Of a stretch of DNA of 64,000 nucleotides, positions 1 to 64,000 are shown one piece after another. How positions within the stretch are numbered: position 1 is the first letter of the stretch; each line of letters opens with the position of its first letter. Source of the DNA: Candidatus Bathyarchaeota archaeon (GTDB lineage: Archaea; Thermoproteota; Bathyarchaeia; Bathyarchaeales; Bathycorpusculaceae). The position numbers were made by a program, and so were the translations under genes. Below the pieces are notes generated by a model. It had not been told where the DNA came from and made no database searches. It was given only the letters and a program-made list of their open reading frames with translations. The stretch is from the NCBI GenBank assembly GCA_963832745.1, contig CAWHVC010000003.1:160001-224000 (forward strand). The letters are read 5' to 3'.

Positions 1-172
1 TTGGTCTGCCGGTTGTGCAGGTTGGACGTTTGGGTTTGTGTCTACCATAAATTTTTACTCCTTAAAAATATCCAAATTGGAAAGCTGCTATTATGGATAT
101 TGTAAGAACCATCGTCTACCCAAATCTTGTTTACAAAATTTTAGAAAACAGAAAAGAAAAGAAGGTTAGTAC

Positions 173-880
173 CTACGAAATGATTGTTGCTGAAATGATA
201 GTTACTGTCTGTGTTGGAACACTATATTCTCCATAGGCGTTTGCAGTCACTGGAACATTGGCTATTGCATCAACTACGCTTTGGCCTGCGATTACTTGTC
301 CGAAGGCAGTGTAAGTTTGATCAAATGTGTTGCCAGCATTATCGATAACCTTGGGGCCGTTATCAACTAGGTTAATGAAGAATTGGCTTGTTGCTGAGTT
401 AGGTTGACTAGTCTTAGCCATAGCAATTGTGTAGGGTAAGTTGCGGTTATAGGTACCTATTTCATCGTTTATCGTTGGAACGCTACTACTGATTGCGCCA
501 CCTTGAATCATGAAACCAGCCATTATTCGGTGGAAAACTGTGCCGTCATATTTTCCCTGAGCAACTAAGTTCAGGAAGTTTTGTGTTGTGATTGGTTTAT
601 TGTCAAACAATTCAAGCGTAATGTTGCCCATGTTTGTCTGCAAAACAACTTGAGTGTTGTTAGTTGCAGGGGTTTGGGTAGGTACCGCTGTCGGAGTAGG
701 TGTGGGGCTTGTTGTTGGATTAGCATCATTTGTGCCAAATCCACCCACAAAATATACTCCAGCAATAATTAACACTATAGCCAAAACACCGACAACAATA
801 AACAATGTTTTCTTTGAGTTGCCACTTTTAGAGCCAGGCTTGTACTGCACTGGTTTTTTCCGATTATATTTGGGAGCCAT
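173..880 (-). CDS. Membrane-anchored cyclophilin-type peptidyl-prolyl isomerase
   Basis: FHRIMAGFMIQGG, IAMAKT, SATSQFFIN, YTAFGQV motifs; N-terminal TM and P/T linker. Confidence 0.93.
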   Translation of the reverse strand: MAPKYNRKKPVQYKPGSKSGNSKKTLFIVVGVLAIVLIIAGVYFVGGFGTNDANPTTSPTPTPTAVPTQTPATNNTQVVLQTNMGNITLELFDNKPITTQNFLNLVAQGKYDGTVFHRIMAGFMIQGGAISSSVPTINDEIGTYNRNLPYTIAMAKTSQPNSATSQFFINLVDNGPKVIDNAGNTFDQTYTAFGQVIAGQSVVDAIANVPVTANAYGEYSVPTQTVTIISATIIS

Positions 881-935
881 AACTCAAATTCAACAAAACA
901 TTATTTAAAATTTTTTCCAAAACTCCAATATCGAA

Positions 936-1679
936 CTATCGGATAATTTTATCAAACATTTCTGAAACTTCACGCAGGTTCTTGACCGCAAACTCTGGCG
1001 TTTGACTACACGCCGCCAAATCTTTCAACGAATAAAACTGTGACCTAACAAACACCGCCCTAATCCCCACGTCCCTTGCGCCTTTAATGTCCTCAACAGG
1101 GCTGTCTCCAATGTAAACCGCCTCGTCAGCCTTCACCCGTAATCTGTCTAAAACTTCCCTGAAAATGTGTGGAGAAGGCTTCCTCCAACCATTCTCATGG
1201 GAAACAACCACTGCGTTAAAGTATTTACTTACACCCAACTGGTCTAAACTGAAGTAAACAACAGGGGCATAAGTGAAGTTAGAAAGCAAAGCAACTTTGC
1301 CATGTGCTGCTGCTTGTTCAAACAGTTTTACTGCGCCCGCTCTTAACTTAAGTGAATCAATAAAATCTTTGAAAAAAACGTTCAAGGCAGCTTTAATATG
1401 TGGGTCGTCGGCGGCTACTTTGTAGCCTACTTCGCTTAATGCTTCAGCAACCCAAATAGCGTTTGTTACTTCACGCAGCTGCTGGTAACGGACGACGCGG
1501 TATTTTTCATGCGCTCTACTGTAAGCATCCAAAAAACCTTCAGCCTCAACTTTGAAGCCTTCCTCAACCAGTGCGCAGTGAAGCTTCTTTTTTGAATCAT
1601 CCATGCTGTAACCTCCACAATTCACTACTGTTCCAATGTAATCAAAAATTACAGCCTTAATCTGCCCCAAAACACTCAA
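936..1679 (-). CDS. HAD-superfamily hydrolase
   Basis: FDYIGT, LSN, RKPSP, YIGDSPVEDI motifs. Confidence 0.9.
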   Translation of the reverse strand: MSVLGQIKAVIFDYIGTVVNCGGYSMDDSKKKLHCALVEEGFKVEAEGFLDAYSRAHEKYRVVRYQQLREVTNAIWVAEALSEVGYKVAADDPHIKAALNVFFKDFIDSLKLRAGAVKLFEQAAAHGKVALLSNFTYAPVVYFSLDQLGVSKYFNAVVVSHENGWRKPSPHIFREVLDRLRVKADEAVYIGDSPVEDIKGARDVGIRAVFVRSQFYSLKDLAACSQTPEFAVKNLREVSEMFDKIIR

Positions 1680-2413
1680 TCCTTAAACAAAATGTCTTTT
1701 TCAACAACACGCTTAAGCGTTCGACCAATACTGGTGCCTAAAAGTTTAGTTTCGTCACCGAGGGCTACTTCAACTGTTGAGTCAAAACTGATTTCTCCAA
1801 GAAAACGCAATCCAATCTTTTTAGTTTCAACCTCTATGTTATTGCTTTGGGTTTGCTTCATGTTTTCTAAAAGACCGATGATTGGCGCTTTTAATTCACA
1901 AAGCAAAGCGACCTGCTTCTTAACGGTTTCAAAAGCCAAAAGTGATGAAGTTGTAACAATCAAAAACTCAACTCGACTAATCAGCCGTAGCAAGTCAAGA
2001 ATGACGTCGCCGATTCCCGGCGGCATATCAATAACCAAAAAATCCAAACTACCCCACTGCGTAATGGCCAACAACTCGATAAGTGCGTTAGAAACGTCAG
2101 TTCCTCGTAATGGTGCAGGGTTTTCGCCTACAAAATAAACAAGTGACATGTATTCAAGCCCGTTCACCATGGGCGGCACTATGCCTTTGTCTTCTTTGGG
2201 TACGGTTATTTGTGCGTTTAGGATGACATGGGTTGATGGGCTGGTGAAGTCTAGATCAAACAGGCCTACTTTGCAGCCTTGGTCTTTCAGAGTTAACGCC
2301 AGTGTGGTTGCAACCATGCTTTTTCCAACACCGCCTTTGCCGCTGGAAATCGCCACAATCCGCTTCACATTTGAGAGTCGCAGGTTGATGACGCTAACTC
2401 TTGGGTCAATCAT
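1676..2413 (-). CDS. hypB: Mrp/MinD-family ATPase, probably ATPase-type HypB (Thermococcales-type)
   Basis: SGKGGVGKS deviant Walker A, DMPPG; directly downstream of hypA; lacks the Mrp C-terminal CPxC; IDPR N-terminus recalls T. kodakarensis HypB. Confidence 0.78.
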   Translation of the reverse strand: MIDPRVSVINLRLSNVKRIVAISSGKGGVGKSMVATTLALTLKDQGCKVGLFDLDFTSPSTHVILNAQITVPKEDKGIVPPMVNGLEYMSLVYFVGENPAPLRGTDVSNALIELLAITQWGSLDFLVIDMPPGIGDVILDLLRLISRVEFLIVTTSSLLAFETVKKQVALLCELKAPIIGLLENMKQTQSNNIEVETKKIGLRFLGEISFDSTVEVALGDETKLLGTSIGRTLKRVVEKDILFKD

Positions 2414-2419
2414 TTTAGG

Positions 2420-2818
2420 TTATTTTACTCCTTGAATATTGTCAAGCCAAACGCCTCGTCCGCTAACTATTTCAAAATCGGGGCTTCCACATTTGGGGCA
2501 CTTAATAAAAGTGTGTGCTGCTTCTGGCACAAAATGGATGGCTTCAGCGGTAGCAGTGTCAAGGGTTTCTTTTTTGAATTGCCAGTTAGTTCCGCAGACG
2601 CGGCATTTTAGTTCAGTTTTGGCTTTTAGAATGTGGAATTTGGCGTCTTTGTATAAGTCTGATTTTATTTGTCCAAGAGCAAACTTGAGAATATGTTTTT
2701 CGACATCTTGAAGTTCGCCGACTCTTATGGTTACTTCAGTGACTTTTTTTAGCTGCTCTTTTTGCGCGATTTGTGTTGCTGTGGCAAGTATTGCTTCAGC
2801 TAATGCCCATTCATGCAT
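2420..2818 (-). CDS. hypA: Hydrogenase nickel incorporation protein HypA
   Basis: MHE N-terminus, CRVC...CPKCGS zinc site. Confidence 0.95.
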   Translation of the reverse strand: MHEWALAEAILATATQIAQKEQLKKVTEVTIRVGELQDVEKHILKFALGQIKSDLYKDAKFHILKAKTELKCRVCGTNWQFKKETLDTATAEAIHFVPEAAHTFIKCPKCGSPDFEIVSGRGVWLDNIQGVK

Positions 2819-3235
2819 AAACCAGTTTTAACCTTTTAGAGTAATTTAAAAATATTGTATTTTGCCACTATTCTTCTAAATCTTGCAAAACCTCAAAGGC
2901 TTTAGCGAGCCGTTTGGCCAAGTCAGCATCAACTTTAGGGTCCTCATCAATATTGGTCAAGATTGGAAGTTTTCGCATAACCCTAAACTGCCTGCTTTTG
3001 TTATAACAATTGCTACCTCGGGAGCTTCGAAGTTCGAAGTAACACAAAAAAACATTTATGAAAATTAACATTTAACTATCAAAACGTCCCCAAATCATGA
3101 ATAAGAAAAACATTTTAGAACTCAACTTTCATGGATGTCACGCAAAAAAGGCGTTTCACATCAACAAATTACGTTCAACATTTTGAGACCTTACCAAGAA
3201 AAAAGATATATGCAAACACGCCGCTAAACATTGCT

Positions 3236-3508
3236 ATGGCAACCAAAGTACATTGCGCCCACATTCTAGTAAAAACTTTAACAGAAGCTCAAGCAGTAAA
3301 AGCACGCATTGATAAAGGCGAAAGCTTTGCCGAAATTGCCAAAAAAGTCTCACTTTGCCCCTCAGGCAAAAAAGGTGGAGACCTTGGAACATTCGGAAGA
3401 GGACAAATGGTAAAGCCTTTTGAAACTGCTGCTTTCGCGCTACAGAAAGGTCAAGTTTCTGACCCTGTTAAGACAGAATTCGGGTATCACATTATCAAAT
3501 GCATTTGA
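3236..3508 (+). CDS. ppiC: Parvulin (PpiC-type) peptidyl-prolyl isomerase
   Basis: HILV, SLCPSGKKGGDLG, GQMVKPFE, TEFGYHII; start moved to internal ATG 3236. Confidence 0.92.
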   Translation: MATKVHCAHILVKTLTEAQAVKARIDKGESFAEIAKKVSLCPSGKKGGDLGTFGRGQMVKPFETAAFALQKGQVSDPVKTEFGYHIIKCI

Positions 3509-3591
3509 TAAAGCTGCTTTGCCGGCAGATCATTTCTGGATGCTTCTAAGCCGTTCCAGATTTCACCATTTTAACTGAGAATTGAAAAAAC

Positions 3592-4335
3592 TTGAATAAA
3601 ACAACGTTTCATCAAAGTCGAAATCCAACAATAGCATGCATTGTCTTCTTTGCTGCCTACGTGCTATTCTCAATTCTAAGAGTAAACCTTCAGCCAATCG
3701 ATGTAGCAGTTAACCTTTGGACAATAACAATCCACAACGACATAGCAATCCTTTTGGCAAAAGCACTCTCAACAATTTTTGATACAATAATCATAGTTGC
3801 CGCATCAATAGTGATTGCAACTTTTCTTTTCTTAAAGAAACGTAAAGCCCAAAGTGTATTGCTTTTAACCGCTATAGGTGGAGAAGCCTTATTTGTAAAC
3901 ATCGTAAAAAATATTGACCAAGTCGCCCGACCAGAAAACCAGTTATTGCTTGGTTCCGGCTACTCTTATCCCAGCGGTCACAGTGCAGGCGTGGTTGTTT
4001 TCATCGGGTTAATTGCTTATTATGCTTGGCTAAACTGGGATAGCAGCAAACGTGTAAAGGTTTTTGCTTTGGCAGGTTTTGGTTTGCTTGTTGCTTTTGT
4101 GAGTTTTGACCGTGTCTATCTTAATGTGCACTGGTTAAGTGATGTTGTTGGTGGTTGGTTGTTTGGTGCTTTTTGGTTGTCATTTTGTATTATGGTGTAT
4201 GAGCGGTTGAAGTTTGCGGGCAAGTTTGAGACTGAACGGTTCAATTTCGCCGCCAACATTCTTTTTGGTGTTGGTGTTTTGGTTGCTGTTTCGATTGTTA
4301 CTTTGGGTTGGTTTTTTAATTATTTGACTTTTTGA
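3592..4335 (+). CDS. PAP2-family membrane phosphatase
   Basis: KxxxxxxRP, YPSGH, RVYLNVHWLSDV motifs. Confidence 0.92.
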   Translation: MNKTTFHQSRNPTIACIVFFAAYVLFSILRVNLQPIDVAVNLWTITIHNDIAILLAKALSTIFDTIIIVAASIVIATFLFLKKRKAQSVLLLTAIGGEALFVNIVKNIDQVARPENQLLLGSGYSYPSGHSAGVVVFIGLIAYYAWLNWDSSKRVKVFALAGFGLLVAFVSFDRVYLNVHWLSDVVGGWLFGAFWLSFCIMVYERLKFAGKFETERFNFAANILFGVGVLVAVSIVTLGWFFNYLTF

Positions 4336-4447
4336 TTTTTTATTTTCAAGTTTTGCTGATAATTAAGATATATCTTAAGCAGATATACTTATATTTGGCA
4401 AACAACCATTAAAAAACAACAAACACCTTGCAAGCAGGCAACATAGC

Positions 4448-6862
4448 ATGGCAGAGGCAAAAACAAAAAAAATCGTTCTTAACATTGGCGGCATGAGCTG
4501 CATAAACTGCGCCAAAGTAATAGAAAAATATACATCAAAACTAGGCGGTGTAACCCATGTAACCGTCAACTTAGCAGCTGAAAAAGCAATCATAGACTAC
4601 AACCCCGACATCATAGACCAAAAAACAATTGAAGCCACAATAACCGACATAGGCTACCAAGTAATCCATGAGAAAATAGTCATACCAGTCGGCGGAATGA
4701 CCTGCATAAACTGCGCCAAAACCATCGAAAAAGTCCTAAACGCCAGAGAAGGCGTCTACAACGCGGTTGTTAATTTTGCGGCTGAGCAAGTCGCTGTAGA
4801 GTACAATCCTGAACAAATAAGCAATGTAGCCATCAAAAAAGCGATAACCGATACGGGCTACGAAGTTATTGAAACTCAAAAAACCGCAGACGTAGACTCA
4901 GAAAGTAAAGCACGTCAACGCCATATTCAACGCCTAAAGCTTCTCTTAGTTTCAAGCGTTGCCTTGACGATTCCTATCATAATTTTAATGTGGATTCCAA
5001 TTCTGCCTATGGAAATAAACAAAATCGTAATGTTCCTCCTTGCAACTCCAGTTCAGTTTGTTGTAGGCTGGACATTTTACGTCGGTGCATACAAGGCATT
5101 ACGTAACAAAACCGCCAACATGGACACCTTAATCGCAATGGGTACATCCACCGCTTGGATTTACAGCACCATTGTAACTTTTCTGCCAGGCATATTTGGA
5201 GATGCAGCCGTATTCTTTGACACAGCAACCATGATTATGTCATTCATATTACTTGGCAAACTCTTAGACGCCATTGCTAAAGGCCGAACTTCCGAAGCGA
5301 TACGCAAGATTATGGGTTTGCAAGCCAAAGTTGCCCGCGTCATCCGAGACAGCGTCGAACAGGAGGTTCCAGTCGAAGAGGTTCAAGTCGGCGATATCAT
5401 CCTTGTTAAACCTGGAGAAAAAATTCCAGTTGACGGTATGGTTGTTGAAGGTTACTCGGCAGTTGACGAGAAAGTAATAACAGGCGAAAGCATCCCAGTC
5501 GAAAAGAAGGTTGGCGACCAAGTTGTCGGTGCAACCTTAAACAAAACAGGCGTATTCAAATTTAAAGCAACCAAAGTGGGAAAAGACACAGTTCTTGCCC
5601 AAATTATCGGCATGGTTGAAGATGCTTTAAGTTCAAAGGCGCCAGTTCAAAGACTTGCCGACGTTGCAGCAAGCTACTTTGTTCCCGCAATCATACTTAC
5701 TGCCACACTTTCCGCGTTCTTATGGTACTTTGTTGTCGGCGAAACCTATGTGTTCTCATTAACAGTGTTCATAGCAGTCTTAATCGTTGCATGCCCCTGC
5801 GCTTTGGGTCTTGCAACGCCCACAGCCATCATGGTTGGCGTTGGAAAAGGTGCAGAAAACGGCATCCTAATAAAAAGTGGCGAAGCCTTAGAAACAGCCC
5901 ACAAACTTCAAGCAATCGTATTTGACAAAACCGGGACACTCACAAAAGGAGAACCTGAAGTAACCGACATAATCCCACTAATCCCAGAAGCAGAACTTTT
6001 ACAGTTTGCGGCTATTGCAGAGAAAAACTCTGAGCATCCCCTCGGCGAAGCCATCACCCGAAAAGCTGCCATGCAAGGCGTAACAATCGAGGACCCAGAG
6101 TCTTTTGAGGCTATGCCCGGTTTTGGTGTACAAGTCACTTACAACCACAAACAGGTGCTTTTGGGTAACCGGAAACTGATGGAAACTAATAACATTGACA
6201 TCAGAGAGCTTGAACATAAAATGGCTACTCTCGAAGAGGGGGGCAAAACAGCAATGCTTGTTGCAGTAGACGGCAAGTTTGCCGGGTTAATTGCGGTTGC
6301 TGACACGTTAAAAGAACATTCCAGTGAGGCGGTACGTGTGCTTCAACAGATGGGCTTAGAAGTAGTCATGCTTACAGGGGATAATCAGAGAACCGCTGAT
6401 GCAATTGCAAAACAGGCAGGAGTAAACCGCGTGATCGCTGAAGTTTTGCCTGATGAAAAGGCTAACCAAATAAAGAAGTTGCAAGCAGAAGGCAAAGTTG
6501 TTGCGATGGTCGGCGACGGAATAAATGATGCACCCGCTTTAGCTCAGGCAAACATTGGCATCGCAGTTGGCAGCGGAACAGACGTAGCAGTGGAAACAGG
6601 CGATATAGTACTAATCAAAAATGACCTGCGTGATGTGGTAGTTAGCATTCAGTTAAGCCGTGCTACAATGCGAAAAATCAAGCAGAACCTGTTCTGGGCA
6701 TTCTTCTATAACATTATCCTCATACCATTGGCTGCTGGAGCCTTCTATCCAATACTGCATGTGCTCTTTGATCCCGTTTACGCTGCGGCTGCAATGGCAA
6801 CCAGTTCAGTAACTGTAGTAACAAACGCTTCATTGCTAAGGAGATTCAAACCAAAACTCTAA
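4448..6862 (+). CDS. copA: Cu(I)-translocating P1B-type ATPase with two HMA domains
   Basis: Two GMxCINC HMA motifs, TGES, CPC, DKTGT, SEHP, GDGIND, YN and MxxSS. Confidence 0.95.
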
Positions 6863-6900
6863 GTTACACGATAACCAATAGTATGGAGGTGAAACGTTTT

Positions 6901-7134
6901 ATGGCAAAAGATTTAGTTTGCAACATGGATGTTGACGAGAAAACCGCAAAATGGAAAACAGTTTACCAAGGAAAAACATACTACTTCTGCGCTCCAGGAT
7001 GCAAAAAAATGTTCGAAGAAGAACCGGAACTCTACATAAACGCTGAAGTCTCAGAAGACCAGCACCACCAGCATCATCACCATCACGAAGGAGAAGACAC
7101 TAAGAGCTGCGGTTGTGGCTGCGGAGGACACTAA
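6901..7134 (+). CDS. YHS/TRASH metal chaperone with His- and Cys-rich tail
   Basis: DLVCNM...YYFCAPGC, then HHQHHHHH and CGCGCGGH; follows copA; GGAGG RBS. Confidence 0.88.
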   Translation: MAKDLVCNMDVDEKTAKWKTVYQGKTYYFCAPGCKKMFEEEPELYINAEVSEDQHHQHHHHHEGEDTKSCGCGCGGH

Positions 7135-7158
7135 ACCCCCGCTTCTAGTTTTATTTTT

Positions 7159-7833
7159 TTAAATGTCATTTTCTTTCTTTAAAGGCTCAGAAACCGTTGC
7201 CAACAAGATGTTTTCAGCAAACAAGTCCTCATCAAAAGCTCCAACAAAATCAATTTTATCGTTAATTACAACTTTAGGAACACCCATAACATTGTATTTC
7301 ATGCTTAAGTCGGGAAATTCGCTTGTGCTAATAACATCGGCTTTTACGAAGTCACTTTCAACTGCAAGTTTGTGAGCTATAGCGGCTGCAACGGGGCAGT
7401 GTGGACAAGTTAGGGAGACAAAAACTTGAATGTGCACAGGAGATTTAACGTCTTGAAGTATCTTTTTGGTTTTTTCTGTTAAGTCAGTTGATCCCTTTGA
7501 AACGTTAAAGATTGCGTCAATCAGGGCTTGTAATTCGTATCCATAGGGCAATCCGTAGATTCTTACGCCATAATCTTTTGCACCGATAATCGCCAACGCG
7601 GGAATCTTGTCAATTCCGTACTCTTTAGCTTTCGCAGCGTCAGCAACAAAATCGTAAACTTCAACCGACAACTTACCGTTTAAACTAGCGATTTCCTGAA
7701 TTAACCCTCTTGTGTTGTTACAGGAACCGCACTCTATTTCTTGTGTAAACATAACAATTCTGACGGGGTTACTTAGTTTCAGGTTTAAATCGTTTTTTAA
7801 AAGGTCTTTTTTGTCTTCAGGAATCATTCCCAT
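7159..7833 (-). CDS. Protein disulfide oxidoreductase (two thioredoxin folds)
   Basis: CGSC and CPHC motifs, VMGVPK. Confidence 0.9.
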   Translation of the reverse strand: MGMIPEDKKDLLKNDLNLKLSNPVRIVMFTQEIECGSCNNTRGLIQEIASLNGKLSVEVYDFVADAAKAKEYGIDKIPALAIIGAKDYGVRIYGLPYGYELQALIDAIFNVSKGSTDLTEKTKKILQDVKSPVHIQVFVSLTCPHCPVAAAIAHKLAVESDFVKADVISTSEFPDLSMKYNVMGVPKVVINDKIDFVGAFDEDLFAENILLATVSEPLKKENDI

Positions 7834-7949
7834 AAAATATGTCTCCAGCAAAGAGTGTTCTATTAACCATTAAATGGTTTCAGAACTATATACTAATAGA
7901 ATCAGAGAATCTTGAATATAACTTTTCAAAAAAAGAAGAGTTAAGTTGT

Positions 7950-8894
7950 TTATGCATTATCGCCGTTGAAAACGTGCCTTGATGAACTTGAGGTTTCTTC
8001 GACCAACTGGTGAAGTCCATCAAGAACAAAAGCAAGTCTTTCACCTTTACTGGTTAAACCGTACATTTTTGGTGTTTTGCGAATGAAAATTAGTTTCTTT
8101 CCTTTCAAACCACGTAGGTACTTGTAGGTTCGTCTTATTGAAAGCCCTGTTTCTTTAGCTAGTTTGCCTGCAGAAATGCCTTCGGGACTGATTGCTTCGT
8201 AAACTCTTTTTTCTGTTGGTGCAAGGTTTTCTTTGCTTGGGTCTCGTTTGGATTTGAAGAAGAATATGTAATCTCTTTCTTTTGGTGTTTCAATTAAATC
8301 TTCTTCACGCAGACGTTTTAGGATGCGAGAAGTAATTTTTGGCGCAATTAGTTCTTGTACGTCTTCGAAAGTTTTAGGTCCAGCAAGTAAGGCGCAAAGC
8401 AGTGTTTCTTCGTAACATTCGCTATGTGCAGGAAGTACTGTGCAGTATTCTGGAAAACCAAAAAGTAGCTCAGTTAATCTACCGCCGAAATTGGTTGCGT
8501 AATACTCGTCTCTAGTTTCATTTGCAAGACCTACTTGCATTAACGGACGCAGATACTCAGCGTTGATAGTGTCTTGACTGTGTGTGTGACCTGTTTTTTT
8601 CAGTTCTTGCTGAATCTGACTAACCGAGTATTTGCCTTTAACGATTGATTGTAAAATGTGGAATCTAGTTTCATTTTTTAGGACATTAAATAGGTCTTTG
8701 ATGAAGTTTGGGTTGTCCATTGTGTCACGTAGTTGGCGCAACTCATTTTTTAGTTTGTATACTTGGCAGCGTCCAATACATTCAAGTGGTGATACAGGTG
8801 CACAGTTTCGGCATTCAGTGTCAAGTGTAGACAATAGGTCTGCGAGGTCCTTCTTTTTTTCGCCGTTTTTTATCGGCATTACGACATTTCCCAT
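7950..8894 (-). CDS. Multi-winged-helix putative regulator with N-terminal Cys cluster
   Basis: CRNC-x7-CIGRC followed by about three wHTH-like units; start moved to ATG 8894 because the longer ORF overlaps the opposite gene. Confidence 0.7.
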   Translation of the reverse strand: MGNVVMPIKNGEKKKDLADLLSTLDTECRNCAPVSPLECIGRCQVYKLKNELRQLRDTMDNPNFIKDLFNVLKNETRFHILQSIVKGKYSVSQIQQELKKTGHTHSQDTINAEYLRPLMQVGLANETRDEYYATNFGGRLTELLFGFPEYCTVLPAHSECYEETLLCALLAGPKTFEDVQELIAPKITSRILKRLREEDLIETPKERDYIFFFKSKRDPSKENLAPTEKRVYEAISPEGISAGKLAKETGLSIRRTYKYLRGLKGKKLIFIRKTPKMYGLTSKGERLAFVLDGLHQLVEETSSSSRHVFNGDNA

Positions 8895-8949
8895 TATTTC
8901 CCCCTCTCGACATTGCCATGACGGGTGAAGGAGTAAAGAGATTGGTTGT

Positions 8950-9013
8950 GAAAAACTTGTAACGTTTTTCGATAGTCCCGTCATGACACGCGTCATAGGT
9001 ATGACAATCGTCA
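8950..9013. promoter_or_regulatory. Palindromic operator candidates in divergent promoter
   Basis: GAAAAAC-N7-GTTTTTC (8950-8970); TGAC-N4-GTCA at 8984-8995 and 9002-9013, next to TTTAAATA TATA-like box. Confidence 0.5.
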
Positions 9014-9060
9014 ACTTTAAATATATTTCCCCATAAATTACCCAATAATCAGGTGATTGT

Positions 9061-9468
9061 TTGCTGTTACCATGTGAAGTCGGAGTGAAAACAGTTCTGC
9101 CAGCAGTAAAAGCCATAATGGCCAGAACAATCGTAGAAAAACATGGATTAAAAGAAAAAGATACTGCAACGCTTTTGGGTTTGTCGCAATCTGCCATTAG
9201 CCGGTACATGAACCGTGACCGCGGCAATAACCTGCTTGAAATAGAAAACACACTGGAAGTCCAGTTACTTATTGACCAGATGGTTACTTACCTAGTTAAG
9301 GAACCAGAGAAAAAACATGAAATTATGACGTTATTCTGTCAAACCTGCAAAACCATCCGCGAAAAGGGCTTGATGTGCAAACTGTGCCGTAAAGATATGA
9401 ATGAAGACTGGGCTCAAGATTGCGCTTTTTGCAGAGTTGAGGCAATAAAAATCTGCCAACCGCCCTAA
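9061..9468 (+). CDS. HTH transcriptional regulator with Cys-rich C-terminus
   Basis: LPCE N-terminus, LGLSQSAISRY HTH, CQTC/CKLC/CAFC. Confidence 0.82.
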   Translation: MLLPCEVGVKTVLPAVKAIMARTIVEKHGLKEKDTATLLGLSQSAISRYMNRDRGNNLLEIENTLEVQLLIDQMVTYLVKEPEKKHEIMTLFCQTCKTIREKGLMCKLCRKDMNEDWAQDCAFCRVEAIKICQPP

Positions 9469-9540
9469 ATTTCATTTCTTTCCAAAGCATCTTGAACGTT
9501 TATTAAAGCCCAGATTAAACTGAAGTTAAGGGATTATGCT

Positions 9541-10479
9541 TTGTCTTCATACGATGAGAAAAACGTTCTAGACATTATCGAAAAAGTGAGCAAAAGTGTC
9601 GTAAACATAAGCACAGTGAAGCTTGTTCATAATATTTTTTATCAAGCAGTTCCAGTCGGCGGTATGGGTTCAGGCACTATAATTGACGCAAAACAAGGCT
9701 TAATCCTGACCAATAACCATGTAGTGGGTGGCGCAGAAAAAATCAACATAACACTTTGGAATAATGAAGTTCTACAAGGTACCATCGCTGGGTCCTGTGC
9801 AATCCATGACATCGCAGTCATAAAAGTCAACGGAAATGATTTACAGGCATCTGAACTTGGGGATTCTGACAAGCTTCGGGTTGGACAACGTGTTTACGCG
9901 ATTGGTAACCCGTTTGGTTTAACAGGTGGACCTAGCGTAACAAGCGGTGTTGTGAGCGCGATTAACCGCACAATTGAGTCTCAACGAGGCGTTTTTGAGA
10001 ATCTTGTTCAAACTGACGCCGCCATCAACCCGGGCAATAGTGGTGGTCCACTTGTGGATTTAGAAGGAAAAGTTGTGGCAATCAACACTGCAATTATCCC
10101 GTACGCTCAAGGCATAGGATTTGCTGTTCCAATTAATTCTGCAAAAACCTGCACAAATGGCATCATAACTGAAGGCGCACCTAAGAGTGCATGGCTGGGT
10201 ATAATCGGTTTAAGCCTGACCCTTGATGTAGCGCGGTATTATGGATTGCCTGTTGATCATGGCGTTTTGGTTACGAAAGTTTCACGAGGAAGCCCGGCGG
10301 CGTCTGCAGGGATAGCTGAAGGTGACATAATTTTAAGTTTAGAAAACGTTGAAATTCATAGAATTGAGGATTTAGTTGCTCAAATTCATAAACGCAAAGT
10401 CGGTGATTCCATTCGAATATTTGCTTTACGTAATAGTCGTGAGCATTACTTTGACTTAACTTTAAGCCAAACTCCATAA
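9541..10479 (+). CDS. HtrA/DegP-like serine protease with PDZ domain
   Basis: TNNHVV, DIAVIKV, GNSGGPL triad; C-terminal PDZ. Confidence 0.93.
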   Translation: MSSYDEKNVLDIIEKVSKSVVNISTVKLVHNIFYQAVPVGGMGSGTIIDAKQGLILTNNHVVGGAEKINITLWNNEVLQGTIAGSCAIHDIAVIKVNGNDLQASELGDSDKLRVGQRVYAIGNPFGLTGGPSVTSGVVSAINRTIESQRGVFENLVQTDAAINPGNSGGPLVDLEGKVVAINTAIIPYAQGIGFAVPINSAKTCTNGIITEGAPKSAWLGIIGLSLTLDVARYYGLPVDHGVLVTKVSRGSPAASAGIAEGDIILSLENVEIHRIEDLVAQIHKRKVGDSIRIFALRNSREHYFDLTLSQTP

Positions 10480-10509
10480 TGTAAAATATGTTTTTGTAGG
10501 TGGAATAAA

Positions 10510-10941
10510 TTGAGTAGTGAAGAGCAAATTAAAGAAATCCTAACAAAATACAAGACTATAGCAGTGGTTGGGTTATCAAACACCATTGGAAAACCAAGCC
10601 ACCGAGTAGCTGCATATCTTAAACAGCACGGCTACATCATAATACCTGTAAATCCTACAATCGAAGAAGCTTTAGGCAGTAAAAGCTACAAAACCCTGCT
10701 AGATATACCTCCAGAAATCGCAAAAGGTATTGAGGTTGTGGATATTTTTCGTAAAAGTGAAGATGTGCCGCCGGTTGTTGAGCAGGCAATTGAGCTTAAG
10801 CAGCGGTATGGTCAACCCTTCGTGGTTTGGATGCAGCTGGGTATCCGTAATGAGCTGGCGGCTGAGGCTGCGAGGCAAGCGGGGCTAATTGTGGTTATGG
10901 ATAAGTGCATGATGAAGGAGCGCCTCCACCTGTTTCCTTAA
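10510..10941 (+). CDS. CoA-binding protein (YccU-like)
   Basis: IAVVGLS, IPVNP, VDIFR, VWMQLG, MDKC. Confidence 0.92.
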   Translation: MSSEEQIKEILTKYKTIAVVGLSNTIGKPSHRVAAYLKQHGYIIIPVNPTIEEALGSKSYKTLLDIPPEIAKGIEVVDIFRKSEDVPPVVEQAIELKQRYGQPFVVWMQLGIRNELAAEAARQAGLIVVMDKCMMKERLHLFP

Positions 10942-10945
10942 TAGC

Positions 10946-11809
10946 TTATGCGGCCCCCAATATCAATGAAGCAACCGTTGCAATTATCACGATTGCCAGA
11001 GTCTCTGCCAAAGTTACCTTCCAGTTGACACGCGTTTTCTTTGAACGATACCTGACCAGAAAGATGCCCACTATGGCAACAACCAAAGCCAGAGAAACCA
11101 CGATGTTGAAGACTGGTGGAAGCAGTAAGTACGCAGCTATGGGTATAATCCCTGCTACGAACGTGGTGGTTCCACAGATTATTGCAGCATAAAGATTCGA
11201 ACGATGAATTTCTTTACCTAGCAACGTGAATAGCTTTTGCACTAGTATCAAAGATTTGTCGCGTTCTTTTTTGTCCGGAATGTCGCTTAAACTGTAATTC
11301 ATCAATGTTTGCAGCGTCATGATATCGGCAAGGTCTTCAGTGATACCGCCAAGTAGAAAACTGGAAAAGTTGGTGATAGCAACTGCACTCAAAGTTAGAA
11401 AAGCTGCGAAGACTACAGCGTTTGGGTTACCAAGAAATGTTGATGTGCCTGCGAAAGTGGCTATGAATGCTGAGAGTATAACGACAAGACTTGTCACTGA
11501 ACCGTCAACAAGTCCTGCGACAACTTCCATAATAGGCTCCTTTTTCAATAGTAGGCTTTCCCATTCTTTGCCCAGTTTTTGGCCCTGAGTAGTTAACTGG
11601 ACGTATTCGCCGTCTTCTCTAAGTAGCCCTTCGTTACGCATTTCTTTAAGTGATTTGTCTAGTTCACTCATTTCCACGCAAGTGTAGCTGACGCAGACAC
11701 GGTCAATTTTGCCTTTGAGAACTGACTTTTTAATTTTAGCGCCCTTGCTTAAATTTAAAAGAACAATTACCCTAATGACATCTGGTAAATCTTGTATTTC
11801 AAATGCCAC
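10946..11809 (-). CDS. Winged-helix domain fused to VIT1/CCC1-like membrane domain
   Basis: N-terminal wHTH-like (LREDGEYVQLTTQG); GLVDG motif and about five TMs of VIT1 type. Confidence 0.62.
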   Translation of the reverse strand: MAFEIQDLPDVIRVIVLLNLSKGAKIKKSVLKGKIDRVCVSYTCVEMSELDKSLKEMRNEGLLREDGEYVQLTTQGQKLGKEWESLLLKKEPIMEVVAGLVDGSVTSLVVILSAFIATFAGTSTFLGNPNAVVFAAFLTLSAVAITNFSSFLLGGITEDLADIMTLQTLMNYSLSDIPDKKERDKSLILVQKLFTLLGKEIHRSNLYAAIICGTTTFVAGIIPIAAYLLLPPVFNIVVSLALVVAIVGIFLVRYRSKKTRVNWKVTLAETLAIVIIATVASLILGAA

Positions 11810-11961
11810 TTAACAACTTCACCAATTTAATACTCAACTGAGATTCAAATTGACTAATAACTCTTATGCGACAAACTGAACCTTTCCGATGGCGTCAAGG
11901 CACAAATTGGCGTACTTTCGGGGTGATTTTACGGGTTTAAAGCCTACCCATTTGTGAATAG

Positions 11962-12012
11962 GTAGACCCCCTATAGGTTTCTGCATAGAACCTCTATTAG
12001 GATTCATATAGG
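11962..12012 (+). repeat. Dispersed intergenic repeat, copy 1
   Basis: Core CTATAGGTTTCTGCATA at 11971-11987, exact reverse complement at 39749 and 40160; degenerate copy at about 12034-12064. Confidence 0.75.
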
Positions 12013-12241
12013 CTCCAAAAAGGTTGGTGACGAGCTACCCTCCTCTACGTTTTCTGCAATGATTGAAGATTAGACACCAAATAAGCAAGTTATGTTAATG
12101 ATTAAATAGGGTTGCATAGACTGTTTTGTTATGTCTGACTTAGCACCGAATTGTCCATGCCCAAAGCGAAACTGCCAACGCCATGGAAACTGCACCGAAT
12201 GTGTACGGCACCATAAAGAAAAAAATGAGATGCCTTACTGT

Positions 12242-12646
12242 TCAAGGTAACGCAAATGAATGCAGGCCAACCGTGAAAAACGAAGCCAGAAGTGTTACAA
12301 TTACCAAAATGCATGAGACAAGAGAAGCCCATTTGGCAAGCTTGAATTTTCCTTCAAAATTAAAAACTGAACCAAACGAAACAGAGAGGAACAGCAGAAG
12401 TGTTGAGGTTTCTTTTGGGTCCCATGACCAGTAGTTACCCCATGCTGTTTGAGCCCAAAGCATACCCGAAGCTAACCCCAGAAAGGTGAACAGCCATGCG
12501 GCCAAACAAAAAATGCCAGTTAACTTGTTGTCTCTAAGACGGCTAATCGATAGTGCCGTTGCAAATAGGAAGACAAAAACGTAACCTATGATGGCTAATG
12601 GGGGATGAATGTAGAGCATTACAGAAGTTAATTCGTGACTGCTCAT
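12242..12646 (-). CDS. ccsA: Minimal cytochrome c heme-attachment protein (CcsA-like)
   Basis: [21 protein letters not shown] tryptophan-rich motif, C-terminal GLHSF. Confidence 0.82.
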
Positions 12647-13683
12647 GACGGTTTCTTTGCCCTCATTTTAACGACAACAAAAACAGCAGCCAACAAAACC
12701 GTTACAACCGCCGCCACAATTGTAATCGTTATCCAGTCGATCCCTTGGGCTTCTTCTACTTCAAAGCTGGTAATTGTTGATGCTGACTGAACAGAAGATG
12801 AAGAGTCTTGAATGGTTGCTCGAATAGCACAGGTTGATGCCATATCTGGGGTTGTCCACTGGTAACTGCCGCTGCCGGGCAAGTCAGTTGCCAACGTTAT
12901 CCATTGTTTATTGTTTATTATGTATTCCAGTTTGACTTTCAGGGTGCTTGTTCCGCCGGTGGCTTGCCACTGAATGGTCTGCTTTGAACCTATCGGCAAA
13001 TGTTCACCTTGAGTTGGAGCTGTAATTTGAATTGATAGGGTTGTTTGGGTTGTCGATGGTGAAGCAGAAGGTTGAGTGGAGGTTGAAGGTGTGTTTGTTA
13101 GGGTAGCTGTTGAGGTGGGGGCTGGTGTCGATGTGGACTGTGTTGGTGTGGGTGTTGATGCTGGGGGTGTTGGTGTGGGAAAAGGTTCTGGGGTTCCTGT
13201 GGGTTGACCTATAGTAATTAACGGGTAAGGTGAGTAGGTATCAGAGAAATAGCAGTTGCCATGCGTATTGTATCCTGTTGCTTGAATATTCAGGTAGTCG
13301 TAGCCATCTGAGGTTCCTGTTATTTGCCATGTAGCTGTTGTAGTTCCTGAAGGTAAGGAACCAATGGTGTATGTAGGGTTGGTAACTTTGAAATGGCCAT
13401 TGGCAGAACTTAACGTTAAGGAAACACCGTTCATAGTTGAGTAGGTTGCTGTGTTAACGTCATTTAAGACAACCACTTTTACGGTAATAGTTTGATCAAC
13501 ACTTAATGTTGAAGGTATTTGGTTGCCACTATCACCTTCAAGAATGTCAAGGTACTGATAATATCCCTCTGAACTGTGGCAGCTTTGGCAGGGATTATTT
13601 GAAATACTAAGGGTTGGCGGAGAAAAAACCAGCCCAAGAACAGCCAAAGATACAATTAGCACTATTATTGTCACTTTTTTCAA
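12643..13683 (-). CDS. Surface-anchored putative monoheme c-type cytochrome
   Basis: Signal peptide, CQSCH, beta-rich domains, P/T/S linker, C-terminal TM and basic tail; ATGA overlap with ccsA. Confidence 0.72.
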
Positions 13684-13821
13684 ACAGAAACGTCTCCCTT
13701 TGCCCGCAAGACACAGCTTTCTTTATCAAAACCAAAAGCCGGTACTTAATCTTTTTTAAAAAAGCAAAAAAAGAGGTTAAATAAGCATAAGAGCAATAAA
13801 CAACCTTCAAAGTGGCATTAA

Positions 13822-14067
13822 ATGGCTAAGGGCCATAAAGCTGAAGCGCAAAAAAGATTGAAAATCCAGAGGTATTTCTGGAATATCGTCGGCACTGAAG
13901 AACACATCAATATTCCCAAGCTGCAGGATGCGATTCGAAAAGAATTTCACTCAACAGATAGCCGTTTGATTGATTCCCAGATTAGGTTAATGCAGACCGA
14001 AGGCAAAATCAGGGTTGAAGAAAAAGTTAAGGTATGGATAAAACAGCCTAGTTCTGTGGACACTTAA
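13822..14067 (+). CDS. Small hypothetical protein, possibly wHTH-like
   Basis: Clean 81-aa ORF, basic and helical. Confidence 0.55.
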   Translation: MAKGHKAEAQKRLKIQRYFWNIVGTEEHINIPKLQDAIRKEFHSTDSRLIDSQIRLMQTEGKIRVEEKVKVWIKQPSSVDT

Positions 14068-14530
14068 GTGTGATTTTTTTGGTTACGTGCAGGTCGATGG
14101 TTATCATGAAGATAAAGGGTAGTGCAAGATAGAGGAAGGCAAACGCGGGGTTGCTAAATAATTGAACGCAAAAGCTTTGAGATATCAAGTTCGGGTTTGT
14201 GACGTCTATTCCAATGAGATTAAACTGGTTAATTATGGCTGTACTTGCTACCGTTAAGCCTAAGCTGATTAGGAATCGAATAAAAAGCCTGTTTACTCCT
14301 CCAAAGACAAGTCTTGAAATAATTGTAGATAAGACAAAGGTCCAAGCAAATGAGAAGATGAAAACTGCCGTGTTTGTTCTGCTGATTAGTATTGATGCGA
14401 GAAAGGGGTTGAATAAGCTTAGTGAGGCTGTAATTGAGGAGAGGGCTGTTTGGGTGAAGATTTGGTAGCTGAGCATTAAGAAGTAGGCTAAAACCAAGTA
14501 GGCTGCTGTCATCGTTATTTTTCTAGCCAA
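14048..14530 (-). CDS. Hypothetical membrane protein
   Basis: About four hydrophobic segments; GAAGTGA upstream of TTG. Confidence 0.65.
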   Translation of the reverse strand: MARKITMTAAYLVLAYFLMLSYQIFTQTALSSITASLSLFNPFLASILISRTNTAVFIFSFAWTFVLSTIISRLVFGGVNRLFIRFLISLGLTVASTAIINQFNLIGIDVTNPNLISQSFCVQLFSNPAFAFLYLALPFIFMITIDLHVTKKITLKCPQN

Positions 14531-14689
14531 ACCGCTTCACTTCTTCAAGTAATTAACGTGATCTGTTATAATTGTTACTCACCTACAATTGCCTTTTTTG
14601 TTATAACCATAACCTATCAATCAGGCGTACAAGCGACGAAGATATTAGCAAATTAACTGTATAATCAAAAACAAGAAAAAGGTCAAAAA

Positions 14690-15293
14690 ATGAAACACCC
14701 CACGATAACAATCCTATCGGCACTCACCGCTGCCTGCGCGTACATCATTTTCACCTTGGCATCTGCACTTCATTTTCTCCAAGCCTACAGTCCATTAACA
14801 CAGTCCATTAACCAATTGGCTCAGCGACTTTGGCAACCCAAACCCAAAATCCAACAGGCGCATTATACTACAATCTTGTCGGCGCATTAACAAGCTTTAG
14901 CCTTGCGGGCCTTTTTCGTTGCAATAACAACCTGGAAAGCAACCGACGACAAAACAAAAGCATTGTTACATTTTTTACAAATCGCTGGGATAGCCCTTGC
15001 CTGCGCATTTATTGCAACAGTAATTTACCCCTTGGGAGTTAACGACCAAATCCATGGAGCCGCCTCAACAGCCCTGTTTGTTTGCGTGGGCTTTTTTGAA
15101 ATTTTTTCGGCAACTGCCATGCGTAGAAATCCTGTTTACGGAAAGAAGCTTTTTGTTTTCGGCATAACGGTGGCTATTATAAATTTTGTTTCCGGGTCAG
15201 CTTCAATTTTGCAAACATGTTTGTCGGCGAATGGGTAATGGTTGCGTTACTAATCACTTATATGCTAACGCTTTCCGTAACAAGAAATGAATA
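14690..15293 (+). pseudogene. Frameshifted DUF998-like membrane protein
   Basis: Fragments in several frames rebuild YSPLTNWLSDFGNP..NPTGALYYN..IHG..EW; 13-bp tandem duplication ACAGTCCATTAAC at 14787-14812. Confidence 0.75.
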
Positions 15294-15295
15294 GA

Positions 15296-15631
15296 TTATT
15301 TTTTGCTTTTTCCCCTGAAGTCTTCAGGGTCAATTTGAACACGTTTTCCATCTTTCATAATATAGAAGTGAAAATCATATTCAGCACAATAATTTTTAAA
15401 GTCCAAATAATCCCTTTCATTTCCCTTAAACATGTCCTCAGTTGCAACTTGACAGATACGGGTCAAGCAGCCAGGCTTTTTAGCTACAACATCAGGAGTG
15501 TAGGGACCCATTTTAGCAGGTTTATTCCAACCCTCAACGTTAGCGTTAACATCCCAATTATCCTTCTTTAATGCTTCAGCTATTTCTAAAACGCATGCGT
15601 CACGAGGTTCATCAACTTTTTTCTTACTCAT
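15296..15631 (-). CDS. Hypothetical protein, possibly restriction-endonuclease-like fold
   Basis: Clean ORF; YTPDVVAKK...ICQVAT resembles a degenerate PD-(D/E)xK. Confidence 0.6.
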   Translation of the reverse strand: MSKKKVDEPRDACVLEIAEALKKDNWDVNANVEGWNKPAKMGPYTPDVVAKKPGCLTRICQVATEDMFKGNERDYLDFKNYCAEYDFHFYIMKDGKRVQIDPEDFRGKSKK

Positions 15632-15696
15632 AAAAGCACCAATACAAGTAAGCGCGAAGGTTTAATTAAGAATTTAGAAAAAATGTTTTCAACAGG

Positions 15697-15828
15697 TTAC
15701 TTTTTGCCTTTGCCGGCATGTTTTGCTGGAAGTGAAACCTGTTTTCTCTCTTTACGCTTTTGTTCTTTTTCACGTAACATTTGCTTATGCTTTTCTAGAC
15801 CTTCAGCTTTCTTTGCTTTCTTAGACAA
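15697..15828 (-). CDS. Small very basic protein (43 aa), not in ORF track
   Basis: TTG start after GGTTGA; MSKKAKKAEGLEKHKQMLREKEQKRKERKQVSLPAKHAGKGKK. Confidence 0.55.
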   Translation of the reverse strand: MSKKAKKAEGLEKHKQMLREKEQKRKERKQVSLPAKHAGKGKK

Positions 15829-15947
15829 AATACATCAACCTTTTTAAAATATAGAAAAATGAGATACTCAAAAACATTTGCATTTTTAAAATTATTTAAG
15901 TGATTAAAAAATTGTTAAAAAAATAAACAGGGAATGCCTTTTGAGAT

Positions 15948-16195
15948 TTAGATGGTTTGTTTCAGTGCACGTTTTAAAAGTAGCAAACCTGCAGCTAAAA
16001 ACACTAAGCCCGCTATGATGAGCACGTAAGGCAACCAAATGTGCAGAGAAATTTTGGAGCCTAACTGGATTTGTGCATCCACACCGTCAGAGCCGTCGGC
16101 GTTCATTATGACATGGCGACTATGCTAAGAAGTAGCACTAAAATACTGACTAAAGTTAACAGGATTTTCTTTTTTGAAGCAGTCAAGTTGGCCAT
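15948..16195 (-). pseudogene. Internally deleted membrane-protein remnant
   Basis: Signal-like MANLTASKKKILLTLVSILVLLLS stops, then another frame gives MNADGSDGVDAQIQLG plus a TM. Confidence 0.4.
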
Positions 16196-16331
16196 TCCCC
16201 TATTAAGCAAGCTACAATTAATTTTGAATAAAAGCTTTCCGAAGAACCTTAAAACAAACTCCTAAACGTCGGGTAAAAATACAACTTGAATTTAGTAAAG
16301 CATATTTTATTCAATCTTGAATTAACTATTA

Positions 16332-17636
16332 ATGCATAAGCAATTCACAGTTTCACTTATCGCAATCATTTTTACTTTAACAATTACCAGCATAATCGCT
16401 GTCTCCGTCGAGCCAGCTAAAGCTGAAACGGGCAAAACCATAAGGGTCCCACAAGACTTTCCCAGCATAAACGCCGCAGTAGGCAATGCTTCACAGGGGG
16501 ACACCATATTTGTGAAAGGCGGAGTTTACACTGAAAAATTGGTTATTGATAAGCAATTGTCGCTTGTGGGCGAGGATGAAGCTTTAACCGTTATTGATGG
16601 GGGCGGAGAGGGAACAGTTGTTTGGATAAACGTTGACAATGTTACCTTAAGCGGATTTACCATAAGAAATAGTGGTGACAACTTTACGGACAGCGGCATC
16701 TATGTCAACAGCTCCAAAAGCGCAACTCTTTCGGGCAATACGGTTACCAGCAACAACATCGGAGTTTATCTTGCTGAGTCTCCTAAAAGCCTGCTCAGAG
16801 ACAACGCTTTAGAGGGCAACAAGTTCAATTTTGGCGTTTACAGCAGCAATTTTGACGGCTACATCCAAGACATTGACCAGTCGAACACTGTGGAAGGCAA
16901 ACCGATGGTTTATTGGGTAAATACAGAAGACAAACAAGCCCCATCCAACGCGGGGTATATTGCTGTTGTGAATTGCACCGACATAACGGTTTCCAGCGTG
17001 GTTTTAGAGAAGAACTGGCAAAACCTACTGTTTGCCTACACCAACAACTCCAAAATCACAAACGTGACAAGCACACTAGGCGAGGACAGTCTTTGGCTAA
17101 TAGACAGCCATAACTGCAACCTACAAAACAGCAACATAACAGGAAACATTTGGGGCGGCACAGCTCTTGTTAACACTTCAAACTGCACAGTTCAAGGCAA
17201 CACTTTCAAGGCCAACGGCGGCTATGGTTTGTTTCTGTCAGATTCTTCAGGTAACCTGTTTTACCATAACAACTTCATATCTAACCCTCACCAAGCATGG
17301 CTCTATGGTCAAAACAGTAACAGTTGGGACAATGGTTACCCAAGCGGTGGAAACTATTGGAATAATTACACGGGCGTGGACCAAAAAAAAGGTCCCAACC
17401 AGAATGAAACGGGAAGCGATGGCATCGGTGATACCCCAGTTTACTTAGGGCAGGACAACGTTGATAATTACCCATTGATGACTCCATGGACCCAGCAGCC
17501 AAATGTGCCTGTCGTGATACCCATAGAGTTTTCAGTAACCGGAATAATTGCAGTAACCGTCATACTTGCCATTTTCATAGTTTACTTCGCGAAAAAGTGG
17601 TCAACAAAAAAGCAAGCAGCAAAAGAGGAAAAATAA
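16332..17636 (+). CDS. NosD/pectin-lyase beta-helix surface protein
   Basis: IRVPQDFPSINAAV, parallel beta-helix Asn repeats, GNYWNNY..DGIGDTP..DNYPL, C-terminal TM. Confidence 0.85.
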   Translation: MHKQFTVSLIAIIFTLTITSIIAVSVEPAKAETGKTIRVPQDFPSINAAVGNASQGDTIFVKGGVYTEKLVIDKQLSLVGEDEALTVIDGGGEGTVVWINVDNVTLSGFTIRNSGDNFTDSGIYVNSSKSATLSGNTVTSNNIGVYLAESPKSLLRDNALEGNKFNFGVYSSNFDGYIQDIDQSNTVEGKPMVYWVNTEDKQAPSNAGYIAVVNCTDITVSSVVLEKNWQNLLFAYTNNSKITNVTSTLGEDSLWLIDSHNCNLQNSNITGNIWGGTALVNTSNCTVQGNTFKANGGYGLFLSDSSGNLFYHNNFISNPHQAWLYGQNSNSWDNGYPSGGNYWNNYTGVDQKKGPNQNETGSDGIGDTPVYLGQDNVDNYPLMTPWTQQPNVPVVIPIEFSVTGIIAVTVILAIFIVYFAKKWSTKKQAAKEEK

Positions 17637-17638
17637 AA

Positions 17639-18343
17639 ATGGCTATACAAACGCTTAAAAAATATTCAAACGTGATATGGTTTGTTATTATAGCAGTGGT
17701 TTTTTCGCTTTTCTTGTACTGGATAAGCGTGGCTGTTTACGGGTTTGGCGACTGGCTTTTTCTTTCAATCAACATAGTATTTTTTGCGGTTTTTTTGGCG
17801 TTTATTCAGTTCCGGCGAAAAATAGCTCGTTTGCCGGCAAGCGCCACTTTAGCGTTTATTGTTGCCTTGTATTTTGAAATGTACGGTGTTCCTTTAACTG
17901 CGTACTTTTTCACGTGGGCGCTTGGTTACGATAGAGTCTACATGCTAGAGTACCTACTCACAGGCGTAATTGGCGTTGAAGCATTCACGATTCTTTTTCA
18001 CTGGTTTATTTTGCCCGTTTCAAACATCCTCATGCTTGCGGGGCTGCTGTTGATTGTGTTTGGCTGGAGAAAAATTCATCAAGCCAAAGGCACACATATG
18101 GTAAAAGACGGTATCTACCATTACATCCGTCACCCACAATATCTGGGCTTCCTAATGCTAACGCTAGGTATGAACATCCAATACACAACCATTCCGACAC
18201 TGTTGATGTGGCCACTCCTCATTATCCTGTACTACCGACTGGCAAGGCAGGAAGAACAGGAAGTTTCAGAAAAGTTTGGGCAAGAGTACGAACAATACAA
18301 AAAGGAAACACCCATGTTTTTCCCACATTTAAGAAAAAAATGA
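17639..18343 (+). CDS. Isoprenylcysteine carboxyl methyltransferase-family membrane protein
   Basis: GIYHYIRHPQYLG, EE..FGQEYEQYKKETPMFFP; start moved to ATG 17639. Confidence 0.88.
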   Translation: MAIQTLKKYSNVIWFVIIAVVFSLFLYWISVAVYGFGDWLFLSINIVFFAVFLAFIQFRRKIARLPASATLAFIVALYFEMYGVPLTAYFFTWALGYDRVYMLEYLLTGVIGVEAFTILFHWFILPVSNILMLAGLLLIVFGWRKIHQAKGTHMVKDGIYHYIRHPQYLGFLMLTLGMNIQYTTIPTLLMWPLLIILYYRLARQEEQEVSEKFGQEYEQYKKETPMFFPHLRKK

Positions 18344-18942
18344 GGAAACTAACAGCAGTCACTCTAGCATTCACTGCAGTATTTATTATTGTAATGTCAA
18401 GCTCTTTCGCCAGCGCAAGCATCAACACGCTACACATCGACTTAGACATCGCAAAATCCACCATCACCCCTTATGAAAAACAGCAAATCACCACCATAGT
18501 CAACGAAAAAGGCGTAGGAATCGTATTTGTTATTCAGCCAGCACAAGGCCCAGCTTGGACAGACTTCTTAAATGAACATCCAGACTTGAGAGCTTTGTGG
18601 GTTCTTGCTCCTGATGACGTAAAAGCCCAAATACAAGCAGCAGTTGGAAACAAAATTGTTTCTTACGCAATTGTCAACTTTGACGACGCAGGATCTAAAA
18701 CGTTGAATTTTGAAACTGACTTTACAGGCATTAACGGGGCACCAAGCACAGGTTTAATAGGAGAATACAAAGTGTTCTTTGCATACGTGTCATTTGAGCC
18801 ATGGTATTGCATGGAAACAGGTTTTGCTTGTGGCGCATGGAACGTTGTCCCTGAAGTGCCGCTTGGAACAGCAATGGCGGCTGTCTCAATGATTGCAGCA
18901 GTAGGCTTCTTAAAGTATAAAAACAAAATTTCTAAGCTTTAA
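18340..18942 (+). CDS. Secreted protein with VPE-type C-terminal sorting signal
   Basis: Signal peptide; VVPEVP + TM + KYKNK; ATGA coupling at 18340. Confidence 0.7.
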   Translation: MRKLTAVTLAFTAVFIIVMSSSFASASINTLHIDLDIAKSTITPYEKQQITTIVNEKGVGIVFVIQPAQGPAWTDFLNEHPDLRALWVLAPDDVKAQIQAAVGNKIVSYAIVNFDDAGSKTLNFETDFTGINGAPSTGLIGEYKVFFAYVSFEPWYCMETGFACGAWNVVPEVPLGTAMAAVSMIAAVGFLKYKNKISKL

Positions 18943-19085
18943 TTTTTTTATTTATTTTTTATTTTTTAGGCATAATTTTGTTTTTAGGTAATTTTATTGT
19001 GTATTTGTTTTCTACAATTTGTTTTATTAGACATGTTTTGGAAAGTTTTTTTAAAGGCTTTCTTTGAAAGTTGTTTGGTGGTTAG

Positions 19086-19583
19086 TTGAGAGGCAAGCAG
19101 TGGTCAGTTGAAGAAGAACGGCAATTGCGTGAACTTGTTAAGGAAGGCAAAAGTTTGGAGGAAATTTCACAGAATATGGGTAAGTCTGTTCTTTCTGTGA
19201 AAGGTAAATTGCATAATTTGGGTTTAAATAAGTTACGAGTTGGTCGGAGTTTCTGGGGTACAGGTGCAACAACAACTGTTGCAACAACTACTTCTTCTGA
19301 AGCTTCGGCTTCGGTTAATGGGGCGGTTTTTGGTGGTATTGCTTTAAAATTGAAGCAAAAGTTGTCTACTCTTGAAGAAAATGCTAAGCGTCTTGATGCA
19401 GCAAATGCTTTGTTAACAGATCCAAATGTTAATCTTAGTCGTACTGATGTGCAAAGACTGCATGCTGCTGTTTTGGGTACTAAGACTTATCATGAAGTTT
19501 ATGTGAAGTATGTGCAGTATCGCAAGTTAGAGGAAGAGGTTGCGGAGTTGAAACGGAAGCTTGCGGAAGAAAAAGATCAATAA
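19086..19583 (+). CDS. HTH/coiled-coil protein, candidate terminase small subunit
   Basis: WSVEEERQLREL..KSLEEIS..MGKS..SVKGKL HTH; helical C-terminus; overlaps terL. Confidence 0.6.
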   Translation: MRGKQWSVEEERQLRELVKEGKSLEEISQNMGKSVLSVKGKLHNLGLNKLRVGRSFWGTGATTTVATTTSSEASASVNGAVFGGIALKLKQKLSTLEENAKRLDAANALLTDPNVNLSRTDVQRLHAAVLGTKTYHEVYVKYVQYRKLEEEVAELKRKLAEEKDQ

Positions 19584-21021
19584 ATCTGGGGTTGATCGTC
19601 GTAGTTTGCGTGTTGATGAGTTGATGGCGCAATGGAAGGGGCTTAGGGATGATTACCGTGCTCATCATGAAGCCAGAGTTGCTAAGGTTGAAGCAGCACG
19701 CGGTAATGCAGCATTGTTTTTTAGGGCGATTTGTCGTTTGGAGCTTTTTTGGTACCAGCTTGAGCTTGCTGAATTGTATAAGCAGAACCAGTTTATTGCT
19801 GTTAGGTGGCCAAGACAGACTGGTAAAAGCACTTTTATTGGTGGGCTGCTTTTGCAGGATGCTTATGAGAATGCTGATTTAAATATTGGTTTTGTTGGTC
19901 CTAGTTGGCGCCAGACTAAGCTGAATCTTCGTAGAATTGCAGGTTTTTGCCGCAATTTGCCTTCGGGAAGCTGTCATGTACAAAAAACCAGGCTAAGCTT
20001 TAGTAACGGCTCAGTTATAGAGGCTTTTCCTAACAACCCTGAAACCATTAGGGGCAATACTTTTCACAGGTTATGGTGGGATGAAACTAACTTTACAGCT
20101 GGCGACGAGAACTTGTATGATGCTATCTTGTTTACTTTAGGCACAACAAACGGAAAGTTAGTTGCTAGCAGTACTCCGTTTAGTAGTGATTCGCTGTTTT
20201 GGAAAATGTGTAATCACAAAAAATTTCAAGATTTTGCTCGTCATCATTTTAGTTGGGAGAGGGCTTTGGTGCCTAATGGTCCGTTATCTTCTGAGATGAT
20301 TAAGCGAATACAGCTTCAGTTTGGTGATGACCAGCAGCGTTGGCGTCGTGAAATGGAGGCTGAATGGGCTGAGGATGAGGATGTTTGGTTGCCCCAGAGC
20401 CTGATTGTATCTTGTGTGGGTACCGAAAAAACTTGCGGTAACGATCTTGAAATGTACAATCCAGAAACACGTTGCAGCGGAGAGTTTTTTGCTGGTTTAG
20501 ATCTTGCACAGACTAAAGACTACTGCGTTTTTAGTGTCGTCGAGCGGTTAAATGATAAGCTTTTTTTGAGGCATTTGAAGATTTTTTCTCAACCTACCAA
20601 GTACGCGCATGTTTTAGGTTACATTAAGATGCTACAGGATCGCTGGAATGGTTTTGAGAAAATCAGGGTCGATTTCACCAGGGAGGGACCAAGCTTTATT
20701 GCCGATATGGAGACTGCAGGCATCGAAAACGCAGAAGGCGTAAACTTTAGCCTTCCACGTAAAAGTGAAATGGCTAGCTTGTTAAAACAGCGTATGATGA
20801 ATCAGCGTTTCTATTATCCCCTGTTTGGCTGGGAGAAGCCCTACAAATGTGATGTCTGTAGTGAGTTAAATATTGAAAGATATCAGCTACGAAATGACGG
20901 CAATATTAGCTTTGGTCACCCCAATGGAACGCATGATGACGTATTTTGGAGTATAGCTTTGGCAGTGTATGGAACTGCTGAAATGCAACCAGAACCATTC
21001 TTAGCCGTGATACCCCGATAA
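19561..21021 (+). CDS. terL: Terminase large subunit (ATPase + RNase H-like nuclease)
   Basis: WYQ, Walker A PRQTGKS, Walker B LWWDE, SSTP coupling motif, GLDLA, RVDFT, HDDVFWSIALA. Confidence 0.88.
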   Translation: MRKKKINKSGVDRRSLRVDELMAQWKGLRDDYRAHHEARVAKVEAARGNAALFFRAICRLELFWYQLELAELYKQNQFIAVRWPRQTGKSTFIGGLLLQDAYENADLNIGFVGPSWRQTKLNLRRIAGFCRNLPSGSCHVQKTRLSFSNGSVIEAFPNNPETIRGNTFHRLWWDETNFTAGDENLYDAILFTLGTTNGKLVASSTPFSSDSLFWKMCNHKKFQDFARHHFSWERALVPNGPLSSEMIKRIQLQFGDDQQRWRREMEAEWAEDEDVWLPQSLIVSCVGTEKTCGNDLEMYNPETRCSGEFFAGLDLAQTKDYCVFSVVERLNDKLFLRHLKIFSQPTKYAHVLGYIKMLQDRWNGFEKIRVDFTREGPSFIADMETAGIENAEGVNFSLPRKSEMASLLKQRMMNQRFYYPLFGWEKPYKCDVCSELNIERYQLRNDGNISFGHPNGTHDDVFWSIALAVYGTAEMQPEPFLAVIPR

Positions 21022-21073
21022 AATCTATAAAAACATGCTGTCTGTTCAGTTGGCGATTCCTTATTGTTAATTG

Positions 21074-21152
21074 TGGTGCGGTCGCCGGGATTTGAACCCG
21101 GGATCATTAGCTTGGAAGGCTAAAGTCCTAAACCAGACTAGACGACAACCGC
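21074..21152 (-). tRNA. tRNA-Gly(TCC), CCA encoded
   Basis: GCGGTTG/CGACCGC acceptor, TTAGC-CTTCCAA-GCTAA anticodon arm, GGTTCAAATCC T-arm, ACCA end. Confidence 0.96.
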
Positions 21153-21274
21153 CCAGATTGTGCAGAGCAGGCATTGCGCTTTTTGTTCAGTGCATTAGGC
21201 AGACAAATAGCTTGAGTTTTTAATAAATCTTTCAGAACAACTGTTAACAAGATTGCAGTAAAGCACTTTCTTTT

Positions 21275-23317
21275 TTAGTTAAGAGGGGTTGGTCTCATTT
21301 TTTTGTGTTTAAGAATTAAAACACAACCCGCAATTAATACAGCAGCCACAATAATTGCAGCGTAGATTGCCCAGTTTTCAATGGATTCATTCGGTTGGTT
21401 AATGGCTGAATTAATGTTAACAATTACTTGGTGTGAACTGTGATGGTAGGTGAAATGTAAAAGCCAAGAGTCTTCAACTGGCAACACATTGCAGTCCAAG
21501 TTGTTATTGTCCAAATAAACTTGGATGCTTGAAGCGTCCTGCACCAAGGCTTTAGCTACATAAACGTCTGCAAACCCAAAAGTTCCTGATTCTCCAGTTA
21601 CTGTGAAGCTTAATTCTTTGCTTGTAGAGTTAAAACTAAGACTTGAAACCGTAGAGTTTGAGGCTACTGAGAAAATGTTCTGTTGGTCATACTGTGTAAC
21701 AGCCAAATTTACTATCGTGCTTGTTTCTGGATAGGTATTGTCGCCTTCAAAAACGGCTTTCAATAGATAGTTTCCTGTAACAGAGGGTAGCCAACTGACT
21801 GAAAACGAACCGTCAGAAGCGGTGTTGACAAGGGTAAGGTCTTGATAGGATTTTCCACCGTTAACACTGTAGGACAATAAAATTGGTTGATTTGCTAATG
21901 CAGTTTCATTCTGGACCAGATTTCCTTTTATTGCTACATTAAAGCCTGAATAAGAAGTTGAGCTTACGCAGGAAACAAATAGCGTTGTAGAATTCGGATT
22001 AGCTATTGGTGTAGGTGTTGGAGTTTGAGTTGGTGCGGGGGTGGGGCTGGTGTTTGGTTTAGGTGTTGGGGTTGGGGTTTCGGTTGGGTTTGGTATGGGG
22101 GTTGGGCTGACATTTGGAGTAGTTATTGGAGTTTGAGAAGGATTTGGAGAGGGAGCTGGAGTGGGTGAAGGAGAAGGTGAGGGAGTAGGGATTGGTGTTG
22201 GAACTGGAGAAGGAACATATGTTGATGAAGGAAAAGGCGTGAGGCCACCAATACCTGCGGAAGTACTTACATATGGAGGTGCTTGCATGTTAGAGGACGT
22301 TAAAAAGGGCAGATAAATCACTGGACCAAAAGTGTAATTTTCAAAGTGAATTGTCTTGTTTATTTCCTGTTCATTATTTGTTCCCCACCAGTTACCAGTG
22401 GCATCAAGTTCTATTGAACGATTAGAGAATACATTGTAAAAGTTGCCGTAAATATTGTTATCAAAGATTGTGGGGGTAGAGTTTGTCTGTGGCGGATATA
22501 GGGAGTTATACAGAAAAGAAATTCCCTGCATGTTTTCTGTTATGAAATTGTTTTTGATAGTTGCGTTGGAACCTCTCATGATTCTGATGCCAAATTCGCT
22601 ACCTCTAATGAAATTGCCTTGAATAAGTGATAGGTCGGTTCCGCCGCTTTGAAGGTTTATTCCAGTGGCACCATAAATTTGGCTGTTTAAATTATTAATA
22701 ATGTTGTTAGTAATGATTGCCTTGATTGTTGTTTCTGAATTAACAGTAACTCCTATTCCAACACCGCCAGTGAAAACATTGTTTGAAATTATTGGAGCAC
22801 ACTGTCCTCCATTGGGCATGGAAAATAGTGAAATGTAAACGCTTGTTAGGTCGCAATTAGCTATTTTTAATGAGACACCTTCTACTTGGATTAGAGCCAT
22901 TTTGATGTTACAGTTTTCCAGAATTGTTCCTGTTTGCGTTTGTTCATTCCAATCTGTGTTGAAGCCGCCAAATTTGATGAAATTTATATTTGACCCGTAA
23001 GTATTGCCTAAACCGATAATCCGAATGGGATCGCTAACAGTTCCTACAGCAGAAAAGACACCCTCAACGTCGAAACAATAACCGTTAAGATTAACTGTTG
23101 TTCCAGGCTCAACAGTAAGTTTAACTCCTTGACTTAGAACTACGTTGCCTGCGAAGGTATAGGGGCTGCCTGTTTTAGTCCATACAGCATCTTGGCTGAT
23201 AACTCCATTAACGTTTGTTGTAGTTTGTGCTTCCACGTTTCTTGAATAAAGGGTAACAAAACCAATGGTTGAAGAAATTAGAAGGAACAACAAGAGAACG
23301 GCAGGCAATTTTTTCAT
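21275..23317 (-). CDS. Surface glycoprotein-like protein (beta-helix, Pro/Thr linker, Ig-like domain, TM)
   Basis: Signal peptide, WTKTGSPY, Asn-rich repeats, NWWG, (PT/PS)n, C-terminal anchor. Confidence 0.8.
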
Positions 23318-23640
23318 GATATCTCACTATTGAAGACTCTACTGGTAAGTTGTTTGCCGAAGTATTTTAATCTAGTTAAAAATCAACGATTATTATCAAT
23401 AAATCATTGAAAAGCAGCAAAATGTACAGTAGAAACCCTAAATCTTAACTTTTTGTGGCACACTGTTTGGTACTTGACAATTATTTAACAATCCTTTTAG
23501 GAGCTTGGGATAAAACCTAACAAGTTGATTATGAGTGGGTGCTTGAATTTGTCCTAAGCCTGACTAAACCAAAAACTGCTCAGGTCAAGTTATAGCCTAA
23601 GCGAAATTTTGAGCACATTCTATAGTTGTTGAGTGTGTAG

Positions 23641-24447
23641 CTATTTCTTAGGGTTCTCGTCTGTCCATATTGGAATGCAAACGCCAAATGCCCTGTTTAA
23701 CGGTTCAGTTGCATGTAAAGCGATAACTTTACGTTTGTCGAACCAGAAGCATTGCACCGCAGAAAAACAGTTCTTGTCATAACTGCTTGGGTAAAAGTAG
23801 CCTTTTCCTGACATTTTAATGTCTTTGTCAACAGGTATAACCTTGAAGTCTTCAAAGTAACCCTCCTTAGTTGGTGCGTCATCTTGGATTTTTTGTCCCA
23901 CTGCGTATCGAGTTTGGAATAGCTTTTTGTTTTCTGAACTCATACAGCCATGCTCTAATATATTGTAATCAAAATCTGTGAAGATCTCGTCAGGCGTTTG
24001 CTCGTTTTTGTCAATAAACATTGCGTTGGAAACTTGTCTGACTTCAGTAAAGCATTTATTTTTAGCAATTAACTCGGAAGTATAAATGAAAAATTTACTA
24101 AGTACTCTTTCTAGATATGTCTGGCCTTCTTTGCTGAAGGCTAATTCAAAATTTTCTTTAAACGAACCAAGTCTCATTTTGAGACCTAAACGGTTTGTTA
24201 AACTTTCCTGTAACACTATTTGTTCAGGAAAGTTGAGATGAGTCAAGTGTGTTTTTTCGTCAGTAAAAAATCCCAGTGCCCTCTGGGCAGTTAAAACGTT
24301 AGGGTAAACCCATGAATCGCCGAAACGGATGAATTTTGAGTTATCTAAAGGTTCAACATAGCCAGCTAAATAATCGATGCGTAAAAGTACGTTATTGGCG
24401 GTTTCATTTAGTTCCTGTTCTTCTGTATGTTCGATGTGAGAAGGCAT
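23641..24447 (-). CDS. Hypothetical protein
   Basis: 268-aa ORF with no recognised motif. Confidence 0.65.
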   Translation of the reverse strand: MPSHIEHTEEQELNETANNVLLRIDYLAGYVEPLDNSKFIRFGDSWVYPNVLTAQRALGFFTDEKTHLTHLNFPEQIVLQESLTNRLGLKMRLGSFKENFELAFSKEGQTYLERVLSKFFIYTSELIAKNKCFTEVRQVSNAMFIDKNEQTPDEIFTDFDYNILEHGCMSSENKKLFQTRYAVGQKIQDDAPTKEGYFEDFKVIPVDKDIKMSGKGYFYPSSYDKNCFSAVQCFWFDKRKVIALHATEPLNRAFGVCIPIWTDENPKK

Positions 24448-24662
24448 TGTAATTATTATTTACCATTTTTAATTTAACATTTACTTATATTTCCTACTTA
24501 CATACGAAGGTTAATTAATTGAGTAACTGGAAAGTTCAATTGCGCCCGAACTTAAAACAATGGTGCACATATTTTAACAGAAAATCACCCTAAAAAATCC
24601 GGTAGCAAAGAGAAGGGTATATCTTGCACAAAAATCCTATGCTTTAGTTTACCTAAGTCAGA

Positions 24663-24944
24663 GTGAAAGTTATGTGTCCAGAAATGCACAAAGTTCCCGG
24701 TAACCGCATCAAAGTTCTAACCAAAGACGCAAAACAGATGGTTAACGGACCATACTATTGTCCAAAATGCAGAAAAGAGCTCCTGCAAATTTTAGGAAAC
24801 GTAGATAAAAAAGAAGTTTATGCTGTCTGCAAATGCGGAGTAAATCAACAATTAACTTATGCACCAGTTTTCCAGCCAATCGACTACTACAACAAGTTCC
24901 GAGACATCTGGAAAAAACAAACATACGGCATAATCAAACGTTAA
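24663..24944 (+). CDS. Elf1-like zinc-ribbon transcription elongation factor
   Basis: YYCPKC...DKK..AVCKCG...QPIDYYNKFRD pattern of Elf1. Confidence 0.68.
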   Translation: MKVMCPEMHKVPGNRIKVLTKDAKQMVNGPYYCPKCRKELLQILGNVDKKEVYAVCKCGVNQQLTYAPVFQPIDYYNKFRDIWKKQTYGIIKR

Positions 24945-25054
24945 TTTTTCTTTTTATTTTCATTTTTAATTTTTACTTGTAACGTGACTTGTTTTTGGGG
25001 TATACATAAGCGTTTTAAGCTTTGTATATTCATATACGCTGAAGCGAAACAAGC

Positions 25055-26137
25055 ATGACAATGCCTAATAAGCAAGTTTTAGCAAGTGTTTTGTTAATGC
25101 TGTTTTTGATGGCTTATACTTTTACAGTTCAACCAGTTTCTGCTCAGAGCGATGTTGTCGTCAAAAATTTTGAGTGGGACTACGATGGCAGGCATTGGAC
25201 TTGGAACCTTAGTATTCCAACAGGTTTGTATAACCAATATCAGACGGTTGATGTTTCGGAACGTGTTCAAACCGGTTTGAAGGGTTACGGCTTTCTTACA
25301 ACTACTAACGATATTTACATTAAGGCGTTGGCTGAAAAGTTGAACCAGACCGCCACTGAGTTGGGTTATAACTCGTATGAGACTATATCTTTTGTTCTTG
25401 CTTTTGTACAGAGTTTACCTTACACTTCTGACTCGGTTACCTCAGGATTTGATGAATACCCAAGATTTCCTGTTGAAACCTTAGTTGATGGCGGCGGCGA
25501 TTGTGAAGATACAGCTATTCTTTTTGCTACAATAACTTTGATTTTACATTACGGTACAGTTTATCTTAACCCGCCAAACCATTGTGCTGTAGGCATTTTA
25601 GGCAATGGCCTTCCTGGTTACTACTTAAGCTATCATAACCAAACATATTATTACTGTGAAACAACTGGCAACGGTTTTGAAATCGGTGAAATGCCTAAAG
25701 AATATCAAGACGTCAAGATGGCAATTTATGAAATAAATACCGCTTACCAGTATAACCCATTTTCTGAATTTTTGTTGCCAACAGTAACACCGACACAAAC
25801 CCCCTTGCCTACCTCTTCACCTACGCCTATTCCAACAATAAAAACAACACCGACACCAACAATAGCAACAACACCTAAACTAACAAACACACCAACAAAC
25901 TATTCTGACGGCACAGACGTCGACTTTAACTTTGTACTAATTATCGTTGGATTGGTCTGCATACTATGCGTAGTAATCGCAATCGTGACAAGAAAACCCA
26001 AAAACCCCTCAAACTCGCCAGTTGCAATACCAAACTATCAGAGTAGTTACTTTGAAGGAGTTTACTGTATTCACTGTGGCGAAAAGAACCCTTCTGAAGC
26101 AGTTTTCTGTCGAAGATGCGGAAAGAAAATCGCTTAA
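25055..26137 (+). CDS. Transglutaminase-like (Cys-His-Glu) exported domain with TM and cytoplasmic zinc ribbon
   Basis: FVQSLPY, GDCED, NHCAVG, YYCETT; P/T linker; CIHC..CRRCG. Confidence 0.82.
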   Translation: MTMPNKQVLASVLLMLFLMAYTFTVQPVSAQSDVVVKNFEWDYDGRHWTWNLSIPTGLYNQYQTVDVSERVQTGLKGYGFLTTTNDIYIKALAEKLNQTATELGYNSYETISFVLAFVQSLPYTSDSVTSGFDEYPRFPVETLVDGGGDCEDTAILFATITLILHYGTVYLNPPNHCAVGILGNGLPGYYLSYHNQTYYYCETTGNGFEIGEMPKEYQDVKMAIYEINTAYQYNPFSEFLLPTVTPTQTPLPTSSPTPIPTIKTTPTPTIATTPKLTNTPTNYSDGTDVDFNFVLIIVGLVCILCVVIAIVTRKPKNPSNSPVAIPNYQSSYFEGVYCIHCGEKNPSEAVFCRRCGKKIA

Positions 26138-26661
26138 TCCTTAGACAAAAGGCTTTGAACAAACTTGTCGATGCGTGAACGCGCGTAAAGTGCTATTACG
26201 ATTTCTGCACCGATTATCACTGTAAGAAAACTGGCAAGCAAACGAGTCATCGTTACAAAGAATTCGCCCGCATCGTAATCGATGTAGCTGCCTGCGGAAG
26301 CTATCCAGCTCCAAGTGCTAAACCGCCCCGTATTAAGAAAAGCTGCTAAATCAGTTGACATCCACAAGCATAAACCAACCATTAATACTGACAATACGGT
26401 GCCGATGATTGTGAGGTTTATCCAGTCTTTGCTTAGTTTTGACTGGCAGCTTATTCTGCTTTCTGTCCCTGTTTGGTTTAGAGTGCAGGTGACAACTTTT
26501 TTGGCGCTTTGCGGTGATATGCCCCAAAGTGACCCCTGTTTAACCACCAAACCATCGGGAGGGGCTTCGGACAGGATTTTGCAGCCTTTTTGTTCAAGAT
26601 GAACTTTCAAGTCAGCGTACACGTCAGCAACTGGCAAGTTTATGGTTTGTTCTACCACCAA
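26134..26661 (-). CDS. Hypothetical membrane protein
   Basis: Soluble N-terminal domain and two TMs. Confidence 0.68.
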   Translation of the reverse strand: MVVEQTINLPVADVYADLKVHLEQKGCKILSEAPPDGLVVKQGSLWGISPQSAKKVVTCTLNQTGTESRISCQSKLSKDWINLTIIGTVLSVLMVGLCLWMSTDLAAFLNTGRFSTWSWIASAGSYIDYDAGEFFVTMTRLLASFLTVIIGAEIVIALYARSRIDKFVQSLLSKD

Positions 26662-26696
26662 ATAAGGGCACCCACTTTAAGTTGATGCTTTAGAGG

Positions 26697-27350
26697 TTAT
26701 TGTGGTTTTTTGTCTGACTTATACAGCCGCTTCTCATAATTAGGACGGGAACCGCTCAATCCGCGAAGGGGTTTGCCCATTTGACGTTGACGTTCAAGAT
26801 TTTTAATTCTCGCATACAACTTGGAGACTTTAGTTTTAGAAGGGGGTTTGCGTGCATGGTGCACTGGGACTGGGGTGAAGGGCTGGGTAATTTCCATTTT
26901 TTTATGTTTAATTTTTTGTTTTTGTAGGTCACGGACTTTTTTGAACCAGACCGTGCCTTCTTTAAAGTTAACTTGTTCTACTTCCCAGCCTACTTCAATC
27001 CACGCTTTGCTCTGCGCATTCGTGCCATTGTTGCTCCACCATAACGGGTCACGATACGCTGCCATAGGCAGATTGGTGCCGATTAAGCCGTCGATTCGGG
27101 CAAAAGAAAGCTTTACCATGCTGGTGAAGGCTGCTCGAAACTTGAGATGATTAGTTAAGCCTGAATATTTGGAAGCGTGGCGTGGAGTAACTACTCGGCG
27201 GGCACAGTGAAGGCATAACATAGCGTTGGGGTCGCCAGTGGCAACGTCTGGAGTCATACAGTCGCGGCAAAACATTTTTTTGCAACGTTCGCACTGCCGC
27301 ATGTAAGTTGTACGCATAACTCTCCCGCAGATTCCGCATTCATCCTTAAC
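26697..27350 (-). CDS. Zinc-finger protein with basic domain; possible non-canonical start
   Basis: CGIC (upstream of first ATG 27317), CERC, CRDC, CLHC; WWSN..AWIEVGW domain. Confidence 0.7.
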   Translation of the reverse strand, partial: VKDECGICGRVMRTTYMRQCERCKKMFCRDCMTPDVATGDPNAMLCLHCARRVVTPRHASKYSGLTNHLKFRAAFTSMVKLSFARIDGLIGTNLPMAAYRDPLWWSNNGTNAQSKAWIEVGWEVEQVNFKEGTVWFKKVRDLQKQKIKHKKMEITQPFTPVPVHHARKPPSKTKVSKLYARIKNLERQRQMGKPLRGLSGSRPNYEKRLYKSDKKPQ

Positions 27351-27423
27351 GGTAAAAACACCCCTTTAGCAGGAAAAGGAACCTACAATATTTTTGTGAA
27401 TTGTGAATATTAATTTTTAGCTG

Positions 27424-28956
27424 TTAAAGGGGGGTTTCTGCGGGTAATTTGGGGTTATTGTTTCTTTTGAGGATGAATTGTTGAATAGTACCTTTGATTT
27501 CGGCTATTATGAGTTTGAGTAAACTGCGTGCTTGCTTGTCAATTACCAGTAACAGACCAAGGTAGATGACAATGCCTACCACAGTTTTAGCAACAGTCAA
27601 CACCAACGTAGTTGTGTAAGGCATAAAGTAAAGAATTAACCCCATGATTACTGCAGCTAAAACATATTTTCCCATGCTGCTCCACGCGACGGGTAACCGT
27701 GTTGTTTTGTGCATGAATAGGTATAACCCGATGAAGGTGGATATGTGAACACCAATGTTTATGGCAATAACATACATGACGGATTCGACTGGTCCCGCTT
27801 GAATCTGTGTTAAGACAAGATACACCAGAGGCAGAGAAATTGCTGCTTGAATAAAGGATAACGAGAAAACCTTGAAAATTTTAGTTTTTGGAAGCTGTCG
27901 TAACGGGATTTTGCCGTCAGCGTCAAAGTTTTCAGCACCCATTAAAATGTTACCGTAAAAGTTTGAAATCAAAAGAATCACAGTATCTATTGTCAGCATG
28001 ATTAGGGCTGGCCAAGCAACGGTGTAGGCTACGTTTAAGACTGTTAAGAACGAGGTTGACATTACAATATTTAAGGCGGCAAGCGGAATTGCAAACATCA
28101 TTACTGTTCTAAAAGAAGTGCCAATGTGTTCATCGGCACAGCTGTTGTTTAACAGTTTAGGATACAATGCAAACGCCAAAAAGGAAGCGTACATGATGAT
28201 GTTTGTGAAAGTAAATGCTGCTTGATAGTAAGCTCGGGTGTCAGCGCCGCCGAAATAATACAACAGGACAAGGACAAAAGCAAGCAGTTGCGTTCCTGCG
28301 GTGCTGTAAGCAATTAACGCGGAGCCTTTAACCCATTCACGCAGGTAATCCCAACGGATTTTTTGTTTAAATTCGCTTGCGAAGATTTTTACGTAATAGA
28401 ATACCTGCACAAGTATTGAGAGGGTTAAGCTTAAGATTGCGCCTAAGAACAGTTGCCCCAACCCAAGGATGATGCCGAAAGCTAAAGCAACCTTTACAAC
28501 TTCATGTATTAGCAAACCATACCCGATTGCTTGAGGCCTATAAGAACGCAGGCAAGATTCAAGATTATTCACTAAAGCCGTATCCAAAATATACAGAGAA
28601 GCAATATAGTAAATTGGCAAATATTCTTGTGTTCCAATAGCCTGTGCGATGAGTGTTATAGCTGGAAAATAAATCAGCATGGAACCTAAAGCGATGATAA
28701 AGTTTGCGATAGTGCTTGTTTTTACGGCGCCCTCTTTGTCTCTTGCAACAAAACGTGTTGCCCAAAACGGAATAAAAGTGCTAAAAATCAAGAAATATGC
28801 AGTATAATCGAAAATGTTTGTCCATGTGCCGTACTGGTCAGGAGTCATACTTCGGGTTATCAGAAGCGTGTAGGCTAAACCGGTTACGACGCTTAAGATT
28901 TGGGCTGTGAAAATGATAAAACCGGAATATTGAAGCCTTAACTGCTTTTTATCCAT
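27424..28956 (-). CDS. Oligosaccharide/polysaccharide flippase-like (MOP superfamily) protein
   Basis: About 14 TMs; LITRSMTPDQYG N-terminal signature. Confidence 0.72.
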   Translation of the reverse strand: MDKKQLRLQYSGFIIFTAQILSVVTGLAYTLLITRSMTPDQYGTWTNIFDYTAYFLIFSTFIPFWATRFVARDKEGAVKTSTIANFIIALGSMLIYFPAITLIAQAIGTQEYLPIYYIASLYILDTALVNNLESCLRSYRPQAIGYGLLIHEVVKVALAFGIILGLGQLFLGAILSLTLSILVQVFYYVKIFASEFKQKIRWDYLREWVKGSALIAYSTAGTQLLAFVLVLLYYFGGADTRAYYQAAFTFTNIIMYASFLAFALYPKLLNNSCADEHIGTSFRTVMMFAIPLAALNIVMSTSFLTVLNVAYTVAWPALIMLTIDTVILLISNFYGNILMGAENFDADGKIPLRQLPKTKIFKVFSLSFIQAAISLPLVYLVLTQIQAGPVESVMYVIAINIGVHISTFIGLYLFMHKTTRLPVAWSSMGKYVLAAVIMGLILYFMPYTTTLVLTVAKTVVGIVIYLGLLLVIDKQARSLLKLIIAEIKGTIQQFILKRNNNPKLPAETPL

Positions 28957-29132
28957 CAGGACCACGTTGTTACTTTCAGGGCTTGTTTTCAGGTTGTCTG
29001 CCCGTCGCACAATTTGGACTGGTTATAGTGGTTGCATTTAGGTTGCAGATATACTATTTCCCAAAACAAAACCATAAACGCCAAAAGAAAAGGGGCGTAA
29101 CAAAAAGCTAAAAAGAAGAAAAACGGCTAAAT

Positions 29133-30623
29133 TTAGCCCTTAACAACTGCCAGAGGCACAAGCCGCGCCACTTTAGTCGCTATACCAACTTGGTCACTAA
29201 CTTCCGCCACAACATCAACATTCTTGTACGCTGGGTCGGCTTCCTCAGCTAGCACCATTGGACTTGCCGCTCGTACAACTATGCCGCGTTTTTCAAGGCT
29301 GGTTTTGATTTCTCCGCCCCAGTACTTGCGTTTAGCCGCGGAACGACTCATCATGCGTCCGGCGCCATGAGCGGTTGAGCCGAAGGTTAAATTCATAGCT
29401 TTTTGGCTACCAACCAGAACCCAAGAGCTTGTTCCCATACTGCCAGGGATAAGGACAGGTTGACCTTCGCTCCGGTAATCTGCAGCCACGTCAGGGTGCC
29501 CAGGCGGAAAAGCGCGTGTAGCACCTTTGCGGTGAACCCAAACCTTCTTTGTTACCCCGTCATCAACTTGGTGATTCTCAATTTTGGCAATGTTATGTGC
29601 AACATCGTAAACAAGTTTTAAGCCAAGTTTTTCAGCGTCTTGTTTTAGTACTTGCTGGAAGCTTTGACGTACCCAATGCATAATGGCTTGACGGTTTGCA
29701 AAAGCATAGTTTACTGCACAAGCCATTGCTTGATAATAGTTGTGTGCTTCAAGACTTGTTCCGGGAGCGCAGGCTAATTCGCGGTCTGGAACGGTAATGT
29801 GATATTTTTGGATGGCATGCTCCATGACGCGCAGGTAATCGGAGCAGACTTGGTGTCCGTAACCTCGAGAGCCACAGTGAATCATAACTGTTACTTGACC
29901 TTCATGGGTTATGCCGAAAGCTTTGGCAGTTTTTTGATTTAAAATTTTGTCGACTTTTTGGATTTCGAGAAAATGGTTACCTGAACCTAAAGTGCCGATT
30001 TGTGTTAAACCTCGGCTTTTAGCGGTTTTGGAAACCATGTCAGGATTCGCGTTTGCCATGCAACCTTGTTCTTCACAATGCTCAGCGTCTTCCTTCCAGC
30101 CTAAACCGCGTTCGATTAGATAGTTTACGCCGTCAATACTTAGACGGTCTAGTTCACTGTTACTGACCGTGAAGTCTTTTCTGCGGCTACCCAACCCTGA
30201 GGGGACATTATGAAAAATGCTTTCAGCCAGAGCAGGCAAATGTGGCCTTATGTCTTCTTCGGAAAGGTTTGATGCTAAAAGCCTAACGCCGCAGTTAATA
30301 TCATATCCGACGCCGCCGGGGCTTATGACGCCTTCATTGTAATCGGTTGCTGCTACTCCTCCAATGGGGAAACCGTAGCCTTCATGTCCATCGGGCAACG
30401 TTATAGCATGCTTGTATATGCCGGGAAGCTGTGCAACATTGGAACATTGCCAAAGGGTGCGGTCTGTTTGCATCTTTTCCAGTAACGCTTGATTAGCAAA
30501 AACCATGCCTGGAACACGCATAGCCTGCTTGTACTGTGGAATCTTCCAGATGTAATCGGTAACTTTTTCCAGAGGAATATGCTCTGGTGCTGCTCGATCT
30601 TCGCCTTCGCCCAAAAATTTCAC
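29133..30623 (-). CDS. rtcB: tRNA-splicing ligase RtcB
   Basis: PDGHEGYGFPIG, GYDINCG, GNHFLE, HRKGA, HGAGR. Confidence 0.97.
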   Translation of the reverse strand: MKFLGEGEDRAAPEHIPLEKVTDYIWKIPQYKQAMRVPGMVFANQALLEKMQTDRTLWQCSNVAQLPGIYKHAITLPDGHEGYGFPIGGVAATDYNEGVISPGGVGYDINCGVRLLASNLSEEDIRPHLPALAESIFHNVPSGLGSRRKDFTVSNSELDRLSIDGVNYLIERGLGWKEDAEHCEEQGCMANANPDMVSKTAKSRGLTQIGTLGSGNHFLEIQKVDKILNQKTAKAFGITHEGQVTVMIHCGSRGYGHQVCSDYLRVMEHAIQKYHITVPDRELACAPGTSLEAHNYYQAMACAVNYAFANRQAIMHWVRQSFQQVLKQDAEKLGLKLVYDVAHNIAKIENHQVDDGVTKKVWVHRKGATRAFPPGHPDVAADYRSEGQPVLIPGSMGTSSWVLVGSQKAMNLTFGSTAHGAGRMMSRSAAKRKYWGGEIKTSLEKRGIVVRAASPMVLAEEADPAYKNVDVVAEVSDQVGIATKVARLVPLAVVKG

Positions 30624-30659
30624 CAGCTACAGAGAAAAGAAGGAGAAGTTATAAAATGT

Positions 30660-31584
30660 TTAGGAAACCTGTTTTGCTTGGGCTTTCTTGACGTATTCCA
30701 CAAAACCGTGGATGCTGTTTTCTATTGCGGTTTTAGCGTAAATCTTGTTTTGCTGCAAGAAGCTTGAAAGCCGATTCATAACGGGGTCTTCAGTAAGAAC
30801 ACGTTCAGTAATCTGCTCAAACGTTTGGTTTTGCATTACTGCATCCTGAACAATTCTATCCCACATCAACAGTTGCGCCTTGTAGCCGCGTAAACGTCGA
30901 ACAGCATCGTCTGCTTTTCCAAAGTGGCTATAGTACAACACGGAAGGTCGATAGTTGATAAGTTTGTCAATTGAAGCAACAGCGGATTCAAGATAAAACG
31001 GTGGAGGCGTGGTTGGTGATACTTCGTTGAATTCTGGGAAGTAAGTGCCTGCTGCGTCGCCTGGAAAGATTCCGTTGTTAAAGTTTTCATGGAAACTTAA
31101 GTTGTGTGAAGCGTGACCTAAAGTTTCAAAAATGGTTAGTTTACCGCCATCACCAAGGTCAATTGTTCCTTCAGTTACTGACTCTATTCGGTTTTGAGGA
31201 ACAGGTTCAGGTTTTCCAAATACGTCGCTTACAAAGCCAAGTACAGATTGGGATGAAGGCCACAGTTTCTCGGGGTCAATCATGTGTGGCATGCCTCTTG
31301 GATGAACAAGTACTTTGGCGTTTGGCAGATGTTTAAGGAGAGTTCCTGCTCCGCCTCCGTGGTCAAGATGAATGTGTGTGATTGCGACGGTATCTACGTC
31401 TTCAGGGTTTATTTTTAACTCTGCCTAGACCGCAGAGTAGATTGGGTACTGAACTTGTGGGTCCTGACTCGATGAGCATGGTTTTTTTGGCGGTTTTAAT
31501 CACATAGCTTGCGATGAAGTTTTTGTAGCCGCCAGTTTCAAGGTCAATAAGGTAAAGGTTCTTTCCGATCTGTTTAGTATGCAT
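30660..31584 (-). pseudogene. MBL-fold metallo-hydrolase with one frameshift
   Basis: 31584 frame joins THIHLDHGGG...GHASH...GDAAG frame after one extra G near 31424. Confidence 0.8.
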
Positions 31585-31662
31585 GGTATACCCCAGTAAA
31601 TCATGGGTTTAAGATGTGTGTTGTAGCATAAACTTTTCCATGTCTACTCACAATAGAGAATG

Positions 31663-32913
31663 CTACAAATGAATTTTTGCAATCCAGAAATGTTGGTTGC
31701 CTGAAGCCTGATAAGTTGAATCCCAAGTACCAACACATATGAAGTCTCCATCGCCTGTTGTTATGATACGGCTTGGAGATGTAGAATGCTTCAATGTAAC
31801 AGGTCCAGCGTTAAACTCGGCTTCAACGTTTCCAAAATTATCGATTTTTGCAAACCAAGCAGTGTATGTTGTTCCTTCAATGTAAGAAATTTTTGTTGCA
31901 TTAGCTACTCCACCAATTAGGTAACCTCCTTCTTCTGCAGGGGCAATTGAATTAATATCGATAACGTTGGGGTAAGTTCGGTTCCAGAGCATTTTGCCTT
32001 CTGCGTCAGTTTTAACTATCCAACCTTGATCTGGACTGACCAAGCTGCCACTAAGAATGTAACCACCATCAGATGTGACTAAGCCGAATTCTTCATAGGC
32101 AGAAGATGCACCGTTTTCTTTGTAATCCTTTGACCATATTATTGTCCCATTGAAGTCAGTCTTTACAATCATGAACTTAGTTCCGCCACCAGAGGCTTGT
32201 CGACTAGTAAAGAAAACATAACCATCACTTACTTGTGACATTGAACTCGCAGGGCCTACATTAATGTCCTTGCTAAAGTAGACGTCACCAGTTTCATCGG
32301 TTTTTACTAAATAACTCTGGCTAAACCCGTGGTAATCCCAGTAGCGAGTCCATGTGCCGAATAACGTATAGCCACCATCGCTTGTCTGAGAAACTATGTT
32401 GAAAACGTTATTTTTAGCATATAAAGAACCAGCATATGTTTGTGTCCAGTTAACTTCTCCAGAGGAATCAAGTTTAATGAGGCAAAACCTACTAAAGGGA
32501 TTTTCATAATCCGAAGAGTTAGTTACACCGCCAACTACTACATAACCTCCGTCTCTTGTTTGAGCTATTGTACTTAAGGTTGGGGTTAACCCTAGAATTT
32601 GGAAAGATTTCTTCCACTGCACGTTTCCTACACTATCAGTCTTAACTATGATAGGCTGTTCATTCATGAATATAGGTTCATTCAATTCATCTTTTGAGAT
32701 AACAGCAGTTGTTCCAAGTGCCAAGTATCCCCCATCTGATGTTTCGATTACACTTTTCCCAGAAAATCCAGGCAAAAACTGCTGCCACACTATCTGAAGG
32801 CTACCGCCGTTACCAACTGGTTTTGGAGAAAACACGGAAAAAGCAAGTATTGACACAGTCACTAAAGCTACGAGTAAGATGGATATAGCGATTAATCTGC
32901 GTAACCTTTGCAT
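31663..32913 (-). CDS. Exported repeat (beta-propeller-like) protein
   Basis: Signal anchor; repeated TxDGGY and vKTDxxG...W units. Confidence 0.75.
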   Translation of the reverse strand: MQRLRRLIAISILLVALVTVSILAFSVFSPKPVGNGGSLQIVWQQFLPGFSGKSVIETSDGGYLALGTTAVISKDELNEPIFMNEQPIIVKTDSVGNVQWKKSFQILGLTPTLSTIAQTRDGGYVVVGGVTNSSDYENPFSRFCLIKLDSSGEVNWTQTYAGSLYAKNNVFNIVSQTSDGGYTLFGTWTRYWDYHGFSQSYLVKTDETGDVYFSKDINVGPASSMSQVSDGYVFFTSRQASGGGTKFMIVKTDFNGTIIWSKDYKENGASSAYEEFGLVTSDGGYILSGSLVSPDQGWIVKTDAEGKMLWNRTYPNVIDINSIAPAEEGGYLIGGVANATKISYIEGTTYTAWFAKIDNFGNVEAEFNAGPVTLKHSTSPSRIITTGDGDFICVGTWDSTYQASGNQHFWIAKIHL

Positions 32914-33191
32914 AATGAAAAGTGCATTGCCTCCACCCTAAAAGCATTAGGGATATCTTGACAAAGATAACAAAATTGTTGGACCCAGCAAGTTATTTAC
33001 ATTCTGAACTGCAGAACCTCAAATTACTGAGCAGCCCAGGGTTGTAAGAAACTCAGCGGCAACAACAACCAAAGAAAAACCGTGGTCAAGCGTTTACTTG
33101 TTAAGCAAATAGCAGAAAGGGCTGTGTTGATAACAAAACTTAATTATTAACTGCTTAAATATTCACAAAGCAACTAACGGGTGTTAGATTC

Positions 33192-33845
33192 ATGAACGCT
33201 ATTATCTTTGGAGCACCAGGCGCAGGTAAGGGCACTTACTCTACAAGGCTTAAAGCCAAGCTTGGTGTCGAAGTTATTGCCATGGGAGACATCTTCCGTG
33301 AGCAGGTAAAAGAAAACTCTGAGTTAGGCAAAAAAGTAAAGAGTTTCGTAGAAAAAGGCGCGCTTGTTTCTGACGAAATTGTTATTGAAGTACTAAAGGC
33401 ACATTTATCCAAAATCCCCCGAGGCACAAGCATTATTCTTGATGGTTTTCCAAGAACGCTTGAGCAAGCAAAAGCTCTTGAAGCAATTTTTAAACTTGAC
33501 GTTATCTTGCTGCTTGATGTGCCTGACTGGATAATAATTGAACGGCTTTCTTCACGTAGAGTCTGCAAGAACTGTGGCACCGTCTATAACATTAGGTTCC
33601 TTAAACCTAAAGTTGAAGGTGTCTGTGATAAATGCGGTGGAGAACTCTACCAACGCGCAGACGACAACCCTGAAGTCATAAAGAACAGACTAAAAATTTA
33701 TCAAGACCAAACCAGTCCGTTGCTTGTCTACTATAAAGAAAAGAAAGTGCCGATCATCATTTCAAAGACAACTGCTGTTGACACGCCGCCAGAGCCACTT
33801 GTCGAGCAGATGCTTGAAGAATTAAGAAAGCTGAAATTAGCTTAA
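33192..33845 (+). CDS. adk: Adenylate kinase (Zn-lid type)
   Basis: GAPGAGKGT, LDGFPR, CKNC..CDKC lid. Confidence 0.95.
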   Translation: MNAIIFGAPGAGKGTYSTRLKAKLGVEVIAMGDIFREQVKENSELGKKVKSFVEKGALVSDEIVIEVLKAHLSKIPRGTSIILDGFPRTLEQAKALEAIFKLDVILLLDVPDWIIIERLSSRRVCKNCGTVYNIRFLKPKVEGVCDKCGGELYQRADDNPEVIKNRLKIYQDQTSPLLVYYKEKKVPIIISKTTAVDTPPEPLVEQMLEELRKLKLA

Positions 33846-34300
33846 ATATCCAAAATAAACTCTAAAACAACCTTTTCTTTTTCGTGAATAACAACCATCA
33901 AATGGTAGGTTACTGCTTTAACAGCTACTTTTTGAAGATGCTTTTTTGGGTTAAACTTTTCGCCCCAAACTTGAGCGGTTATTTTGAATGAATCAGGTGT
34001 TTCCGTCCAATCGGTAATCTGGAATTTTGAGTAAAGCATACCTTTGGTTTCAGAGGACACTAGCAAAGCCTCAAGCCAATTATAAAGTAGCGCATACTGG
34101 TCTTCTGCTTCCACGGTAAAGGTTTCTTCTACCTTTTGGGCAACCTTACCGGTTTTAGTTATGGTTTCAAACAGGGCTAACGCAGCGTTCTCGTATGCTT
34201 CCTGCATTGTTAAACCAAAAGCTCTAACGTAAACGTCTGCCGTGTGCTCTAAAAATTCAAATTTTCCTTCAAACTGTTTTGCGCTCATTCCAAAATTCAC
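33842..34300 (-). CDS. Archease
   Basis: EHTAD, VKAVTYH, terminal LDI. Confidence 0.95.
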   Translation of the reverse strand: MNFGMSAKQFEGKFEFLEHTADVYVRAFGLTMQEAYENAALALFETITKTGKVAQKVEETFTVEAEDQYALLYNWLEALLVSSETKGMLYSKFQITDWTETPDSFKITAQVWGEKFNPKKHLQKVAVKAVTYHLMVVIHEKEKVVLEFILDI

Positions 34301-34366
34301 ACGCCTACCTATTGAGGTGCCACTTCTAAAAACGCTTTCCCCAAAACAAAAAAAGAAAAAACGGGT

Positions 34367-34819
34367 TTACATCTTTTCAAGGGCAAGAAAATCTTTTACA
34401 GCTGATTTGATAAGTTTTGTGCAGACCTTTTCAAACACTTGGTCCTGTTTTGCTTTGGCAAAACCTTCAGGAGTTGACAAGTCACGCTCAATAAGTGCAC
34501 TGCACATGACGCTACCATGCTGCTTCTCAAACTGTTTAAGGAGGACACATGTTTTGTCGTAGCAGTCTACCTTCTTTTTAAGGTCAACTTCGTTTGCACC
34601 GTATTTTAAGCCGACAGCCATTATTGCACCTGTTAAAGCGCCGCAGACGTTTCCGCATCGTCCCATGCCGCCGCCAAAGCCGGTGGCGATTTTCGGGATA
34701 GCCAGGTTTTTCTCATGAGGATTGATGTACTCGTAAAGTGTCAGCAAGACTGCTTGGGCGCAGTTGTAGCCATCAAGATGACGTTTTGCGGCTTTTTCAC
34801 CAAGAGCTTCAGCAGACAT
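34367..34819 (-). CDS. C-GCAxxG-C-C family putative redox protein
   Basis: YNCAQ, GFGGG, CGALTG, two further Cys. Confidence 0.9.
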   Translation of the reverse strand: MSAEALGEKAAKRHLDGYNCAQAVLLTLYEYINPHEKNLAIPKIATGFGGGMGRCGNVCGALTGAIMAVGLKYGANEVDLKKKVDCYDKTCVLLKQFEKQHGSVMCSALIERDLSTPEGFAKAKQDQVFEKVCTKLIKSAVKDFLALEKM

Positions 34820-34829
34820 TTAGATGCCT

Positions 34830-35876
34830 TCAGAAATGTTTTGAGATTTTTTTGATTGCTGCGGCGGCGAGTTTTGCAGAGTTTTCGATATCTTTTAGGT
34901 TTAGCACTGCAGCGGCGCTGTGGATGTAACGTGTCGGGATTGAGATGGTTCCGCTTGGAATGCCTTGACGTGTCAGGGAGATTCTTGCTGCGTCTGTGCT
35001 GCCCATTAAGCCGGATTCAAGTTGGACAGCAATTTTTTCTTCCTCCGCCGTATCCAGCAGCCACCGAAACACTTTGGGGTGAGTGATTAATCCTGAATCG
35101 TACACGGTTAACGCAGGGCCTTTGCCTGTTTTTACGCTTGTATCATACTCGCGAACGCCTGGAACATCACCTGCAACGGTTACGTCTAACGCTAAGGCAA
35201 CATCTGGGTCAACCCCGAAAGCCGCTGTACCTGCGCCACGCAAACCGACCTCTTCTTGAACAGTGCCGACGGCGCATACGGTGCAGTCTGTTTCTCCTAA
35301 AAGCTTGAGTGTTTCAACCATTGCGAGGCATCCAGCTCGGTTGTCAAAAGCTTTGCCCATAACCAAGTCCTTGTTTAAAGCCACATATTTTACGTCAAAA
35401 GCCACTGGGTCACCGACGGATATGCCCATTTTTGCCGCTGCTTCACGGTTTTCAGCACCAACATCAATGAAAAGGTCGTCGAATGCTAAGACTTTTCTGC
35501 GTTCTTCCTCTTTTTGGATGTGAGGCGGTTTTGACCCAACTATACCAGGGTAGATGTCGCCTTTTTTGGTGTAGACGGCTACTCTTTGGGCGGGCAGGAT
35601 GCGATCGTCTATGCCGCCGATTTTGGAAAACTGTAGAAAACCTTCTTTGGTTATGGTTTTTACCATTAAGCCGACTTCGTCCATGTGGGCTGCAAGCATA
35701 ATTTTTGGTGAACCCTTTTTGCCCTTCTTTACGGCGATGACGTTTTCTAGCCTGTCAACGGTTATTTCGTCGACGTATGGTTTCATTAGGGTAATCATGA
35801 GTTCTCGAACGTTGATTTCGTTGCCTGTTACTCCGCAGGCGTTTGATAGTTTCTCTAAATTCTCGTTTAAAGACAA
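34830..35876 (-). CDS. M42 (TET) aminopeptidase
   Basis: AHMDEVG, KAFDNR, QEEVG, RYIHS. Confidence 0.94.
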   Translation of the reverse strand: MSLNENLEKLSNACGVTGNEINVRELMITLMKPYVDEITVDRLENVIAVKKGKKGSPKIMLAAHMDEVGLMVKTITKEGFLQFSKIGGIDDRILPAQRVAVYTKKGDIYPGIVGSKPPHIQKEEERRKVLAFDDLFIDVGAENREAAAKMGISVGDPVAFDVKYVALNKDLVMGKAFDNRAGCLAMVETLKLLGETDCTVCAVGTVQEEVGLRGAGTAAFGVDPDVALALDVTVAGDVPGVREYDTSVKTGKGPALTVYDSGLITHPKVFRWLLDTAEEEKIAVQLESGLMGSTDAARISLTRQGIPSGTISIPTRYIHSAAAVLNLKDIENSAKLAAAAIKKISKHF

Positions 35877-35989
35877 GTAACTGCGCCTTCTTAGCTTATT
35901 GTATAGCTTAACTTCTAAAAGATGAGTCTTTAAAGAATTATGGTGCAGGAAAAATGGAAAAATAATGGTTTCTGTTTTAGGGGTAGGTT

Positions 35990-36217
35990 TTAGGTTGAGT
36001 ATCTTGGGGGTGAATGGTAGCTTCGGCGGTTGTTGTTACTGTAATATTCAACCAGCAATACAATGCCTTGTATAAGCAAAAACAAACCAATTATGTAGCC
36101 TACAAGTTCAGGCACAATGAACAATACAACCCCAAAGATTATGCATATCACAGCTAAAACAGGTTTAGATACGCTAATTCCAAATCTCTTTAAGCCCTTA
36201 TCAATTACATCGGTCAA
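35990..36217 (-). CDS. Small two-TM protein (DUF3096-like)
   Basis: IIFGVVLFIVPELVGYIIGLFLLIQG; TTG start after GAGG. Confidence 0.65.
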   Translation of the reverse strand: MTDVIDKGLKRFGISVSKPVLAVICIIFGVVLFIVPELVGYIIGLFLLIQGIVLLVEYYSNNNRRSYHSPPRYST

Positions 36218-36281
36218 AAGTTTTAAGCCTCCTCTACACGACAAGTAAAAGGCAGATAAAAAATTATTGGAAAATCGTCTT

Positions 36282-36752
36282 TTAAACCTGCACTGTTGAC
36301 TGCAACCGTTTAGGGTTAAGCAGAAGATCAAACCCGTCTAAAATGTTGTTAACACAAATGTCTGCAGAGGTTAACGCGGATACTGAGCATCCTTCATTGC
36401 CAACCACTGCAATCCCCAACCGTGCGGCTTTGAGCATCTTTGCGTCGTTTACACCGTTACCGAACGCAACCACTTTTTCAACGCCTAACTGTTTCACAAA
36501 ATCTTCTTTTTGCTGGTCTAGTTTGGGCCCTGCTACTTTTTGGATTCTGCAAGGCACATTGATTAGATGGGTTTTTGCTGTACCGAAAGTGTCGGCGGTT
36601 AAAATTATGATTTTTAAAAATTTGCTTGCAGCTTCCAGTTTATCTTTAACGCCGGAAAGGAGTTTACCGTCGAGGGTGAGGGTGCCGGTATAATCTGTAA
36701 CTAAATATTCCAGTGTAACTTTGCCAAATCCGGGAATGTCTAATTCAAACAT
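36282..36752 (-). CDS. Soluble P-type-ATPase-like HAD phosphatase
   Basis: DYTGTL, TADTFG, GNGVND. Confidence 0.88.
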   Translation of the reverse strand: MFELDIPGFGKVTLEYLVTDYTGTLTLDGKLLSGVKDKLEAASKFLKIIILTADTFGTAKTHLINVPCRIQKVAGPKLDQQKEDFVKQLGVEKVVAFGNGVNDAKMLKAARLGIAVVGNEGCSVSALTSADICVNNILDGFDLLLNPKRLQSTVQV

Positions 36753-36883
36753 GCGTAAACCTCTGCAACCATAGCTTCAGTACTGCTTTTTTGGTTTATG
36801 TTGCCATTAGGCTTTTTGGGTCATCTAAAGATAGACAATTCTTAAATTGTTAAACTGTATTCCAAACTGGTTAGGTGCAAAAA

Positions 36884-37816
36884 ATGGCGCAACCAAGTTT
36901 CAAAACAGTTTTCGTTTTTCTTGACACTGATAAATATTGCAGTCCATTCGACATGCTAGTCGCAATCGATTGCTTCCCAGACTCAATGATATTTAAATAC
37001 GAAAATGTAACAAGCGAAGATGCTCCAAAGATTGTCTTTGACCTGCTCTTCCCACGTGGCCCAGCAGGCGCGGCACATACTAAAATCTTCATCAATGGTA
37101 GCAACTTTGAAGAAGTAGAAAAAGTCGTCGCAGCCACCCAGAAAGCCATGAAATCCGCTCCATGGGGAAACAGCATCATCGTTGACCCAAGAGGAGGATA
37201 CAGCACAGCCGCAGCAGCAGTAGCAAAAACGTTTGGTGCATCAATGGAAAAAGGCTTAGGCAGTCTTGAAGGCAAAAAAGTTACTGTCCTCGCAGGCACT
37301 GGTCCAGTCGGTCAAACAGCCGCACGCATTTACGCTGCAGAAAAAGCAGACGTAACAATTACCAGCCGCAGTTTAGCCAAAGGGCAAATTGTTGCCGACA
37401 AAATTAACGCTGAAGTTGGCGCAGAAAGAGTTAAAGTTGTTGAGGTCAGCAAGCCTGAACAGACAGCCGCAGCAGTCAAGGATGCAGAAATCATTCTTTC
37501 AGCAGGCGCAGGCGGAATCCAACTCTTATCTAAATCAGATATTGATATTGCAACAAAATGCAAAATCATTGGAGACATCAACGCAATTAAGCCACTTGGT
37601 GTTGAAGGTTTAGGTCCTAACGATGATGGTATCGAACTTAAAGCGGGCGTTTTCGGCATTGGCGCTTTAGCTATTGGCAAACTGAAAATCAAGACTGAAA
37701 CAGAAATGATTAAACGCGCAACCGCTGAGGCAGCAGGGCTTTTCGATTACGCAATTGCTTACACTATCGCTAAAGACGCAATTCTAAAGAAGCTTGCAAA
37801 GGCAGCTGCAAAATAA
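36884..37816 (+). CDS. NAD(P)-dependent methylene-H4MPT dehydrogenase (MtdA/MtdB family)
   Basis: SPFD, FPRGP, DPRGGYSTAAA, GTGPVG, GALAIGKLK. Confidence 0.85.
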   Translation: MAQPSFKTVFVFLDTDKYCSPFDMLVAIDCFPDSMIFKYENVTSEDAPKIVFDLLFPRGPAGAAHTKIFINGSNFEEVEKVVAATQKAMKSAPWGNSIIVDPRGGYSTAAAAVAKTFGASMEKGLGSLEGKKVTVLAGTGPVGQTAARIYAAEKADVTITSRSLAKGQIVADKINAEVGAERVKVVEVSKPEQTAAAVKDAEIILSAGAGGIQLLSKSDIDIATKCKIIGDINAIKPLGVEGLGPNDDGIELKAGVFGIGALAIGKLKIKTETEMIKRATAEAAGLFDYAIAYTIAKDAILKKLAKAAAK

Positions 37817-37932
37817 GCAGCTTTTCAACATTTTTTCCTTTGTTAATGATTAAATTTATTTATGTTAAGTTACTTAATGGCGCTCATAATCCTTGGAATT
37901 TAAAAGGCACTAATAGAAGGATTTTGAGCTAA

Positions 37933-39051
37933 ATGAGTCTAGACGCAACAGCCACAACAAGTATACCATCTAATTCTACAGGTTTTCTAAGTGATACAAT
38001 TCAGCATACGCTAAATATTAGCCCTACAAACGCTGAACTTTTAGTTTCGTTAATAATATTAGGGATTGTTGGTCTTGTCGGTTGGACCGCCTACTTTATC
38101 ATCAGCAGATACGTCACTAACTTGACTAAAAAAACAGCCACCACTTTAGACGATAACATAGTGGCTTCGGTTAAAGTAATCATTATCATAATGATTATTG
38201 TTTTAGGCATCGAGTACTCATTATCGCCGCTTACATTCCTTCAACCATACAGTGGCACATTGAATAGCGTATTTTTGATTACACAAATCCTGCTTTCAGC
38301 ATACGCGGTTTCAAGAATCGCAAACGTTGTTACTGACTGGTTTGCAAGCAGAACAACAGTGCTATCGACTGGAAAAAGCAGTAACCACTTAATTTTCATT
38401 TTAAAGAAAGTCATTACGATAGTCATTTTCATTATTGCCGCAGTAATAATTTATAACTCTCTTGAACTTCAAGGAGCCTTAGAAACCACGCTTGTCGGCT
38501 TCGGAGTCGGTGGCATCGCTGTTGCTTTTGCACTTCAAAGCACTTTAAGCGACGTCTTCAGCGCATTCTCGCTTTACTTTGACCATCCCTTTGAAATCGG
38601 AGACTTTATCGTAGTAGGCGACTACAGCGGCACTGTCAAAAGCATCGGCATGAGGGCTACCAGAATCCAGTTGTTGCAGGGAGAGGAACTTGTGATTTCA
38701 AACAAGGAACTAACTTCAACAAGCATCCGTAACTTCAGGAAACTGGAAACAAGAAGGATAACCTTCACCATGGGCGTAACCTATGATACACCTTCTGAAA
38801 AACTAAAGAAAATTCCCACAATCATAGGTGACATCATAAAAAGCACTGAGAACGCAAAACTTGACCAAGTGCGCTTTACAGAATACGGCGATTTCAGCCT
38901 AAAATTCCTTATAATCTACTACGTCCAGTCAGCGGACTGGGGGGTTTACCTTATTGCGCAAGAAAAGATTAATTTCGCTATAAAAGAAGCATTCGAAAAG
39001 GAAGGTATAGAGATAGCGTTCCCAACAAGCGTAACCTACCTCAAAAAGTAG
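37933..39051 (+). CDS. mscS: Small-conductance mechanosensitive channel
   Basis: GIAVAFALQ, PFEIGDFI, GIEIAFP. Confidence 0.93.
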   Translation: MSLDATATTSIPSNSTGFLSDTIQHTLNISPTNAELLVSLIILGIVGLVGWTAYFIISRYVTNLTKKTATTLDDNIVASVKVIIIIMIIVLGIEYSLSPLTFLQPYSGTLNSVFLITQILLSAYAVSRIANVVTDWFASRTTVLSTGKSSNHLIFILKKVITIVIFIIAAVIIYNSLELQGALETTLVGFGVGGIAVAFALQSTLSDVFSAFSLYFDHPFEIGDFIVVGDYSGTVKSIGMRATRIQLLQGEELVISNKELTSTSIRNFRKLETRRITFTMGVTYDTPSEKLKKIPTIIGDIIKSTENAKLDQVRFTEYGDFSLKFLIIYYVQSADWGVYLIAQEKINFAIKEAFEKEGIEIAFPTSVTYLKK

Positions 39052-39097
39052 GTCCTTCACTTTTTAGTTTTTATTTTAAAACAAGAAAAAGGAAAGT

Positions 39098-39622
39098 TTA
39101 GTTTTCCTTTAGGGTAATATGGAAAGTTGTTGGTCCACCTGGCGGGAATAAGAGGAATACTGTGTAGCTTTTTTGGGTCGAGTCTCCGAACGTTTCAGTG
39201 TATGGCGAACCAGTCATCAATGTAAAGTCGGCACTTTTTATGTCACTTAAAATTGGGTACACGTCACCTGCTTTGCATGCGTTGTTTTGACCTTCATTCC
39301 AATAGCCATTGTAAATATAGATTTCAGTGTACGCACTTGCACCAGGCATTTTGGTAGCATTAATTGTTAACTGCATTTGCTGATTAGCAGCGACAGTAAA
39401 AGGCACATACACCATTGGCACAGATTCGTTAAGGAAACGCAGACAATTGCTTGAACCATTGACGGTTAAATCAAGGTCTCCTGTAGGTGACTGAGGCGTT
39501 CCAGCGGGGGCTAAATAGCAATAAGCCGCTGCGCCAGCCACGGCACAAATAACGATTATTACAGTTGTTATGGCAATTAATTTCCTGTTCATGCTCAATA
39601 TCATCCAGATCTTTTTGCGCAA
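39098..39622 (-). CDS. Hypothetical exported protein
   Basis: N-terminal TM and beta-rich domain. Confidence 0.65.
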   Translation of the reverse strand: MRKKIWMILSMNRKLIAITTVIIVICAVAGAAAYCYLAPAGTPQSPTGDLDLTVNGSSNCLRFLNESVPMVYVPFTVAANQQMQLTINATKMPGASAYTEIYIYNGYWNEGQNNACKAGDVYPILSDIKSADFTLMTGSPYTETFGDSTQKSYTVFLLFPPGGPTTFHITLKEN

Positions 39623-39723
39623 CCATTTGCCCCAAGCGCTATAAAATATTATCGCAAAAACGGCTATAAAGCACAGTTTAACACAAACGAGCAGTATATT
39701 GATTCACCTATGGCAACACCGTC

Positions 39724-39772
39724 ATATTAGGAGGCCTAATAACGGTTATATGCAGAAACCTATAGGGCAGGT
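39724..39772 (-). repeat. Dispersed intergenic repeat, copy 2
   Basis: TATGCAGAAACCTATAG at 39749-39765, preceded by TATTAGG-AGG-CCTAATA hairpin. Confidence 0.75.
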
Positions 39773-39857
39773 CAAAAACAGTTTTTTCAACACTTAGGCG
39801 TATTTTAGAAAAATATTAATCATAAAAAAGACTAAACAGTTAAGCAGGAGAAAAATT

Positions 39858-40115
39858 TTGCCAGAGAAACAAGAGAAGAAATCAAAACTGTTTTCAATCA
39901 AGTACTGCCCCAAATGCGGTTCAGACGAGGTTTATTGGGCTCAAGGCATGCCTCAACTTTGGTCAATTTGGGACTGCCACAACTGCGGCTACCGAGGACC
40001 AGTCATACTTGAAGACGGCAACATGGCAAAAAAACTGCGGACAGACTGGAAAACAAAACAGCAGAGCACCCCAGAAGTCCCAGAAAAGGACACAGACAAC
40101 GAAGAAAACGTTTAG
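39858..40115 (+). CDS. Small zinc-ribbon protein
   Basis: CPKCGS..WDCHNCGY; AGGAG RBS. Confidence 0.78.
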   Translation: MPEKQEKKSKLFSIKYCPKCGSDEVYWAQGMPQLWSIWDCHNCGYRGPVILEDGNMAKKLRTDWKTKQQSTPEVPEKDTDNEENV

Positions 40116-40133
40116 TCAAAAACCCTTCACCAA

Positions 40134-40185
40134 CTATTAGGATCTCCCAATAGAAAGTGTATGCAGAAACCTATAGAGGGTAGGG
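40134..40185 (-). repeat. Dispersed intergenic repeat, copy 3
   Basis: TATGCAGAAACCTATAG at 40160-40176, preceded by CTATTAGG..CCCAATAG and followed by AGGGTAGG. Confidence 0.75.
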
Positions 40186-40290
40186 TAAAACAAGCCTAAA
40201 CAGTTCTGAAAACAACAAATCACTAAGGGGGTAGGTCCTATTGGTTGAAAAACAAGCCATTAGTATGTTAAAAAATGGTAGAAAAGGGGT

Positions 40291-41451
40291 TTAGAAGGCA
40301 CTTGCGATGCGTTCGCAGGCTTCTTTGATGCGTTCTTTTGGCTGCGTAAAAGTCATGCGTATGTAGCCTTCACCGTACTTGCCAAAGCCTATACCCGGAG
40401 TCACAGCGACACCAACATCAAGCAGTTTAGCCGCAAACTTCATTGAATCGCCCTTACAGTTTACCCACACATAAAACGTTGCTTTGGGTGCTTTACAGGG
40501 GTAACCAATCTTTGCCAACGTGTTAACAAGCAGGTCGCGACGTTCTGCCATGATTTGGTTGTTTTTGCGCAGGAATTCTGGTTGGTCACTGTTCTTGTAA
40601 ACGCCAAGTGCCGCAGCTGCGACTTTTTGTGTATAGACTGGTGGGCCAGAGTCGATTTGGGACTTGATTTTTGTTAAGCCTGCTACGAGCTGCTTGTTAC
40701 CGACTGCGAATGCGATGCGGTCGCCTGTCATGTTAAAAGTTTTGCTGAGTGAATGGAATTCGATTGCGACTTCTTCCGCGCCGGGGATTTCAAGGATGCT
40801 TGGTGCACGGTAGCCGTCGTATGTGATTTCTGAGTAAGCGTTGTCGTAGCAGAGGATGATGTTGTTCTCTTTGGCGTATTCCACGGCTTCTTTGAGGAAT
40901 GCTTTGTCAACTGTGGCAGCCGTAGGGTTGTTTGGGTAGTTTAGGAACATCATGCGTGCGTTTTGAGGGTCAATGGCGTTTAGGTCAGGCTGGAAATTGT
41001 CATCTTCAAGCATCGGCATCGGCACAGCAACACCGTCGCAGAGGATTGTGCTTCCATTAGCGTACACGGGGTAAGCTGGGTCAGGAACAAGCACTTTGTC
41101 ACCAGGGTTTACGAAGGCGCGTGCAATATTTGCGATACCCTCCTTAGAACCCAACAAAGCGACAACTTGGTCGTGAGCAACATCGGCGCCGAAACGGTTC
41201 TTGTACCAACAGGAGACCGCCTCTCGGAAGTCGGGTTCACCCTGACTAAAAGAGTAATTATGATTCTTCAAGTTAGAAGCCTCTTTAATCAACGCTTCAA
41301 CCACGAAATCGGGTGGTGGCAAGTCAGGGTCACCAATGCTTAGAGAGATTAAGTCGACACCTTGGGCTTTCTTCTCTTTTTGAATTTTTTCTATTTCAGC
41401 AAACAGGTACGGCGGTAACCGTCTAACTCGTTCAGCATATTCAAAATTCAT
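40291..41451 (-). CDS. dapL: LL-diaminopimelate aminotransferase
   Basis: LPPYLF, NYPNNPT, DNAYSE, SLSKTFNMTG; last gene of the dap cluster. Confidence 0.88.
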   Translation of the reverse strand: MNFEYAERVRRLPPYLFAEIEKIQKEKKAQGVDLISLSIGDPDLPPPDFVVEALIKEASNLKNHNYSFSQGEPDFREAVSCWYKNRFGADVAHDQVVALLGSKEGIANIARAFVNPGDKVLVPDPAYPVYANGSTILCDGVAVPMPMLEDDNFQPDLNAIDPQNARMMFLNYPNNPTAATVDKAFLKEAVEYAKENNIILCYDNAYSEITYDGYRAPSILEIPGAEEVAIEFHSLSKTFNMTGDRIAFAVGNKQLVAGLTKIKSQIDSGPPVYTQKVAAAALGVYKNSDQPEFLRKNNQIMAERRDLLVNTLAKIGYPCKAPKATFYVWVNCKGDSMKFAAKLLDVGVAVTPGIGFGKYGEGYIRMTFTQPKERIKEACERIASAF

Positions 41452-41454
41452 TTT

Positions 41455-42291
41455 TTAGTAATCTCCAAATAATGTGCCCTGGTAAACTTTTTCGGCAGCT
41501 CCGCTTAGAAACAAGCTACTTTTGCCAACCTCAACCTGCAAGTCTCCACCAAGTACGTGAACAGTAACTTTGTTACCTACTTTGCCAAGTTTGTTTGCGG
41601 CAGCCACAGCAGCACAGGTTCCAGTGCCACATGCAAGGGTTTCACCACAGCCACGTTCCCAAACACGCACTTTAAGCTCATTTTTGCCTATAACTTGGAC
41701 AAAGCCAACGTTAGTACGGTTAGGGAAAGCTTCATGATTCTCAACCATTGGACCGACATACTCTACAGGGGTTTCGTCAACGTTTTCAACAAAAATTATG
41801 CAGTGCGGGTTACCCATGGATAAGCAGGTTACGTTGTAGGATTCTTCGTCAACTGTTAAGTTACAGTTTATACAGGTGCCTTCGCCAGCCATCGGCAAGG
41901 ATTTACGTTCCCAATTAGGCACACCCATATCTACCTTAACCGTTGCAACCTCGTCACCTTGAAGGTTTAACCAAATGCTCTTAATGCCACCAAGGGTTTC
42001 AACTTGAAACTCAGACTTTTTGACAACACCATTCTCGTAACAGTACTTGCTAAAGCAACGGATGCCATTACCGCACATTTCCGCCTCACTACCGTCAGAG
42101 TTGAAAATCCGCATTTTCACTTCAGCCACCTTTGAGTTGCAAACAAGCAGCAACCCGTCGGCGCCAACTGAAAAACGGCGTTGACAAAGCTTCTTGGCTA
42201 AGTCTGCGGCTTTTTGGTCACCTATCTTTTCATCTCGGTTATCAATTACTACGTAGTCGTTTCCTAACCCATGCATTTTCCAAAACTGCAT
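41455..42291 (-). CDS. dapF: Diaminopimelate epimerase
   Basis: KMHGLGND, MCGNG, GNPH, ERG..TLACGTG. Confidence 0.96.
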   Translation of the reverse strand: MQFWKMHGLGNDYVVIDNRDEKIGDQKAADLAKKLCQRRFSVGADGLLLVCNSKVAEVKMRIFNSDGSEAEMCGNGIRCFSKYCYENGVVKKSEFQVETLGGIKSIWLNLQGDEVATVKVDMGVPNWERKSLPMAGEGTCINCNLTVDEESYNVTCLSMGNPHCIIFVENVDETPVEYVGPMVENHEAFPNRTNVGFVQVIGKNELKVRVWERGCGETLACGTGTCAAVAAANKLGKVGNKVTVHVLGGDLQVEVGKSSLFLSGAAEKVYQGTLFGDY

Positions 42292-42292
42292 A

Positions 42293-43585
42293 TTACTCAC
42301 TTTTTGCCATGCGTTGACTTGTCAGCAAGTCTTGAAGTTGCTCTCGTTCCCTGACTAATACAGGTTTTCCCTGCTGAATCATGACTTCTGCTGCACGTGG
42401 ACGCGAATTGTACTGTGAACTCATGCTAAACCCGTAAGCTCCAGCGTTAAGAATCGCTAAAACGTCGCCTTCATTTACCAGCGGCAATTCACGGTCTTTA
42501 GCTAAGACGTCTCCAGACTCGCAGATTGGACCGACAACATCAAAAGTTTCAGTTTCCTCAGGCTGCAGCTTGTCAGCTACCAGTATCGGGTGATAGGAAC
42601 CGTACATTGCTGGGCGAATTAACGTGTTGAAGCCTGCGTCAACGCCGATAAAGTTGCGGTGAGGCGTAACTTTTATCGTGTTAACAGTGGTTAGCAGGAT
42701 GCTTGCGTCACAGACAAGGTATCTACCCGGTTCGATACATAGGAAAGGCTTGCCTAAATTGTACTCTTTTACTTTGGATTTAACCAGTGAAACCACTTTA
42801 GAAGCGAATTCAGATAAATCCAGATCCTTATCTTTTGGCTGATAAGGAACCCCAAGACCACCACCTAAATCAATAAACTCAAAATCTATACCCAACTCGT
42901 CATGAACCCGCTTAGCAATACTCAAAAACTTCTCCACCGCCTGAACAAACGGGTCAATCTTTAGTATACCTGAACCAATATGCATATGAATACCGAAACG
43001 TTCAACTCGCGCCTTCTTTGCAGTCGCATAAGCCTTTAGCGCTTCTTGTTCCCAAAGACCAAACTTTGTTTCTGGACCAGCGGTGATACAGTGGTTGTGG
43101 TGTCCTGCGCCTACTTCGGGGTTAACACGCACGGAAATCATTGGGGGAACTGCAATCTTGAGTAATCGGTCAAGTTCGCTTTGGCTATCAATATTTATAG
43201 TGATACCTGCTCCCGCGAGGAATTTGAGTTCGTCATTTCGGACGCTTGTTCCTGTGAATAGGATTCGGTCTGGGGTGAAGCCGCTGCTCAAACCCATATA
43301 GACTTCGCCGGGGCTAACGGTGTCAAGGTATGCGCCTTCAGATTGGAGAATCTTTAGAACAGTCAAGTTCGTGTTAGCCTTACATGCGTAGTATATGCGC
43401 AGGTCCTTGTAGTTGCGGACTAAAGCGTCATGTAACCTGTTATAGTTGTCCCGGATTCGCTTCTCACTTATCACGTAAAGTGGAGTATCATACTTTTGAG
43501 CTAAATCCTTAACTGAGAAACCGTCAAAATATAGGTTACCTTTACGGTCCTCTAAGGGTTCACGAAGTTTACGTTTTACCATCAA
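42293..43585 (-). CDS. lysA: Diaminopimelate decarboxylase
   Basis: YACKAN, HIGS, EPGR, GPICESGD. Confidence 0.96.
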   Translation of the reverse strand: MMVKRKLREPLEDRKGNLYFDGFSVKDLAQKYDTPLYVISEKRIRDNYNRLHDALVRNYKDLRIYYACKANTNLTVLKILQSEGAYLDTVSPGEVYMGLSSGFTPDRILFTGTSVRNDELKFLAGAGITINIDSQSELDRLLKIAVPPMISVRVNPEVGAGHHNHCITAGPETKFGLWEQEALKAYATAKKARVERFGIHMHIGSGILKIDPFVQAVEKFLSIAKRVHDELGIDFEFIDLGGGLGVPYQPKDKDLDLSEFASKVVSLVKSKVKEYNLGKPFLCIEPGRYLVCDASILLTTVNTIKVTPHRNFIGVDAGFNTLIRPAMYGSYHPILVADKLQPEETETFDVVGPICESGDVLAKDRELPLVNEGDVLAILNAGAYGFSMSSQYNSRPRAAEVMIQQGKPVLVREREQLQDLLTSQRMAKSE

Positions 43586-43623
43586 TTCACACCAGATTTC
43601 AAAGTTAGTATAAGAAGGGAGAT

Positions 43624-44682
43624 TTAAGCTAAGCCTTTAGAAACATACAGCTCAGCACTTAAAATACCGCCACCTGCAGCGCCACGGACAGTGTTGTGAC
43701 CCAAACACATGTACTTGAAAGTCATAATTGGATCCTTACGTATTCTACCGACTACGACACTCATACCACAGCCTGTGTCCCGGTCAAAACGCGGTTGAGG
43801 ACGATTCTTTTCATGCCGCACAACGATTGGATGAAGCGGTGCACTTGGCAACTTAAGCTTTTGAGGTTCACCTTGGAAACTGGCAAACGCTTCCTCAATT
43901 TCCTCAATACTTGGGTCTTGTTCAAGCTTAATAAAGACTGATTCTAAATGGCCATCCTTAACGTTAACACGGTTACAGCTTGCACTAAGCTGAAATTCAG
44001 CGTTCTGCACGTTAAACCCATTAAACTTACCTAAGATTTTAAGGGCTTCAGCTTCCATCTTTTCCTCTTCACCTGAAATGAAAGGAACCACATTATCAAG
44101 TATGTCTAATGAAGGAACACCCGGATAGCCTGCACCGCTAAGTGCCTGCATAGTGGATACCATGATTTGCTTTAAGCCAAACTGCATAAGCGGCTTAAGC
44201 GAGATTGCAAGTTGAATAGTACTGCAGTTAGGGTCAGTTGTAATAAAGCCCTTCCAGCCACGCAGTTTCTGTTGAACCTTAACCATTTCGATGTGATCAG
44301 GATTAATTTCTGGAATCAGAAGTGGAACGTCTTTGTCCATTCGGTGAGCGCTTGCTTTGCTAAACACTGGATAGAGCGCGCCGAACTCGTTTTCCACCGG
44401 CCCCGCTAAATCACCAGGCAGTGAAGTGAATACTAAGTCGAAGTCGCCTGTTTGCTCCGCTGACTTAACATCTATGTTGGCTACTGTCATCTCTGCGATT
44501 TCTTTTGGCATTTCTGTTTCCATAAGCCAAGTGCATGCGTCTTTGTATTTTTTGCCTGCTGACCGCTCTGACGCGGCGAGCACTGAAACCTCAAACCAGG
44601 GATGACCCTGCAAGAGCTGTATGTACCGTTGCCCAACGGCTCCGGTTGCGCCTAAAATGGCGACTTTACGCTTCATCGACAT
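43624..44682 (-). CDS. asd: Aspartate-semialdehyde dehydrogenase
   Basis: GATGAVG, PNCST, SGAGY, HNTVRGAAG. Confidence 0.96.
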   Translation of the reverse strand: MSMKRKVAILGATGAVGQRYIQLLQGHPWFEVSVLAASERSAGKKYKDACTWLMETEMPKEIAEMTVANIDVKSAEQTGDFDLVFTSLPGDLAGPVENEFGALYPVFSKASAHRMDKDVPLLIPEINPDHIEMVKVQQKLRGWKGFITTDPNCSTIQLAISLKPLMQFGLKQIMVSTMQALSGAGYPGVPSLDILDNVVPFISGEEEKMEAEALKILGKFNGFNVQNAEFQLSASCNRVNVKDGHLESVFIKLEQDPSIEEIEEAFASFQGEPQKLKLPSAPLHPIVVRHEKNRPQPRFDRDTGCGMSVVVGRIRKDPIMTFKYMCLGHNTVRGAAGGGILSAELYVSKGLA

Positions 44683-44755
44683 GACTTTATTCTTCCTCTG
44701 TGTATTCTTTGTGTATATTTTTCTTGATAAAAAAGTTAACGGGTAAAAAAGCAGG

Positions 44756-45550
44756 TTAAGTTAAACCTAAAACGTCAGCCATACTGTACAATTTAGGCAT
44801 GTCTTGCCTGCTTAACCATTGTGCTGCATAAACGGCGCCTTGCGCAAGTGCATCACGGGAAAACGCGGTATGCTCAATCCGAAGCATTTCGTGAGGTCCA
44901 GCAACGATTAAGTCATGAACCCCCGGGGTGCCGCCGGCACGCAACGAAGTGATTTCCATTTCATCAGGCTGCCTTGGACTCATACCTTCTCGACCTGTAA
45001 CTGTTTTTGAGTAACCACGCATATTTGAGATAATTTCTCCAAGCTTTACAGCGGTTCCACTTGGCGCATCCTTCTTGCCAGTGTGGTGAATCTCGTTTAT
45101 GCTAAAATCATAGCCTTCAGGGAAAGCATTGAGTGATTCAACAAGTTTGAAGAAAATATTTACACCTAAACTATAGTTGGGCGAGAATACAGCGGGAACC
45201 TTGCCATTCATTGCGTTAACGATTGTACGGTTTTGTTCTGGCGTGAAGCCGGTTGTGCCAAGGATTATACGTTTTCCTTGAGATGCAACTATGGGGATAT
45301 TGATTAGGTCGGCTGTGGGGGCTGTGAAACTAATGAAAACGTCAGCTTCGGCAAGTGCGCTGGTGATTTGGTCGGATCTTAAGATTATGGTGTCTTGTTC
45401 GGATATCCCCAAGTCTCGCAAAGTTTTACCTACAGCAGGGCTGCTTGGAGATTCAATAGCGCCAACTGTTAGGACATCTTTAGCTTTGGCTTCCCGAATA
45501 ATTGCCTGACCCATTCTGCCTGCTGCGCCTGCGACACAGAGCTTAAGCAT
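44756..45550 (-). CDS. dapB: 4-hydroxy-tetrahydrodipicolinate reductase
   Basis: GAAGRMG, GTTG, EIHH..KKDAPSGTA. Confidence 0.96.
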   Translation of the reverse strand: MLKLCVAGAAGRMGQAIIREAKAKDVLTVGAIESPSSPAVGKTLRDLGISEQDTIILRSDQITSALAEADVFISFTAPTADLINIPIVASQGKRIILGTTGFTPEQNRTIVNAMNGKVPAVFSPNYSLGVNIFFKLVESLNAFPEGYDFSINEIHHTGKKDAPSGTAVKLGEIISNMRGYSKTVTGREGMSPRQPDEMEITSLRAGGTPGVHDLIVAGPHEMLRIEHTAFSRDALAQGAVYAAQWLSRQDMPKLYSMADVLGLT

Positions 45551-46580
45551 ACGTTAACCCCTCAAGATACTTTTCATTGTAAAGCCTATCATTTAGGTCT
45601 ACGCTGAAGAATTCAGCGATTGGCTCAAGCACCTGCGGGTTTGCTTCGTAAACTTTGCGGGCGTTTTCTAAGACGATTTCGATGCCGGCGCGGGTCATTT
45701 TGCCTAATGGTTGCCTACATGGCCCGGAAGGCATACCCAGAATGTTCATCAGCGTCTTGAAAGCAAGAGGATTTCTTGCTTTACATATCACAGGACCGTA
45801 GGGTGTTGGTTCTTGCGTCTTTACAGTGACAATGTTGAAGAGTGGCTGGAGTCCTTGCTGGATTACTGCTGCGGCTTCCTCGTTCCCATCAAGTACATAG
45901 TGCACCATGTCTGCCACTGCTCGGGGCGCAACATTGGATACTACAGATATTACTCCAGTTGCTCTTATGTCGGGGCTCACCATCATGGCATATGTTTTTT
46001 CATCGTCACCGCTGATAATTTCAAAGTCTTCTCCACAAAACTGCCGTGTTAACTCCATATTCTTGAGGTCACCTGTTGCTTCCTTTACGCAGCGCACGTT
46101 TGGGTACTGCTGATGCAGAATGGCGAGATCTTGCGGAAGAAGCTGGGTTCCGGTTCGTCCTGGGATAATGTAGGGGATTACTTGAATTTCTGGGAATTGT
46201 CTTGCGATGGGTTCAATGTATTCTCTGCGGATTTCCATTGAGCTTGGCCCGTTATAGTAAGGGTCTACGAGCAGGACTGCGTTTACGCCTGCTTTTTGGG
46301 CATGCTCAGTTCCTTCAATGGCTTCTTGTGTAGAGTTGCTTCCCGTGCCAGCGATTGTTAAGCATCGATTACCCGCGTGTTCTCTGGTTTTTTCAATTAC
46401 TTTGCTGTGTTCTTCCCAGTTTAGGGTGGGTGATTCGCCTGTTGTTCCCACAGCGAGTAAACCTTTTACGCCTTCTTGGATTTGGAAGTCTATTAGGCGG
46501 TGTAAACCTTCATAGTCTACTTGTTGATTTGCCTTCATTGGCGTGATTAATGCTGTTGTGCAGCCACTGAATGTGAACAT
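45543..46580 (-). CDS. dapA: 4-hydroxy-tetrahydrodipicolinate synthase
   Basis: GTTGESPTL, PYYN, KEA, SGDD. Confidence 0.95.
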   Translation of the reverse strand: MFTFSGCTTALITPMKANQQVDYEGLHRLIDFQIQEGVKGLLAVGTTGESPTLNWEEHSKVIEKTREHAGNRCLTIAGTGSNSTQEAIEGTEHAQKAGVNAVLLVDPYYNGPSSMEIRREYIEPIARQFPEIQVIPYIIPGRTGTQLLPQDLAILHQQYPNVRCVKEATGDLKNMELTRQFCGEDFEIISGDDEKTYAMMVSPDIRATGVISVVSNVAPRAVADMVHYVLDGNEEAAAVIQQGLQPLFNIVTVKTQEPTPYGPVICKARNPLAFKTLMNILGMPSGPCRQPLGKMTRAGIEIVLENARKVYEANPQVLEPIAEFFSVDLNDRLYNEKYLEGLTYA

Positions 46581-46717
46581 GGTTATTTTTCCTCTTTATG
46601 GATGCAACATTAAAGACACCTCAATATTTAAGGTTTACGAATAACACATATTTTTTACGTTATACGTATATTTTAATAATAAAAAAAGGATTTGCCCAAT
46701 CTTAATTACGGAAATCA

Positions 46718-47026
46718 TCAAACATTTGAAGAATCGAGATAATAAGCAGTAAAAACTCCGCCACAATCAGGATACAAACCCCGCAAATACGCCAACGCCG
46801 CATCCAAACTGCCAGCCAAAGGAATCACCTGCAAAAAGTTATCAGACCTAACAACCTCAGAAAGCCGACCCGATTCAACCCCGACAATCCTAAGCCTCAA
46901 AACTTTCGGGCCACACTGAAAAACCGCAAACTCACCATTCATCGGCGTTCCTTTACGGACATCAATAGTCTTGATGCCTTGTTTTAGCCATTGGAAGACT
47001 TCTGTTTTTGCATACAAAAGAGGCAT
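46718..47026 (-). CDS. ASCH/PUA-domain protein
   Basis: WLKQGIKTIDVR (GxKxxExR-like). Confidence 0.7.
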   Translation of the reverse strand: MPLLYAKTEVFQWLKQGIKTIDVRKGTPMNGEFAVFQCGPKVLRLRIVGVESGRLSEVVRSDNFLQVIPLAGSLDAALAYLRGLYPDCGGVFTAYYLDSSNV

Positions 47027-47148
47027 TTGACAACAGCCAACGGTTTTTTAAAAAAGCTCCAAATTGATAAACTTTAGGTTAAAAACGGGTTAAATTAAAA
47101 CAAAAAATAAGAAATGGATTGTTTTTGATGGGCATGAAACTTGCGGTT

Positions 47149-47352
47149 TTAGGCTTTGCCTTTTTCTTCTTTACCGTAGTATTCGGTCCATTTCAGTTTA
47201 CGGGCATCTCTGCCGAATTTCAAGCTGCTTTTCTTGCATTTGCTTGAATCAAACCATAAAATGGAACCGTCGTTTTTAACGTACATCATGCCTGTACCCG
47301 CTGGGAAATCGTTACCGCAGAATGAACATTTTCTTGCTTTTGGCATGACCAA
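47149..47352 (-). CDS. rpl24e: 50S ribosomal protein L24e
   Basis: CSFCG..GTGMMYVKNDG..KLKWT. Confidence 0.96.
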   Translation of the reverse strand: MVMPKARKCSFCGNDFPAGTGMMYVKNDGSILWFDSSKCKKSSLKFGRDARKLKWTEYYGKEEKGKA

Positions 47353-47368
47353 TCATTCTCCATTTAGT

Positions 47369-47602
47369 TTATCGTGTAATTTTCTTTGCTTCACGTTCTG
47401 TTTCTCGGAGCATCAGGATATCTTGTACCCGAACTGGTCCTTTAACGTTGCGTGTAATGATTCTACCTTTATCTTTGCCTTCCATGATGCGCACTCTGAC
47501 CTGTGTGATTTCACCGGTGACGCCTGTGCGTCCGATGACCTGAATGACTTCGGCCGGAATTAATTGTTCCTGCGCTGCGGCGCGTTCTTCTTTAGCACTC
47601 AT
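47369..47602 (-). CDS. rps28e: 30S ribosomal protein S28e
   Basis: [22 protein letters not shown]. Confidence 0.97.
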
Positions 47603-47982
47603 TACTGAGTTCCTCGTTTAACCTGGTCAAGCCGTGTAATGATTTCTTTAATTAAGCCTGAAGCTTCTCCTTCTTTAATTATGCACGCTGATGCGCACGG
47701 AACGTCGATGCCGATTGCTTTTCCCAATGCTTCTTTTGTTGGAACGAAAACGTATGGAATCTTTCTTTCGTCACAAAGCAAAGGTAAGTGTGCAATAACT
47801 TCTGGAGGATCAACATCTTCTGCTATTACAACAAGTTTCGCTATGGACCGCTCAACTGCTTTTGTGGCTTCGTTTGTTCCTTTTCTAACTGAGCCAGATT
47901 TTGAAGCGATCGATAGGGCTTCATAGGCTGCATCTACGATTTCTTTTGGTACTTCAATTTTTACATAGAATGGTTTTGTCAT
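47602..47982 (-). CDS. rpl7ae: 50S ribosomal protein L7Ae
   Basis: [19 protein letters not shown]. Confidence 0.97.
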
Positions 47983-48146
47983 TTTTTCTTAGCCTCACCC
48001 TTTTAAGGCAGAGTCATATCAACACTTCTCATTAAAGAAGCTTTCTGCTAATGATGCCCTGTATTTCACCATTGCACGAGCGGAAAATCGAAAGCTTTAA
48101 ATGCGCATTTACGTTGACCTTGATGTTTTTCGAGAGGGGAACGGGT

Positions 48147-48392
48147 TTGCAGAGATTGGGCAAAGTATTGAATGTTACGCCATCAAGCAGCCTCATAGTA
48201 AAGACAGAAAGTCCTCCAAAGCTTGGCTGTGAGGTTGTTGACGAAGGCTTGAATGTTGTGGGCAAAGTTTTTGACATTATAGGTCCAGTGTCATCTCCAT
48301 ATGCTGTGATTAAACCAAACGTAAAGAATTCTGCTGTACTACTGAATAAGCCATTATATTTGCTTCTCTCGAAAACGCGGAGCAAAAGATAA
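48147..48392 (+). CDS. gar1: H/ACA RNP protein Gar1
   Basis: [15 protein letters not shown]; TTG after GAGGGG; upstream of tfb. Confidence 0.88.
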
Positions 48393-49360
48393 TGTCAGTT
48401 AGAGATAGTAGTAAACTACATGAAGTTGACCCAGCAGCAAAAACTGAACCAGCCAAGGTACAAGCGTGCCCTGAATGCGGCAGCACAAGGATAATGCGTG
48501 ACTACGAATGCGCTGAAATCGTTTGCATGGATTGCGGTTTTGTTGTTCAACAAAAAATCGCAGACAGAGGACCAGAATGGAGAGCCTTTGATGATGAACA
48601 AAGATCAAAACGCACAAGGGTCGGTGCACCTTTAACCTACACAATTCATGATAAAGGATTATCTACGACCATTGATTGGCATGACAGGGATATCTATGGC
48701 AAAAGCTTATCGCCAGGCCAGAAAGCTCAAGTTTACCGATTACGCAAATGGCAAAGACGCATTAGAGTTTCAGATGCAACAGAACGTAACTTGGCTTTTG
48801 CGTTATCTGAAATCACCAAGATTTCCAACAATTTGAATCTACCCAAGAACATTTTGGAAACGGCCTCAGTTATTTACCGAAAAGCAGTCAAAGAACGCTT
48901 AATCCGTGGACGATCAATCCAGGGTGTAACGTCAGCGGCGCTTTACTTGGCATGCAGACAATGCGGTCTACCTAGAACTCTTGACGAGATTGCTCAGGCT
49001 TCAACGGTTAACAAAAAAGAAGTTGGAAGAAGCTACCGGTTCTTAATAAAAGAATTAAACTATTCCATACCGCCACTTAAACCAAGCCAATATATCACCA
49101 AATTTTCCAATCAACTTACGATGCAGGGAAAAGTTGAAGAAATCGCTCACAAAATCCTTTCCGCAGCTAAAGAGCTTAAACTCACTTCTGGGCGTGGACC
49201 AACCGGTATTGCAGCGGCTGCAAGTTATGTTGCGTCGGTTTTGACTGGCGAACGTAAGACGCAGAGGGAAATCGCTGAGATTGCGCAGGTTACTGAGGTT
49301 ACAATTAGGAACCGATACAAGGAGCTTGTTGAACGGTTAATGTTTGAAATAAGCATTTAA
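48392..49360 (+). CDS. tfb: Transcription initiation factor IIB
   Basis: CPEC zinc ribbon, GPEWRAF, cyclin repeats, [11 protein letters not shown]. Confidence 0.98.
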
Positions 49361-49506
49361 ACGCCTTTTTCTTTTTTGTTTTTATCTTTTTGCAGCAATT
49401 GAAATGTTGATTGTTTGTTTTTAGGCATTTTATGCAAAAATGTTAAAGCCGATAAAGTGTTCCAATTCTAAACAGTAGTCAGAATAGTTATTGCGGAGAA
49501 GGCGAA

Positions 49507-49935
49507 ATGGCAGTTAACTGTCCTAACTGTGGCACAAAACAAACAAACGCAGCAAGAACAGTCACAATATTACAAACTATACAAGACGGCGCTATACCAA
49601 CTGAAGTAGACGTTGACATATTTGAGTGCACAACATGCAAAGCATTATTCACACAAGACATAACCACCCAAATAGATAACCCAAAAAACGAGAAATCTTG
49701 GACAGGTTTAATGGAAAGGCTATCCAAAGTGCAGTTGGGACTAAAACAGAACTTGGCCAATTTGAGAGAGAATTTAATTGTGTTTGAAACCGAGTGTTCA
49801 GGGGTGCTTTTTGAGTTAGAAACAATCCGCAAGGGTTCTGAGTCAAAGGCGATTGGTCTTAAAGAAGACGTCAACAGACTGCGTGCGGAAATTCAGGACC
49901 TCAGAGACGCCTTGGGACTAAAAAAGGAAACCTGA
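49507..49935 (+). CDS. Zinc-ribbon + coiled-coil hypothetical protein
   Basis: CPNCG..CTTC, heptad-like C-terminus. Confidence 0.7.
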   Translation: MAVNCPNCGTKQTNAARTVTILQTIQDGAIPTEVDVDIFECTTCKALFTQDITTQIDNPKNEKSWTGLMERLSKVQLGLKQNLANLRENLIVFETECSGVLFELETIRKGSESKAIGLKEDVNRLRAEIQDLRDALGLKKET

Positions 49936-50008
49936 TTAGCCGTTTGCTTTTTTAATAATGTAAAGGTAACAGGTATTTTTTTAAGCGTGGTTTTTCCATA
50001 TTTAGCAT

Positions 50009-50623
50009 ATGCCCTATAAATTTACTTTCGATTTATCAAATGTACCAAGGTTTTTCTTCACCGAACTTGCAACGGTGAGTTACCAGAAGGGCATGCATAC
50101 AGCCATACTAAATACGTCACTTGACATAATAAAAAAATTCAAAATTGAAGAAGCAACAGGATTAAACGTTAACGACGCCGTGATTTTGCTTCACGACTTA
50201 ATTGACATGCAGGCCGTTAACATGATTGAACGTAACAGGTTTTTAGAAAGCAAAAAAAGAGCACTTGTACTGCCTCATTGCTCCAGAAAATTCTTAGATG
50301 GCCGTTGCAAAGCAGTTTTTGACTCAAATATTCCATCTTATGTTTGTTCTCACTGTTCAGAAGACTGCATGATTAATCAAGCTGATAAGTTAGCTAAAGA
50401 GAAAGGCTATGATGTGTACATTCTAGCAGGCGGCTCCTGTATTCCAAAACTTTTGAAGAACAACAAGTATGAGGGAGTTGTAGGCGTTGCTTGTGGTGAA
50501 GAGTTAAAGATGCTTCAGCCGCTACTGAGTAACTTGAATATGGCGGGGCAAGCTATTCCGTTGATTAAGAATGGCTGTGCAAACACGGTTTTTAACATGG
50601 AAACACTGGCAAAAGTACTTTAA
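50009..50623 (+). CDS. DUF116-family protein
   Basis: LPHC..C..C..C, GGS, GVAC..EL, GC. Confidence 0.85.
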   Translation: MPYKFTFDLSNVPRFFFTELATVSYQKGMHTAILNTSLDIIKKFKIEEATGLNVNDAVILLHDLIDMQAVNMIERNRFLESKKRALVLPHCSRKFLDGRCKAVFDSNIPSYVCSHCSEDCMINQADKLAKEKGYDVYILAGGSCIPKLLKNNKYEGVVGVACGEELKMLQPLLSNLNMAGQAIPLIKNGCANTVFNMETLAKVL

Positions 50624-50754
50624 GCCACCGGTTGCTAAACGCTCAGTTTCAAGCATGTTTGAATCTTACGCAAAAAGCCGCTAATTAGATTTATTTTAAA
50701 TATTAAAATTTAGTTTTGAATTTAGAAAATATAGCAAAATAAGTAAAGAAATTA

Positions 50755-50916
50755 TTACTTTACTAGTTCGCGTTTCTTCCAGCGCAGGTTCTTGCCTTTA
50801 CATTTGCGGCATTTTAGCGCTGTCTCTGCGTTTCGTGCACCGCAGTCGCGGCAGATTTTCATATACAACCTGTGCTTTTGAGCGATTGTTTTCTTAACTG
50901 GATCTAATATCGGCAT
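50755..50916 (-). CDS. rpl40e: 50S ribosomal protein L40e (not in ORF track)
   Basis: MPILDP..KICRDCGARN..KCRKC..NLRWKKRE, 53 aa. Confidence 0.95.
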   Translation of the reverse strand: MPILDPVKKTIAQKHRLYMKICRDCGARNAETALKCRKCKGKNLRWKKRELVK

Positions 50917-50995
50917 CTTGATGTTATCCTTCTGCTTTTAAGCTACTTCTTTGATGGTTAACTGTCAAATATACCTTTTGTCTAAACTTGACAGT

Positions 50996-51472
50996 TTATT
51001 TGATTACCTCGATTGTCACATACGAGCGTGTGTCTTCTATACCGTCAATATTGTAGAGTTTTTTAAGAACATCATCAAGATTTTCACGTTCAACCATGAT
51101 TAAAGCGTCAACTTCGCCTGCAATACGGAAAGCCCTAGAAATTGCCATCTGATGAATTTGCTCATAAACATGGATACGTTTTATTGGCGAAATTTTTAGG
51201 AGAATAAAAGCAGGTGTAGATGATACTCCAAGAGCATCAAGACCTTTATCAGTTACATCGATAAAGCCTCTGCCGGTTCTGATGAAGCCGCGGGTTTTTA
51301 GTTTACGCAGGTGAACGTTTAAGGCTTGGCGGCTTATGCCTAGCTGGTTTGATAGTTCATCTTGTTTGACACGAAGAGTGTAGGTGCTGGTTGATCTTCC
51401 TTTCTCATACAACGTTTTTAGGAGTTGAATTGAACGTTTGGTTAATGGTTCCAAAGTCTTCCCTTTTATCAT
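50996..51472 (-). CDS. Lrp/AsnC-family regulator
   Basis: LGISRQALNVHL HTH, RAM domain (IAGEVDA). Confidence 0.85.
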   Translation of the reverse strand: MIKGKTLEPLTKRSIQLLKTLYEKGRSTSTYTLRVKQDELSNQLGISRQALNVHLRKLKTRGFIRTGRGFIDVTDKGLDALGVSSTPAFILLKISPIKRIHVYEQIHQMAISRAFRIAGEVDALIMVERENLDDVLKKLYNIDGIEDTRSYVTIEVIK

Positions 51473-51600
51473 CTTTGTTAACTTAAACCTTTACAATAGT
51501 AGCATTACTTACTTATGAACTTGACTACAGTACAAAAACAAGAAGGTTCCCCAAAAAAAAAGGCAAAACAAAAAAGCAAAAGAAAAGTAGAACAAAAAAT

Positions 51601-52920
51601 TTACGGTGTCAGCCTTACTCTATCCCTCGGGTAAAGGGTCGCTTCACGAATGTTCTTTCTGCCTGAAAGAATCATAGTTAAACGTTCAAGCCCAATAGCC
51701 CATCCAGCATGCGGCGGCATACCCCAATCGAATGCTTGCAAGTGGTACTTGAAAGAAGCAGGGTTTAAGCCTTTTTCTTGCATTCTGCTGATTAACTGAT
51801 CTTTATGTTCAATTCTTGTTCCGCCAGAAACCAACTCGATGTAACGCCACATTAGGTCGAAACCTTCGCAGACTTCAGGGTTGTCTTTGCGTGGTTTAAT
51901 GTAGAAGGTCTTGGCTTTTGATGGCCAATCAGTTACGAAGTAAAAGAATGGGTAAAGTTTGCCCAGTTCCCTGAAAGCTTCCGTTGGAATGTCTTCACCC
52001 CAAGGGATTACTACGCCGTGTTCTTTGAGGCTTTCAAGAACCTCAGTGTAGGTTAAACGTTTGAATGGAAGCGCTGGAACTTCAAATTTGTACTTGAGTA
52101 AATGCAGCTCGTTTTGGCATTTCTCTTTAACCGTCACAAAGGCATGGTGTATAACTTGTTCAAGAAGCACCATCACGTCATCAGCATTAGCGAAAGCCTG
52201 CTCAATATCTACGCTAGTGAATTCGCTTAAGTGCCGTCGAGTGTGAGATTCTTCTGCTCGGAAGAATGGACCAACCTCAAAGACTTTTTCCATGCTCATG
52301 GTTAACTGTTCCTTGTAGAGCTGGGGGCTCTGTGCAAGGTAAGCGGTTTGGTCAAAATATTTTACGCTGAAAAGTTCTGCGCCGCCTTCTGTTGCAGAAG
52401 CGATGATTCTTGGAGTGTGAACTTCAAGGTAACCTTTCTCGAAAAGGAAACTGCGGATTGCTTGCAGTGCAATGTGCTGGATTTTGAATACTGCAAGGGA
52501 GGTCTCGGTCGTTAAGTCAAGTGCTCTTGCGTCGAGACGTGCTTCAATGTTTGCCGGTGTTTTGCCGGTTATGTCAATTGGCAGTTGCTCGACGGCTGTG
52601 TTTAAAAGTTTGATTTGTGTTGGGATGACTTCTATGCCACGTGTGGTCATGTTGGTTTTTTTGACTGTACCTTTTACGGCTATGCTGAAGCGTTTTTGTA
52701 AAAGGTCAGATTTCTGCAAAACTTCAGGTGCCACACGTTTTTTGGGTATAGTGATTTGTATGGTACCTGTGCTGTCTTGCATGATTATGAAACGGATGCC
52801 GCCAAGGTCACGAACTTCCTGTACCCACCCAAACAGGGTAACCTCTTGCGTGTCTAAGTCTGGAGAAACCTTGTTGATGTTGTGTGTTCTTGTCCAGTCT
52901 CCAATGAAGTCCATGTTCAT
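51601..52920 (-). CDS. aspS: Archaeal-type aspartyl-tRNA synthetase
   Basis: RDLGG, QSPQLYKE, FRAE, PPHAGWAIGLERL, PRD. Confidence 0.95.
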   Translation of the reverse strand: MNMDFIGDWTRTHNINKVSPDLDTQEVTLFGWVQEVRDLGGIRFIIMQDSTGTIQITIPKKRVAPEVLQKSDLLQKRFSIAVKGTVKKTNMTTRGIEVIPTQIKLLNTAVEQLPIDITGKTPANIEARLDARALDLTTETSLAVFKIQHIALQAIRSFLFEKGYLEVHTPRIIASATEGGAELFSVKYFDQTAYLAQSPQLYKEQLTMSMEKVFEVGPFFRAEESHTRRHLSEFTSVDIEQAFANADDVMVLLEQVIHHAFVTVKEKCQNELHLLKYKFEVPALPFKRLTYTEVLESLKEHGVVIPWGEDIPTEAFRELGKLYPFFYFVTDWPSKAKTFYIKPRKDNPEVCEGFDLMWRYIELVSGGTRIEHKDQLISRMQEKGLNPASFKYHLQAFDWGMPPHAGWAIGLERLTMILSGRKNIREATLYPRDRVRLTP

Positions 52921-52934
52921 GGCTGCTTCAACCG

Positions 52935-53444
52935 TTAATCTGCAAATTCAACGCGAATAGACATTTTCCGTACGTTTTGGGCAATTGCTTTAAGTGCCGA
53001 CAGGTCAAATGGCATTTGTTGTCCGCGTTTTCGTTTTAGGATAACTCGGGTTTCGGTTGTTCCGTCTGGAAGCCAAATAGTGTTGATTGTCAGGATGCTG
53101 AAGGGTATAAATAGGTCTTCGAGGAATTTGCGGTCGTCAACGCCGTATTCGAGTATGCGTACGTTTTTGCCTGTTTCGTCGCTGAGTGCTTTGATGATTT
53201 TGCCGCCGTAACCCAGTAAGCGGGGTACGTCGCCGTGTCCGACGAGGATGGCTAAGGTTTTTTCCACATCGATTGCTCTGTAGAAGCAGACGTTTTGAAG
53301 CGTGGGATATTTCTCTTCCAGGTTGAGAAGGAGTCTGGCGATTCTAAGGTCTAAATCGGTTATTTCTCCAGCCTTAACTTTGGCTGAACATTTTTGGCAT
53401 AATATGCCACTTTTTAAGCAGAAACTGCATAGTTCGGTTTTCAT
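52935..53444 (-). CDS. NusA-like KH-domain protein
   Basis: CSFCLKSGILCQKC, GYGGK KH motif. Confidence 0.8.
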   Translation of the reverse strand: MKTELCSFCLKSGILCQKCSAKVKAGEITDLDLRIARLLLNLEEKYPTLQNVCFYRAIDVEKTLAILVGHGDVPRLLGYGGKIIKALSDETGKNVRILEYGVDDRKFLEDLFIPFSILTINTIWLPDGTTETRVILKRKRGQQMPFDLSALKAIAQNVRKMSIRVEFAD

Positions 53445-53511
53445 TTTTGAATCGCCTTCATTTACTGTAAATAGGAGCCTACTGTTTTGGAGCAGGGTGA
53501 GGCTAAGTAAG

Positions 53512-53790
53512 TCAGCGTTGAAGTGTTATTTCAATTGTGCTTACGTTGCTGAGTTGAGCATCCTCGTCTTGAGGTTGAACTTGATCGGTTCCGATTGCGA
53601 TTGCTTTGACTTTTACGTCTGGAAGGAATTTGCGTCTTACAACTTCAGCTACGTCTATTGCTCTGCTGATTGCTTTTCCTCGCGCTTTAATATTTACTTC
53701 TTTAGCTCCGCCATGGAAGAAGGTTATGCAAGCAAGCACATAGTTCATTATTGGTTTTTTGCCGATCAAGACTGCATTAGCTTCTGACAT
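53512..53790 (-). CDS. albA: DNA/RNA-binding protein Alba
   Basis: [25 protein letters not shown]. Confidence 0.97.
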
Positions 53791-54022
53791 GGCTTTAGCT
53801 TTACTCCTAAATTAACATTTTAAGATGCGGTTTAGTAGCTTTTTTTCCGAACATAAATACATTGTGGTGCAAGATGTTTCTTCTGGCTTATAAAAAGCAA
53901 GTCGATGCCTACCTCAACTAAAATTAATTCCAAGCTTACTTAATAACGTGACATGCATAATCAAAAAACTATTCACTGGCCCAATTTTTAACATACTATG
54001 GCTCAAAAATCCGTCAATACCA

Positions 54023-54077
54023 ACCTACCCCCCCCCTTAGGTTTCTGCAATGATTTTCTAATAGGCGGCAAATAGGC
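54023..54077 (+). repeat. Dispersed intergenic repeat, copy 4 (degenerate)
   Basis: CCTAC(C)nTTAGGTTTCTGCAATGATTTTCTAATAGG. Confidence 0.65.
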
Positions 54078-54170
54078 TGGTTGAAGCTTTTTGCGTTGAG
54101 GGCAAGTTTTATTTTAGGATAAAGCCTTTATCAAGTTAATACACTACTTTCTTTTAGGAAGAAACTAAAG

Positions 54171-54995
54171 ATGAGCACTCAACCCGACTGGTTTAAAATC
54201 TTAACCGATTGCAAAAACAACGTTGAAAAAGCAATAAAACCACACCTAGAAACCATACATGAACCGCTACCTGACCTTGGCAAAGGAGCAGGCGGAGACG
54301 CAATGAAACCCGCAGACTTAGCCGCAGAAAAAGCCATCGTGGACACCCTGCAAAGCCACGGGATTTCGTTCTCTCTGATTAGTGAAGAATCAGGCTTCGT
54401 AAATTATGGCAGCCATCCAGAAGACTGCTACATCACCATTGACCCAATAGATGGCACAACCAACTTCCTAAGAGGCCTACCGTTTTATGCTTCATCTATT
54501 GCTGTTTCAAGAAAACCAGTCATGAAGGAAGTTTACGCAGCCTTAGTCACCGACCTGTACCATGATATTACATATATGGCGCAGGAAGGCAAAGGTGCCT
54601 ACCGTGACGGCGAAAAAATCAAAACTTCACAGGTGGTTTCTCTTCAAGAAGCCGTGCTCGGCATGGACCTTAACACTTACAAGGTTGCAGAAGTCGCGCC
54701 TAAACTAACCAACTTAATTCAGCAGACCAAGCATATTAGGCATTACGGCGCCAACGCGTTGGAGTTGTGCTATGTTGCTAACGGGTTAACTGATGCGTTC
54801 GTGGATATACGGGGAAAACTACGCACTACTGACGTGGCGGCAGGCTTTTTGATTATCAAGGAAGCAGGCGGCTTAGTAACCGGCATGGATAACAAGCCAG
54901 TCAACGTGCCATTAGACCCCAAGCAAACGTTGAAGTTTGTAGCGTCAGGCAACACTAAAATCCATGAGACAATCCTTGGATTGGTCAAACCCTAA
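54171..54995 (+). CDS. Inositol monophosphatase / FBPase family
   Basis: SEE, DPIDGTTN, RTTDVAAG. Confidence 0.92.
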   Translation: MSTQPDWFKILTDCKNNVEKAIKPHLETIHEPLPDLGKGAGGDAMKPADLAAEKAIVDTLQSHGISFSLISEESGFVNYGSHPEDCYITIDPIDGTTNFLRGLPFYASSIAVSRKPVMKEVYAALVTDLYHDITYMAQEGKGAYRDGEKIKTSQVVSLQEAVLGMDLNTYKVAEVAPKLTNLIQQTKHIRHYGANALELCYVANGLTDAFVDIRGKLRTTDVAAGFLIIKEAGGLVTGMDNKPVNVPLDPKQTLKFVASGNTKIHETILGLVKP

Positions 54996-55843
54996 TGCTA
55001 AAACTCCTTTTTCCACACCCTGCGGCTTTAATAAAAACACAAAAAACCAAAACCCTTCTTATCGCTGACCCACATATCGGTTGGGAAAATGAGCTACAAA
55101 AAAAGGGCATTCATATACCAAGTCAAACCATCAAACTTTTCGACAAACTCGCCAGTCTAATCACCCAATACACGCCCGATAGCCTCATAGTTTTGGGCGA
55201 CGTCAAATATACTGTAATGAAAACAGAACCCGGTGAATGGCATGACATCCCAGACTTTTTTAACAAACTCTCAAACATCATCAAAGATATATCAATTGTC
55301 CGAGGAAACCATGACGCCAACTTAGAGCCGCTTCTGCCTGAAAACGTCAAAATGCTTCCTGCGACAGGCGCTGTTGTGGGTGACGTGGGGGTTTTTCACG
55401 GGCACAAGTGGCCTTCACCAGAGCTTTTGAAATGCAAAACGTTAGTTATGGGGCACCTACATCCTGTAGTTGTGTTTCGTGACCCAGCGGGTTTTAAGAT
55501 TACACGGCAAGTTTGGATGAAAGCAAACTGTGAAACGGAAGCTTTGACAAGGGTTTTTTTGGAGAAGCACAACGTAAAAGTTGAAGATTCCGTTGAGCAG
55601 GCGCTTATGCGGAATTATGGATTCAAAGCTAAAACATCAGAGCTGTTGATTATTCCCAGTTTTAACGATTTCCTTGGCGGCAGACCAATAAATGAAACTC
55701 ACCCCAAAAGAGAATCTGGCGGCGAAGGCTTGATTGGTCCAGTATTGCGTTCTGAAGCAGTTGATGTTGCTCGTTCGGAGCTTTACTTACTTGACGGCAC
55801 CTATTTAGGAACTTTAAATCAGCTAAAAACGGTTCAACACTGA
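54995..55843 (+). CDS. Calcineurin-like metallophosphoesterase
   Basis: ADPHIG, LGDVK, GNHD, HGH, GHLHP. Confidence 0.9.
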   Translation: MLKLLFPHPAALIKTQKTKTLLIADPHIGWENELQKKGIHIPSQTIKLFDKLASLITQYTPDSLIVLGDVKYTVMKTEPGEWHDIPDFFNKLSNIIKDISIVRGNHDANLEPLLPENVKMLPATGAVVGDVGVFHGHKWPSPELLKCKTLVMGHLHPVVVFRDPAGFKITRQVWMKANCETEALTRVFLEKHNVKVEDSVEQALMRNYGFKAKTSELLIIPSFNDFLGGRPINETHPKRESGGEGLIGPVLRSEAVDVARSELYLLDGTYLGTLNQLKTVQH

Positions 55844-55907
55844 ACTTTTTGCATATAATTCGAGCTTGAAACGGTTTATTGAGCGTAAAGTTAAACATTA
55901 GGCTTGA

Positions 55908-57236
55908 TTGATTGAAAAAGGGACCTTAATGCAGGAAAGAAGAGAGAAGAGGCAATTAAGAAAAGAAATAAGGCAAAGAAAACGACGGGTAGATGGTGAC
56001 CTGTCAGAGTCAATTTTACTCTCTCTTCTAAAAGAAGGACCCTTAAACCTTGACGAGCTTGAAAAAGCTACAGCATTACACACGGTCGATTTTAGCCAAT
56101 ATGCTCAACGCCAAAGGGTAGAGCCACAAAACGTTCAAGTTTGCTGCGGAGACCTTGTCAGCAGACAATTAATACAGCTTAACAGTGAAGCAAAATACGA
56201 GTTAACAGACAAAGGCAAAGCCAACGCTCAAGAAAACGCTTGGGCAATGGAAAAAGGCGCTGCCATGCTTGAAAACCAATTCTTAAGCCCCTCCGCAACC
56301 GCCAGAAACACCATCATCGGCTATATCATCATGTCAGTTTTGAAGTTGTTTGTTGGGTTATTAGGTGGCAGCGTAGGCTTGATTGCAGACGGCGCAGACA
56401 CCACAGTTGACACGATTGCATCTGGAATTGTTTGGTGTGGTATAAAATTCAAAAAAGAAGTAGTAGGTACAATAACGGTTATCGTTTTGATGTTTTTTAC
56501 TTCAATCACGCTTGCCGTGGAGTCGGTAACGTCTGTTATTGAAAGCTTTGAAGGCTCATTTCCGCCGATGTCTATGCCATATTTAGTGATAATTATTGAG
56601 CTTATCGCGTTACTGACAGCATTTATTTTCTCCACTTATCAGCGTTATGTGGGCAGAAGAAGCCAAAACTTTTCTTTGCTGTCCCAATCGGTTGACTCAA
56701 AAAACAGCATGTACTCCGCCGCAGCCGTAATAGTCGGCGCAGTCTTTTCAATTTTTGGCATCCACTGGGTAGACGCAATCGTCGGCGGCATCATTGCAGT
56801 AAGAATCTCAATCGACGGCGTAGACTTAACACGCCAAACCATACGCTCCTTAAAAGGAGAAAAACCAGACTACAGCCAATTCAAACTACCCTTTGAAAAG
56901 CAAATTGAGACAAGAAGAATGGAAACCTACCGAAACTGGGTGCTATACATCGTTAAAAATGAAAAACAAGCCACAAAAGAGGCGATTGTAACGTCTCTTT
57001 GGAAGACTTTCAAGCCAAGCTATATGCCAGCCGTGTTTACTGAATTCACGGTGGGTAAAGATTTTGATTTCAAAACTAACTTTGATAAAATTGTCCAACC
57101 GCTTATCGAAAACTGTTACCTGCAAGAAACAGACGGGACATACTTTTTGACGGAAACCGGAAAAACGTACCTTAAAGACTTGATAGACTCGGCAAGATAC
57201 CGACGTGAAAGCTACCCATACCAACTGAGGAGGTAG
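55908..57236 (+). CDS. Cation diffusion facilitator membrane domain flanked by two winged-helix-like domains
   Basis: LKLFVG..GSVGLIADGAD, WVDAI; YELTDKG and YFLTETG wing motifs. Confidence 0.72.
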   Translation: MIEKGTLMQERREKRQLRKEIRQRKRRVDGDLSESILLSLLKEGPLNLDELEKATALHTVDFSQYAQRQRVEPQNVQVCCGDLVSRQLIQLNSEAKYELTDKGKANAQENAWAMEKGAAMLENQFLSPSATARNTIIGYIIMSVLKLFVGLLGGSVGLIADGADTTVDTIASGIVWCGIKFKKEVVGTITVIVLMFFTSITLAVESVTSVIESFEGSFPPMSMPYLVIIIELIALLTAFIFSTYQRYVGRRSQNFSLLSQSVDSKNSMYSAAAVIVGAVFSIFGIHWVDAIVGGIIAVRISIDGVDLTRQTIRSLKGEKPDYSQFKLPFEKQIETRRMETYRNWVLYIVKNEKQATKEAIVTSLWKTFKPSYMPAVFTEFTVGKDFDFKTNFDKIVQPLIENCYLQETDGTYFLTETGKTYLKDLIDSARYRRESYPYQLRR

Positions 57237-57309
57237 CCATTTAAAGCATTCAGGCTCGTGCATAAAATTTATTGGATTGAAACCCTCCCTTTAACGTGGT
57301 GAGTATATT

Positions 57310-57909
57310 TTGTCTTCAGAGAATAACGATGATTTTCCAGAATGGTTCAAAAAGCGACGCTCTCAATCTAAAGACCCATTCTTTGGCGACATAGACAACA
57401 TGTTTCGTGAAATGGAGAAAATGATGGAAGACGAATTCAAAAACTTCCAAGACAAGGTTCCCAAAGAATACGTTAAAGAGCGTAAACTGCCGGATGGAAG
57501 CACCGTTAAAGAGTTGGGACCATTCGTGTATGGTTACAGTATGAAAATTGGTCCCGACGGCAAACCAGACATACAAGAGTTTGGAAACCTCAAAAAGAGC
57601 TTAAAAGGCCCCGAAATCAAAGAAGAACGTGAACCACTCGTTGATGTAATAGATAACGCAAACGAAATTCATGTGGTGGTTGAATTACCGGGGGTTGAGA
57701 AAACGGACATTAAGCTTTACGGTACCGATGATTCCTTGACCATTTCGGTTGATACGCCACAGTACAAGTACTACAAGGATGTTGAGTTACCCACAAAAGT
57801 CCAAGTTAAAGAGGCAAAATCAACCTACAAAAACGGCGTTTTAGAAGTTGTTATCCCAAAGATTGAGCCGTCAAGTAATCCTAAAGGCGAACCAATCAAC
57901 ATTAACTAA
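57310..57909 (+). CDS. hsp20: Small heat shock protein Hsp20
   Basis: GPFVYGYS, REPLVDV, ELPGV, YKNGVLEV. Confidence 0.95.
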   Translation: MSSENNDDFPEWFKKRRSQSKDPFFGDIDNMFREMEKMMEDEFKNFQDKVPKEYVKERKLPDGSTVKELGPFVYGYSMKIGPDGKPDIQEFGNLKKSLKGPEIKEEREPLVDVIDNANEIHVVVELPGVEKTDIKLYGTDDSLTISVDTPQYKYYKDVELPTKVQVKEAKSTYKNGVLEVVIPKIEPSSNPKGEPININ

Positions 57910-57959
57910 ACTAAAAGCCTAAATTCTCCATGTTTTCATAGATAAATGCGTGTAAACTG

Positions 57960-58370
57960 TTGATTGATAACTCTGAAATAGAAACCTTAAACGCTATTTG
58001 CAGGCAAGCTAAAGCAGCGGGCAAACTGTCAGGCGAAAACATTAACGAACTTTATGACCTATTTGGGCAACGCTTCACTAAAGCCTTAGACACGCTTAAG
58101 GATAACAGAGTTAAAAAGTACATTTTCAAACCCAGTATGCGGGTTGTCTGGATTGTTATTGGTCGGGAACGAGACTACTTGATTATGCCGGAAGCGGAAT
58201 ACTGCACATGCGATGACTTCTATTTTAGAGTGCTCGACAAAAAGGTTCACATGTGTTATCACCTTTTTGCTCAAAAAATCGCACAGAACCTAGGCTGGTT
58301 TGAAACCATTGAAGCAAATGACGAAAGCTACGGCATGTTGATGAATGAGTGGAAAAAAGCTACACCTTAA
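57960..58370 (+). CDS. SWIM zinc-finger protein
   Basis: CTCDDF..CYH. Confidence 0.85.
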   Translation: MIDNSEIETLNAICRQAKAAGKLSGENINELYDLFGQRFTKALDTLKDNRVKKYIFKPSMRVVWIVIGRERDYLIMPEAEYCTCDDFYFRVLDKKVHMCYHLFAQKIAQNLGWFETIEANDESYGMLMNEWKKATP

Positions 58371-58414
58371 ATATTTAGATGTTACAAGAATAGGTAAACA
58401 CAAGGAGAATCTCG

Positions 58415-58540
58415 ATGGATCTAAGTGCGTATTTCACAATATTGCAGTATCTCTTGATGGGTGCAACTGCTGTAGTTTTACTGTTAATCTTCCTTTACGT
58501 ATACTACGGTAAAGATGAAGAGAAAGAAGAAAAAGAGTAA
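58415..58540 (+). CDS. Small single-TM protein (41 aa), not in ORF track
   Basis: AGGAG RBS; MDLSAYFTILQYLLMGATAVVLLLIFLYVYYGKDEEKEEKE; T-tract after stop. Confidence 0.65.
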   Translation: MDLSAYFTILQYLLMGATAVVLLLIFLYVYYGKDEEKEEKE

Positions 58541-58546
58541 ATTTTT

Positions 58547-58888
58547 TTAACTTATTACTCTTCTTGTTCTTCGCGAATAGATAAAGAATAAAACGAACAT
58601 TACAACTGCAAGTGTGACGCTAATTATTATAAGCCAATTTGAATCAGGCCCTGCCCCAAACACGATGGGAATTGGACCAATAAAAACAACTCCGCCCACA
58701 CTGCCAGAACCACCCCAATTAAGGATTGACGCAGCAACCAAGACAACTAACCCCACGAAAACCAACGTGAAACCCACCATTAACAGGTTAAACAATCTGC
58801 TAGAAACAGTGACACCACCCGATTGACCATCGTCTGGCTGCTCTTGATTTTCAAACACAATTTTTACCTCAACATCAAATAATACCAT
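58547..58888 (-). CDS. DUF131 membrane protein
   Basis: GGVVFIGPIPIVFG. Confidence 0.85.
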   Translation of the reverse strand: MVLFDVEVKIVFENQEQPDDGQSGGVTVSSRLFNLLMVGFTLVFVGLVVLVAASILNWGGSGSVGGVVFIGPIPIVFGAGPDSNWLIIISVTLAVVMFVLFFIYSRRTRRVIS

Positions 58889-59127
58889 ACCACAAGCATA
58901 ATTGTCAGGGCTAACGCAAGCGCCACCACAGTTTTTACGGATTTCTTGTCAGTACCAAAAATTATCGGGATTGGCCCAATCATTATTACGCCTGCAGCTT
59001 TCACTTTGCCTTTTTCGCCTTCATTTTTACCTGATTTACCGGCTGAAACCAAAATGGAAACTACCACAATTATAACTCCAACTGCGATAAGGATGAATGC
59101 GACCATGTAAAGCGTAGAGAAATCCAT
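58864..59127 (-). CDS. DUF131 membrane protein (tandem paralog)
   Basis: AGVIMIGPIPIIFGTD; start moved to ATG 59127. Confidence 0.85.
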   Translation of the reverse strand: MDFSTLYMVAFILIAVGVIIVVVSILVSAGKSGKNEGEKGKVKAAGVIMIGPIPIIFGTDKKSVKTVVALALALTIMLVVWYYLMLR

Positions 59128-59231
59128 TCTGCTCAGAATACTTTGCTTTCTGGGTTTTAATAAACTTAGCCAAAAAACTCTTTTTGAACGTAAACTATAA
59201 ACAAGCAGAACACCTATTCCGTGCAGAGCAG

Positions 59232-60386
59232 ATGACAACCCAAGAAATTATCCAAGCTATACTTGCCAAACATCCAGAATTGTCTGAAGAACAAATACAA
59301 GAAACTCTCATACAGGAAAGGGCTCGTTCAGGCGGTTTGCTAGGCGACGAAACGATTCTACGACTTATAGCCGCAAGATATAGCGTCGAAGTTACACAAC
59401 AGAAAACAGAATTCAGCGGGATTTTGTCATCTGGACGCTTGTTTGCAGGTTTGAATGATGTTTCGGTTGAAGGCAGATTGGTTGCTGTTTTTCCTGCACG
59501 TAGCTTTAACGGCGGCGAAAAAAGCGGCAAATTCGCAAACTTGATGATTGTTGATGATGACAGCATTTTACGCGTGGTTCTGTGGAATGAAAAAGCGGAT
59601 GCTGTTGAGAGTGGCGAGTTGAAGGCTGGCCAAATCGTTAAACTTCTGCATGGATATACACGGGATGACCGTTACGGCAAGGTTGAGTTGCATTTAGGCA
59701 ATAAAAGCAAAATTGAAATCAACGAAAACCCGCAAACCAACTATCCAGGCGTGGAAAAGTTTGCTTCAAAAATAAGCGAAATAACCAACACTTTTAGCAA
59801 TGTACATTTGGCGGGCATGGTGAAAGAAGTGTTTGGTTCAAACACGTTCACTAAGGGCGACGGCACAGAAGGCAAAGTTATGCGTTTCACACTCTCAGAT
59901 GGTTCAGCAGAAACCACGGTTGTTGTTTGGAACGGCAAAGTTGACGAGTTAGAACGCCAACTTAAACCCAAAGCCTGCATGCACTTAATTAACGGTAAAG
60001 TTAAAGAAATGGAAAGCAGCGGTTTTGAGGTACACGTTGACTCAACAAGCTTTGTGCAGATTCAACCGGTTGCGCTTCAATTAACCAAACTTGGGAACCT
60101 AAAAGAGGGCGACGTTGTTAACGTGGAAGGCGACGTCTCAAACGTTGACCCCATAAAAGAAGTAACCACCGGCAAAGGCGAACAAATCAAACTGTTGACC
60201 TTTGAGTTAAAAGACGAAACGGGTTCAGTACGAGTTTCAGTTTGGCGTAACCAAGCTGAACAACTCAGTAACCTAAAACTTAGCGATGAAGTTACAATAG
60301 AAAACGCGTTTGTTAAGAAAGGGTATGGAAATAAAGTGGAGTTATCCACTCGAAGCGGAACCCAATTTACGGTTAAACCTATTTAA
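59232..60386 (+). CDS. rpa: Replication protein A (three OB folds)
   Basis: Repeated D..G..RVVLW OB motifs; N-terminal helical domain. Confidence 0.85.
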   Translation: MTTQEIIQAILAKHPELSEEQIQETLIQERARSGGLLGDETILRLIAARYSVEVTQQKTEFSGILSSGRLFAGLNDVSVEGRLVAVFPARSFNGGEKSGKFANLMIVDDDSILRVVLWNEKADAVESGELKAGQIVKLLHGYTRDDRYGKVELHLGNKSKIEINENPQTNYPGVEKFASKISEITNTFSNVHLAGMVKEVFGSNTFTKGDGTEGKVMRFTLSDGSAETTVVVWNGKVDELERQLKPKACMHLINGKVKEMESSGFEVHVDSTSFVQIQPVALQLTKLGNLKEGDVVNVEGDVSNVDPIKEVTTGKGEQIKLLTFELKDETGSVRVSVWRNQAEQLSNLKLSDEVTIENAFVKKGYGNKVELSTRSGTQFTVKPI

Positions 60387-61401
60387 GTTTCTCAACTATG
60401 GCGTCTGCCATTTCGCTTGTCGTTGCTTTTCCGCCTAAATCGGCTGTCCGGACTTTGCCTTCAACAAGCACAGCAATTACTGTGTCTTCAATCTTTTTGG
60501 CTGCTTCTTTCTCGCCAATGTAATCAAGCATCATTGCGCCAGCCATTATTGTTGCAATTGGGTTTACACGGTTCATGCCTGTGTATTTTGGTGCAGAGCC
60601 GTGGACTGGTTCGAACATGCCGTAGGTTTTGCCGACGTTTGCGCCTGCTGCAAGACCAAGGCTGCCGGTTACTTGTGCTGCTTCGTCGCTAATGATGTCA
60701 CCGAACAAGTTTGTTGTTACCATTACGTCGTAGCTGGCTGGCTGCTTGATTAGTTGCATGGTTGCAGCGTCAATATGTAGGTCGTCAACTGTAACTTCAG
60801 GATATTTCTTTTGAACTTCTTTAACCGCGTCTTTGAAGACACCGTCGGTTACACGTAGTATGTTGCCTTTGTGAATGTAAGTAAGATGCTTTTTTCGTTG
60901 CATTGCCAGTTTAAATGCATACTCGGCAACTTTAGTGGATGCTTCTGTTGTGATGATTCTGAAAGCGACGCTTACGCCAGGTGCAATTAGTGCTTCTTTG
61001 CCTGAGTACATGCCTTCAGTGTTTTCTCTGACCACTACTAGGTCAATGTCTGGCTTGAGGGATTCGACACTTGGGAAGCTTTTGCATGGACGAACGTTAG
61101 CGTATAAGTCAAACATTCGACGCAGGGTTACTGCGACGCTGACTGGTGCTCCGGGTTCTTCGGGAGTGGTCATTGGACCTTTTAGGCATGCGTCGGTTTT
61201 CTTAATCATTTCAACTGTTTCTTTTGGAAGGTTTGTTCCGTGTTCTGGGATGCAGTGTGCGCCTGCTTCTCCGTAGAGGTAGTTAAGTTTAAAGTTTGAA
61301 GTTTTTTGTACGGCGTCAAGAACCTGCAGGGTTGCCTCGGTTACTTCAGGTCCGATTCCGTCGCCTTTTAGGACTGCAATATTGTAAGTTTTAACCATCA
61401 T
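60379..61401 (-). CDS. Isocitrate/isopropylmalate dehydrogenase family
   Basis: GDGIGPEV, RENTEG, NLFGDIISD, EPVHGSAP; substrate not resolved. Confidence 0.9.
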   Translation of the reverse strand: MMVKTYNIAVLKGDGIGPEVTEATLQVLDAVQKTSNFKLNYLYGEAGAHCIPEHGTNLPKETVEMIKKTDACLKGPMTTPEEPGAPVSVAVTLRRMFDLYANVRPCKSFPSVESLKPDIDLVVVRENTEGMYSGKEALIAPGVSVAFRIITTEASTKVAEYAFKLAMQRKKHLTYIHKGNILRVTDGVFKDAVKEVQKKYPEVTVDDLHIDAATMQLIKQPASYDVMVTTNLFGDIISDEAAQVTGSLGLAAGANVGKTYGMFEPVHGSAPKYTGMNRVNPIATIMAGAMMLDYIGEKEAAKKIEDTVIAVLVEGKVRTADLGGKATTSEMADAIVEKLK

Positions 61402-61511
61402 TTTCTACCTGAAGGTTAAGTGTTAATGTTTTCATTTATCAGCATATCGTCTAGACATTTGACTTCTAACGGGCAAAATACACGATTATTCACGAATAAG
61501 GTAAAAGGAGT

Positions 61512-62012
61512 TTAAGGGGTCGGTTCACAATTGGTTAACTGATTGGATATGGCTTTTGAATAGTAGTCAATTGATGGAAAGTGCGGAATAAAATCTGTTG
61601 CTGAAATGCCAATGATTGACATGTATTGAATCCCTGAAACTTTTGAGAGCACTTTTTGCAGTTGAGTTAAATTGTCCATGTCAGAGTAGATACAGTGAAG
61701 CAGCAGGTCATAGTCACCAATCGTATGAACAACCGTTAACACGTTTGTTATTTTAACCAATTCATCATACATTTTTTGAGGTTCTGCACCTGCAAGCGTG
61801 TTAACCAAAAAGAAGACGTGTCCAGTGAAACCGCATTTTTTAAGGTTAACAATCACCGATGCACTATGGATTACACCGTCATTTTTCAGTCTGCTATAGC
61901 GGCGGATCACTGTATCAACGCCTAAATCAAGCGTTTTAGCAATCTTGCTAAAAGGCATTTGTGAATCCTGCATTAACAAACCGATAATTTTCAAGTCAAC
62001 ACAATCCATCAT
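61512..62012 (-). CDS. Lrp/AsnC-family regulator
   Basis: DLKII..DSQMPFSKIA HTH, GDYDL. Confidence 0.88.
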   Translation of the reverse strand: MMDCVDLKIIGLLMQDSQMPFSKIAKTLDLGVDTVIRRYSRLKNDGVIHSASVIVNLKKCGFTGHVFFLVNTLAGAEPQKMYDELVKITNVLTVVHTIGDYDLLLHCIYSDMDNLTQLQKVLSKVSGIQYMSIIGISATDFIPHFPSIDYYSKAISNQLTNCEPTP

Positions 62013-62536
62013 TTACTGCACTCCAAAAGGCCATTCAAAGCAATATTTTGAGGTCTATCTAACGCTTTTTCTACGCTTGTCCAGATGCTTGTGTTAACTT
62101 GGAGAACGGCAGGCTCCGTTTTTATGGCGTCAATTATTTGTTTAAGCGCTTCAGTGTTTTTCAAAAACAGAAACACCACAAGATTGTAGCTGCCTATGCC
62201 GTCTGAACAGAAATCCGCGCCTGGAATACTTTTAATGTGTTTCAAAACGTCGTCGAGTTTTGAAGGAACCACTTTGATGCCTAAAGTTGCTATGCAGCCG
62301 TAACCGAACTTGTTGAGGTTAACCAGAAGAAGCGAACCGGTGATTACGCCGTTTTCTTTAAGCAAGCGTACCCTGTTGCTTATGGTGTTTTTTGAGACGT
62401 TTAACTCTTCGGCAAGGTTGGTGAAGCTTGTTCGTGCATCAATCTGCAGCGCCTTTATTATTTTTAAATCAGTTTCTGTTATCTTAAAAGATGACACCCC
62501 AAGATTAATTTCGATTGTATATAGCTGGTAACCCAT
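62009..62536 (-). CDS. Lrp/AsnC-family regulator
   Basis: DARTSFTNLAEELNVS, GSYNL. Confidence 0.88.
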   Translation of the reverse strand: MGYQLYTIEINLGVSSFKITETDLKIIKALQIDARTSFTNLAEELNVSKNTISNRVRLLKENGVITGSLLLVNLNKFGYGCIATLGIKVVPSKLDDVLKHIKSIPGADFCSDGIGSYNLVVFLFLKNTEALKQIIDAIKTEPAVLQVNTSIWTSVEKALDRPQNIALNGLLECSK

Positions 62537-62602
62537 TATTGGGTTTGTTGTTTAAATAATTTAAGCAAGATACCACAAATCAACCCAGTTAACAAGCGTG
62601 TT

Positions 62603-63304
62603 TTAAGGTTCAATTTTGATTATTTGCGGAATTTTTCCAACTGTACCCACTTTGCCCTGATACAAAATAAACACACCTAACACCCCTGGAATGCTTAAAC
62701 CCCGCTTAAGCCCAGCCTCAATACCCTCGTTAACAGAACCCTTAACCATGTTACCAACCGCTGTAGCAGCCGCATCCGCAAGTCCAGCATCCCTACAGAA
62801 AACCGTTGCAGCCTCAGCATCACCGAAACTGAAAGCATGACTAAACCTGCCAGAGCTTGTCGCGACACCGATTGGAAACTCACTAAGCCTAAATCCAAAA
62901 CGTTTTGACAAGGGTTCATTTCCCGCAGTTAAAGCCACATCAATTGGCCTATCTGAAACCGCCGCGATTTCGCCGCCATCTTCCACAACCGCGACTTTGC
63001 AGTCGGCCTTTTGCATATCCGCTACAGCTAAATCGGCGATTACTCCTGCGACTGCCGCCATGGGACCAACGTCAGCTTTCTGTGCGGCTAAAGCCATCAG
63101 GTTTGCTACAAGCGGCTTATCAGGCGGTGTGATTGGGTCGAAAGTGTAAAAAAATTTTTGATGCTTTTTGATGTAAAGTTCGAGTTCTTGGTAGTTGTGT
63201 ATGATGGATTCTTTGGCGGCGTTGATGCCTTGTTGGGTGTCGCTAACTATGTGGCAGACGCTGTCTTTGTAGGTGTAGTCTTCTTTGAAAAGAGTGTTTG
63301 GCAA
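62603..63304 (-). CDS. UPF0280/ApbE-like protein (COG2122, sulfide assimilation)
   Basis: VGPMAAVAG, EDGGEI, TSSG..HAFSFG, ADAAAT; TTG start 63304. Confidence 0.88.
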   Translation of the reverse strand: MPNTLFKEDYTYKDSVCHIVSDTQQGINAAKESIIHNYQELELYIKKHQKFFYTFDPITPPDKPLVANLMALAAQKADVGPMAAVAGVIADLAVADMQKADCKVAVVEDGGEIAAVSDRPIDVALTAGNEPLSKRFGFRLSEFPIGVATSSGRFSHAFSFGDAEAATVFCRDAGLADAAATAVGNMVKGSVNEGIEAGLKRGLSIPGVLGVFILYQGKVGTVGKIPQIIKIEP

Positions 63305-63305
63305 C

Positions 63306-63746
63306 TTATTTTTCCTGGTGCCCGTTGCCGTTGTGCATGGTTTCAGCATTAGAGTACCTAATCGATTTTATTGCTCTGGCGGGGCACGCGTCAACACAAA
63401 TGCTGCAGGCGCTTCCTACACATTTTTCTTTGTTAAATTGAATAGACAAATCCTCAGCTACATTGATTGCCTGCACAGGGCACAGGGCAACACAGGAGCC
63501 GCAGTTGAAACATTTGTTGCTGTCTACCTCGATAAGTTTAGGCACAGTTACATTAGCGCCTTTCACTCGAAAAGCAGCCACGATTTGGTCAACACTCTCG
63601 TCGGGAACTTCAAGCACTATTTCTCCACCCTTCGAGTTAATGTGTGCCGCTAAAATTGCCAATTGCACTTTGTTTTCCAGTATAACCTGTGAGACTACAG
63701 GTTCGGAAACCAAGTTTTCATTTAACCGAAGGAGAATACGGGCCAT
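63306..63746 (-). CDS. NIL-domain 4Fe-4S ferredoxin (homocysteine biosynthesis partner)
   Basis: NIL N-terminus; CFNCGSCVALCP and C..CSICVDACP. Confidence 0.88.
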   Translation of the reverse strand: MARILLRLNENLVSEPVVSQVILENKVQLAILAAHINSKGGEIVLEVPDESVDQIVAAFRVKGANVTVPKLIEVDSNKCFNCGSCVALCPVQAINVAEDLSIQFNKEKCVGSACSICVDACPARAIKSIRYSNAETMHNGNGHQEK

Positions 63747-63750
63747 AACT

Positions 63751-64000
63751 TTACCGTCCTAACAGTTTAGAAACATCTTCGCTGGTTACTATGCCTAAAA
63801 CTTTATGTTCAGAATCAACTACGGGCAACGCTGAAATATTGTGTTGCGCCATACGTTTTGAAGCGATTTCTAATGGTTCATCTGGTTTGGCAGTAATAAC
63901 TCTATGGGATTCAATGTCGGCAAGCGCCTTTTTGCCTTCAGCCATTGCACGAGTGATATCCCAGGAAGTAACTATTCCGAGAAGTTTACCGTTGGAGTCA
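63751..64000 (-). CDS. C-terminal CBS pair, probably of DUF39-CBS aspartate-semialdehyde sulfurtransferase (truncated by window edge)
   Basis: GIVTSWDI and ISALPVVD CBS motifs; upstream of NIL-ferredoxin and UPF0280. Confidence 0.7.
   Translation of the reverse strand, partial: DSNGKLLGIVTSWDITRAMAEGKKALADIESHRVITAKPDEPLEIASKRMAQHNISALPVVDSEHKVLGIVTSEDVSKLLGR

Follow-up and report, generated by a model that had tools for sequence, protein, structure and literature searches.

A pair of overlapping genes from a Bathyarchaeota archaeon encodes a four-helix membrane protein of the WWD family, here called the mini protein, and an exported, membrane-anchored partner with one CxxCH motif. The gene pair points to a stripped-down route to an outward-facing cytochrome. 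Among known relatives of the heme-attaching enzymes of cytochrome c maturation, the mini protein is the smallest, and it probably acts as a minimal, substrate-dedicated cytochrome c synthase that makes a surface monoheme cytochrome. The pair lies in the 64,000-nucleotide stretch of DNA that was analysed, which is referred to below as the window. The initial annotation of the window had read the pair as a stripped-down, substrate-dedicated heme lyase with its heme protein, and had named as checks a phylogeny against CcsA, CcmC and CcmF, a genome search for ccsB, ccmE and heme synthesis, and the co-occurrence of the small gene with CxxCH-encoding neighbours. The small conserved family, the pairing with CxxCH proteins and the natural fusions described in the following sections support that reading, in which heme attachment is putative.

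Whether the WWD core alone can move and attach heme is described as an unsettled matter in the field (PMC10663686). The mini family is that core and nothing else, with its own substrate included, and two small genes or one fusion are enough to put the question to a direct test. A 2015 survey describes only System I in Archaea (PMC4429474), and Bathyarchaeia are counted among the most abundant sediment archaea (PMC10321748); with the mini family, the range of c-type cytochromes, and perhaps of outward electron transfer, would come to include Bathyarchaeia and further Thermoplasmatota. In a literature search of open-access main texts, neither a four-helix WWD protein nor such a gene pair was described, and no fusion that combines a b-type domain, a heme c ectodomain and a WWD protein was met with.

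The Gene Pair

The features of the pair are collected in Table 1. The ATGA at 12643-12646 is the overlap of the partner stop codon with the mini start codon. Upstream of the mini ATG the frame stays open for just 7 further codons (141 aa in all), and therefore a longer form of the mini protein is impossible. The initial annotation had described a 134-aa ORF with a start fixed by the overlap and about four transmembrane segments, carrying IHPP, a WWD-loop motif and GLHSF, with no His in the transmembrane segment after the WWD loop. The ORFs and the AlphaFold2 helices bear out the size, start and number of helices; all three motifs are present, and the His residues of the whole protein are H4, H14 and H129. 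The order it gave for the partner, with CQSCH after an N-terminal helix followed by Ig-like domains, a Pro/Thr-rich stalk and a C-terminal anchor, is recovered in both the sequence and the AlphaFold2 model.

Table 1. Coordinates in the window of the two genes and of the features that they encode.
Feature	Position	Strand	Basis
Gene of the mini WWD-family (PF01578) protein	12242..12646	(-)	ORF, 134 aa, ATG start
IHPP, residues 13-16; H14 is the P-His1 equivalent, at the outer end of helix 1	12599..12610	(-)	H14 and P15 invariant in 22/22
WWD loop [12 protein letters not shown], residues 69-80, between helices 2 and 3	12407..12442	(-)	Family alignment
GLHSF, residues 127-131; H129 is the P-His2 equivalent, at the C-terminal end	12254..12268	(-)	G127, L128, H129 and S130 invariant in 22/22
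Partner gene, exported membrane-anchored protein with one CxxCH	12643..13683	(-)	ORF, 346 aa, TTG start
N-terminal hydrophobic helix, residues ~1-24; signal peptide or transient membrane tether	13612..13683	(-)	Helix 2-19 in AlphaFold2 model
CQSCH, residues 32-36, candidate heme c attachment motif	13576..13590	(-)	Sequence and conservation
First Ig-like/macroglobulin-like beta-sandwich, residues 43-158, with H97 and H141	13210..13557	(-)	AlphaFold2, conservation
Pro/Thr-rich disordered linker, residues ~165-213	13045..13191	(-)	pLDDT <50 at 180-198 and 200-211
Second Ig-like/FN3-like beta-sandwich, residues 217-310	12754..13035	(-)	AlphaFold2; 3pdg_A, Z 11.6, rmsd 2.0 over 90 residues
C-terminal transmembrane anchor, residues 317-342	12658..12735	(-)	AlphaFold2

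Nothing linked to the pair was seen among the neighbouring genes in the window, whose products include wHTH regulators, a weakly VIT1-like protein, an HtrA-like protease and proteins of CoA-binding and NosD-like type. A look-up of words from the window in sequencing runs returned one DNA run with a small share of the words (0.07), and no RNA run among the matches listed.

The Mini WWD Protein

Judged from its sequence, the mini protein is the core common to CcmC, CcmF and CcsA, namely four helices, a WWD loop and two outward His residues. Its match to PF01578 (Cytochrom_C_asm) reaches 73.5 bits against a cut-off of 29.9 (E 2.5e-20) and covers profile positions 64-204 of 212. The AlphaFold2 model, with a mean pLDDT of 82.6, contains helices at residues 3-33, 41-69, 77-97 and 101-131; loops 34-40 and 98-100 are short and rich in Arg and Lys. 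The N- and C-termini are predicted to face outside, and in natural fusions the N-terminus of the mini protein runs on from an extracellular linker.

The family alignment of 22 sequences has 32 columns without any variation, among them those of H14, the WWD loop and GLHS. Within the loop, W69, G70, W73, W75, D76, P77, K78, E79 and T80 are the invariant residues. Helix 3 contains no His and helix 4 only the terminal H129, and the alignment holds no further conserved His column.

Sequence alignment with the solved structures places H14 opposite the His of YLHVP in E. coli CcmC (7f02_C) and of AVHP in CcmF (6zmq), and the WWD loop opposite the WWD loops of CcmC, CcmF and CcsBA. The counterparts of GLHSF are GLHSY in B. 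thetaiotaomicron CcsBA (25vk) and GMHSY in H. hepaticus CcsBA (7s9y), while no His of the mini protein stands opposite the membrane-His region in the alignment to solved CcsBA. The three top Foldseek matches of the model are CcmC, CcmC and CcmF, and no match reaches E<=0.001; the best, CcmC 8ce1_C, has a TM-score of 0.63 over 126 columns (E 1e-2). VIA-align of the model with CcmF gave a Z of 13.1 and an rmsd of 2.6 over 120 residues, a result tied with unrelated designed four-helix bundles, and the structural match to CcmC, CcmF and CcsBA is no better than that to unrelated four-helix bundles.

Size, Range and Phylogeny of the Mini Family

When restricted to proteins of 73-235 aa, a word-indexed search yielded 218 homologs at E<=1e-3, with lengths of 122-170 aa among the matches listed (120 of 218). 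In a HMMER scan of 1.84 billion representatives with no length limit, the family (about the top 40, E<1e-22) consists of pieces or stand-alone forms of 103-185 aa and of fusions with the partner; no member of the size of CcsA or CcmC appeared in that scan. The initial annotation had held that full-length homologs beside a truncated copy would speak against its reading; the conserved length of the family proved to be about 130 aa. The mini protein is not a truncation, since its homologs are small, conserved, and either stand-alone or fused.

Two candidate explanations for the small size were rejected. A truncated CcsA or a pseudogene is ruled out by the conserved small family, as seen in the homolog lengths, the 22-sequence alignment and the HMMER scan. 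A split CcsA with its other half elsewhere is ruled out as the genome has just two PF01578 matches; the lack of a conserved neighbour and the fused forms, in which the mini N-terminus directly follows the extracellular linker, also argue against it.

The family spans Bathyarchaeia and Thermoplasmatota, two phyla-level lineages, and the distribution of the cassette is patchy: within the window's genus 6 of the 37 genomes carry it, and none of the 24 genomes drawn from the order's other families does. In the phylogeny, built on 135 columns with a quick search that leaves the deep order unsure, the 55 mini rows form a clade of their own (SH-aLRT 92) beside CcsA, CcmF and CcmC, and apart from 18 bacterial CcsA rows. 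The "mini-CcsA" identity that had been assigned to the mini protein does not hold in the strict sense: besides forming its own clade, the protein falls far below the NCBIfam cut-offs for CcsA, CcmC and CcmF, and its best solved-structure match is CcmC. The labels that the genes of the pair currently carry ("CcsA", [quoted passage not shown], "hypothetical protein") hide the module that they form.

The Partner Protein

The AlphaFold2 model of the partner has a mean pLDDT of 84. No Pfam family is matched at its cut-off, and none of the 50 clusters of partner homologs carries a functional name. Foldseek against the PDB and a wide VIA-align search gave only generic Ig, FN3 and MG (macroglobulin-like) domains among the matches listed, and no known cytochrome fold. 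In the ESM Atlas, residues 25-170 are best matched by a cluster of Thermoplasmatota hypothetical proteins, at 0.86, a lead that falls below the 0.9 level. Shorter homologs of 268 aa do without the second Ig-like sandwich.

Conservation among the 50 homologs centres on the motif and on two His residues of the first sandwich. C32, C35 and H36 are at least 90% conserved, as is H97, and H141 is invariant. The motif reads CxxCH in 43 homologs, CX4CH in 2, CxxCxH in 2 and a single Cys in 1, is absent from 1, and is out of view in 1 with a missing N-terminus. A loss of CxxCH among the homologs of the partner, which the initial annotation had named as evidence against its reading, is thus not what the alignment gives (43/50 with CxxCH and 2/50 with CX4CH). 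The first motif Cys lies 1-15 residues (median 6) past the N-terminal hydrophobic helix in 50/50 motif-bearing partners. These features make the partner a candidate monoheme c-type cytochrome and a putative substrate of the mini lyase, with H141 or H97 as the likely sixth (distal) heme ligand.

Linkage of the Two Genes

An ORF with a CxxCH-type motif adjoins the mini gene or is fused to it at 48 of 57 related loci. At 44 of the 57, a same-strand upstream ORF of at least 150 aa has exactly one such motif, so that most members are separate genes whose partner is anchored by itself; fusions of partner and mini protein account for 4 loci. The synteny exceeds chance, given that any CxxCH occurs in only 31 of the 5004 ORFs of at least 80 aa in the window's own genome. 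The partner domain is found in 6/6 mini-bearing genomes among the 61 genomes searched. Neighbourhood clustering over the 57 loci gave no further gene common to both lineages. The mini and partner genes are best read as one functional module.

The fusions run in the order signal helix, CxxCH, Ig-like domain, Pro/Thr-rich linker and mini protein, so that the mini protein stands where the C-terminal anchor of the partner would be; one natural fusion is 376 aa long. They are evidence of functional coupling. Some loci depart from the pattern. No partner lies upstream of the mini gene in L030, L033 has a CSSCH ORF 1.5 kb downstream of the mini gene, and L069 has no motif; the mini frames of L036, L052 and L060 are broken, and the upstream DNA of L035, L045 and L073 is too short to judge pairing. 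A fused protein of genome G014 has CSSCPH in place of CxxCH, and P0176 has CSSYH.

Proposed Mechanism

We infer that the module binds heme, forms thioether bonds and transfers electrons. The mini protein would hold heme b at the outer face of the membrane between H14 and H129, and the partner would be exported via Sec. With CxxCH only a few residues past the N-terminal helix, the motif would be kept on the membrane surface, next to the WWD site. Its two Cys residues would add to the heme vinyls, and its His would take the place of H129 as axial ligand, a step that has been proposed for CcsBA. What results would be a monoheme c-type cytochrome, tethered to the membrane, with an Ig-like domain as its scaffold at the cell surface. 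For the crossing of heme, the leading candidate is a channel between the four core helices, in line with a proposal made for CcmC; to our knowledge, heme export by a four-helix protein is without precedent.

Prediction of a complex of heme, the mini protein and partner residues 1-165 gave a score of 0.60, compared with 0.03 for the best control, with three runs agreeing in at least 53% of contacts and a partner pLDDT of at least 84. The mark that this score passes was reached by 58 of 80 solved complexes and by 2 of 110 mismatched pairs, and just 7 of the 80 solved complexes scored 0.60 or less, as did both of the mismatched pairs above the mark; the prediction is graded as weak support.

Other WWD Genes and Heme Supply

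The statement that no ccsB or ccm gene lies nearby stands for the window. It does not extend to the whole genome, which has two PF01578 matches, the second being a CcmF-like gene of 630 aa on another contig. This gene adjoins cbb3 oxidase genes, and in the tree its product is placed with E. coli CcmF (SH-aLRT 99) and apart from the mini clade. The genome, 99% complete, gave no match at E<=1 to ResB/CcsB (PF05140) or to CcmE (PF03100), and a true CcmC was not found in it. As to heme synthesis, ALAD is present in this genome and in 3/3 near-complete mini-bearing relatives, and a pair of AhbD-like radical-SAM proteins scores 427.6 bits, under its cut-off of 500 bits.

The mini cassette is independent of other WWD genes. 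The mini gene is the only PF01578 match in two near-complete relatives, G008 (100% complete) and G024 (93% complete), while the genome G022 (95% complete) has a partner homolog with CSSCH and a CcmF-like gene but no mini gene. The CcmF-like gene travels with FixO of the cbb3 oxidase, being present in G001, G022 and G015 and absent from G008 and G024. A role of the mini protein as a stand-in for CcmC or CcmE that serves the CcmF-like gene is ruled out, as the mini cassette and the CcmF-like gene occur independently.

These data bear on how far the mini protein acts by itself. It is possible, although doubtful, that it provides the attachment site only, and that export and thiol reduction fall to unlinked helpers such as an unrelated exporter and a CcdA-type path. 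A DsbD/CcdA-type gene does occur elsewhere in the genome, the CcmF-like protein is present as well, and the mini protein has no membrane His site of the kind that CcsBA is described as needing (PMC10663686). Against such dependence, no other gene is conserved beside the cassette in both lineages, G008 and G024 have no other PF01578 gene, and the window's own genome is without CcmE, ResB and a true CcmC. CcmC, moreover, is likewise described as lacking membrane His, and CcmCD alone as loading CcmE (PMC10663686; PMC12077264).

The reading of the mini protein as a dedicated synthase can be carried further, and we do so tentatively. One four-helix protein of ~130 aa may be a complete maturation system, which passes heme via a channel of its core helices and attaches it to CxxCH unaided by CcsB, by CcmABDE, by membrane His or by any further dedicated factor. 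Such a protein would represent a fourth, archaeal branch of the WWD proteins and their natural minimal form, and in Thermoplasmatota and in the triple fusions it would be part of an outward conduit from two b hemes to heme c.

Thermoplasmatota Forms and the Role of the Product

In the 22 Thermoplasmatota partners, C30, C33 and H34 are invariant, and four membrane His residues, arranged as two pairs 14 apart, are at least 90% conserved. We take this spacing of 14 to be the rule for two-heme b-type membrane domains. The membrane domain matches Ferric_reduct in 13 of the 22 and DUF4405 in 11 of the 22; the matches are weak (best E 3.3e-7), and the one tabulated member falls under the Pfam cut-offs. 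The Thermoplasmatota partners end in a candidate two-heme b-type membrane domain. Triple fusions, in which a C-terminal His-pair membrane domain is added to partner and mini protein, also occur. Those of P0181, P0190 and P0193 are without GLHSF (P-His2); in P0240 there is also IYPP together with a degenerate WWD loop, while CSSCH is kept. Because the Thermoplasmatota ectodomain is joined to the candidate two-heme b-type domain, the likely job of the product is to carry electrons across and out of the membrane.

The same forms could be taken to mean that the two proteins stay in a permanent complex, in which the heme c held by the WWD protein is a fixed redox centre in a conduit from b hemes to the outside. 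Fusions do hold both parts together for life, the domain with two His pairs is present in the triple fusions and the Thermoplasmatota partners, and the loss of P-His2 in triple fusions would remove the ligand that normally yields for product release. We nevertheless consider such a complex unlikely. Most members are separate genes with a self-anchored partner (44/57 loci), the matches of the b-type domain are as weak as stated above, and we know of no WWD protein that serves as a redox subunit.

A role outside respiration, in which the partner would hold heme on the cell surface (be it to store, sense, detoxify or scavenge it) and the WWD protein would load or unload it in the manner of CcmC with CcmE, is about equally improbable. 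The sequence match to CcmC, the best among solved structures, the lack of CcmE in the window's genome, and the CcmE-like build of the partner, which is membrane-tethered, beta-rich and has one site for covalent attachment, are in keeping with it. CxxCH, however, forms two stable thioethers rather than the reversible single bond of CcmE. The independent occurrence of the mini cassette and the CcmF-like gene means that the partner is no CcmE stand-in for CcmF, the heme-synthesis genes speak against scavenging, and the b-type membrane domains of the Thermoplasmatota partners suggest a role in electron transfer. That the pair has no role with heme at all, CxxCH binding a metal or forming a disulfide and the WWD protein being a drifted or decaying remnant, would fit the missing Pfam or structural link of the partner to known cytochromes and the damaged motifs of some members, but is very improbable in view of the two heme-ligand His and nine WWD-loop residues invariant in 22/22, the joint conservation of Cys, Cys and His, the spread over two phyla-level lineages, and a pairing at 48/57 loci against a background of 31/5004 ORFs.

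Comparison with Known Systems

Four core helices, a WWD loop and two periplasmic His residues are described as the common core of WWD proteins, with CcmC as a member that has no membrane His (PMC10663686). The mini protein resembles CcmC in having a WWD loop between two outward His residues and no membrane His, and CcmC is its best solved-structure sequence match (E 1.6e-8). E. coli CcmC (7f02, 8ce1) has six helices and 245 aa, in contrast to the four helices and 134 aa of the mini protein, which scores 44.2 bits in NCBIfam ccmC (TIGR01191) against a cut-off of 186. CcmC acts with CcmD, CcmAB and CcmE and makes a single His-vinyl bond to CcmE, whereas the putative acceptor of the mini protein is a CxxCH protein. 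CcmCD alone is described as enough to bring heme to the WWD site (PMC10663686; PMC12077264).

CcsA and CcsBA (7s9y, 7s9z, 25vk) are WWD synthases that attach heme directly to CxxCH with no chaperone, and GLHSF of the mini protein matches the P-His2 motif of CcsA. NCBI and JGI pipelines tag members of the mini family as "CcsA", although the mini protein scores only 50.4 bits in NCBIfam CcsA (TIGR03144) against a cut-off of 187.6. CcsBA is described as needing two membrane His residues to move heme (PMC10663686); it differs from the mini system, which lacks both CcsB and the membrane His pair by which a second heme is held for export. CcmF is a large multi-helix protein with membrane His, and the mini protein scores 36.6 bits in the CcmF/NrfE family (TIGR00353) against a cut-off of 569.

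HCCS, the mitochondrial System III, is a one-protein synthase and offers a functional analogy only; it is unrelated to the mini protein, non-WWD, peripheral and eukaryotic, and needs no heme export. Modules of the ferric-reductase/b561 type (PF01794, PF01292, DUF4405) are weakly matched by the multi-helix C-terminal domain, with its two conserved His pairs, of the Thermoplasmatota partners and the triple fusions. The window's own partner, unlike these modules, has a single-helix anchor only.

The closest parallel in gene arrangement is that of dedicated lyase paralogs. Wolinella CcsA1 and NrfI are lyases encoded beside the cytochrome that each is thought to serve. CcmF2 beside MHC-B of ANME archaea and NrfE for NrfA are further cases (PMC9012536), and in CcmF2 and NrfE, as in the mini protein, the gene of a WWD lyase adjoins that of its presumed cytochrome. 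The window's genome has this pattern of lyase beside cytochrome twice, in the mini gene with its partner and in the CcmF-like gene with the cbb3 subunits. These paralogs, however, are full-size and work inside a complete System I or II, whereas the mini protein is a core, which is sometimes the sole WWD protein of its genome and sometimes fused to the partner.

Architecture of the Gene Pair

The partner stop and the start of the small WWD-family gene (here the mini gene) overlap in an ATGA at 12643-12646, and the mini frame is open for only 141 codons, so that a longer form of the protein is impossible. PF01578 (Cytochrome C assembly protein) matches it with 73.5 bits against a cut-off of 29.9, only over positions 64-204 of the 212 profile positions. 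The AlphaFold2 model (pLDDT 82.6, pTM 0.77) contains four helices at residues 3-33, 41-69, 77-97 and 101-131. Together with the ORFs, this agrees with the ATGA-fixed start, the 134 residues and the roughly four transmembrane segments proposed in the initial annotation, and the IHPP, the CcsA-type WWD stretch and the GLHSF named there are all present. The protein has three His only, H4, H14 and H129, of which the latter two are the equivalents of P-His1 and P-His2, the outward His flanking the WWD loop. Short loops 34-40 and 98-100 are, as read from the sequence, rich in Arg/Lys; the predicted topology therefore has these two loops facing the cytoplasm, whereas H14, the WWD loop and H129 face outward.

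Features of the gene pair and related loci (nucleotide positions in the window unless another contig or locus is named)
Feature	Position	Strand	Remarks
Mini ORF	12242..12646	minus	134 aa, ATG start
IHPP	mini residues 13-16		contains H14
[12 protein letters not shown]	mini residues 69-80		WWD loop
GLHSF	mini residues 127-131		contains H129
Partner ORF	12643..13683	minus	346 aa, TTG start
Partner N-terminal helix	partner residues 2-19		AlphaFold2 model
Partner CQSCH, in short segment	partner residues 32-36		AlphaFold2 model
Partner first beta-sandwich	partner residues 43-158		AlphaFold2 model
Partner disordered Pro/Thr stretch	between the two beta-sandwiches		AlphaFold2 model
Partner second beta-sandwich	partner residues 217-310		AlphaFold2 model
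Partner C-terminal helix	partner residues 317-342		AlphaFold2 model
CcmF-like + cbb3 cluster	same genome (G000), contig 4, ~200.8-206.3 kb (L096 4790-10281)		outside window
Partner homolog of genome G022	L098 1532-2374, contig 38		280 aa; CSSCH, Ig-like domain, P/T linker, anchor

The partner model, for which 50 homologs were used as input (mean pLDDT 84), contains the CQSCH after the signal, the Ig-like domains, the P/T stalk and the C-terminal anchor that had been read from the sequence. No Pfam family scored above cut-off, Pfam and fold searches gave no match to a known cytochrome family or fold, and none of the 50 homolog clusters of the first 170 residues carries a functional name. The putative heme-attachment motif is conserved in these clusters: 43 have CxxCH, 2 CX4CH and 2 CxxCxH, and the rest comprise one with a single Cys, one with no motif and one without the N-terminus. 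Among partner homologs H141 is invariant and H97 is conserved in at least 90%, which makes them candidate distal heme ligands. The distance from the end of the N-terminal hydrophobic segment to the first Cys is 1-15 residues (median 6) in 50/50 motif-bearing partners; such proximity would keep the motif close to the membrane, at the level of the WWD site. We also note non-canonical motifs in otherwise conserved partners (CSGTGCH in L006/L027, CSSCPH in L008, CxxCxH in P0138 and P0160) and damaged ones (a single Cys in P0134, CSSYH in P0176), which may reflect natural variation in how heme is attached or, alternatively, loss of activity.

Relation to CcsA, CcmC and CcmF

Limited to proteins of 73-235 aa, a word-indexed search retained 218 of 246 candidates as homologs of the mini protein at E<=1e-3. 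The 120 matches listed are 122-170 aa long, and the few named ones among them belong to Bathyarchaeia or Bathyarchaeota; the homologs are thus not full-length proteins of which the window copy is a truncated one. A length-unrestricted HMMER scan of 1.84 billion representatives yielded 7137 matches at E<=1e-3, of which 193 reach 1e-10 and 19 reach 1e-30. Approximately the top 40 (E<1e-22) constitute the mini family, and they include nothing other than fusions, fragments and free-standing proteins, the latter two 103-185 aa long; from there downward, match lengths are those usual for CcsA, CcmC and CcmF. Judged by its homologs, small size is the native form of the family. An alignment of 22 diverse members has 32 invariant columns, including H14, P15, nine WWD-loop residues and G127-L128-H129-S130, and no further conserved His column, which upholds the earlier statement that only the two His flanking the WWD loop are conserved.

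The NCBIfam models score the mini protein far under their curated cut-offs: 50.4 bits vs 187.6 for the CcsA-type model, 44.2 vs 186 for CcmC and 36.6 vs 569 for CcmF/NrfE. Against solved proteins, the family profile matches E. coli CcmC (E 1.6e-8, H14 aligned with the His of YLHVP), T. thermophilus CcmF (E 3.8e-7) and the CcsBA proteins of B. thetaiotaomicron (E 1.9e-5) and H. hepaticus (E 6.2e-5), with GLHSF aligned with the P-His2 motifs of the latter two, GLHSY and GMHSY. A core-region tree (86 non-identical rows, 135 kept columns, IQ-TREE quick mode) was built after removal of identical duplicates, domains with E above 1e-6, ORFs with X and three broken-frame loci. The 55 mini rows all group together (SH-aLRT 92); the 18 bacterial CcsA rows make up a second group (SH-aLRT 81), E. 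coli CcmF with six CcmF-like proteins from the window's order a third (SH-aLRT 99), and five CcmC rows a fourth. The 27 Bathyarchaeia mini rows are grouped (SH-aLRT 97) and nested among Thermoplasmatota rows; the deep branching order is unsure because of so few columns. The name mini-CcsA given in the initial annotation is therefore right as to WWD-type kinship, but the protein is no CcsA in the narrow sense.

The fold comparison is less specific. Foldseek placed 8ce1_C (CcmC) first (E 1e-2, TM-score 0.63), followed by CcmC again and CcmF, with no match at E<=0.001, and in VIA-align four-helix bundles of no known relation scored level with CcmF (Z 13.1), so that the fold is consistent with WWD membership and does not discriminate.

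Pairing and Fusion Across Loci

Scanning a single genome for each species yielded 79 loci. The 57 best (L017-L073) are members of the mini family: 28 are Bathyarchaeia-type and 29 come from Thermoplasmatota or unnamed archaea. The pairing tally was scripted and doubtful loci were checked by eye. At 44 loci, a same-strand ORF of at least 150 aa with exactly one CxxCH-type motif, at residues 26-86, ends beside the mini gene, and four loci are single fused ORFs, so that co-occurrence with a CxxCH neighbour extends to 48/57. As background, any CxxCH occurs in 31/5004 ORFs of at least 80 aa in the window's genome. Of the nine unpaired loci, L035, L045 and L073 offer <520 bases on the upstream side, the mini frame is broken in L036, L052 and L060 (with an upstream CSSCH ORF kept at L052), L030 has a mini gene without an upstream partner, L069 lacks the motif, and L033 has its CSSCH ORF 1.5 kb downstream. 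At L033, the N-terminal sequence of the 497-aa CSSCH ORF (5908-7401) recurs in an 86-aa ORF (3542-3802) upstream of the mini gene; this looks like a local rearrangement or duplication that parted partner from lyase.

No further gene beside the cassette is conserved in both lineages among the 57 loci, and the neighbouring genes of the window look unrelated. Two of them, a 434-aa NosD/beta-helix protein (16332-17636, plus strand) and a 433-aa protein with several winged-helix domains (7950-9251, minus strand), lie within a few kb, and no link was found. L040 (DATIXS010000133.1), one of the 28 Bathyarchaeia-type loci and with the same coordinates as G009 contig 133, has a bacterial record title (Candidatus Acidoferrum) and a Bathyarchaeia-type fused gene; the genome is placed in the window's own genus, and the conflict is probably a labelling or binning inconsistency.

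Fused ORFs of 357-388 aa occur in G028, G009, G014, L032 and L041, in the order signal helix, CxxCH, Ig-like domain, P/T linker and mini protein, and further fused representatives of 334-390 aa were found in the scan of 1.84 billion. The mini domain stands in place of the partner's C-terminal anchor, and its N-terminus continues from the extracellular linker, which independently supports the N-terminus-outside topology. Triple fusions (P0190, 824 aa; P0193, 728 aa; P0240, 734 aa; P0181, 423 aa) comprise a CxxCH Ig-like ectodomain (the N-terminus of P0181 is without CxxCH), CarboxypepD_reg/PEGA repeats, the mini domain and a ~200-aa membrane domain, in which each of two His pairs has a spacing of 14 and which gives weak Ni_hydr_CYTB matches (E 0.002-0.004). 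GLHSF is absent from all four, and P0240 has IYPP and a degenerate WWD loop, yet keeps CSSCH.

The 22 Thermoplasmatota partners aligned all have C30, C33 and H34, and a C-terminal multi-helix domain has H313/H327 and H382/H396 conserved in at least 90%. At E<=0.01, Pfam matches to this domain are Ferric_reduct in 13/22 (best E 3.3e-7), DUF4405 in 11/22 and Ni_hydr_CYTB in 6/22; for the one such partner tabulated, the membrane-domain scores are under the Pfam cut-offs. Many Thermoplasmatota loci have, directly upstream of the partner gene, a second gene of about 740-816 aa with a single N-terminal CxxCH (L044, L048, L053, L058, L064 and others, at about 500-2750), so that one mini lyase is accompanied by two single-heme candidates; clustering places this second family at 12 loci. 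The recurring theme appears to be one heme c ectodomain beside a WWD core, often beside a candidate two-heme b-type membrane module.

Genomic Distribution

The absence of ccsB or ccm genes noted near the pair extends to the whole genome (99% complete) for ResB and CcmE (none at E<=1), and no true CcmC was found, but a CcmF-like gene is present on another contig. This 630-aa ORF is the only other WWD gene in the genome, adjoins a weak DUF420-like membrane protein, and neighbours a COX1-family CcoN (476 aa) and a three-heme FixO/CcoO-CcoP fusion (528 aa), the predicted products being those of a cbb3-type oxidase. This CcmF-like lyase stands alone, as CcmE, CcmC and CcmH-type partners were not detected in the genome. 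Genes of tetrapyrrole synthesis are present: ALAD was found in the window's genome and in 3/3 near-complete mini-bearing relatives, and was not found in two genomes 56% and 66% complete. Adjacent AhbD-like radical-SAM genes score 427.6 and 214.5 bits, under the 500-bit cut-off, and at another site the genome encodes a DsbD/CcdA-type protein.

Six of 61 genomes drawn from the window's genus and order carry the mini gene (the window's own, G008, G024, G028, G009 and G014), and the cassette is patchy even inside the genus (6/37). All six have the partner domain, to which G051 gives a weak match. G008 (100% complete) and G024 (93%) lack FixO and have the mini gene as their only PF01578 gene, which indicates that the cassette is independent of other WWD proteins. 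The CcmF-like gene and FixO occur without a mini gene in G001, G022 and G015; G022 (95% complete) has in addition a partner homolog, with no mini gene anywhere. The separate occurrence of mini/partner and CcmF-like/FixO indicates that the two lyase-substrate pairs are inherited independently.

Proposed Mechanism of Action

The best reading, by analogy, is that the mini protein would be a minimal, substrate-dedicated cytochrome c synthase. The core anatomy, the invariant heme-ligand positions, the pairing and fusion, the membrane-proximal motif and the independence from other WWD genes are direct observations. By analogy with CcsBA and CcmC, in the passages of PMC10663686 cited here, heme b would be held between H14 and H129 beneath the WWD loop; the heme vinyls would then be joined by the CxxCH cysteines, and H129 would be displaced by the motif His. 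A complex predicted from heme, the mini protein and residues 1-165 of the partner lends weak support, with a score of 0.60 (best control 0.03), three runs agreeing in at least 53% of contacts and partner pLDDT of at least 84. The mark was reached by 58/80 solved complexes and 2/110 mismatched pairs; at 0.60 or below lie only 7 of those 80 solved complexes, plus both passing mismatches.

Several points count against the synthase reading. CcsBA cannot move heme without its membrane His, according to the same passages (PMC10663686), motifs are altered in some partners, and P-His2 is lost in several members. G022 has a partner without a mini gene, L030 a mini gene without an adjacent partner, and the cassette is patchy. 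The partner also gave no match to a known cytochrome family or fold. An electron-transfer role is suggested by the candidate b-type domains in Thermoplasmatota partners and triple fusions; this proposal is at its weakest for the window's own partner, with a single-helix anchor and no identified electron donor.

Comparison with Known Systems

CcsA has a membrane His, whereas the mini protein has no His at the aligned position and in this respect is like CcmC, which is described as lacking it (PMC10663686). The cited passages also report that CcmCD alone is enough for heme transport and that a channel formed by four helices may carry heme (PMC10663686). The core common to WWD proteins is described there as four helices, the WWD loop and two periplasmic His, and the mini protein is exactly this core and nothing beyond it. 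A 2015 survey reported System I as the only cytochrome c maturation route in Archaea (PMC4429474). Neither a four-helix WWD protein nor the mini/partner pair turned up in openly available full texts, including passages of PMC4429474, PMC9084895, PMC10663686, PMC10321748, PMC9012536 and PMC12077264. We rate the mini protein as a putative fourth branch of the WWD superfamily, minimal in form and matched to a substrate family of its own. Lyase paralogs adjacent to their substrates are known, as the cited portion of PMC9012536 describes for CcmF2 beside ANME MHC-B and for NrfE; those are full-size, whereas the mini protein is substrate-adjacent and minimal.

What the first reader, a model, noticed from the sequence alone, without database searches (positions are those of the whole stretch)
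19086..21152. Intact orphan terminase module (HTH + TerL) beside tRNA-Gly with no other viral genes
Seen: two overlapping ORFs with no stops or frameshifts. TerL keeps its ATPase motifs (WYQ, PRQTGKS, LWWDE, SSTP) and nuclease acids (GLD, VDFT, HDD). The upstream gene has an HTH plus helical/coiled-coil layout. The pair ends about 50 bp from the 3' end of tRNA-Gly. No portal, capsid, tail or integrase is recognisable in 64 kb, and no duplicated tRNA 3' end was seen. Known: TerS-TerL package DNA through a portal, tRNA 3' ends are integration sites, and GTA terminases can be unlinked from structural genes. Inference: a domesticated stand-alone terminase (GTA-like host-DNA packaging, satellite-like hijacking, or an anti-viral nuclease/decoy) rather than a decaying provirus.
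Basis: partly seen in the sequence, partly recalled or inferred. Interest (0 to 1): 0.85.

Follow-up and report, generated by a model that had tools for sequence, protein, structure and literature searches.

The report
Stand-alone viral terminase gene pair
An archaeal chromosome keeps an intact virus DNA-packaging enzyme pair with no other virus genes, and it belongs to a large family of such bare pairs that related archaea have conserved across species, so they appear to be used rather than decaying.

Summary
Window 19086-21021 holds an intact small HTH gene overlapping an intact large-terminase (TerL) gene, 52 nt from the 3' end of tRNA-Gly(TCC). No capsid, tail or integrase gene was found in the window or the 99%-complete genome.

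The pair is not unique. This genome has 3 intact pairs, 1 broken pair and 1 fragment. TerL relatives occur in 45 of 61 related genomes, against 18 of 61 for HK97 capsid.

In viral contigs (80 of 80) and 11 proviruses the same two genes sit between tail genes and an ABC-ATPase/GNAT gene. In cellular genomes 29 of 41 loci are bare pairs.

Bare pairs keep all catalytic motifs (25 of 25). They form orphan-only clades. At conserved host loci they show strong purifying selection: copy C vs its ortholog has TerL dN/dS 0.05, and copy B is syntenic in four species at 0.06-0.08.

So this is a virus-derived, selectively retained stand-alone packaging module, not a decaying provirus and not a self-sufficient GTA. 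It most likely acts on capsids or DNA of infecting related viruses. That step is inferred. For the window copy itself, selection is not directly shown.

The parts
19086..19583 (+). Small HTH protein (165 aa) in the small-terminase (TerS) position. It has an N-terminal Myb/GcrA-like HTH, a low-complexity linker, and a conserved helical C-terminal domain ending in a long helix.
   Evidence: phrog_323 E=2.9e-8; 26-sequence alignment with invariant W6. AlphaFold model, mean pLDDT 77. A homolog was detected upstream of TerL in 77 of 80 viral contigs and lies directly upstream of TerL in all 4 full-length own-genome copies.
19561..21021 (+). Large terminase subunit (TerL, 486 aa): N-terminal packaging ATPase and C-terminal RNase H-like nuclease, with all catalytic motifs intact.
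   Evidence: It violates 0 of 80 columns that are invariant in the other 33 family members.
21022..21073 (.). 52-nt spacer between the TerL stop codon and the tRNA 3' end. It marks the right edge of the inserted segment; homology with sister genomes begins exactly at 21074.
   Evidence: matches start at query position 35, which is window 21074..
21074..21152 (-). tRNA-Gly(TCC), intact and convergent with TerL. This tRNA is an integration hotspot in the genus.
   Evidence: In G008, two tandem elements sit at this tRNA, bounded by perfect 48-nt and 45-nt copies of its 3' end. Each has an ORF overlapping the att copy that matches archaeal integrase PF16795: the first strongly (E=4.9e-24), the second weakly (E=5e-5, below cutoff).
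18943..19085 (.). T/G-rich intergenic region upstream of the HTH gene, with a TATA-like TTTTTTTAAAGG about 30 nt before the start codon (possible own promoter; inference).
   Evidence: Sequence read directly. No significant repeats.
18340..18939 (+). Lineage-specific ORF (200 aa, signal-peptide-like N-terminus and C-terminal membrane anchor by eye). Together with the pair it fills the 2.7 kb between the ortholog of gene 17486-18343 and the tRNA. Whether it belongs to the unit is uncertain.
   Evidence: No Pfam, PHROG or PADLOC hit. No ortholog at this locus in the 8 sister loci examined. Not found beside other copies.

Best explanation
The two genes are the DNA-packaging module (a TerS-position HTH protein plus TerL) of siphovirus-like Bathyarchaeia viruses. 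Here the module has been left, or installed, on its own at the tRNA-Gly(TCC) integration hotspot. It is one copy of a large family of bare 'HTH + TerL' cassettes that these archaea retain as working genes.

Proposed working:
- The HTH protein recognises a specific DNA site.
- TerL supplies the ATP-driven translocase and the nuclease.
- The genome encodes no capsid, so the enzyme can only package DNA when a related virus infects and supplies procapsids. Such viruses are abundant in viral metagenomes.
- The resident terminase would then load DNA marked by its own recognition site (the cassette and neighbouring chromosome) into the visitor's capsids. This spreads the cassette (satellite-like or lateral-transduction-like) and lowers the virus's yield.

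What is shown: viral origin, bare two-gene architecture, multi-copy family, retained active sites, long-term purifying selection on sister copies, and lack of capsid and tail genes.

What is inferred: TerS function of the HTH protein, dependence on helper capsids, and the benefit.

My odds: about 0.8 that the family is a selectively maintained stand-alone module, and about 0.45 for the capsid-borrowing mechanism stated here.
For: Viral origin:
- In 80 of 80 IMG/VR loci TerL lies in a virus gene context; the full order is tail genes, p137, p80, HTH, TerL, ABC-ATPase/GNAT. HTH was detected upstream in 77 of 80 and ABC-GNAT downstream in 68 of 80.
- 11 of 41 cellular loci show virus context around the pair, with tail-tube, HK97-gp10-like and tape-measure hits and HK97 capsid about 9 kb upstream.

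Bare pairs:
- 29 of 41 cellular loci carry only HTH + TerL, and one more keeps a 44-aa remnant of the downstream gene.
- The flanks are host genes: NosD/beta-helix and ICMT here; AcnX/UbiD, exosortase/PriS and TrmB at copies B, C and D; MFS/ferritin and glycosyltransferases at other loci.

Copy number in the same 61 genomes:
- TerL in 45, HK97 capsid in 18, tail tube in 18, provirus gene A2 in 14. The own genome has 0 for the last three.
- G010 and G023 have 8-10 TerL matches and none of the three markers. G002 and G029 lack A2 and tail tube, with one capsid match each (E=1.2e-3 below cutoff; 4.4e-6).

Function retained:
- 25 of 25 intact orphan TerLs keep Walker A, Walker B, [ST]STP and the nuclease acidic residues, as do 9 of 9 provirus TerLs.
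- 24 of 29 bare pairs have an intact TerL.

Selection in situ:
- Copy C vs its syntenic ortholog L060: TerL dN/dS 0.048 (Nd 27, Sd 115, dS 0.55) and HTH 0.11. Eleven host flank genes have dS 0.31-1.7.
- Copy B is syntenic beside UbiD/AcnX in four species, with TerL dN/dS 0.06-0.08.
- L048/L049: 0.09.

Orphan-only lineages in a tree of 79 viral, 9 provirus and 25 orphan TerLs, plus 5 distant outgroup TerLs (two of them from provirus loci):
- A clade of 17 bare pairs (support 1.0) has no viral member.
- The window's clade of 5 bare pairs (support 0.99) is sister to viral contigs.

Integration signature: a convergent tRNA or tRNA 3' fragment lies downstream of TerL at 4 independent loci and never upstream.

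Potential helpers exist: 176 viral contigs encode relatives, up to 76% identical.
Against: - No direct evidence that the window copy itself is under selection. It has no syntenic ortholog in the 28 sister loci examined (20 TerL-homolog loci; 8 tRNA-Gly loci), so it could be a young remnant.
- No expression data.
- The small protein has no significant fold match to solved small terminases.
- No recognisable pac-like repeats.
- A 2-kb cassette with no replication or integration genes is far smaller than any described satellite.
- Long vertical retention at fixed loci argues for a host-level benefit more than for spread by hitch-hiking.
- Some copies do decay: 5 of 29 bare pairs have a broken TerL, and there are many fragments.
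- 'Bare' is defined by tblastn against 28 reference provirus proteins, and several loci lie on contigs of only 9-13 kb.
- Syntenic sets and one probable duplicate assembly (L108/L112) mean the 29 loci are not independent.
- dS is saturated in the copy B comparisons.
Confidence: 0.45

Rival explanations
1. Capsid-independent antiviral nuclease. The resident HTH protein recognises the packaging (pac) site of related incoming viruses, and TerL cuts there at the wrong time. The pair would act like a virus-specific restriction enzyme or as a decoy for the virus's own terminase.
For: - Both the nuclease and ATPase sites are conserved in all 25 intact orphans.
- The HTH partner evolves much faster than TerL (25-55% vs 58-71% identity among own-genome copies; dN/dS 0.11-0.36 vs 0.05-0.09), as expected for a specificity subunit in an arms race.
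- Several divergent paralogs occur per genome.
- The distribution is patchy, with turnover, at an integration hotspot.
- Vertical retention at host loci implies a host benefit.
Against: - No match to any PADLOC defence model.
- No known defence system uses a terminase (from memory, not searched exhaustively).
- The full ATPase-translocase is conserved, which a simple nuclease would not need.
- No neighbouring defence genes were noted.
Confidence: 0.2
2. Functionless relic. The window copy is simply the last surviving piece of a provirus that integrated at tRNA-Gly(TCC), and it has not yet had time to accumulate disabling mutations.
For: - It sits exactly at the tRNA 3' end, where integrated elements lie in G008.
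- In many viral contigs the sequence ends about 1.45 kb after TerL (13 of 80), so the pair is near one end of the virus genome, and end remnants are plausible.
- L106 keeps a 44-aa stub of the next gene.
- This genome also holds ordinary decayed remnants: on C2 TerL itself is deleted, and on C5 a TerL 3' stub lies near a degraded integrase.
- Krupovic et al. 2019 judged a similar TerS+TerL-only element 'likely a relic' (PMC6563490, passage read).
- No syntenic ortholog is available to show selection on this copy.
Against: - The family as a whole is not neutral.
- The window TerL keeps 80 of 80 otherwise invariant residues and shows no long branch.
- Both ORFs are intact, with the conserved start region of the HTH protein.
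- Random decay does not explain why 29 loci retain exactly these two genes and lose both tightly abutting neighbours.
- In bacteria, terminase genes are preferentially lost from incomplete prophages (PMC7744054, passages read).
Confidence: 0.15
3. Self-mobilising two-gene element. TerL's RNase H-like nuclease and ATPase, guided by the HTH protein, cut and move the cassette itself, like a transposase.
For: - Related cassettes (75-82% nt identity) lie at non-homologous sites, with homology ending at the gene ends.
- The 17-member orphan-only clade occupies about a dozen flank groups.
- Mosaic replacement has occurred inside TerL at a conserved site.
Against: - No terminal inverted repeats or target-site duplications at any of the 4 own-genome copies.
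- No near-identical copies within a genome.
- Much of the distribution is explained by vertical inheritance.
- tRNA 3' fragments next to TerL point to integrase-type integration.
Confidence: 0.05
4. Part of a dispersed GTA-like system whose capsid and tail genes lie elsewhere in the genome but are too divergent to recognise.
For: - GTA terminase genes can be unlinked from structural genes (established knowledge).
- The portal model used is blind even to the related proviruses.
- Archaeal virus structural proteins are often unrecognisable by sequence.
Against: - The HK97 capsid and tail-tube models detect these genes in sister proviruses (4 of 5 genomes) but find nothing in this 99%-complete genome.
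- tblastn with all ORFs of 8 provirus loci finds no structural homolog.
- Prohead protease, SPP1 portal and lambda-E capsid models also find nothing.
- Three divergent paralogous pairs per genome is unlike a GTA.
Confidence: 0.05

Closest known systems
NitKor-E1, a 'cryptic integrated element' of Ca. Nitrosopumilus koreensis (Krupovic et al. 2019, PMC6563490; passage read)
   Same: An archaeal integrated element whose only Caudovirales-like genes are TerS immediately upstream of TerL. The authors called its function enigmatic and noted that terminase had not been found in non-viral mobile elements.
   Different: NitKor-E1 is a single case with an integrase, VapBC and a restriction endonuclease, and was judged a likely relic. 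Here the pair is bare (no integrase or cargo). It recurs at 29 of 41 loci, forms orphan-only clades and shows long-term purifying selection. I did not test sequence relatedness to NitKor-E1.
Phage satellites that carry their own packaging specificity (SaPI/PICI TerS, capsid-forming PICIs, PICMIs; from memory, plus reference lists seen)
   Same: Chromosomal elements at att sites that lack a full virion gene set and use terminase components to divert a helper's capsids.
   Different: Satellites carry integrase, regulation and replication genes and are about 5-15 kb. This unit is about 2 kb with only HTH + TerL, and no excision or replication functions were found. Passages I read name only pSSVx and pSSVi, plasmid-derived SRCE elements and a putative Asgard satellite, NMV2S, as archaeal virus satellites; only NMV2S is linked to a head-tailed virus, and none is described as carrying a terminase.
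Siphovirus-like proviruses of Bathyarchaeia (46.8-kb Bathy-6 provirus, PMC11697101, passage read; Fuxivirus and Kunpengvirus, bioRxiv 10.1101/2023.08.24.554615, passages read)
   Same: The same host class, and in the proviruses and viral contigs I examined the same TerL family and gene pair. Relatives occur in MAGs titled Bathy6.
   Different: Those are full virus genomes with capsid, tail and integrase genes. The window has only the two packaging genes.
Gene transfer agent terminases (e.g. RcGTA; from memory; PMC5026251 seen only in a search listing)
   Same: Virus-derived terminase kept by the cell under purifying selection.
   Different: GTAs keep a full head-tail gene set in the same genome. 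None was found here.
Domesticated genes of defective prophages in bacteria (PMC7744054, passages read)
   Same: Prophage remnants can be retained under selection.
   Different: In that survey terminase genes are among those preferentially lost from incomplete prophages. Here terminase is what is kept.

Membership tests
Large terminase subunit (TerL, T4-like Terminase_6 family) | N-terminal ASCE ATPase with Walker A, Walker B/catalytic Glu and coupling motif | tested here: met
   PF03237 scores 40.4 bits against a cutoff of 22. The profile hits the T4 gp17 ATPase at E=2e-20. Motifs are present at aa 84, 171 and 203 and conserved in 34 of 34 family members.
Large terminase subunit (TerL, T4-like Terminase_6 family) | C-terminal RNase H-like nuclease with conserved acidic residues | tested here: met
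   The profile hits a solved TerL nuclease domain at E=1e-6 over residues 307-467. D314, D371, D459 and D460 are invariant. Pfam Terminase_6C alone is below its cutoff (E=0.17).
Large terminase subunit (TerL, T4-like Terminase_6 family) | Encoded in a virus genome together with portal and capsid genes | tested here: not met
   No capsid, tail or protease genes in the window or genome. This feature is met by relatives in viral contigs.
Small terminase subunit (TerS) | Gene immediately upstream of, and co-oriented with, terL | tested here: met
   23-nt overlap with TerL. A homolog was detected upstream of TerL in 77 of 80 viral contigs.
Small terminase subunit (TerS) | N-terminal HTH DNA-binding domain followed by a helical oligomerisation core | tested here: inconclusive
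   HTH at residues 8-45 and helices at 96-111 and 119-164 in the model. Foldseek gave no match at E<=0.001; the only TerS row (4xvn) has E=2.8. The PHROG TerS family scored E=0.05.
Small terminase subunit (TerS) | Forms a ring and binds TerL and the pac site | not testable with these tools
   Needs biochemistry or large-assembly modelling.
Integrated provirus (intact or decaying) | Structural genes (capsid, tail) and integrase within att-bounded DNA | tested here: not met
   No att duplicate. No integrase in the window. No structural genes. 14 neighbour ORFs have no viral family hit.
Gene transfer agent | Head-tail structural gene cluster in the same genome | tested here: not met
   with positive controls in sister genomes.
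Phage/virus satellite (PICI, P4-like, PICMI) | Own integrase, regulator and replication module next to the packaging gene(s) | tested here: not met
   Only host-type genes flank the pair. No integrase in the window.
Phage/virus satellite (PICI, P4-like, PICMI) | Mobilised and packaged by a helper virus | not testable with these tools
   Related viruses exist, but no induction or virome data were available.
IS/transposon | Terminal inverted repeats and target-site duplication | tested here: not met
   None at any of the 4 own-genome copies.
Known anti-phage defence systems (PADLOC models) | Match to a defence-system protein model | tested here: not met
   0 hits for the HTH protein, TerL and ORF 18340-18939.

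The most novel reading that the evidence does not exclude
Bathyarchaeia carry a capsid-less, chromosomal terminase system: bare TerS-like/TerL cassettes that have left the virus genome and persist for long periods as cellular genes. During infection by related viruses they seize the visitor's procapsids, or cut its DNA. In effect this would be a two-gene 'packaging parasite' or defence, giving transduction by proxy. It would be the first terminase shown to function outside a virus, satellite or GTA.
Probability: 0.35. Interest if true: 0.9.

Novelty: new variant of a known kind. Interest (0 to 1): 0.74.

Why it matters
Terminase is regarded as a hallmark of tailed viruses. The one earlier report of a TerS+TerL-only archaeal element called it enigmatic and probably a relic (PMC6563490, passage read). 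In bacteria, terminases are among the first genes lost from dying prophages (PMC7744054, passages read).

Here the opposite pattern holds across a whole archaeal genus. The packaging enzyme alone is what survives. It is often present in several copies, at conserved host sites, and under constraint as strong as that on neighbouring housekeeping genes.

If these cassettes act on infecting viruses, they are either a new minimal kind of virus parasite or a new defence principle, and a possible route of gene transfer in an abundant, uncultured sediment lineage. The question is directly testable in existing Bathy-6 enrichment cultures.

I found no description of such bare, conserved terminase pairs in four literature searches.

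Tried and rejected
- **Terminal repeats.** I looked for terminal inverted repeats or target-site duplications around the 4 own-genome copies and found none.
- **Pac-like repeats.** Repeats in and upstream of the HTH gene were only short two-copy matches in AT-rich DNA.
- **Fold search of the HTH model.** Searches against viral and PDB libraries gave no match at E<=0.001; only the HTH domain resembles GcrA/Myb/Tc3 locally.
- **Complex prediction** (TerL alignment plus HTH residues 88-165): the verdict was 'no answer', which is not evidence either way.
- **The look-up of sequencing runs** for RNA: no RNA holder was listed.
- **PADLOC:** no hit for the pair.
- **NCBIfam:** no TerL model hit.
- **Profile searches of provirus genes A1 and A2 against PDB sequences** were uninformative. 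I had first thought of these as portal and capsid. I dropped those labels and use the genes only as conserved provirus markers.
- **Pfam portal model:** it finds nothing even in the proviruses, so I discarded it as evidence.
- **Crude k-mer CRISPR finder on the own genome:** no array, hence no spacer test of exposure to these viruses. This is a weak negative.
- **Synteny of the window's flanks** with 20 homolog loci: none.
- **An early claim I withdrew.** I first read the 17-member orphan clade as 17 different sites. A flank comparison showed syntenic sets (B/L053/L107/L118, C/L060, L108/L112), leaving about a dozen sites.
- **Rows dropped.** L056-L058 (TerL 27-38% identical, context unknown) were left out of the 41-locus tally. 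Broken TerLs were left out of the trees and motif counts. Only the best 80 of 176 viral loci and 80 of 236 genome loci were returned and examined.
Full report
**1.
- The window has two open, overlapping ORFs on the plus strand: 19086-19583 (165 aa) and 19561-21021 (486 aa).
- The only tRNA, tRNA-Gly(TCC), is at 21074-21152 on the minus strand, 52 nt beyond the TerL stop and convergent with it.
- The large ORF is a large terminase subunit. It matches phrog_2 at E=1.7e-34. Pfam Terminase_6N is above its cutoff.
- A profile of 31 family members hits the T4 gp17 ATPase (E=2e-20) and a solved TerL nuclease domain (E=1e-6).
- The closest annotated phage terminase is only 25% identical.
- The small ORF has a Myb/GcrA-like HTH, but only at sub-cutoff scores.
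- An AlphaFold model from a 26-sequence alignment has mean pLDDT 77. It shows a confident three-helix HTH (8-45), a disordered linker (52-86) and two helices (96-111, 119-164).
- GC content (0.41-0.42) matches the surroundings.

**2. It is not a lone orphan.**
- The 3.02-Mb, 99%-complete genome holds five TerL loci (six matches): the window copy (A), two more intact copies (B at C3:49350-50789 and C at C3:444918-446342), one split copy (D on C4) and one 3' fragment (C5).
- All four full-length copies have the same small HTH gene directly upstream.
- Among the own copies TerL is 58-71% identical and the HTH protein 25-55% identical. Similarity stops at the edges of the two genes.
- No copy has inverted or direct terminal repeats.
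- The flanks of B, C and D are ordinary host genes: AcnX and UbiD, exosortase and the PriS primase, TrmB.
- The window copy lies between NosD/beta-helix surface proteins, an ICMT-type methyltransferase gene and the tRNA.
- Ten neighbouring ORFs have no PHROG hit.

**3. Where the pair comes from.**
- In sister genomes the same two genes lie inside siphovirus-like proviruses. The order is: conserved genes p462 and p339, tail tube, HK97-gp10-like, tail proteins, p137, p80, HTH, TerL, ABC-ATPase/GNAT.
- An HK97 capsid gene lies about 9 kb upstream.
- In another module type, tape-measure and tail genes precede the pair.
- IMG/VR holds 176 viral contigs with relatives, up to 76% identical to the window TerL.
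- In all 80 loci returned, TerL sits in virus context. HTH was detected upstream in 77 of 80 and ABC-GNAT downstream in 68 of 80.
- The HTH protein therefore occupies the small-terminase position in the viruses. Its TerS function is an inference from position and layout, because no fold match was significant.
- Relatives in species-representative genomes are almost all titled Bathyarchaeota or Bathyarchaeia. That is 76 of 80 loci; 3 are titled 'uncultured archaeon' and 1 Methanocella sp. They include Bathy-6 MAGs.
- A Bathy-6 provirus with terminase, integrase and structural genes is in print (PMC11697101, passage read).

**4. Bare pairs are the rule in cells.**
- I classified 41 wide-flank cellular loci of this TerL family. 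Three distant loci were left out.
- 11 have virus context. One is a pair plus a 44-aa stub of ABC-GNAT. 29 carry only HTH + TerL.
- In the viruses p80 overlaps the HTH gene, and ABC-GNAT starts a few bases after TerL. Repeated clean loss of both neighbours is therefore not what random decay predicts.
- Across the same 61 related genomes, TerL is found in 45. HK97 capsid is in 18, tail tube in 18 and provirus gene A2 in 14.
- The window's genome has none of the last three (for capsid). tblastn with every ORF of eight provirus loci found no homolog of any head or tail gene.
- The capsid model does find capsids in 4 of 5 provirus-bearing genomes, so that negative is meaningful. The portal model finds none there, so the portal negative is not.
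- Caveats: several loci sit on 9-13-kb contigs. Syntenic sets and one probable duplicate assembly reduce independence. 'Bare' rests on tblastn against 28 reference proteins.

**5. The bare pairs are maintained.**
- All 25 intact orphan TerLs keep the ATPase and nuclease motifs, as do the 9 provirus TerLs.
- Copy C and L060 (G008) are syntenic on both sides. TerL has dN/dS 0.048 at dS 0.55 and HTH has 0.11. Eleven flanking host genes have dS 0.31-1.7 and dN/dS 0.04-0.20.
- Copy B lies next to the same UbiD/AcnX genes in four species, with TerL dN/dS 0.06-0.08. dS is saturated, so these ratios are rough.
- The orphans L048/L049, which lie among glycosyltransferase genes, give 0.09.
- I built a tree of 79 viral, 9 provirus and 25 orphan TerLs, plus 5 distant outgroup TerLs. 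In it, 17 orphans including B and C form a clade with support 1.0 and no viral member.
- The window copy falls in a 5-member orphan clade (support 0.99), sister to viral contigs L126-L128.
- Two single orphans nest among viruses.
- Orphaning therefore happened several times, and at least two lineages then persisted and diversified as bare pairs.
- The window TerL violates none of the 80 columns invariant in the others. It has no syntenic ortholog, so selection on this particular copy is not shown.

**6. The tRNA link.**
- Homology with sister genomes begins exactly at the tRNA 3' end.
- In G008 the ortholog of window gene 17486-18343 is separated from tRNA-Gly(TCC) by two tandem integrated elements.
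- Those elements are bounded by perfect 48- and 45-nt copies of the tRNA 3' end. ORFs overlapping those copies match archaeal integrase PF16795, one strongly and one weakly.
- The window has 2.7 kb there instead: ORF 18340-18939 plus the pair. It has no att copy and no integrase.
- A convergent tRNA or tRNA 3' fragment follows TerL at four independent loci (A; B; L047, with syntenic L046; L048/L049) and never precedes the pair.
- Thirteen viral contigs end 1.44-1.52 kb after TerL, just past ABC-GNAT, which suggests the pair lies near one end of the virus genome.
- The bare pairs are thus best seen as the att-proximal end of integrated viruses, or as mini-elements using an integrase in trans. 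Selection has kept them.

**7. Turnover.**
- Many stop-bearing copies and fragments exist.
- At the syntenic L044/L045 site the host flank and the 5' part of TerL are 82-93% identical. The 3' half of TerL is 61-79% identical, and displaced TerL 3' stubs lie downstream. This points to recombination with incoming relatives, with a crossover inside TerL.

**8. Mechanism and comparison.**
- The genome lacks capsids, and both enzyme activities are conserved. I therefore think the cassette most likely works during infection by related viruses, by loading its own DNA and neighbouring chromosome into borrowed capsids. This step is inferred (about 0.45).
- A capsid-independent antiviral nuclease or decoy is the main rival (0.2). 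A young relic remains possible for this copy (0.15).
- Self-transposition and a hidden GTA are unlikely (0.05 each).
- The closest precedent is NitKor-E1 in a thaumarchaeon, a TerS+TerL-only element called enigmatic and likely a relic (PMC6563490).
- In bacteria, terminases are preferentially lost from incomplete prophages (PMC7744054).
- I found no description of conserved bare terminase pairs. Supplements were closed.

Noticed in passing
L093:9947-10024 to L094:15081-15128 (G008:C6): Two tandem integrated elements (about 5.3 and 19.7 kb) lie at tRNA-Gly(TCC). They are bounded by perfect 48- and 45-nt copies of the tRNA 3' end. At each, an ORF overlapping the att copy matches archaeal integrase PF16795: one strongly (E=4.9e-24), one weakly (E=5e-5, below cutoff). 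Neither element carries this TerL family.
   Followed up: partly
G074:C1:536642-538005; G138:C20:18341-19682; G164:C32:62984-64251; G142:C8; G160:C62; G122:C68; L042, L046, L047: In other Bathyarchaeia families TerL occurs as two separate ORFs, ATPase and nuclease, split at about aa 286-300. The three 'broken' close relatives each have one independent nonsense codon in the same linker region (aa 253, 269, 294) and still show dN/dS of 0.07-0.08. Split terminases may be functional.
   Followed up: partly
L044:3798-4914, L045:4492-4993, L107:6243-6499, L113:10995-11228; own genome C5:458648-458814: Isolated stubs of the last 40-110 codons of TerL, ending at the stop codon, are much commoner than 5' or internal fragments (my hand count: about 21 vs 5 vs 4 loci). 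They often lie 0.5-5 kb downstream of an intact pair. At L044/L045 the resident TerL is a mosaic with a crossover near aa 195.
   Followed up: partly
L050:10474-11913 and 68 of 80 viral loci: A conserved ABC-type ATPase fused to a GNAT acetyltransferase follows TerL directly in these viruses. It gives weak PADLOC hits to mads and PtuA-type ATPases. This is an unusual gene for a packaging module, and its function is unknown.
   Followed up: no
L043:7325-8935 (G005:C15): In the provirus whose TerL is among the closest to the window's (74%), an IS110-family transposase gene is inserted inside the HTH gene. HTH fragments flank it on both sides.
   Followed up: no
own genome C2:228641-232028 and C1:402928-411810: These are ordinary decayed remnants of the same virus family. 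On C2, p137, p80 and a small protein are kept, but TerL and half of ABC-GNAT are deleted. On C1, p137, p80, a split HTH gene and an ABC-GNAT fragment remain without TerL.
   Followed up: partly
window 18943-19085; upstream of copies B, D and L053: A 150-300-nt strongly G/T-rich tract (C about 0.10-0.12) lies upstream of the HTH gene in some but not all copies. Its role is unknown.
   Followed up: no
window 1-10941 vs L092 (G017:C104): Relative to G017, window segment 1-10941 is inverted. In G017, and in four other sister genomes, homologs of window gene 173-880 lie on the 3' side of tRNA-Gly(TCC), about 0.4-6.5 kb from it. The region around this tRNA is therefore rearranged in the window's genome.
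   Followed up: partly
L249: One close TerL relative (73% identity) lies on a 13.9-kb contig of a MAG titled Methanocella sp. This could be mis-binning or cross-class transfer.
   Followed up: no
whole own genome: A crude k-mer search found no CRISPR array in this 3.0-Mb genome.
   Followed up: no
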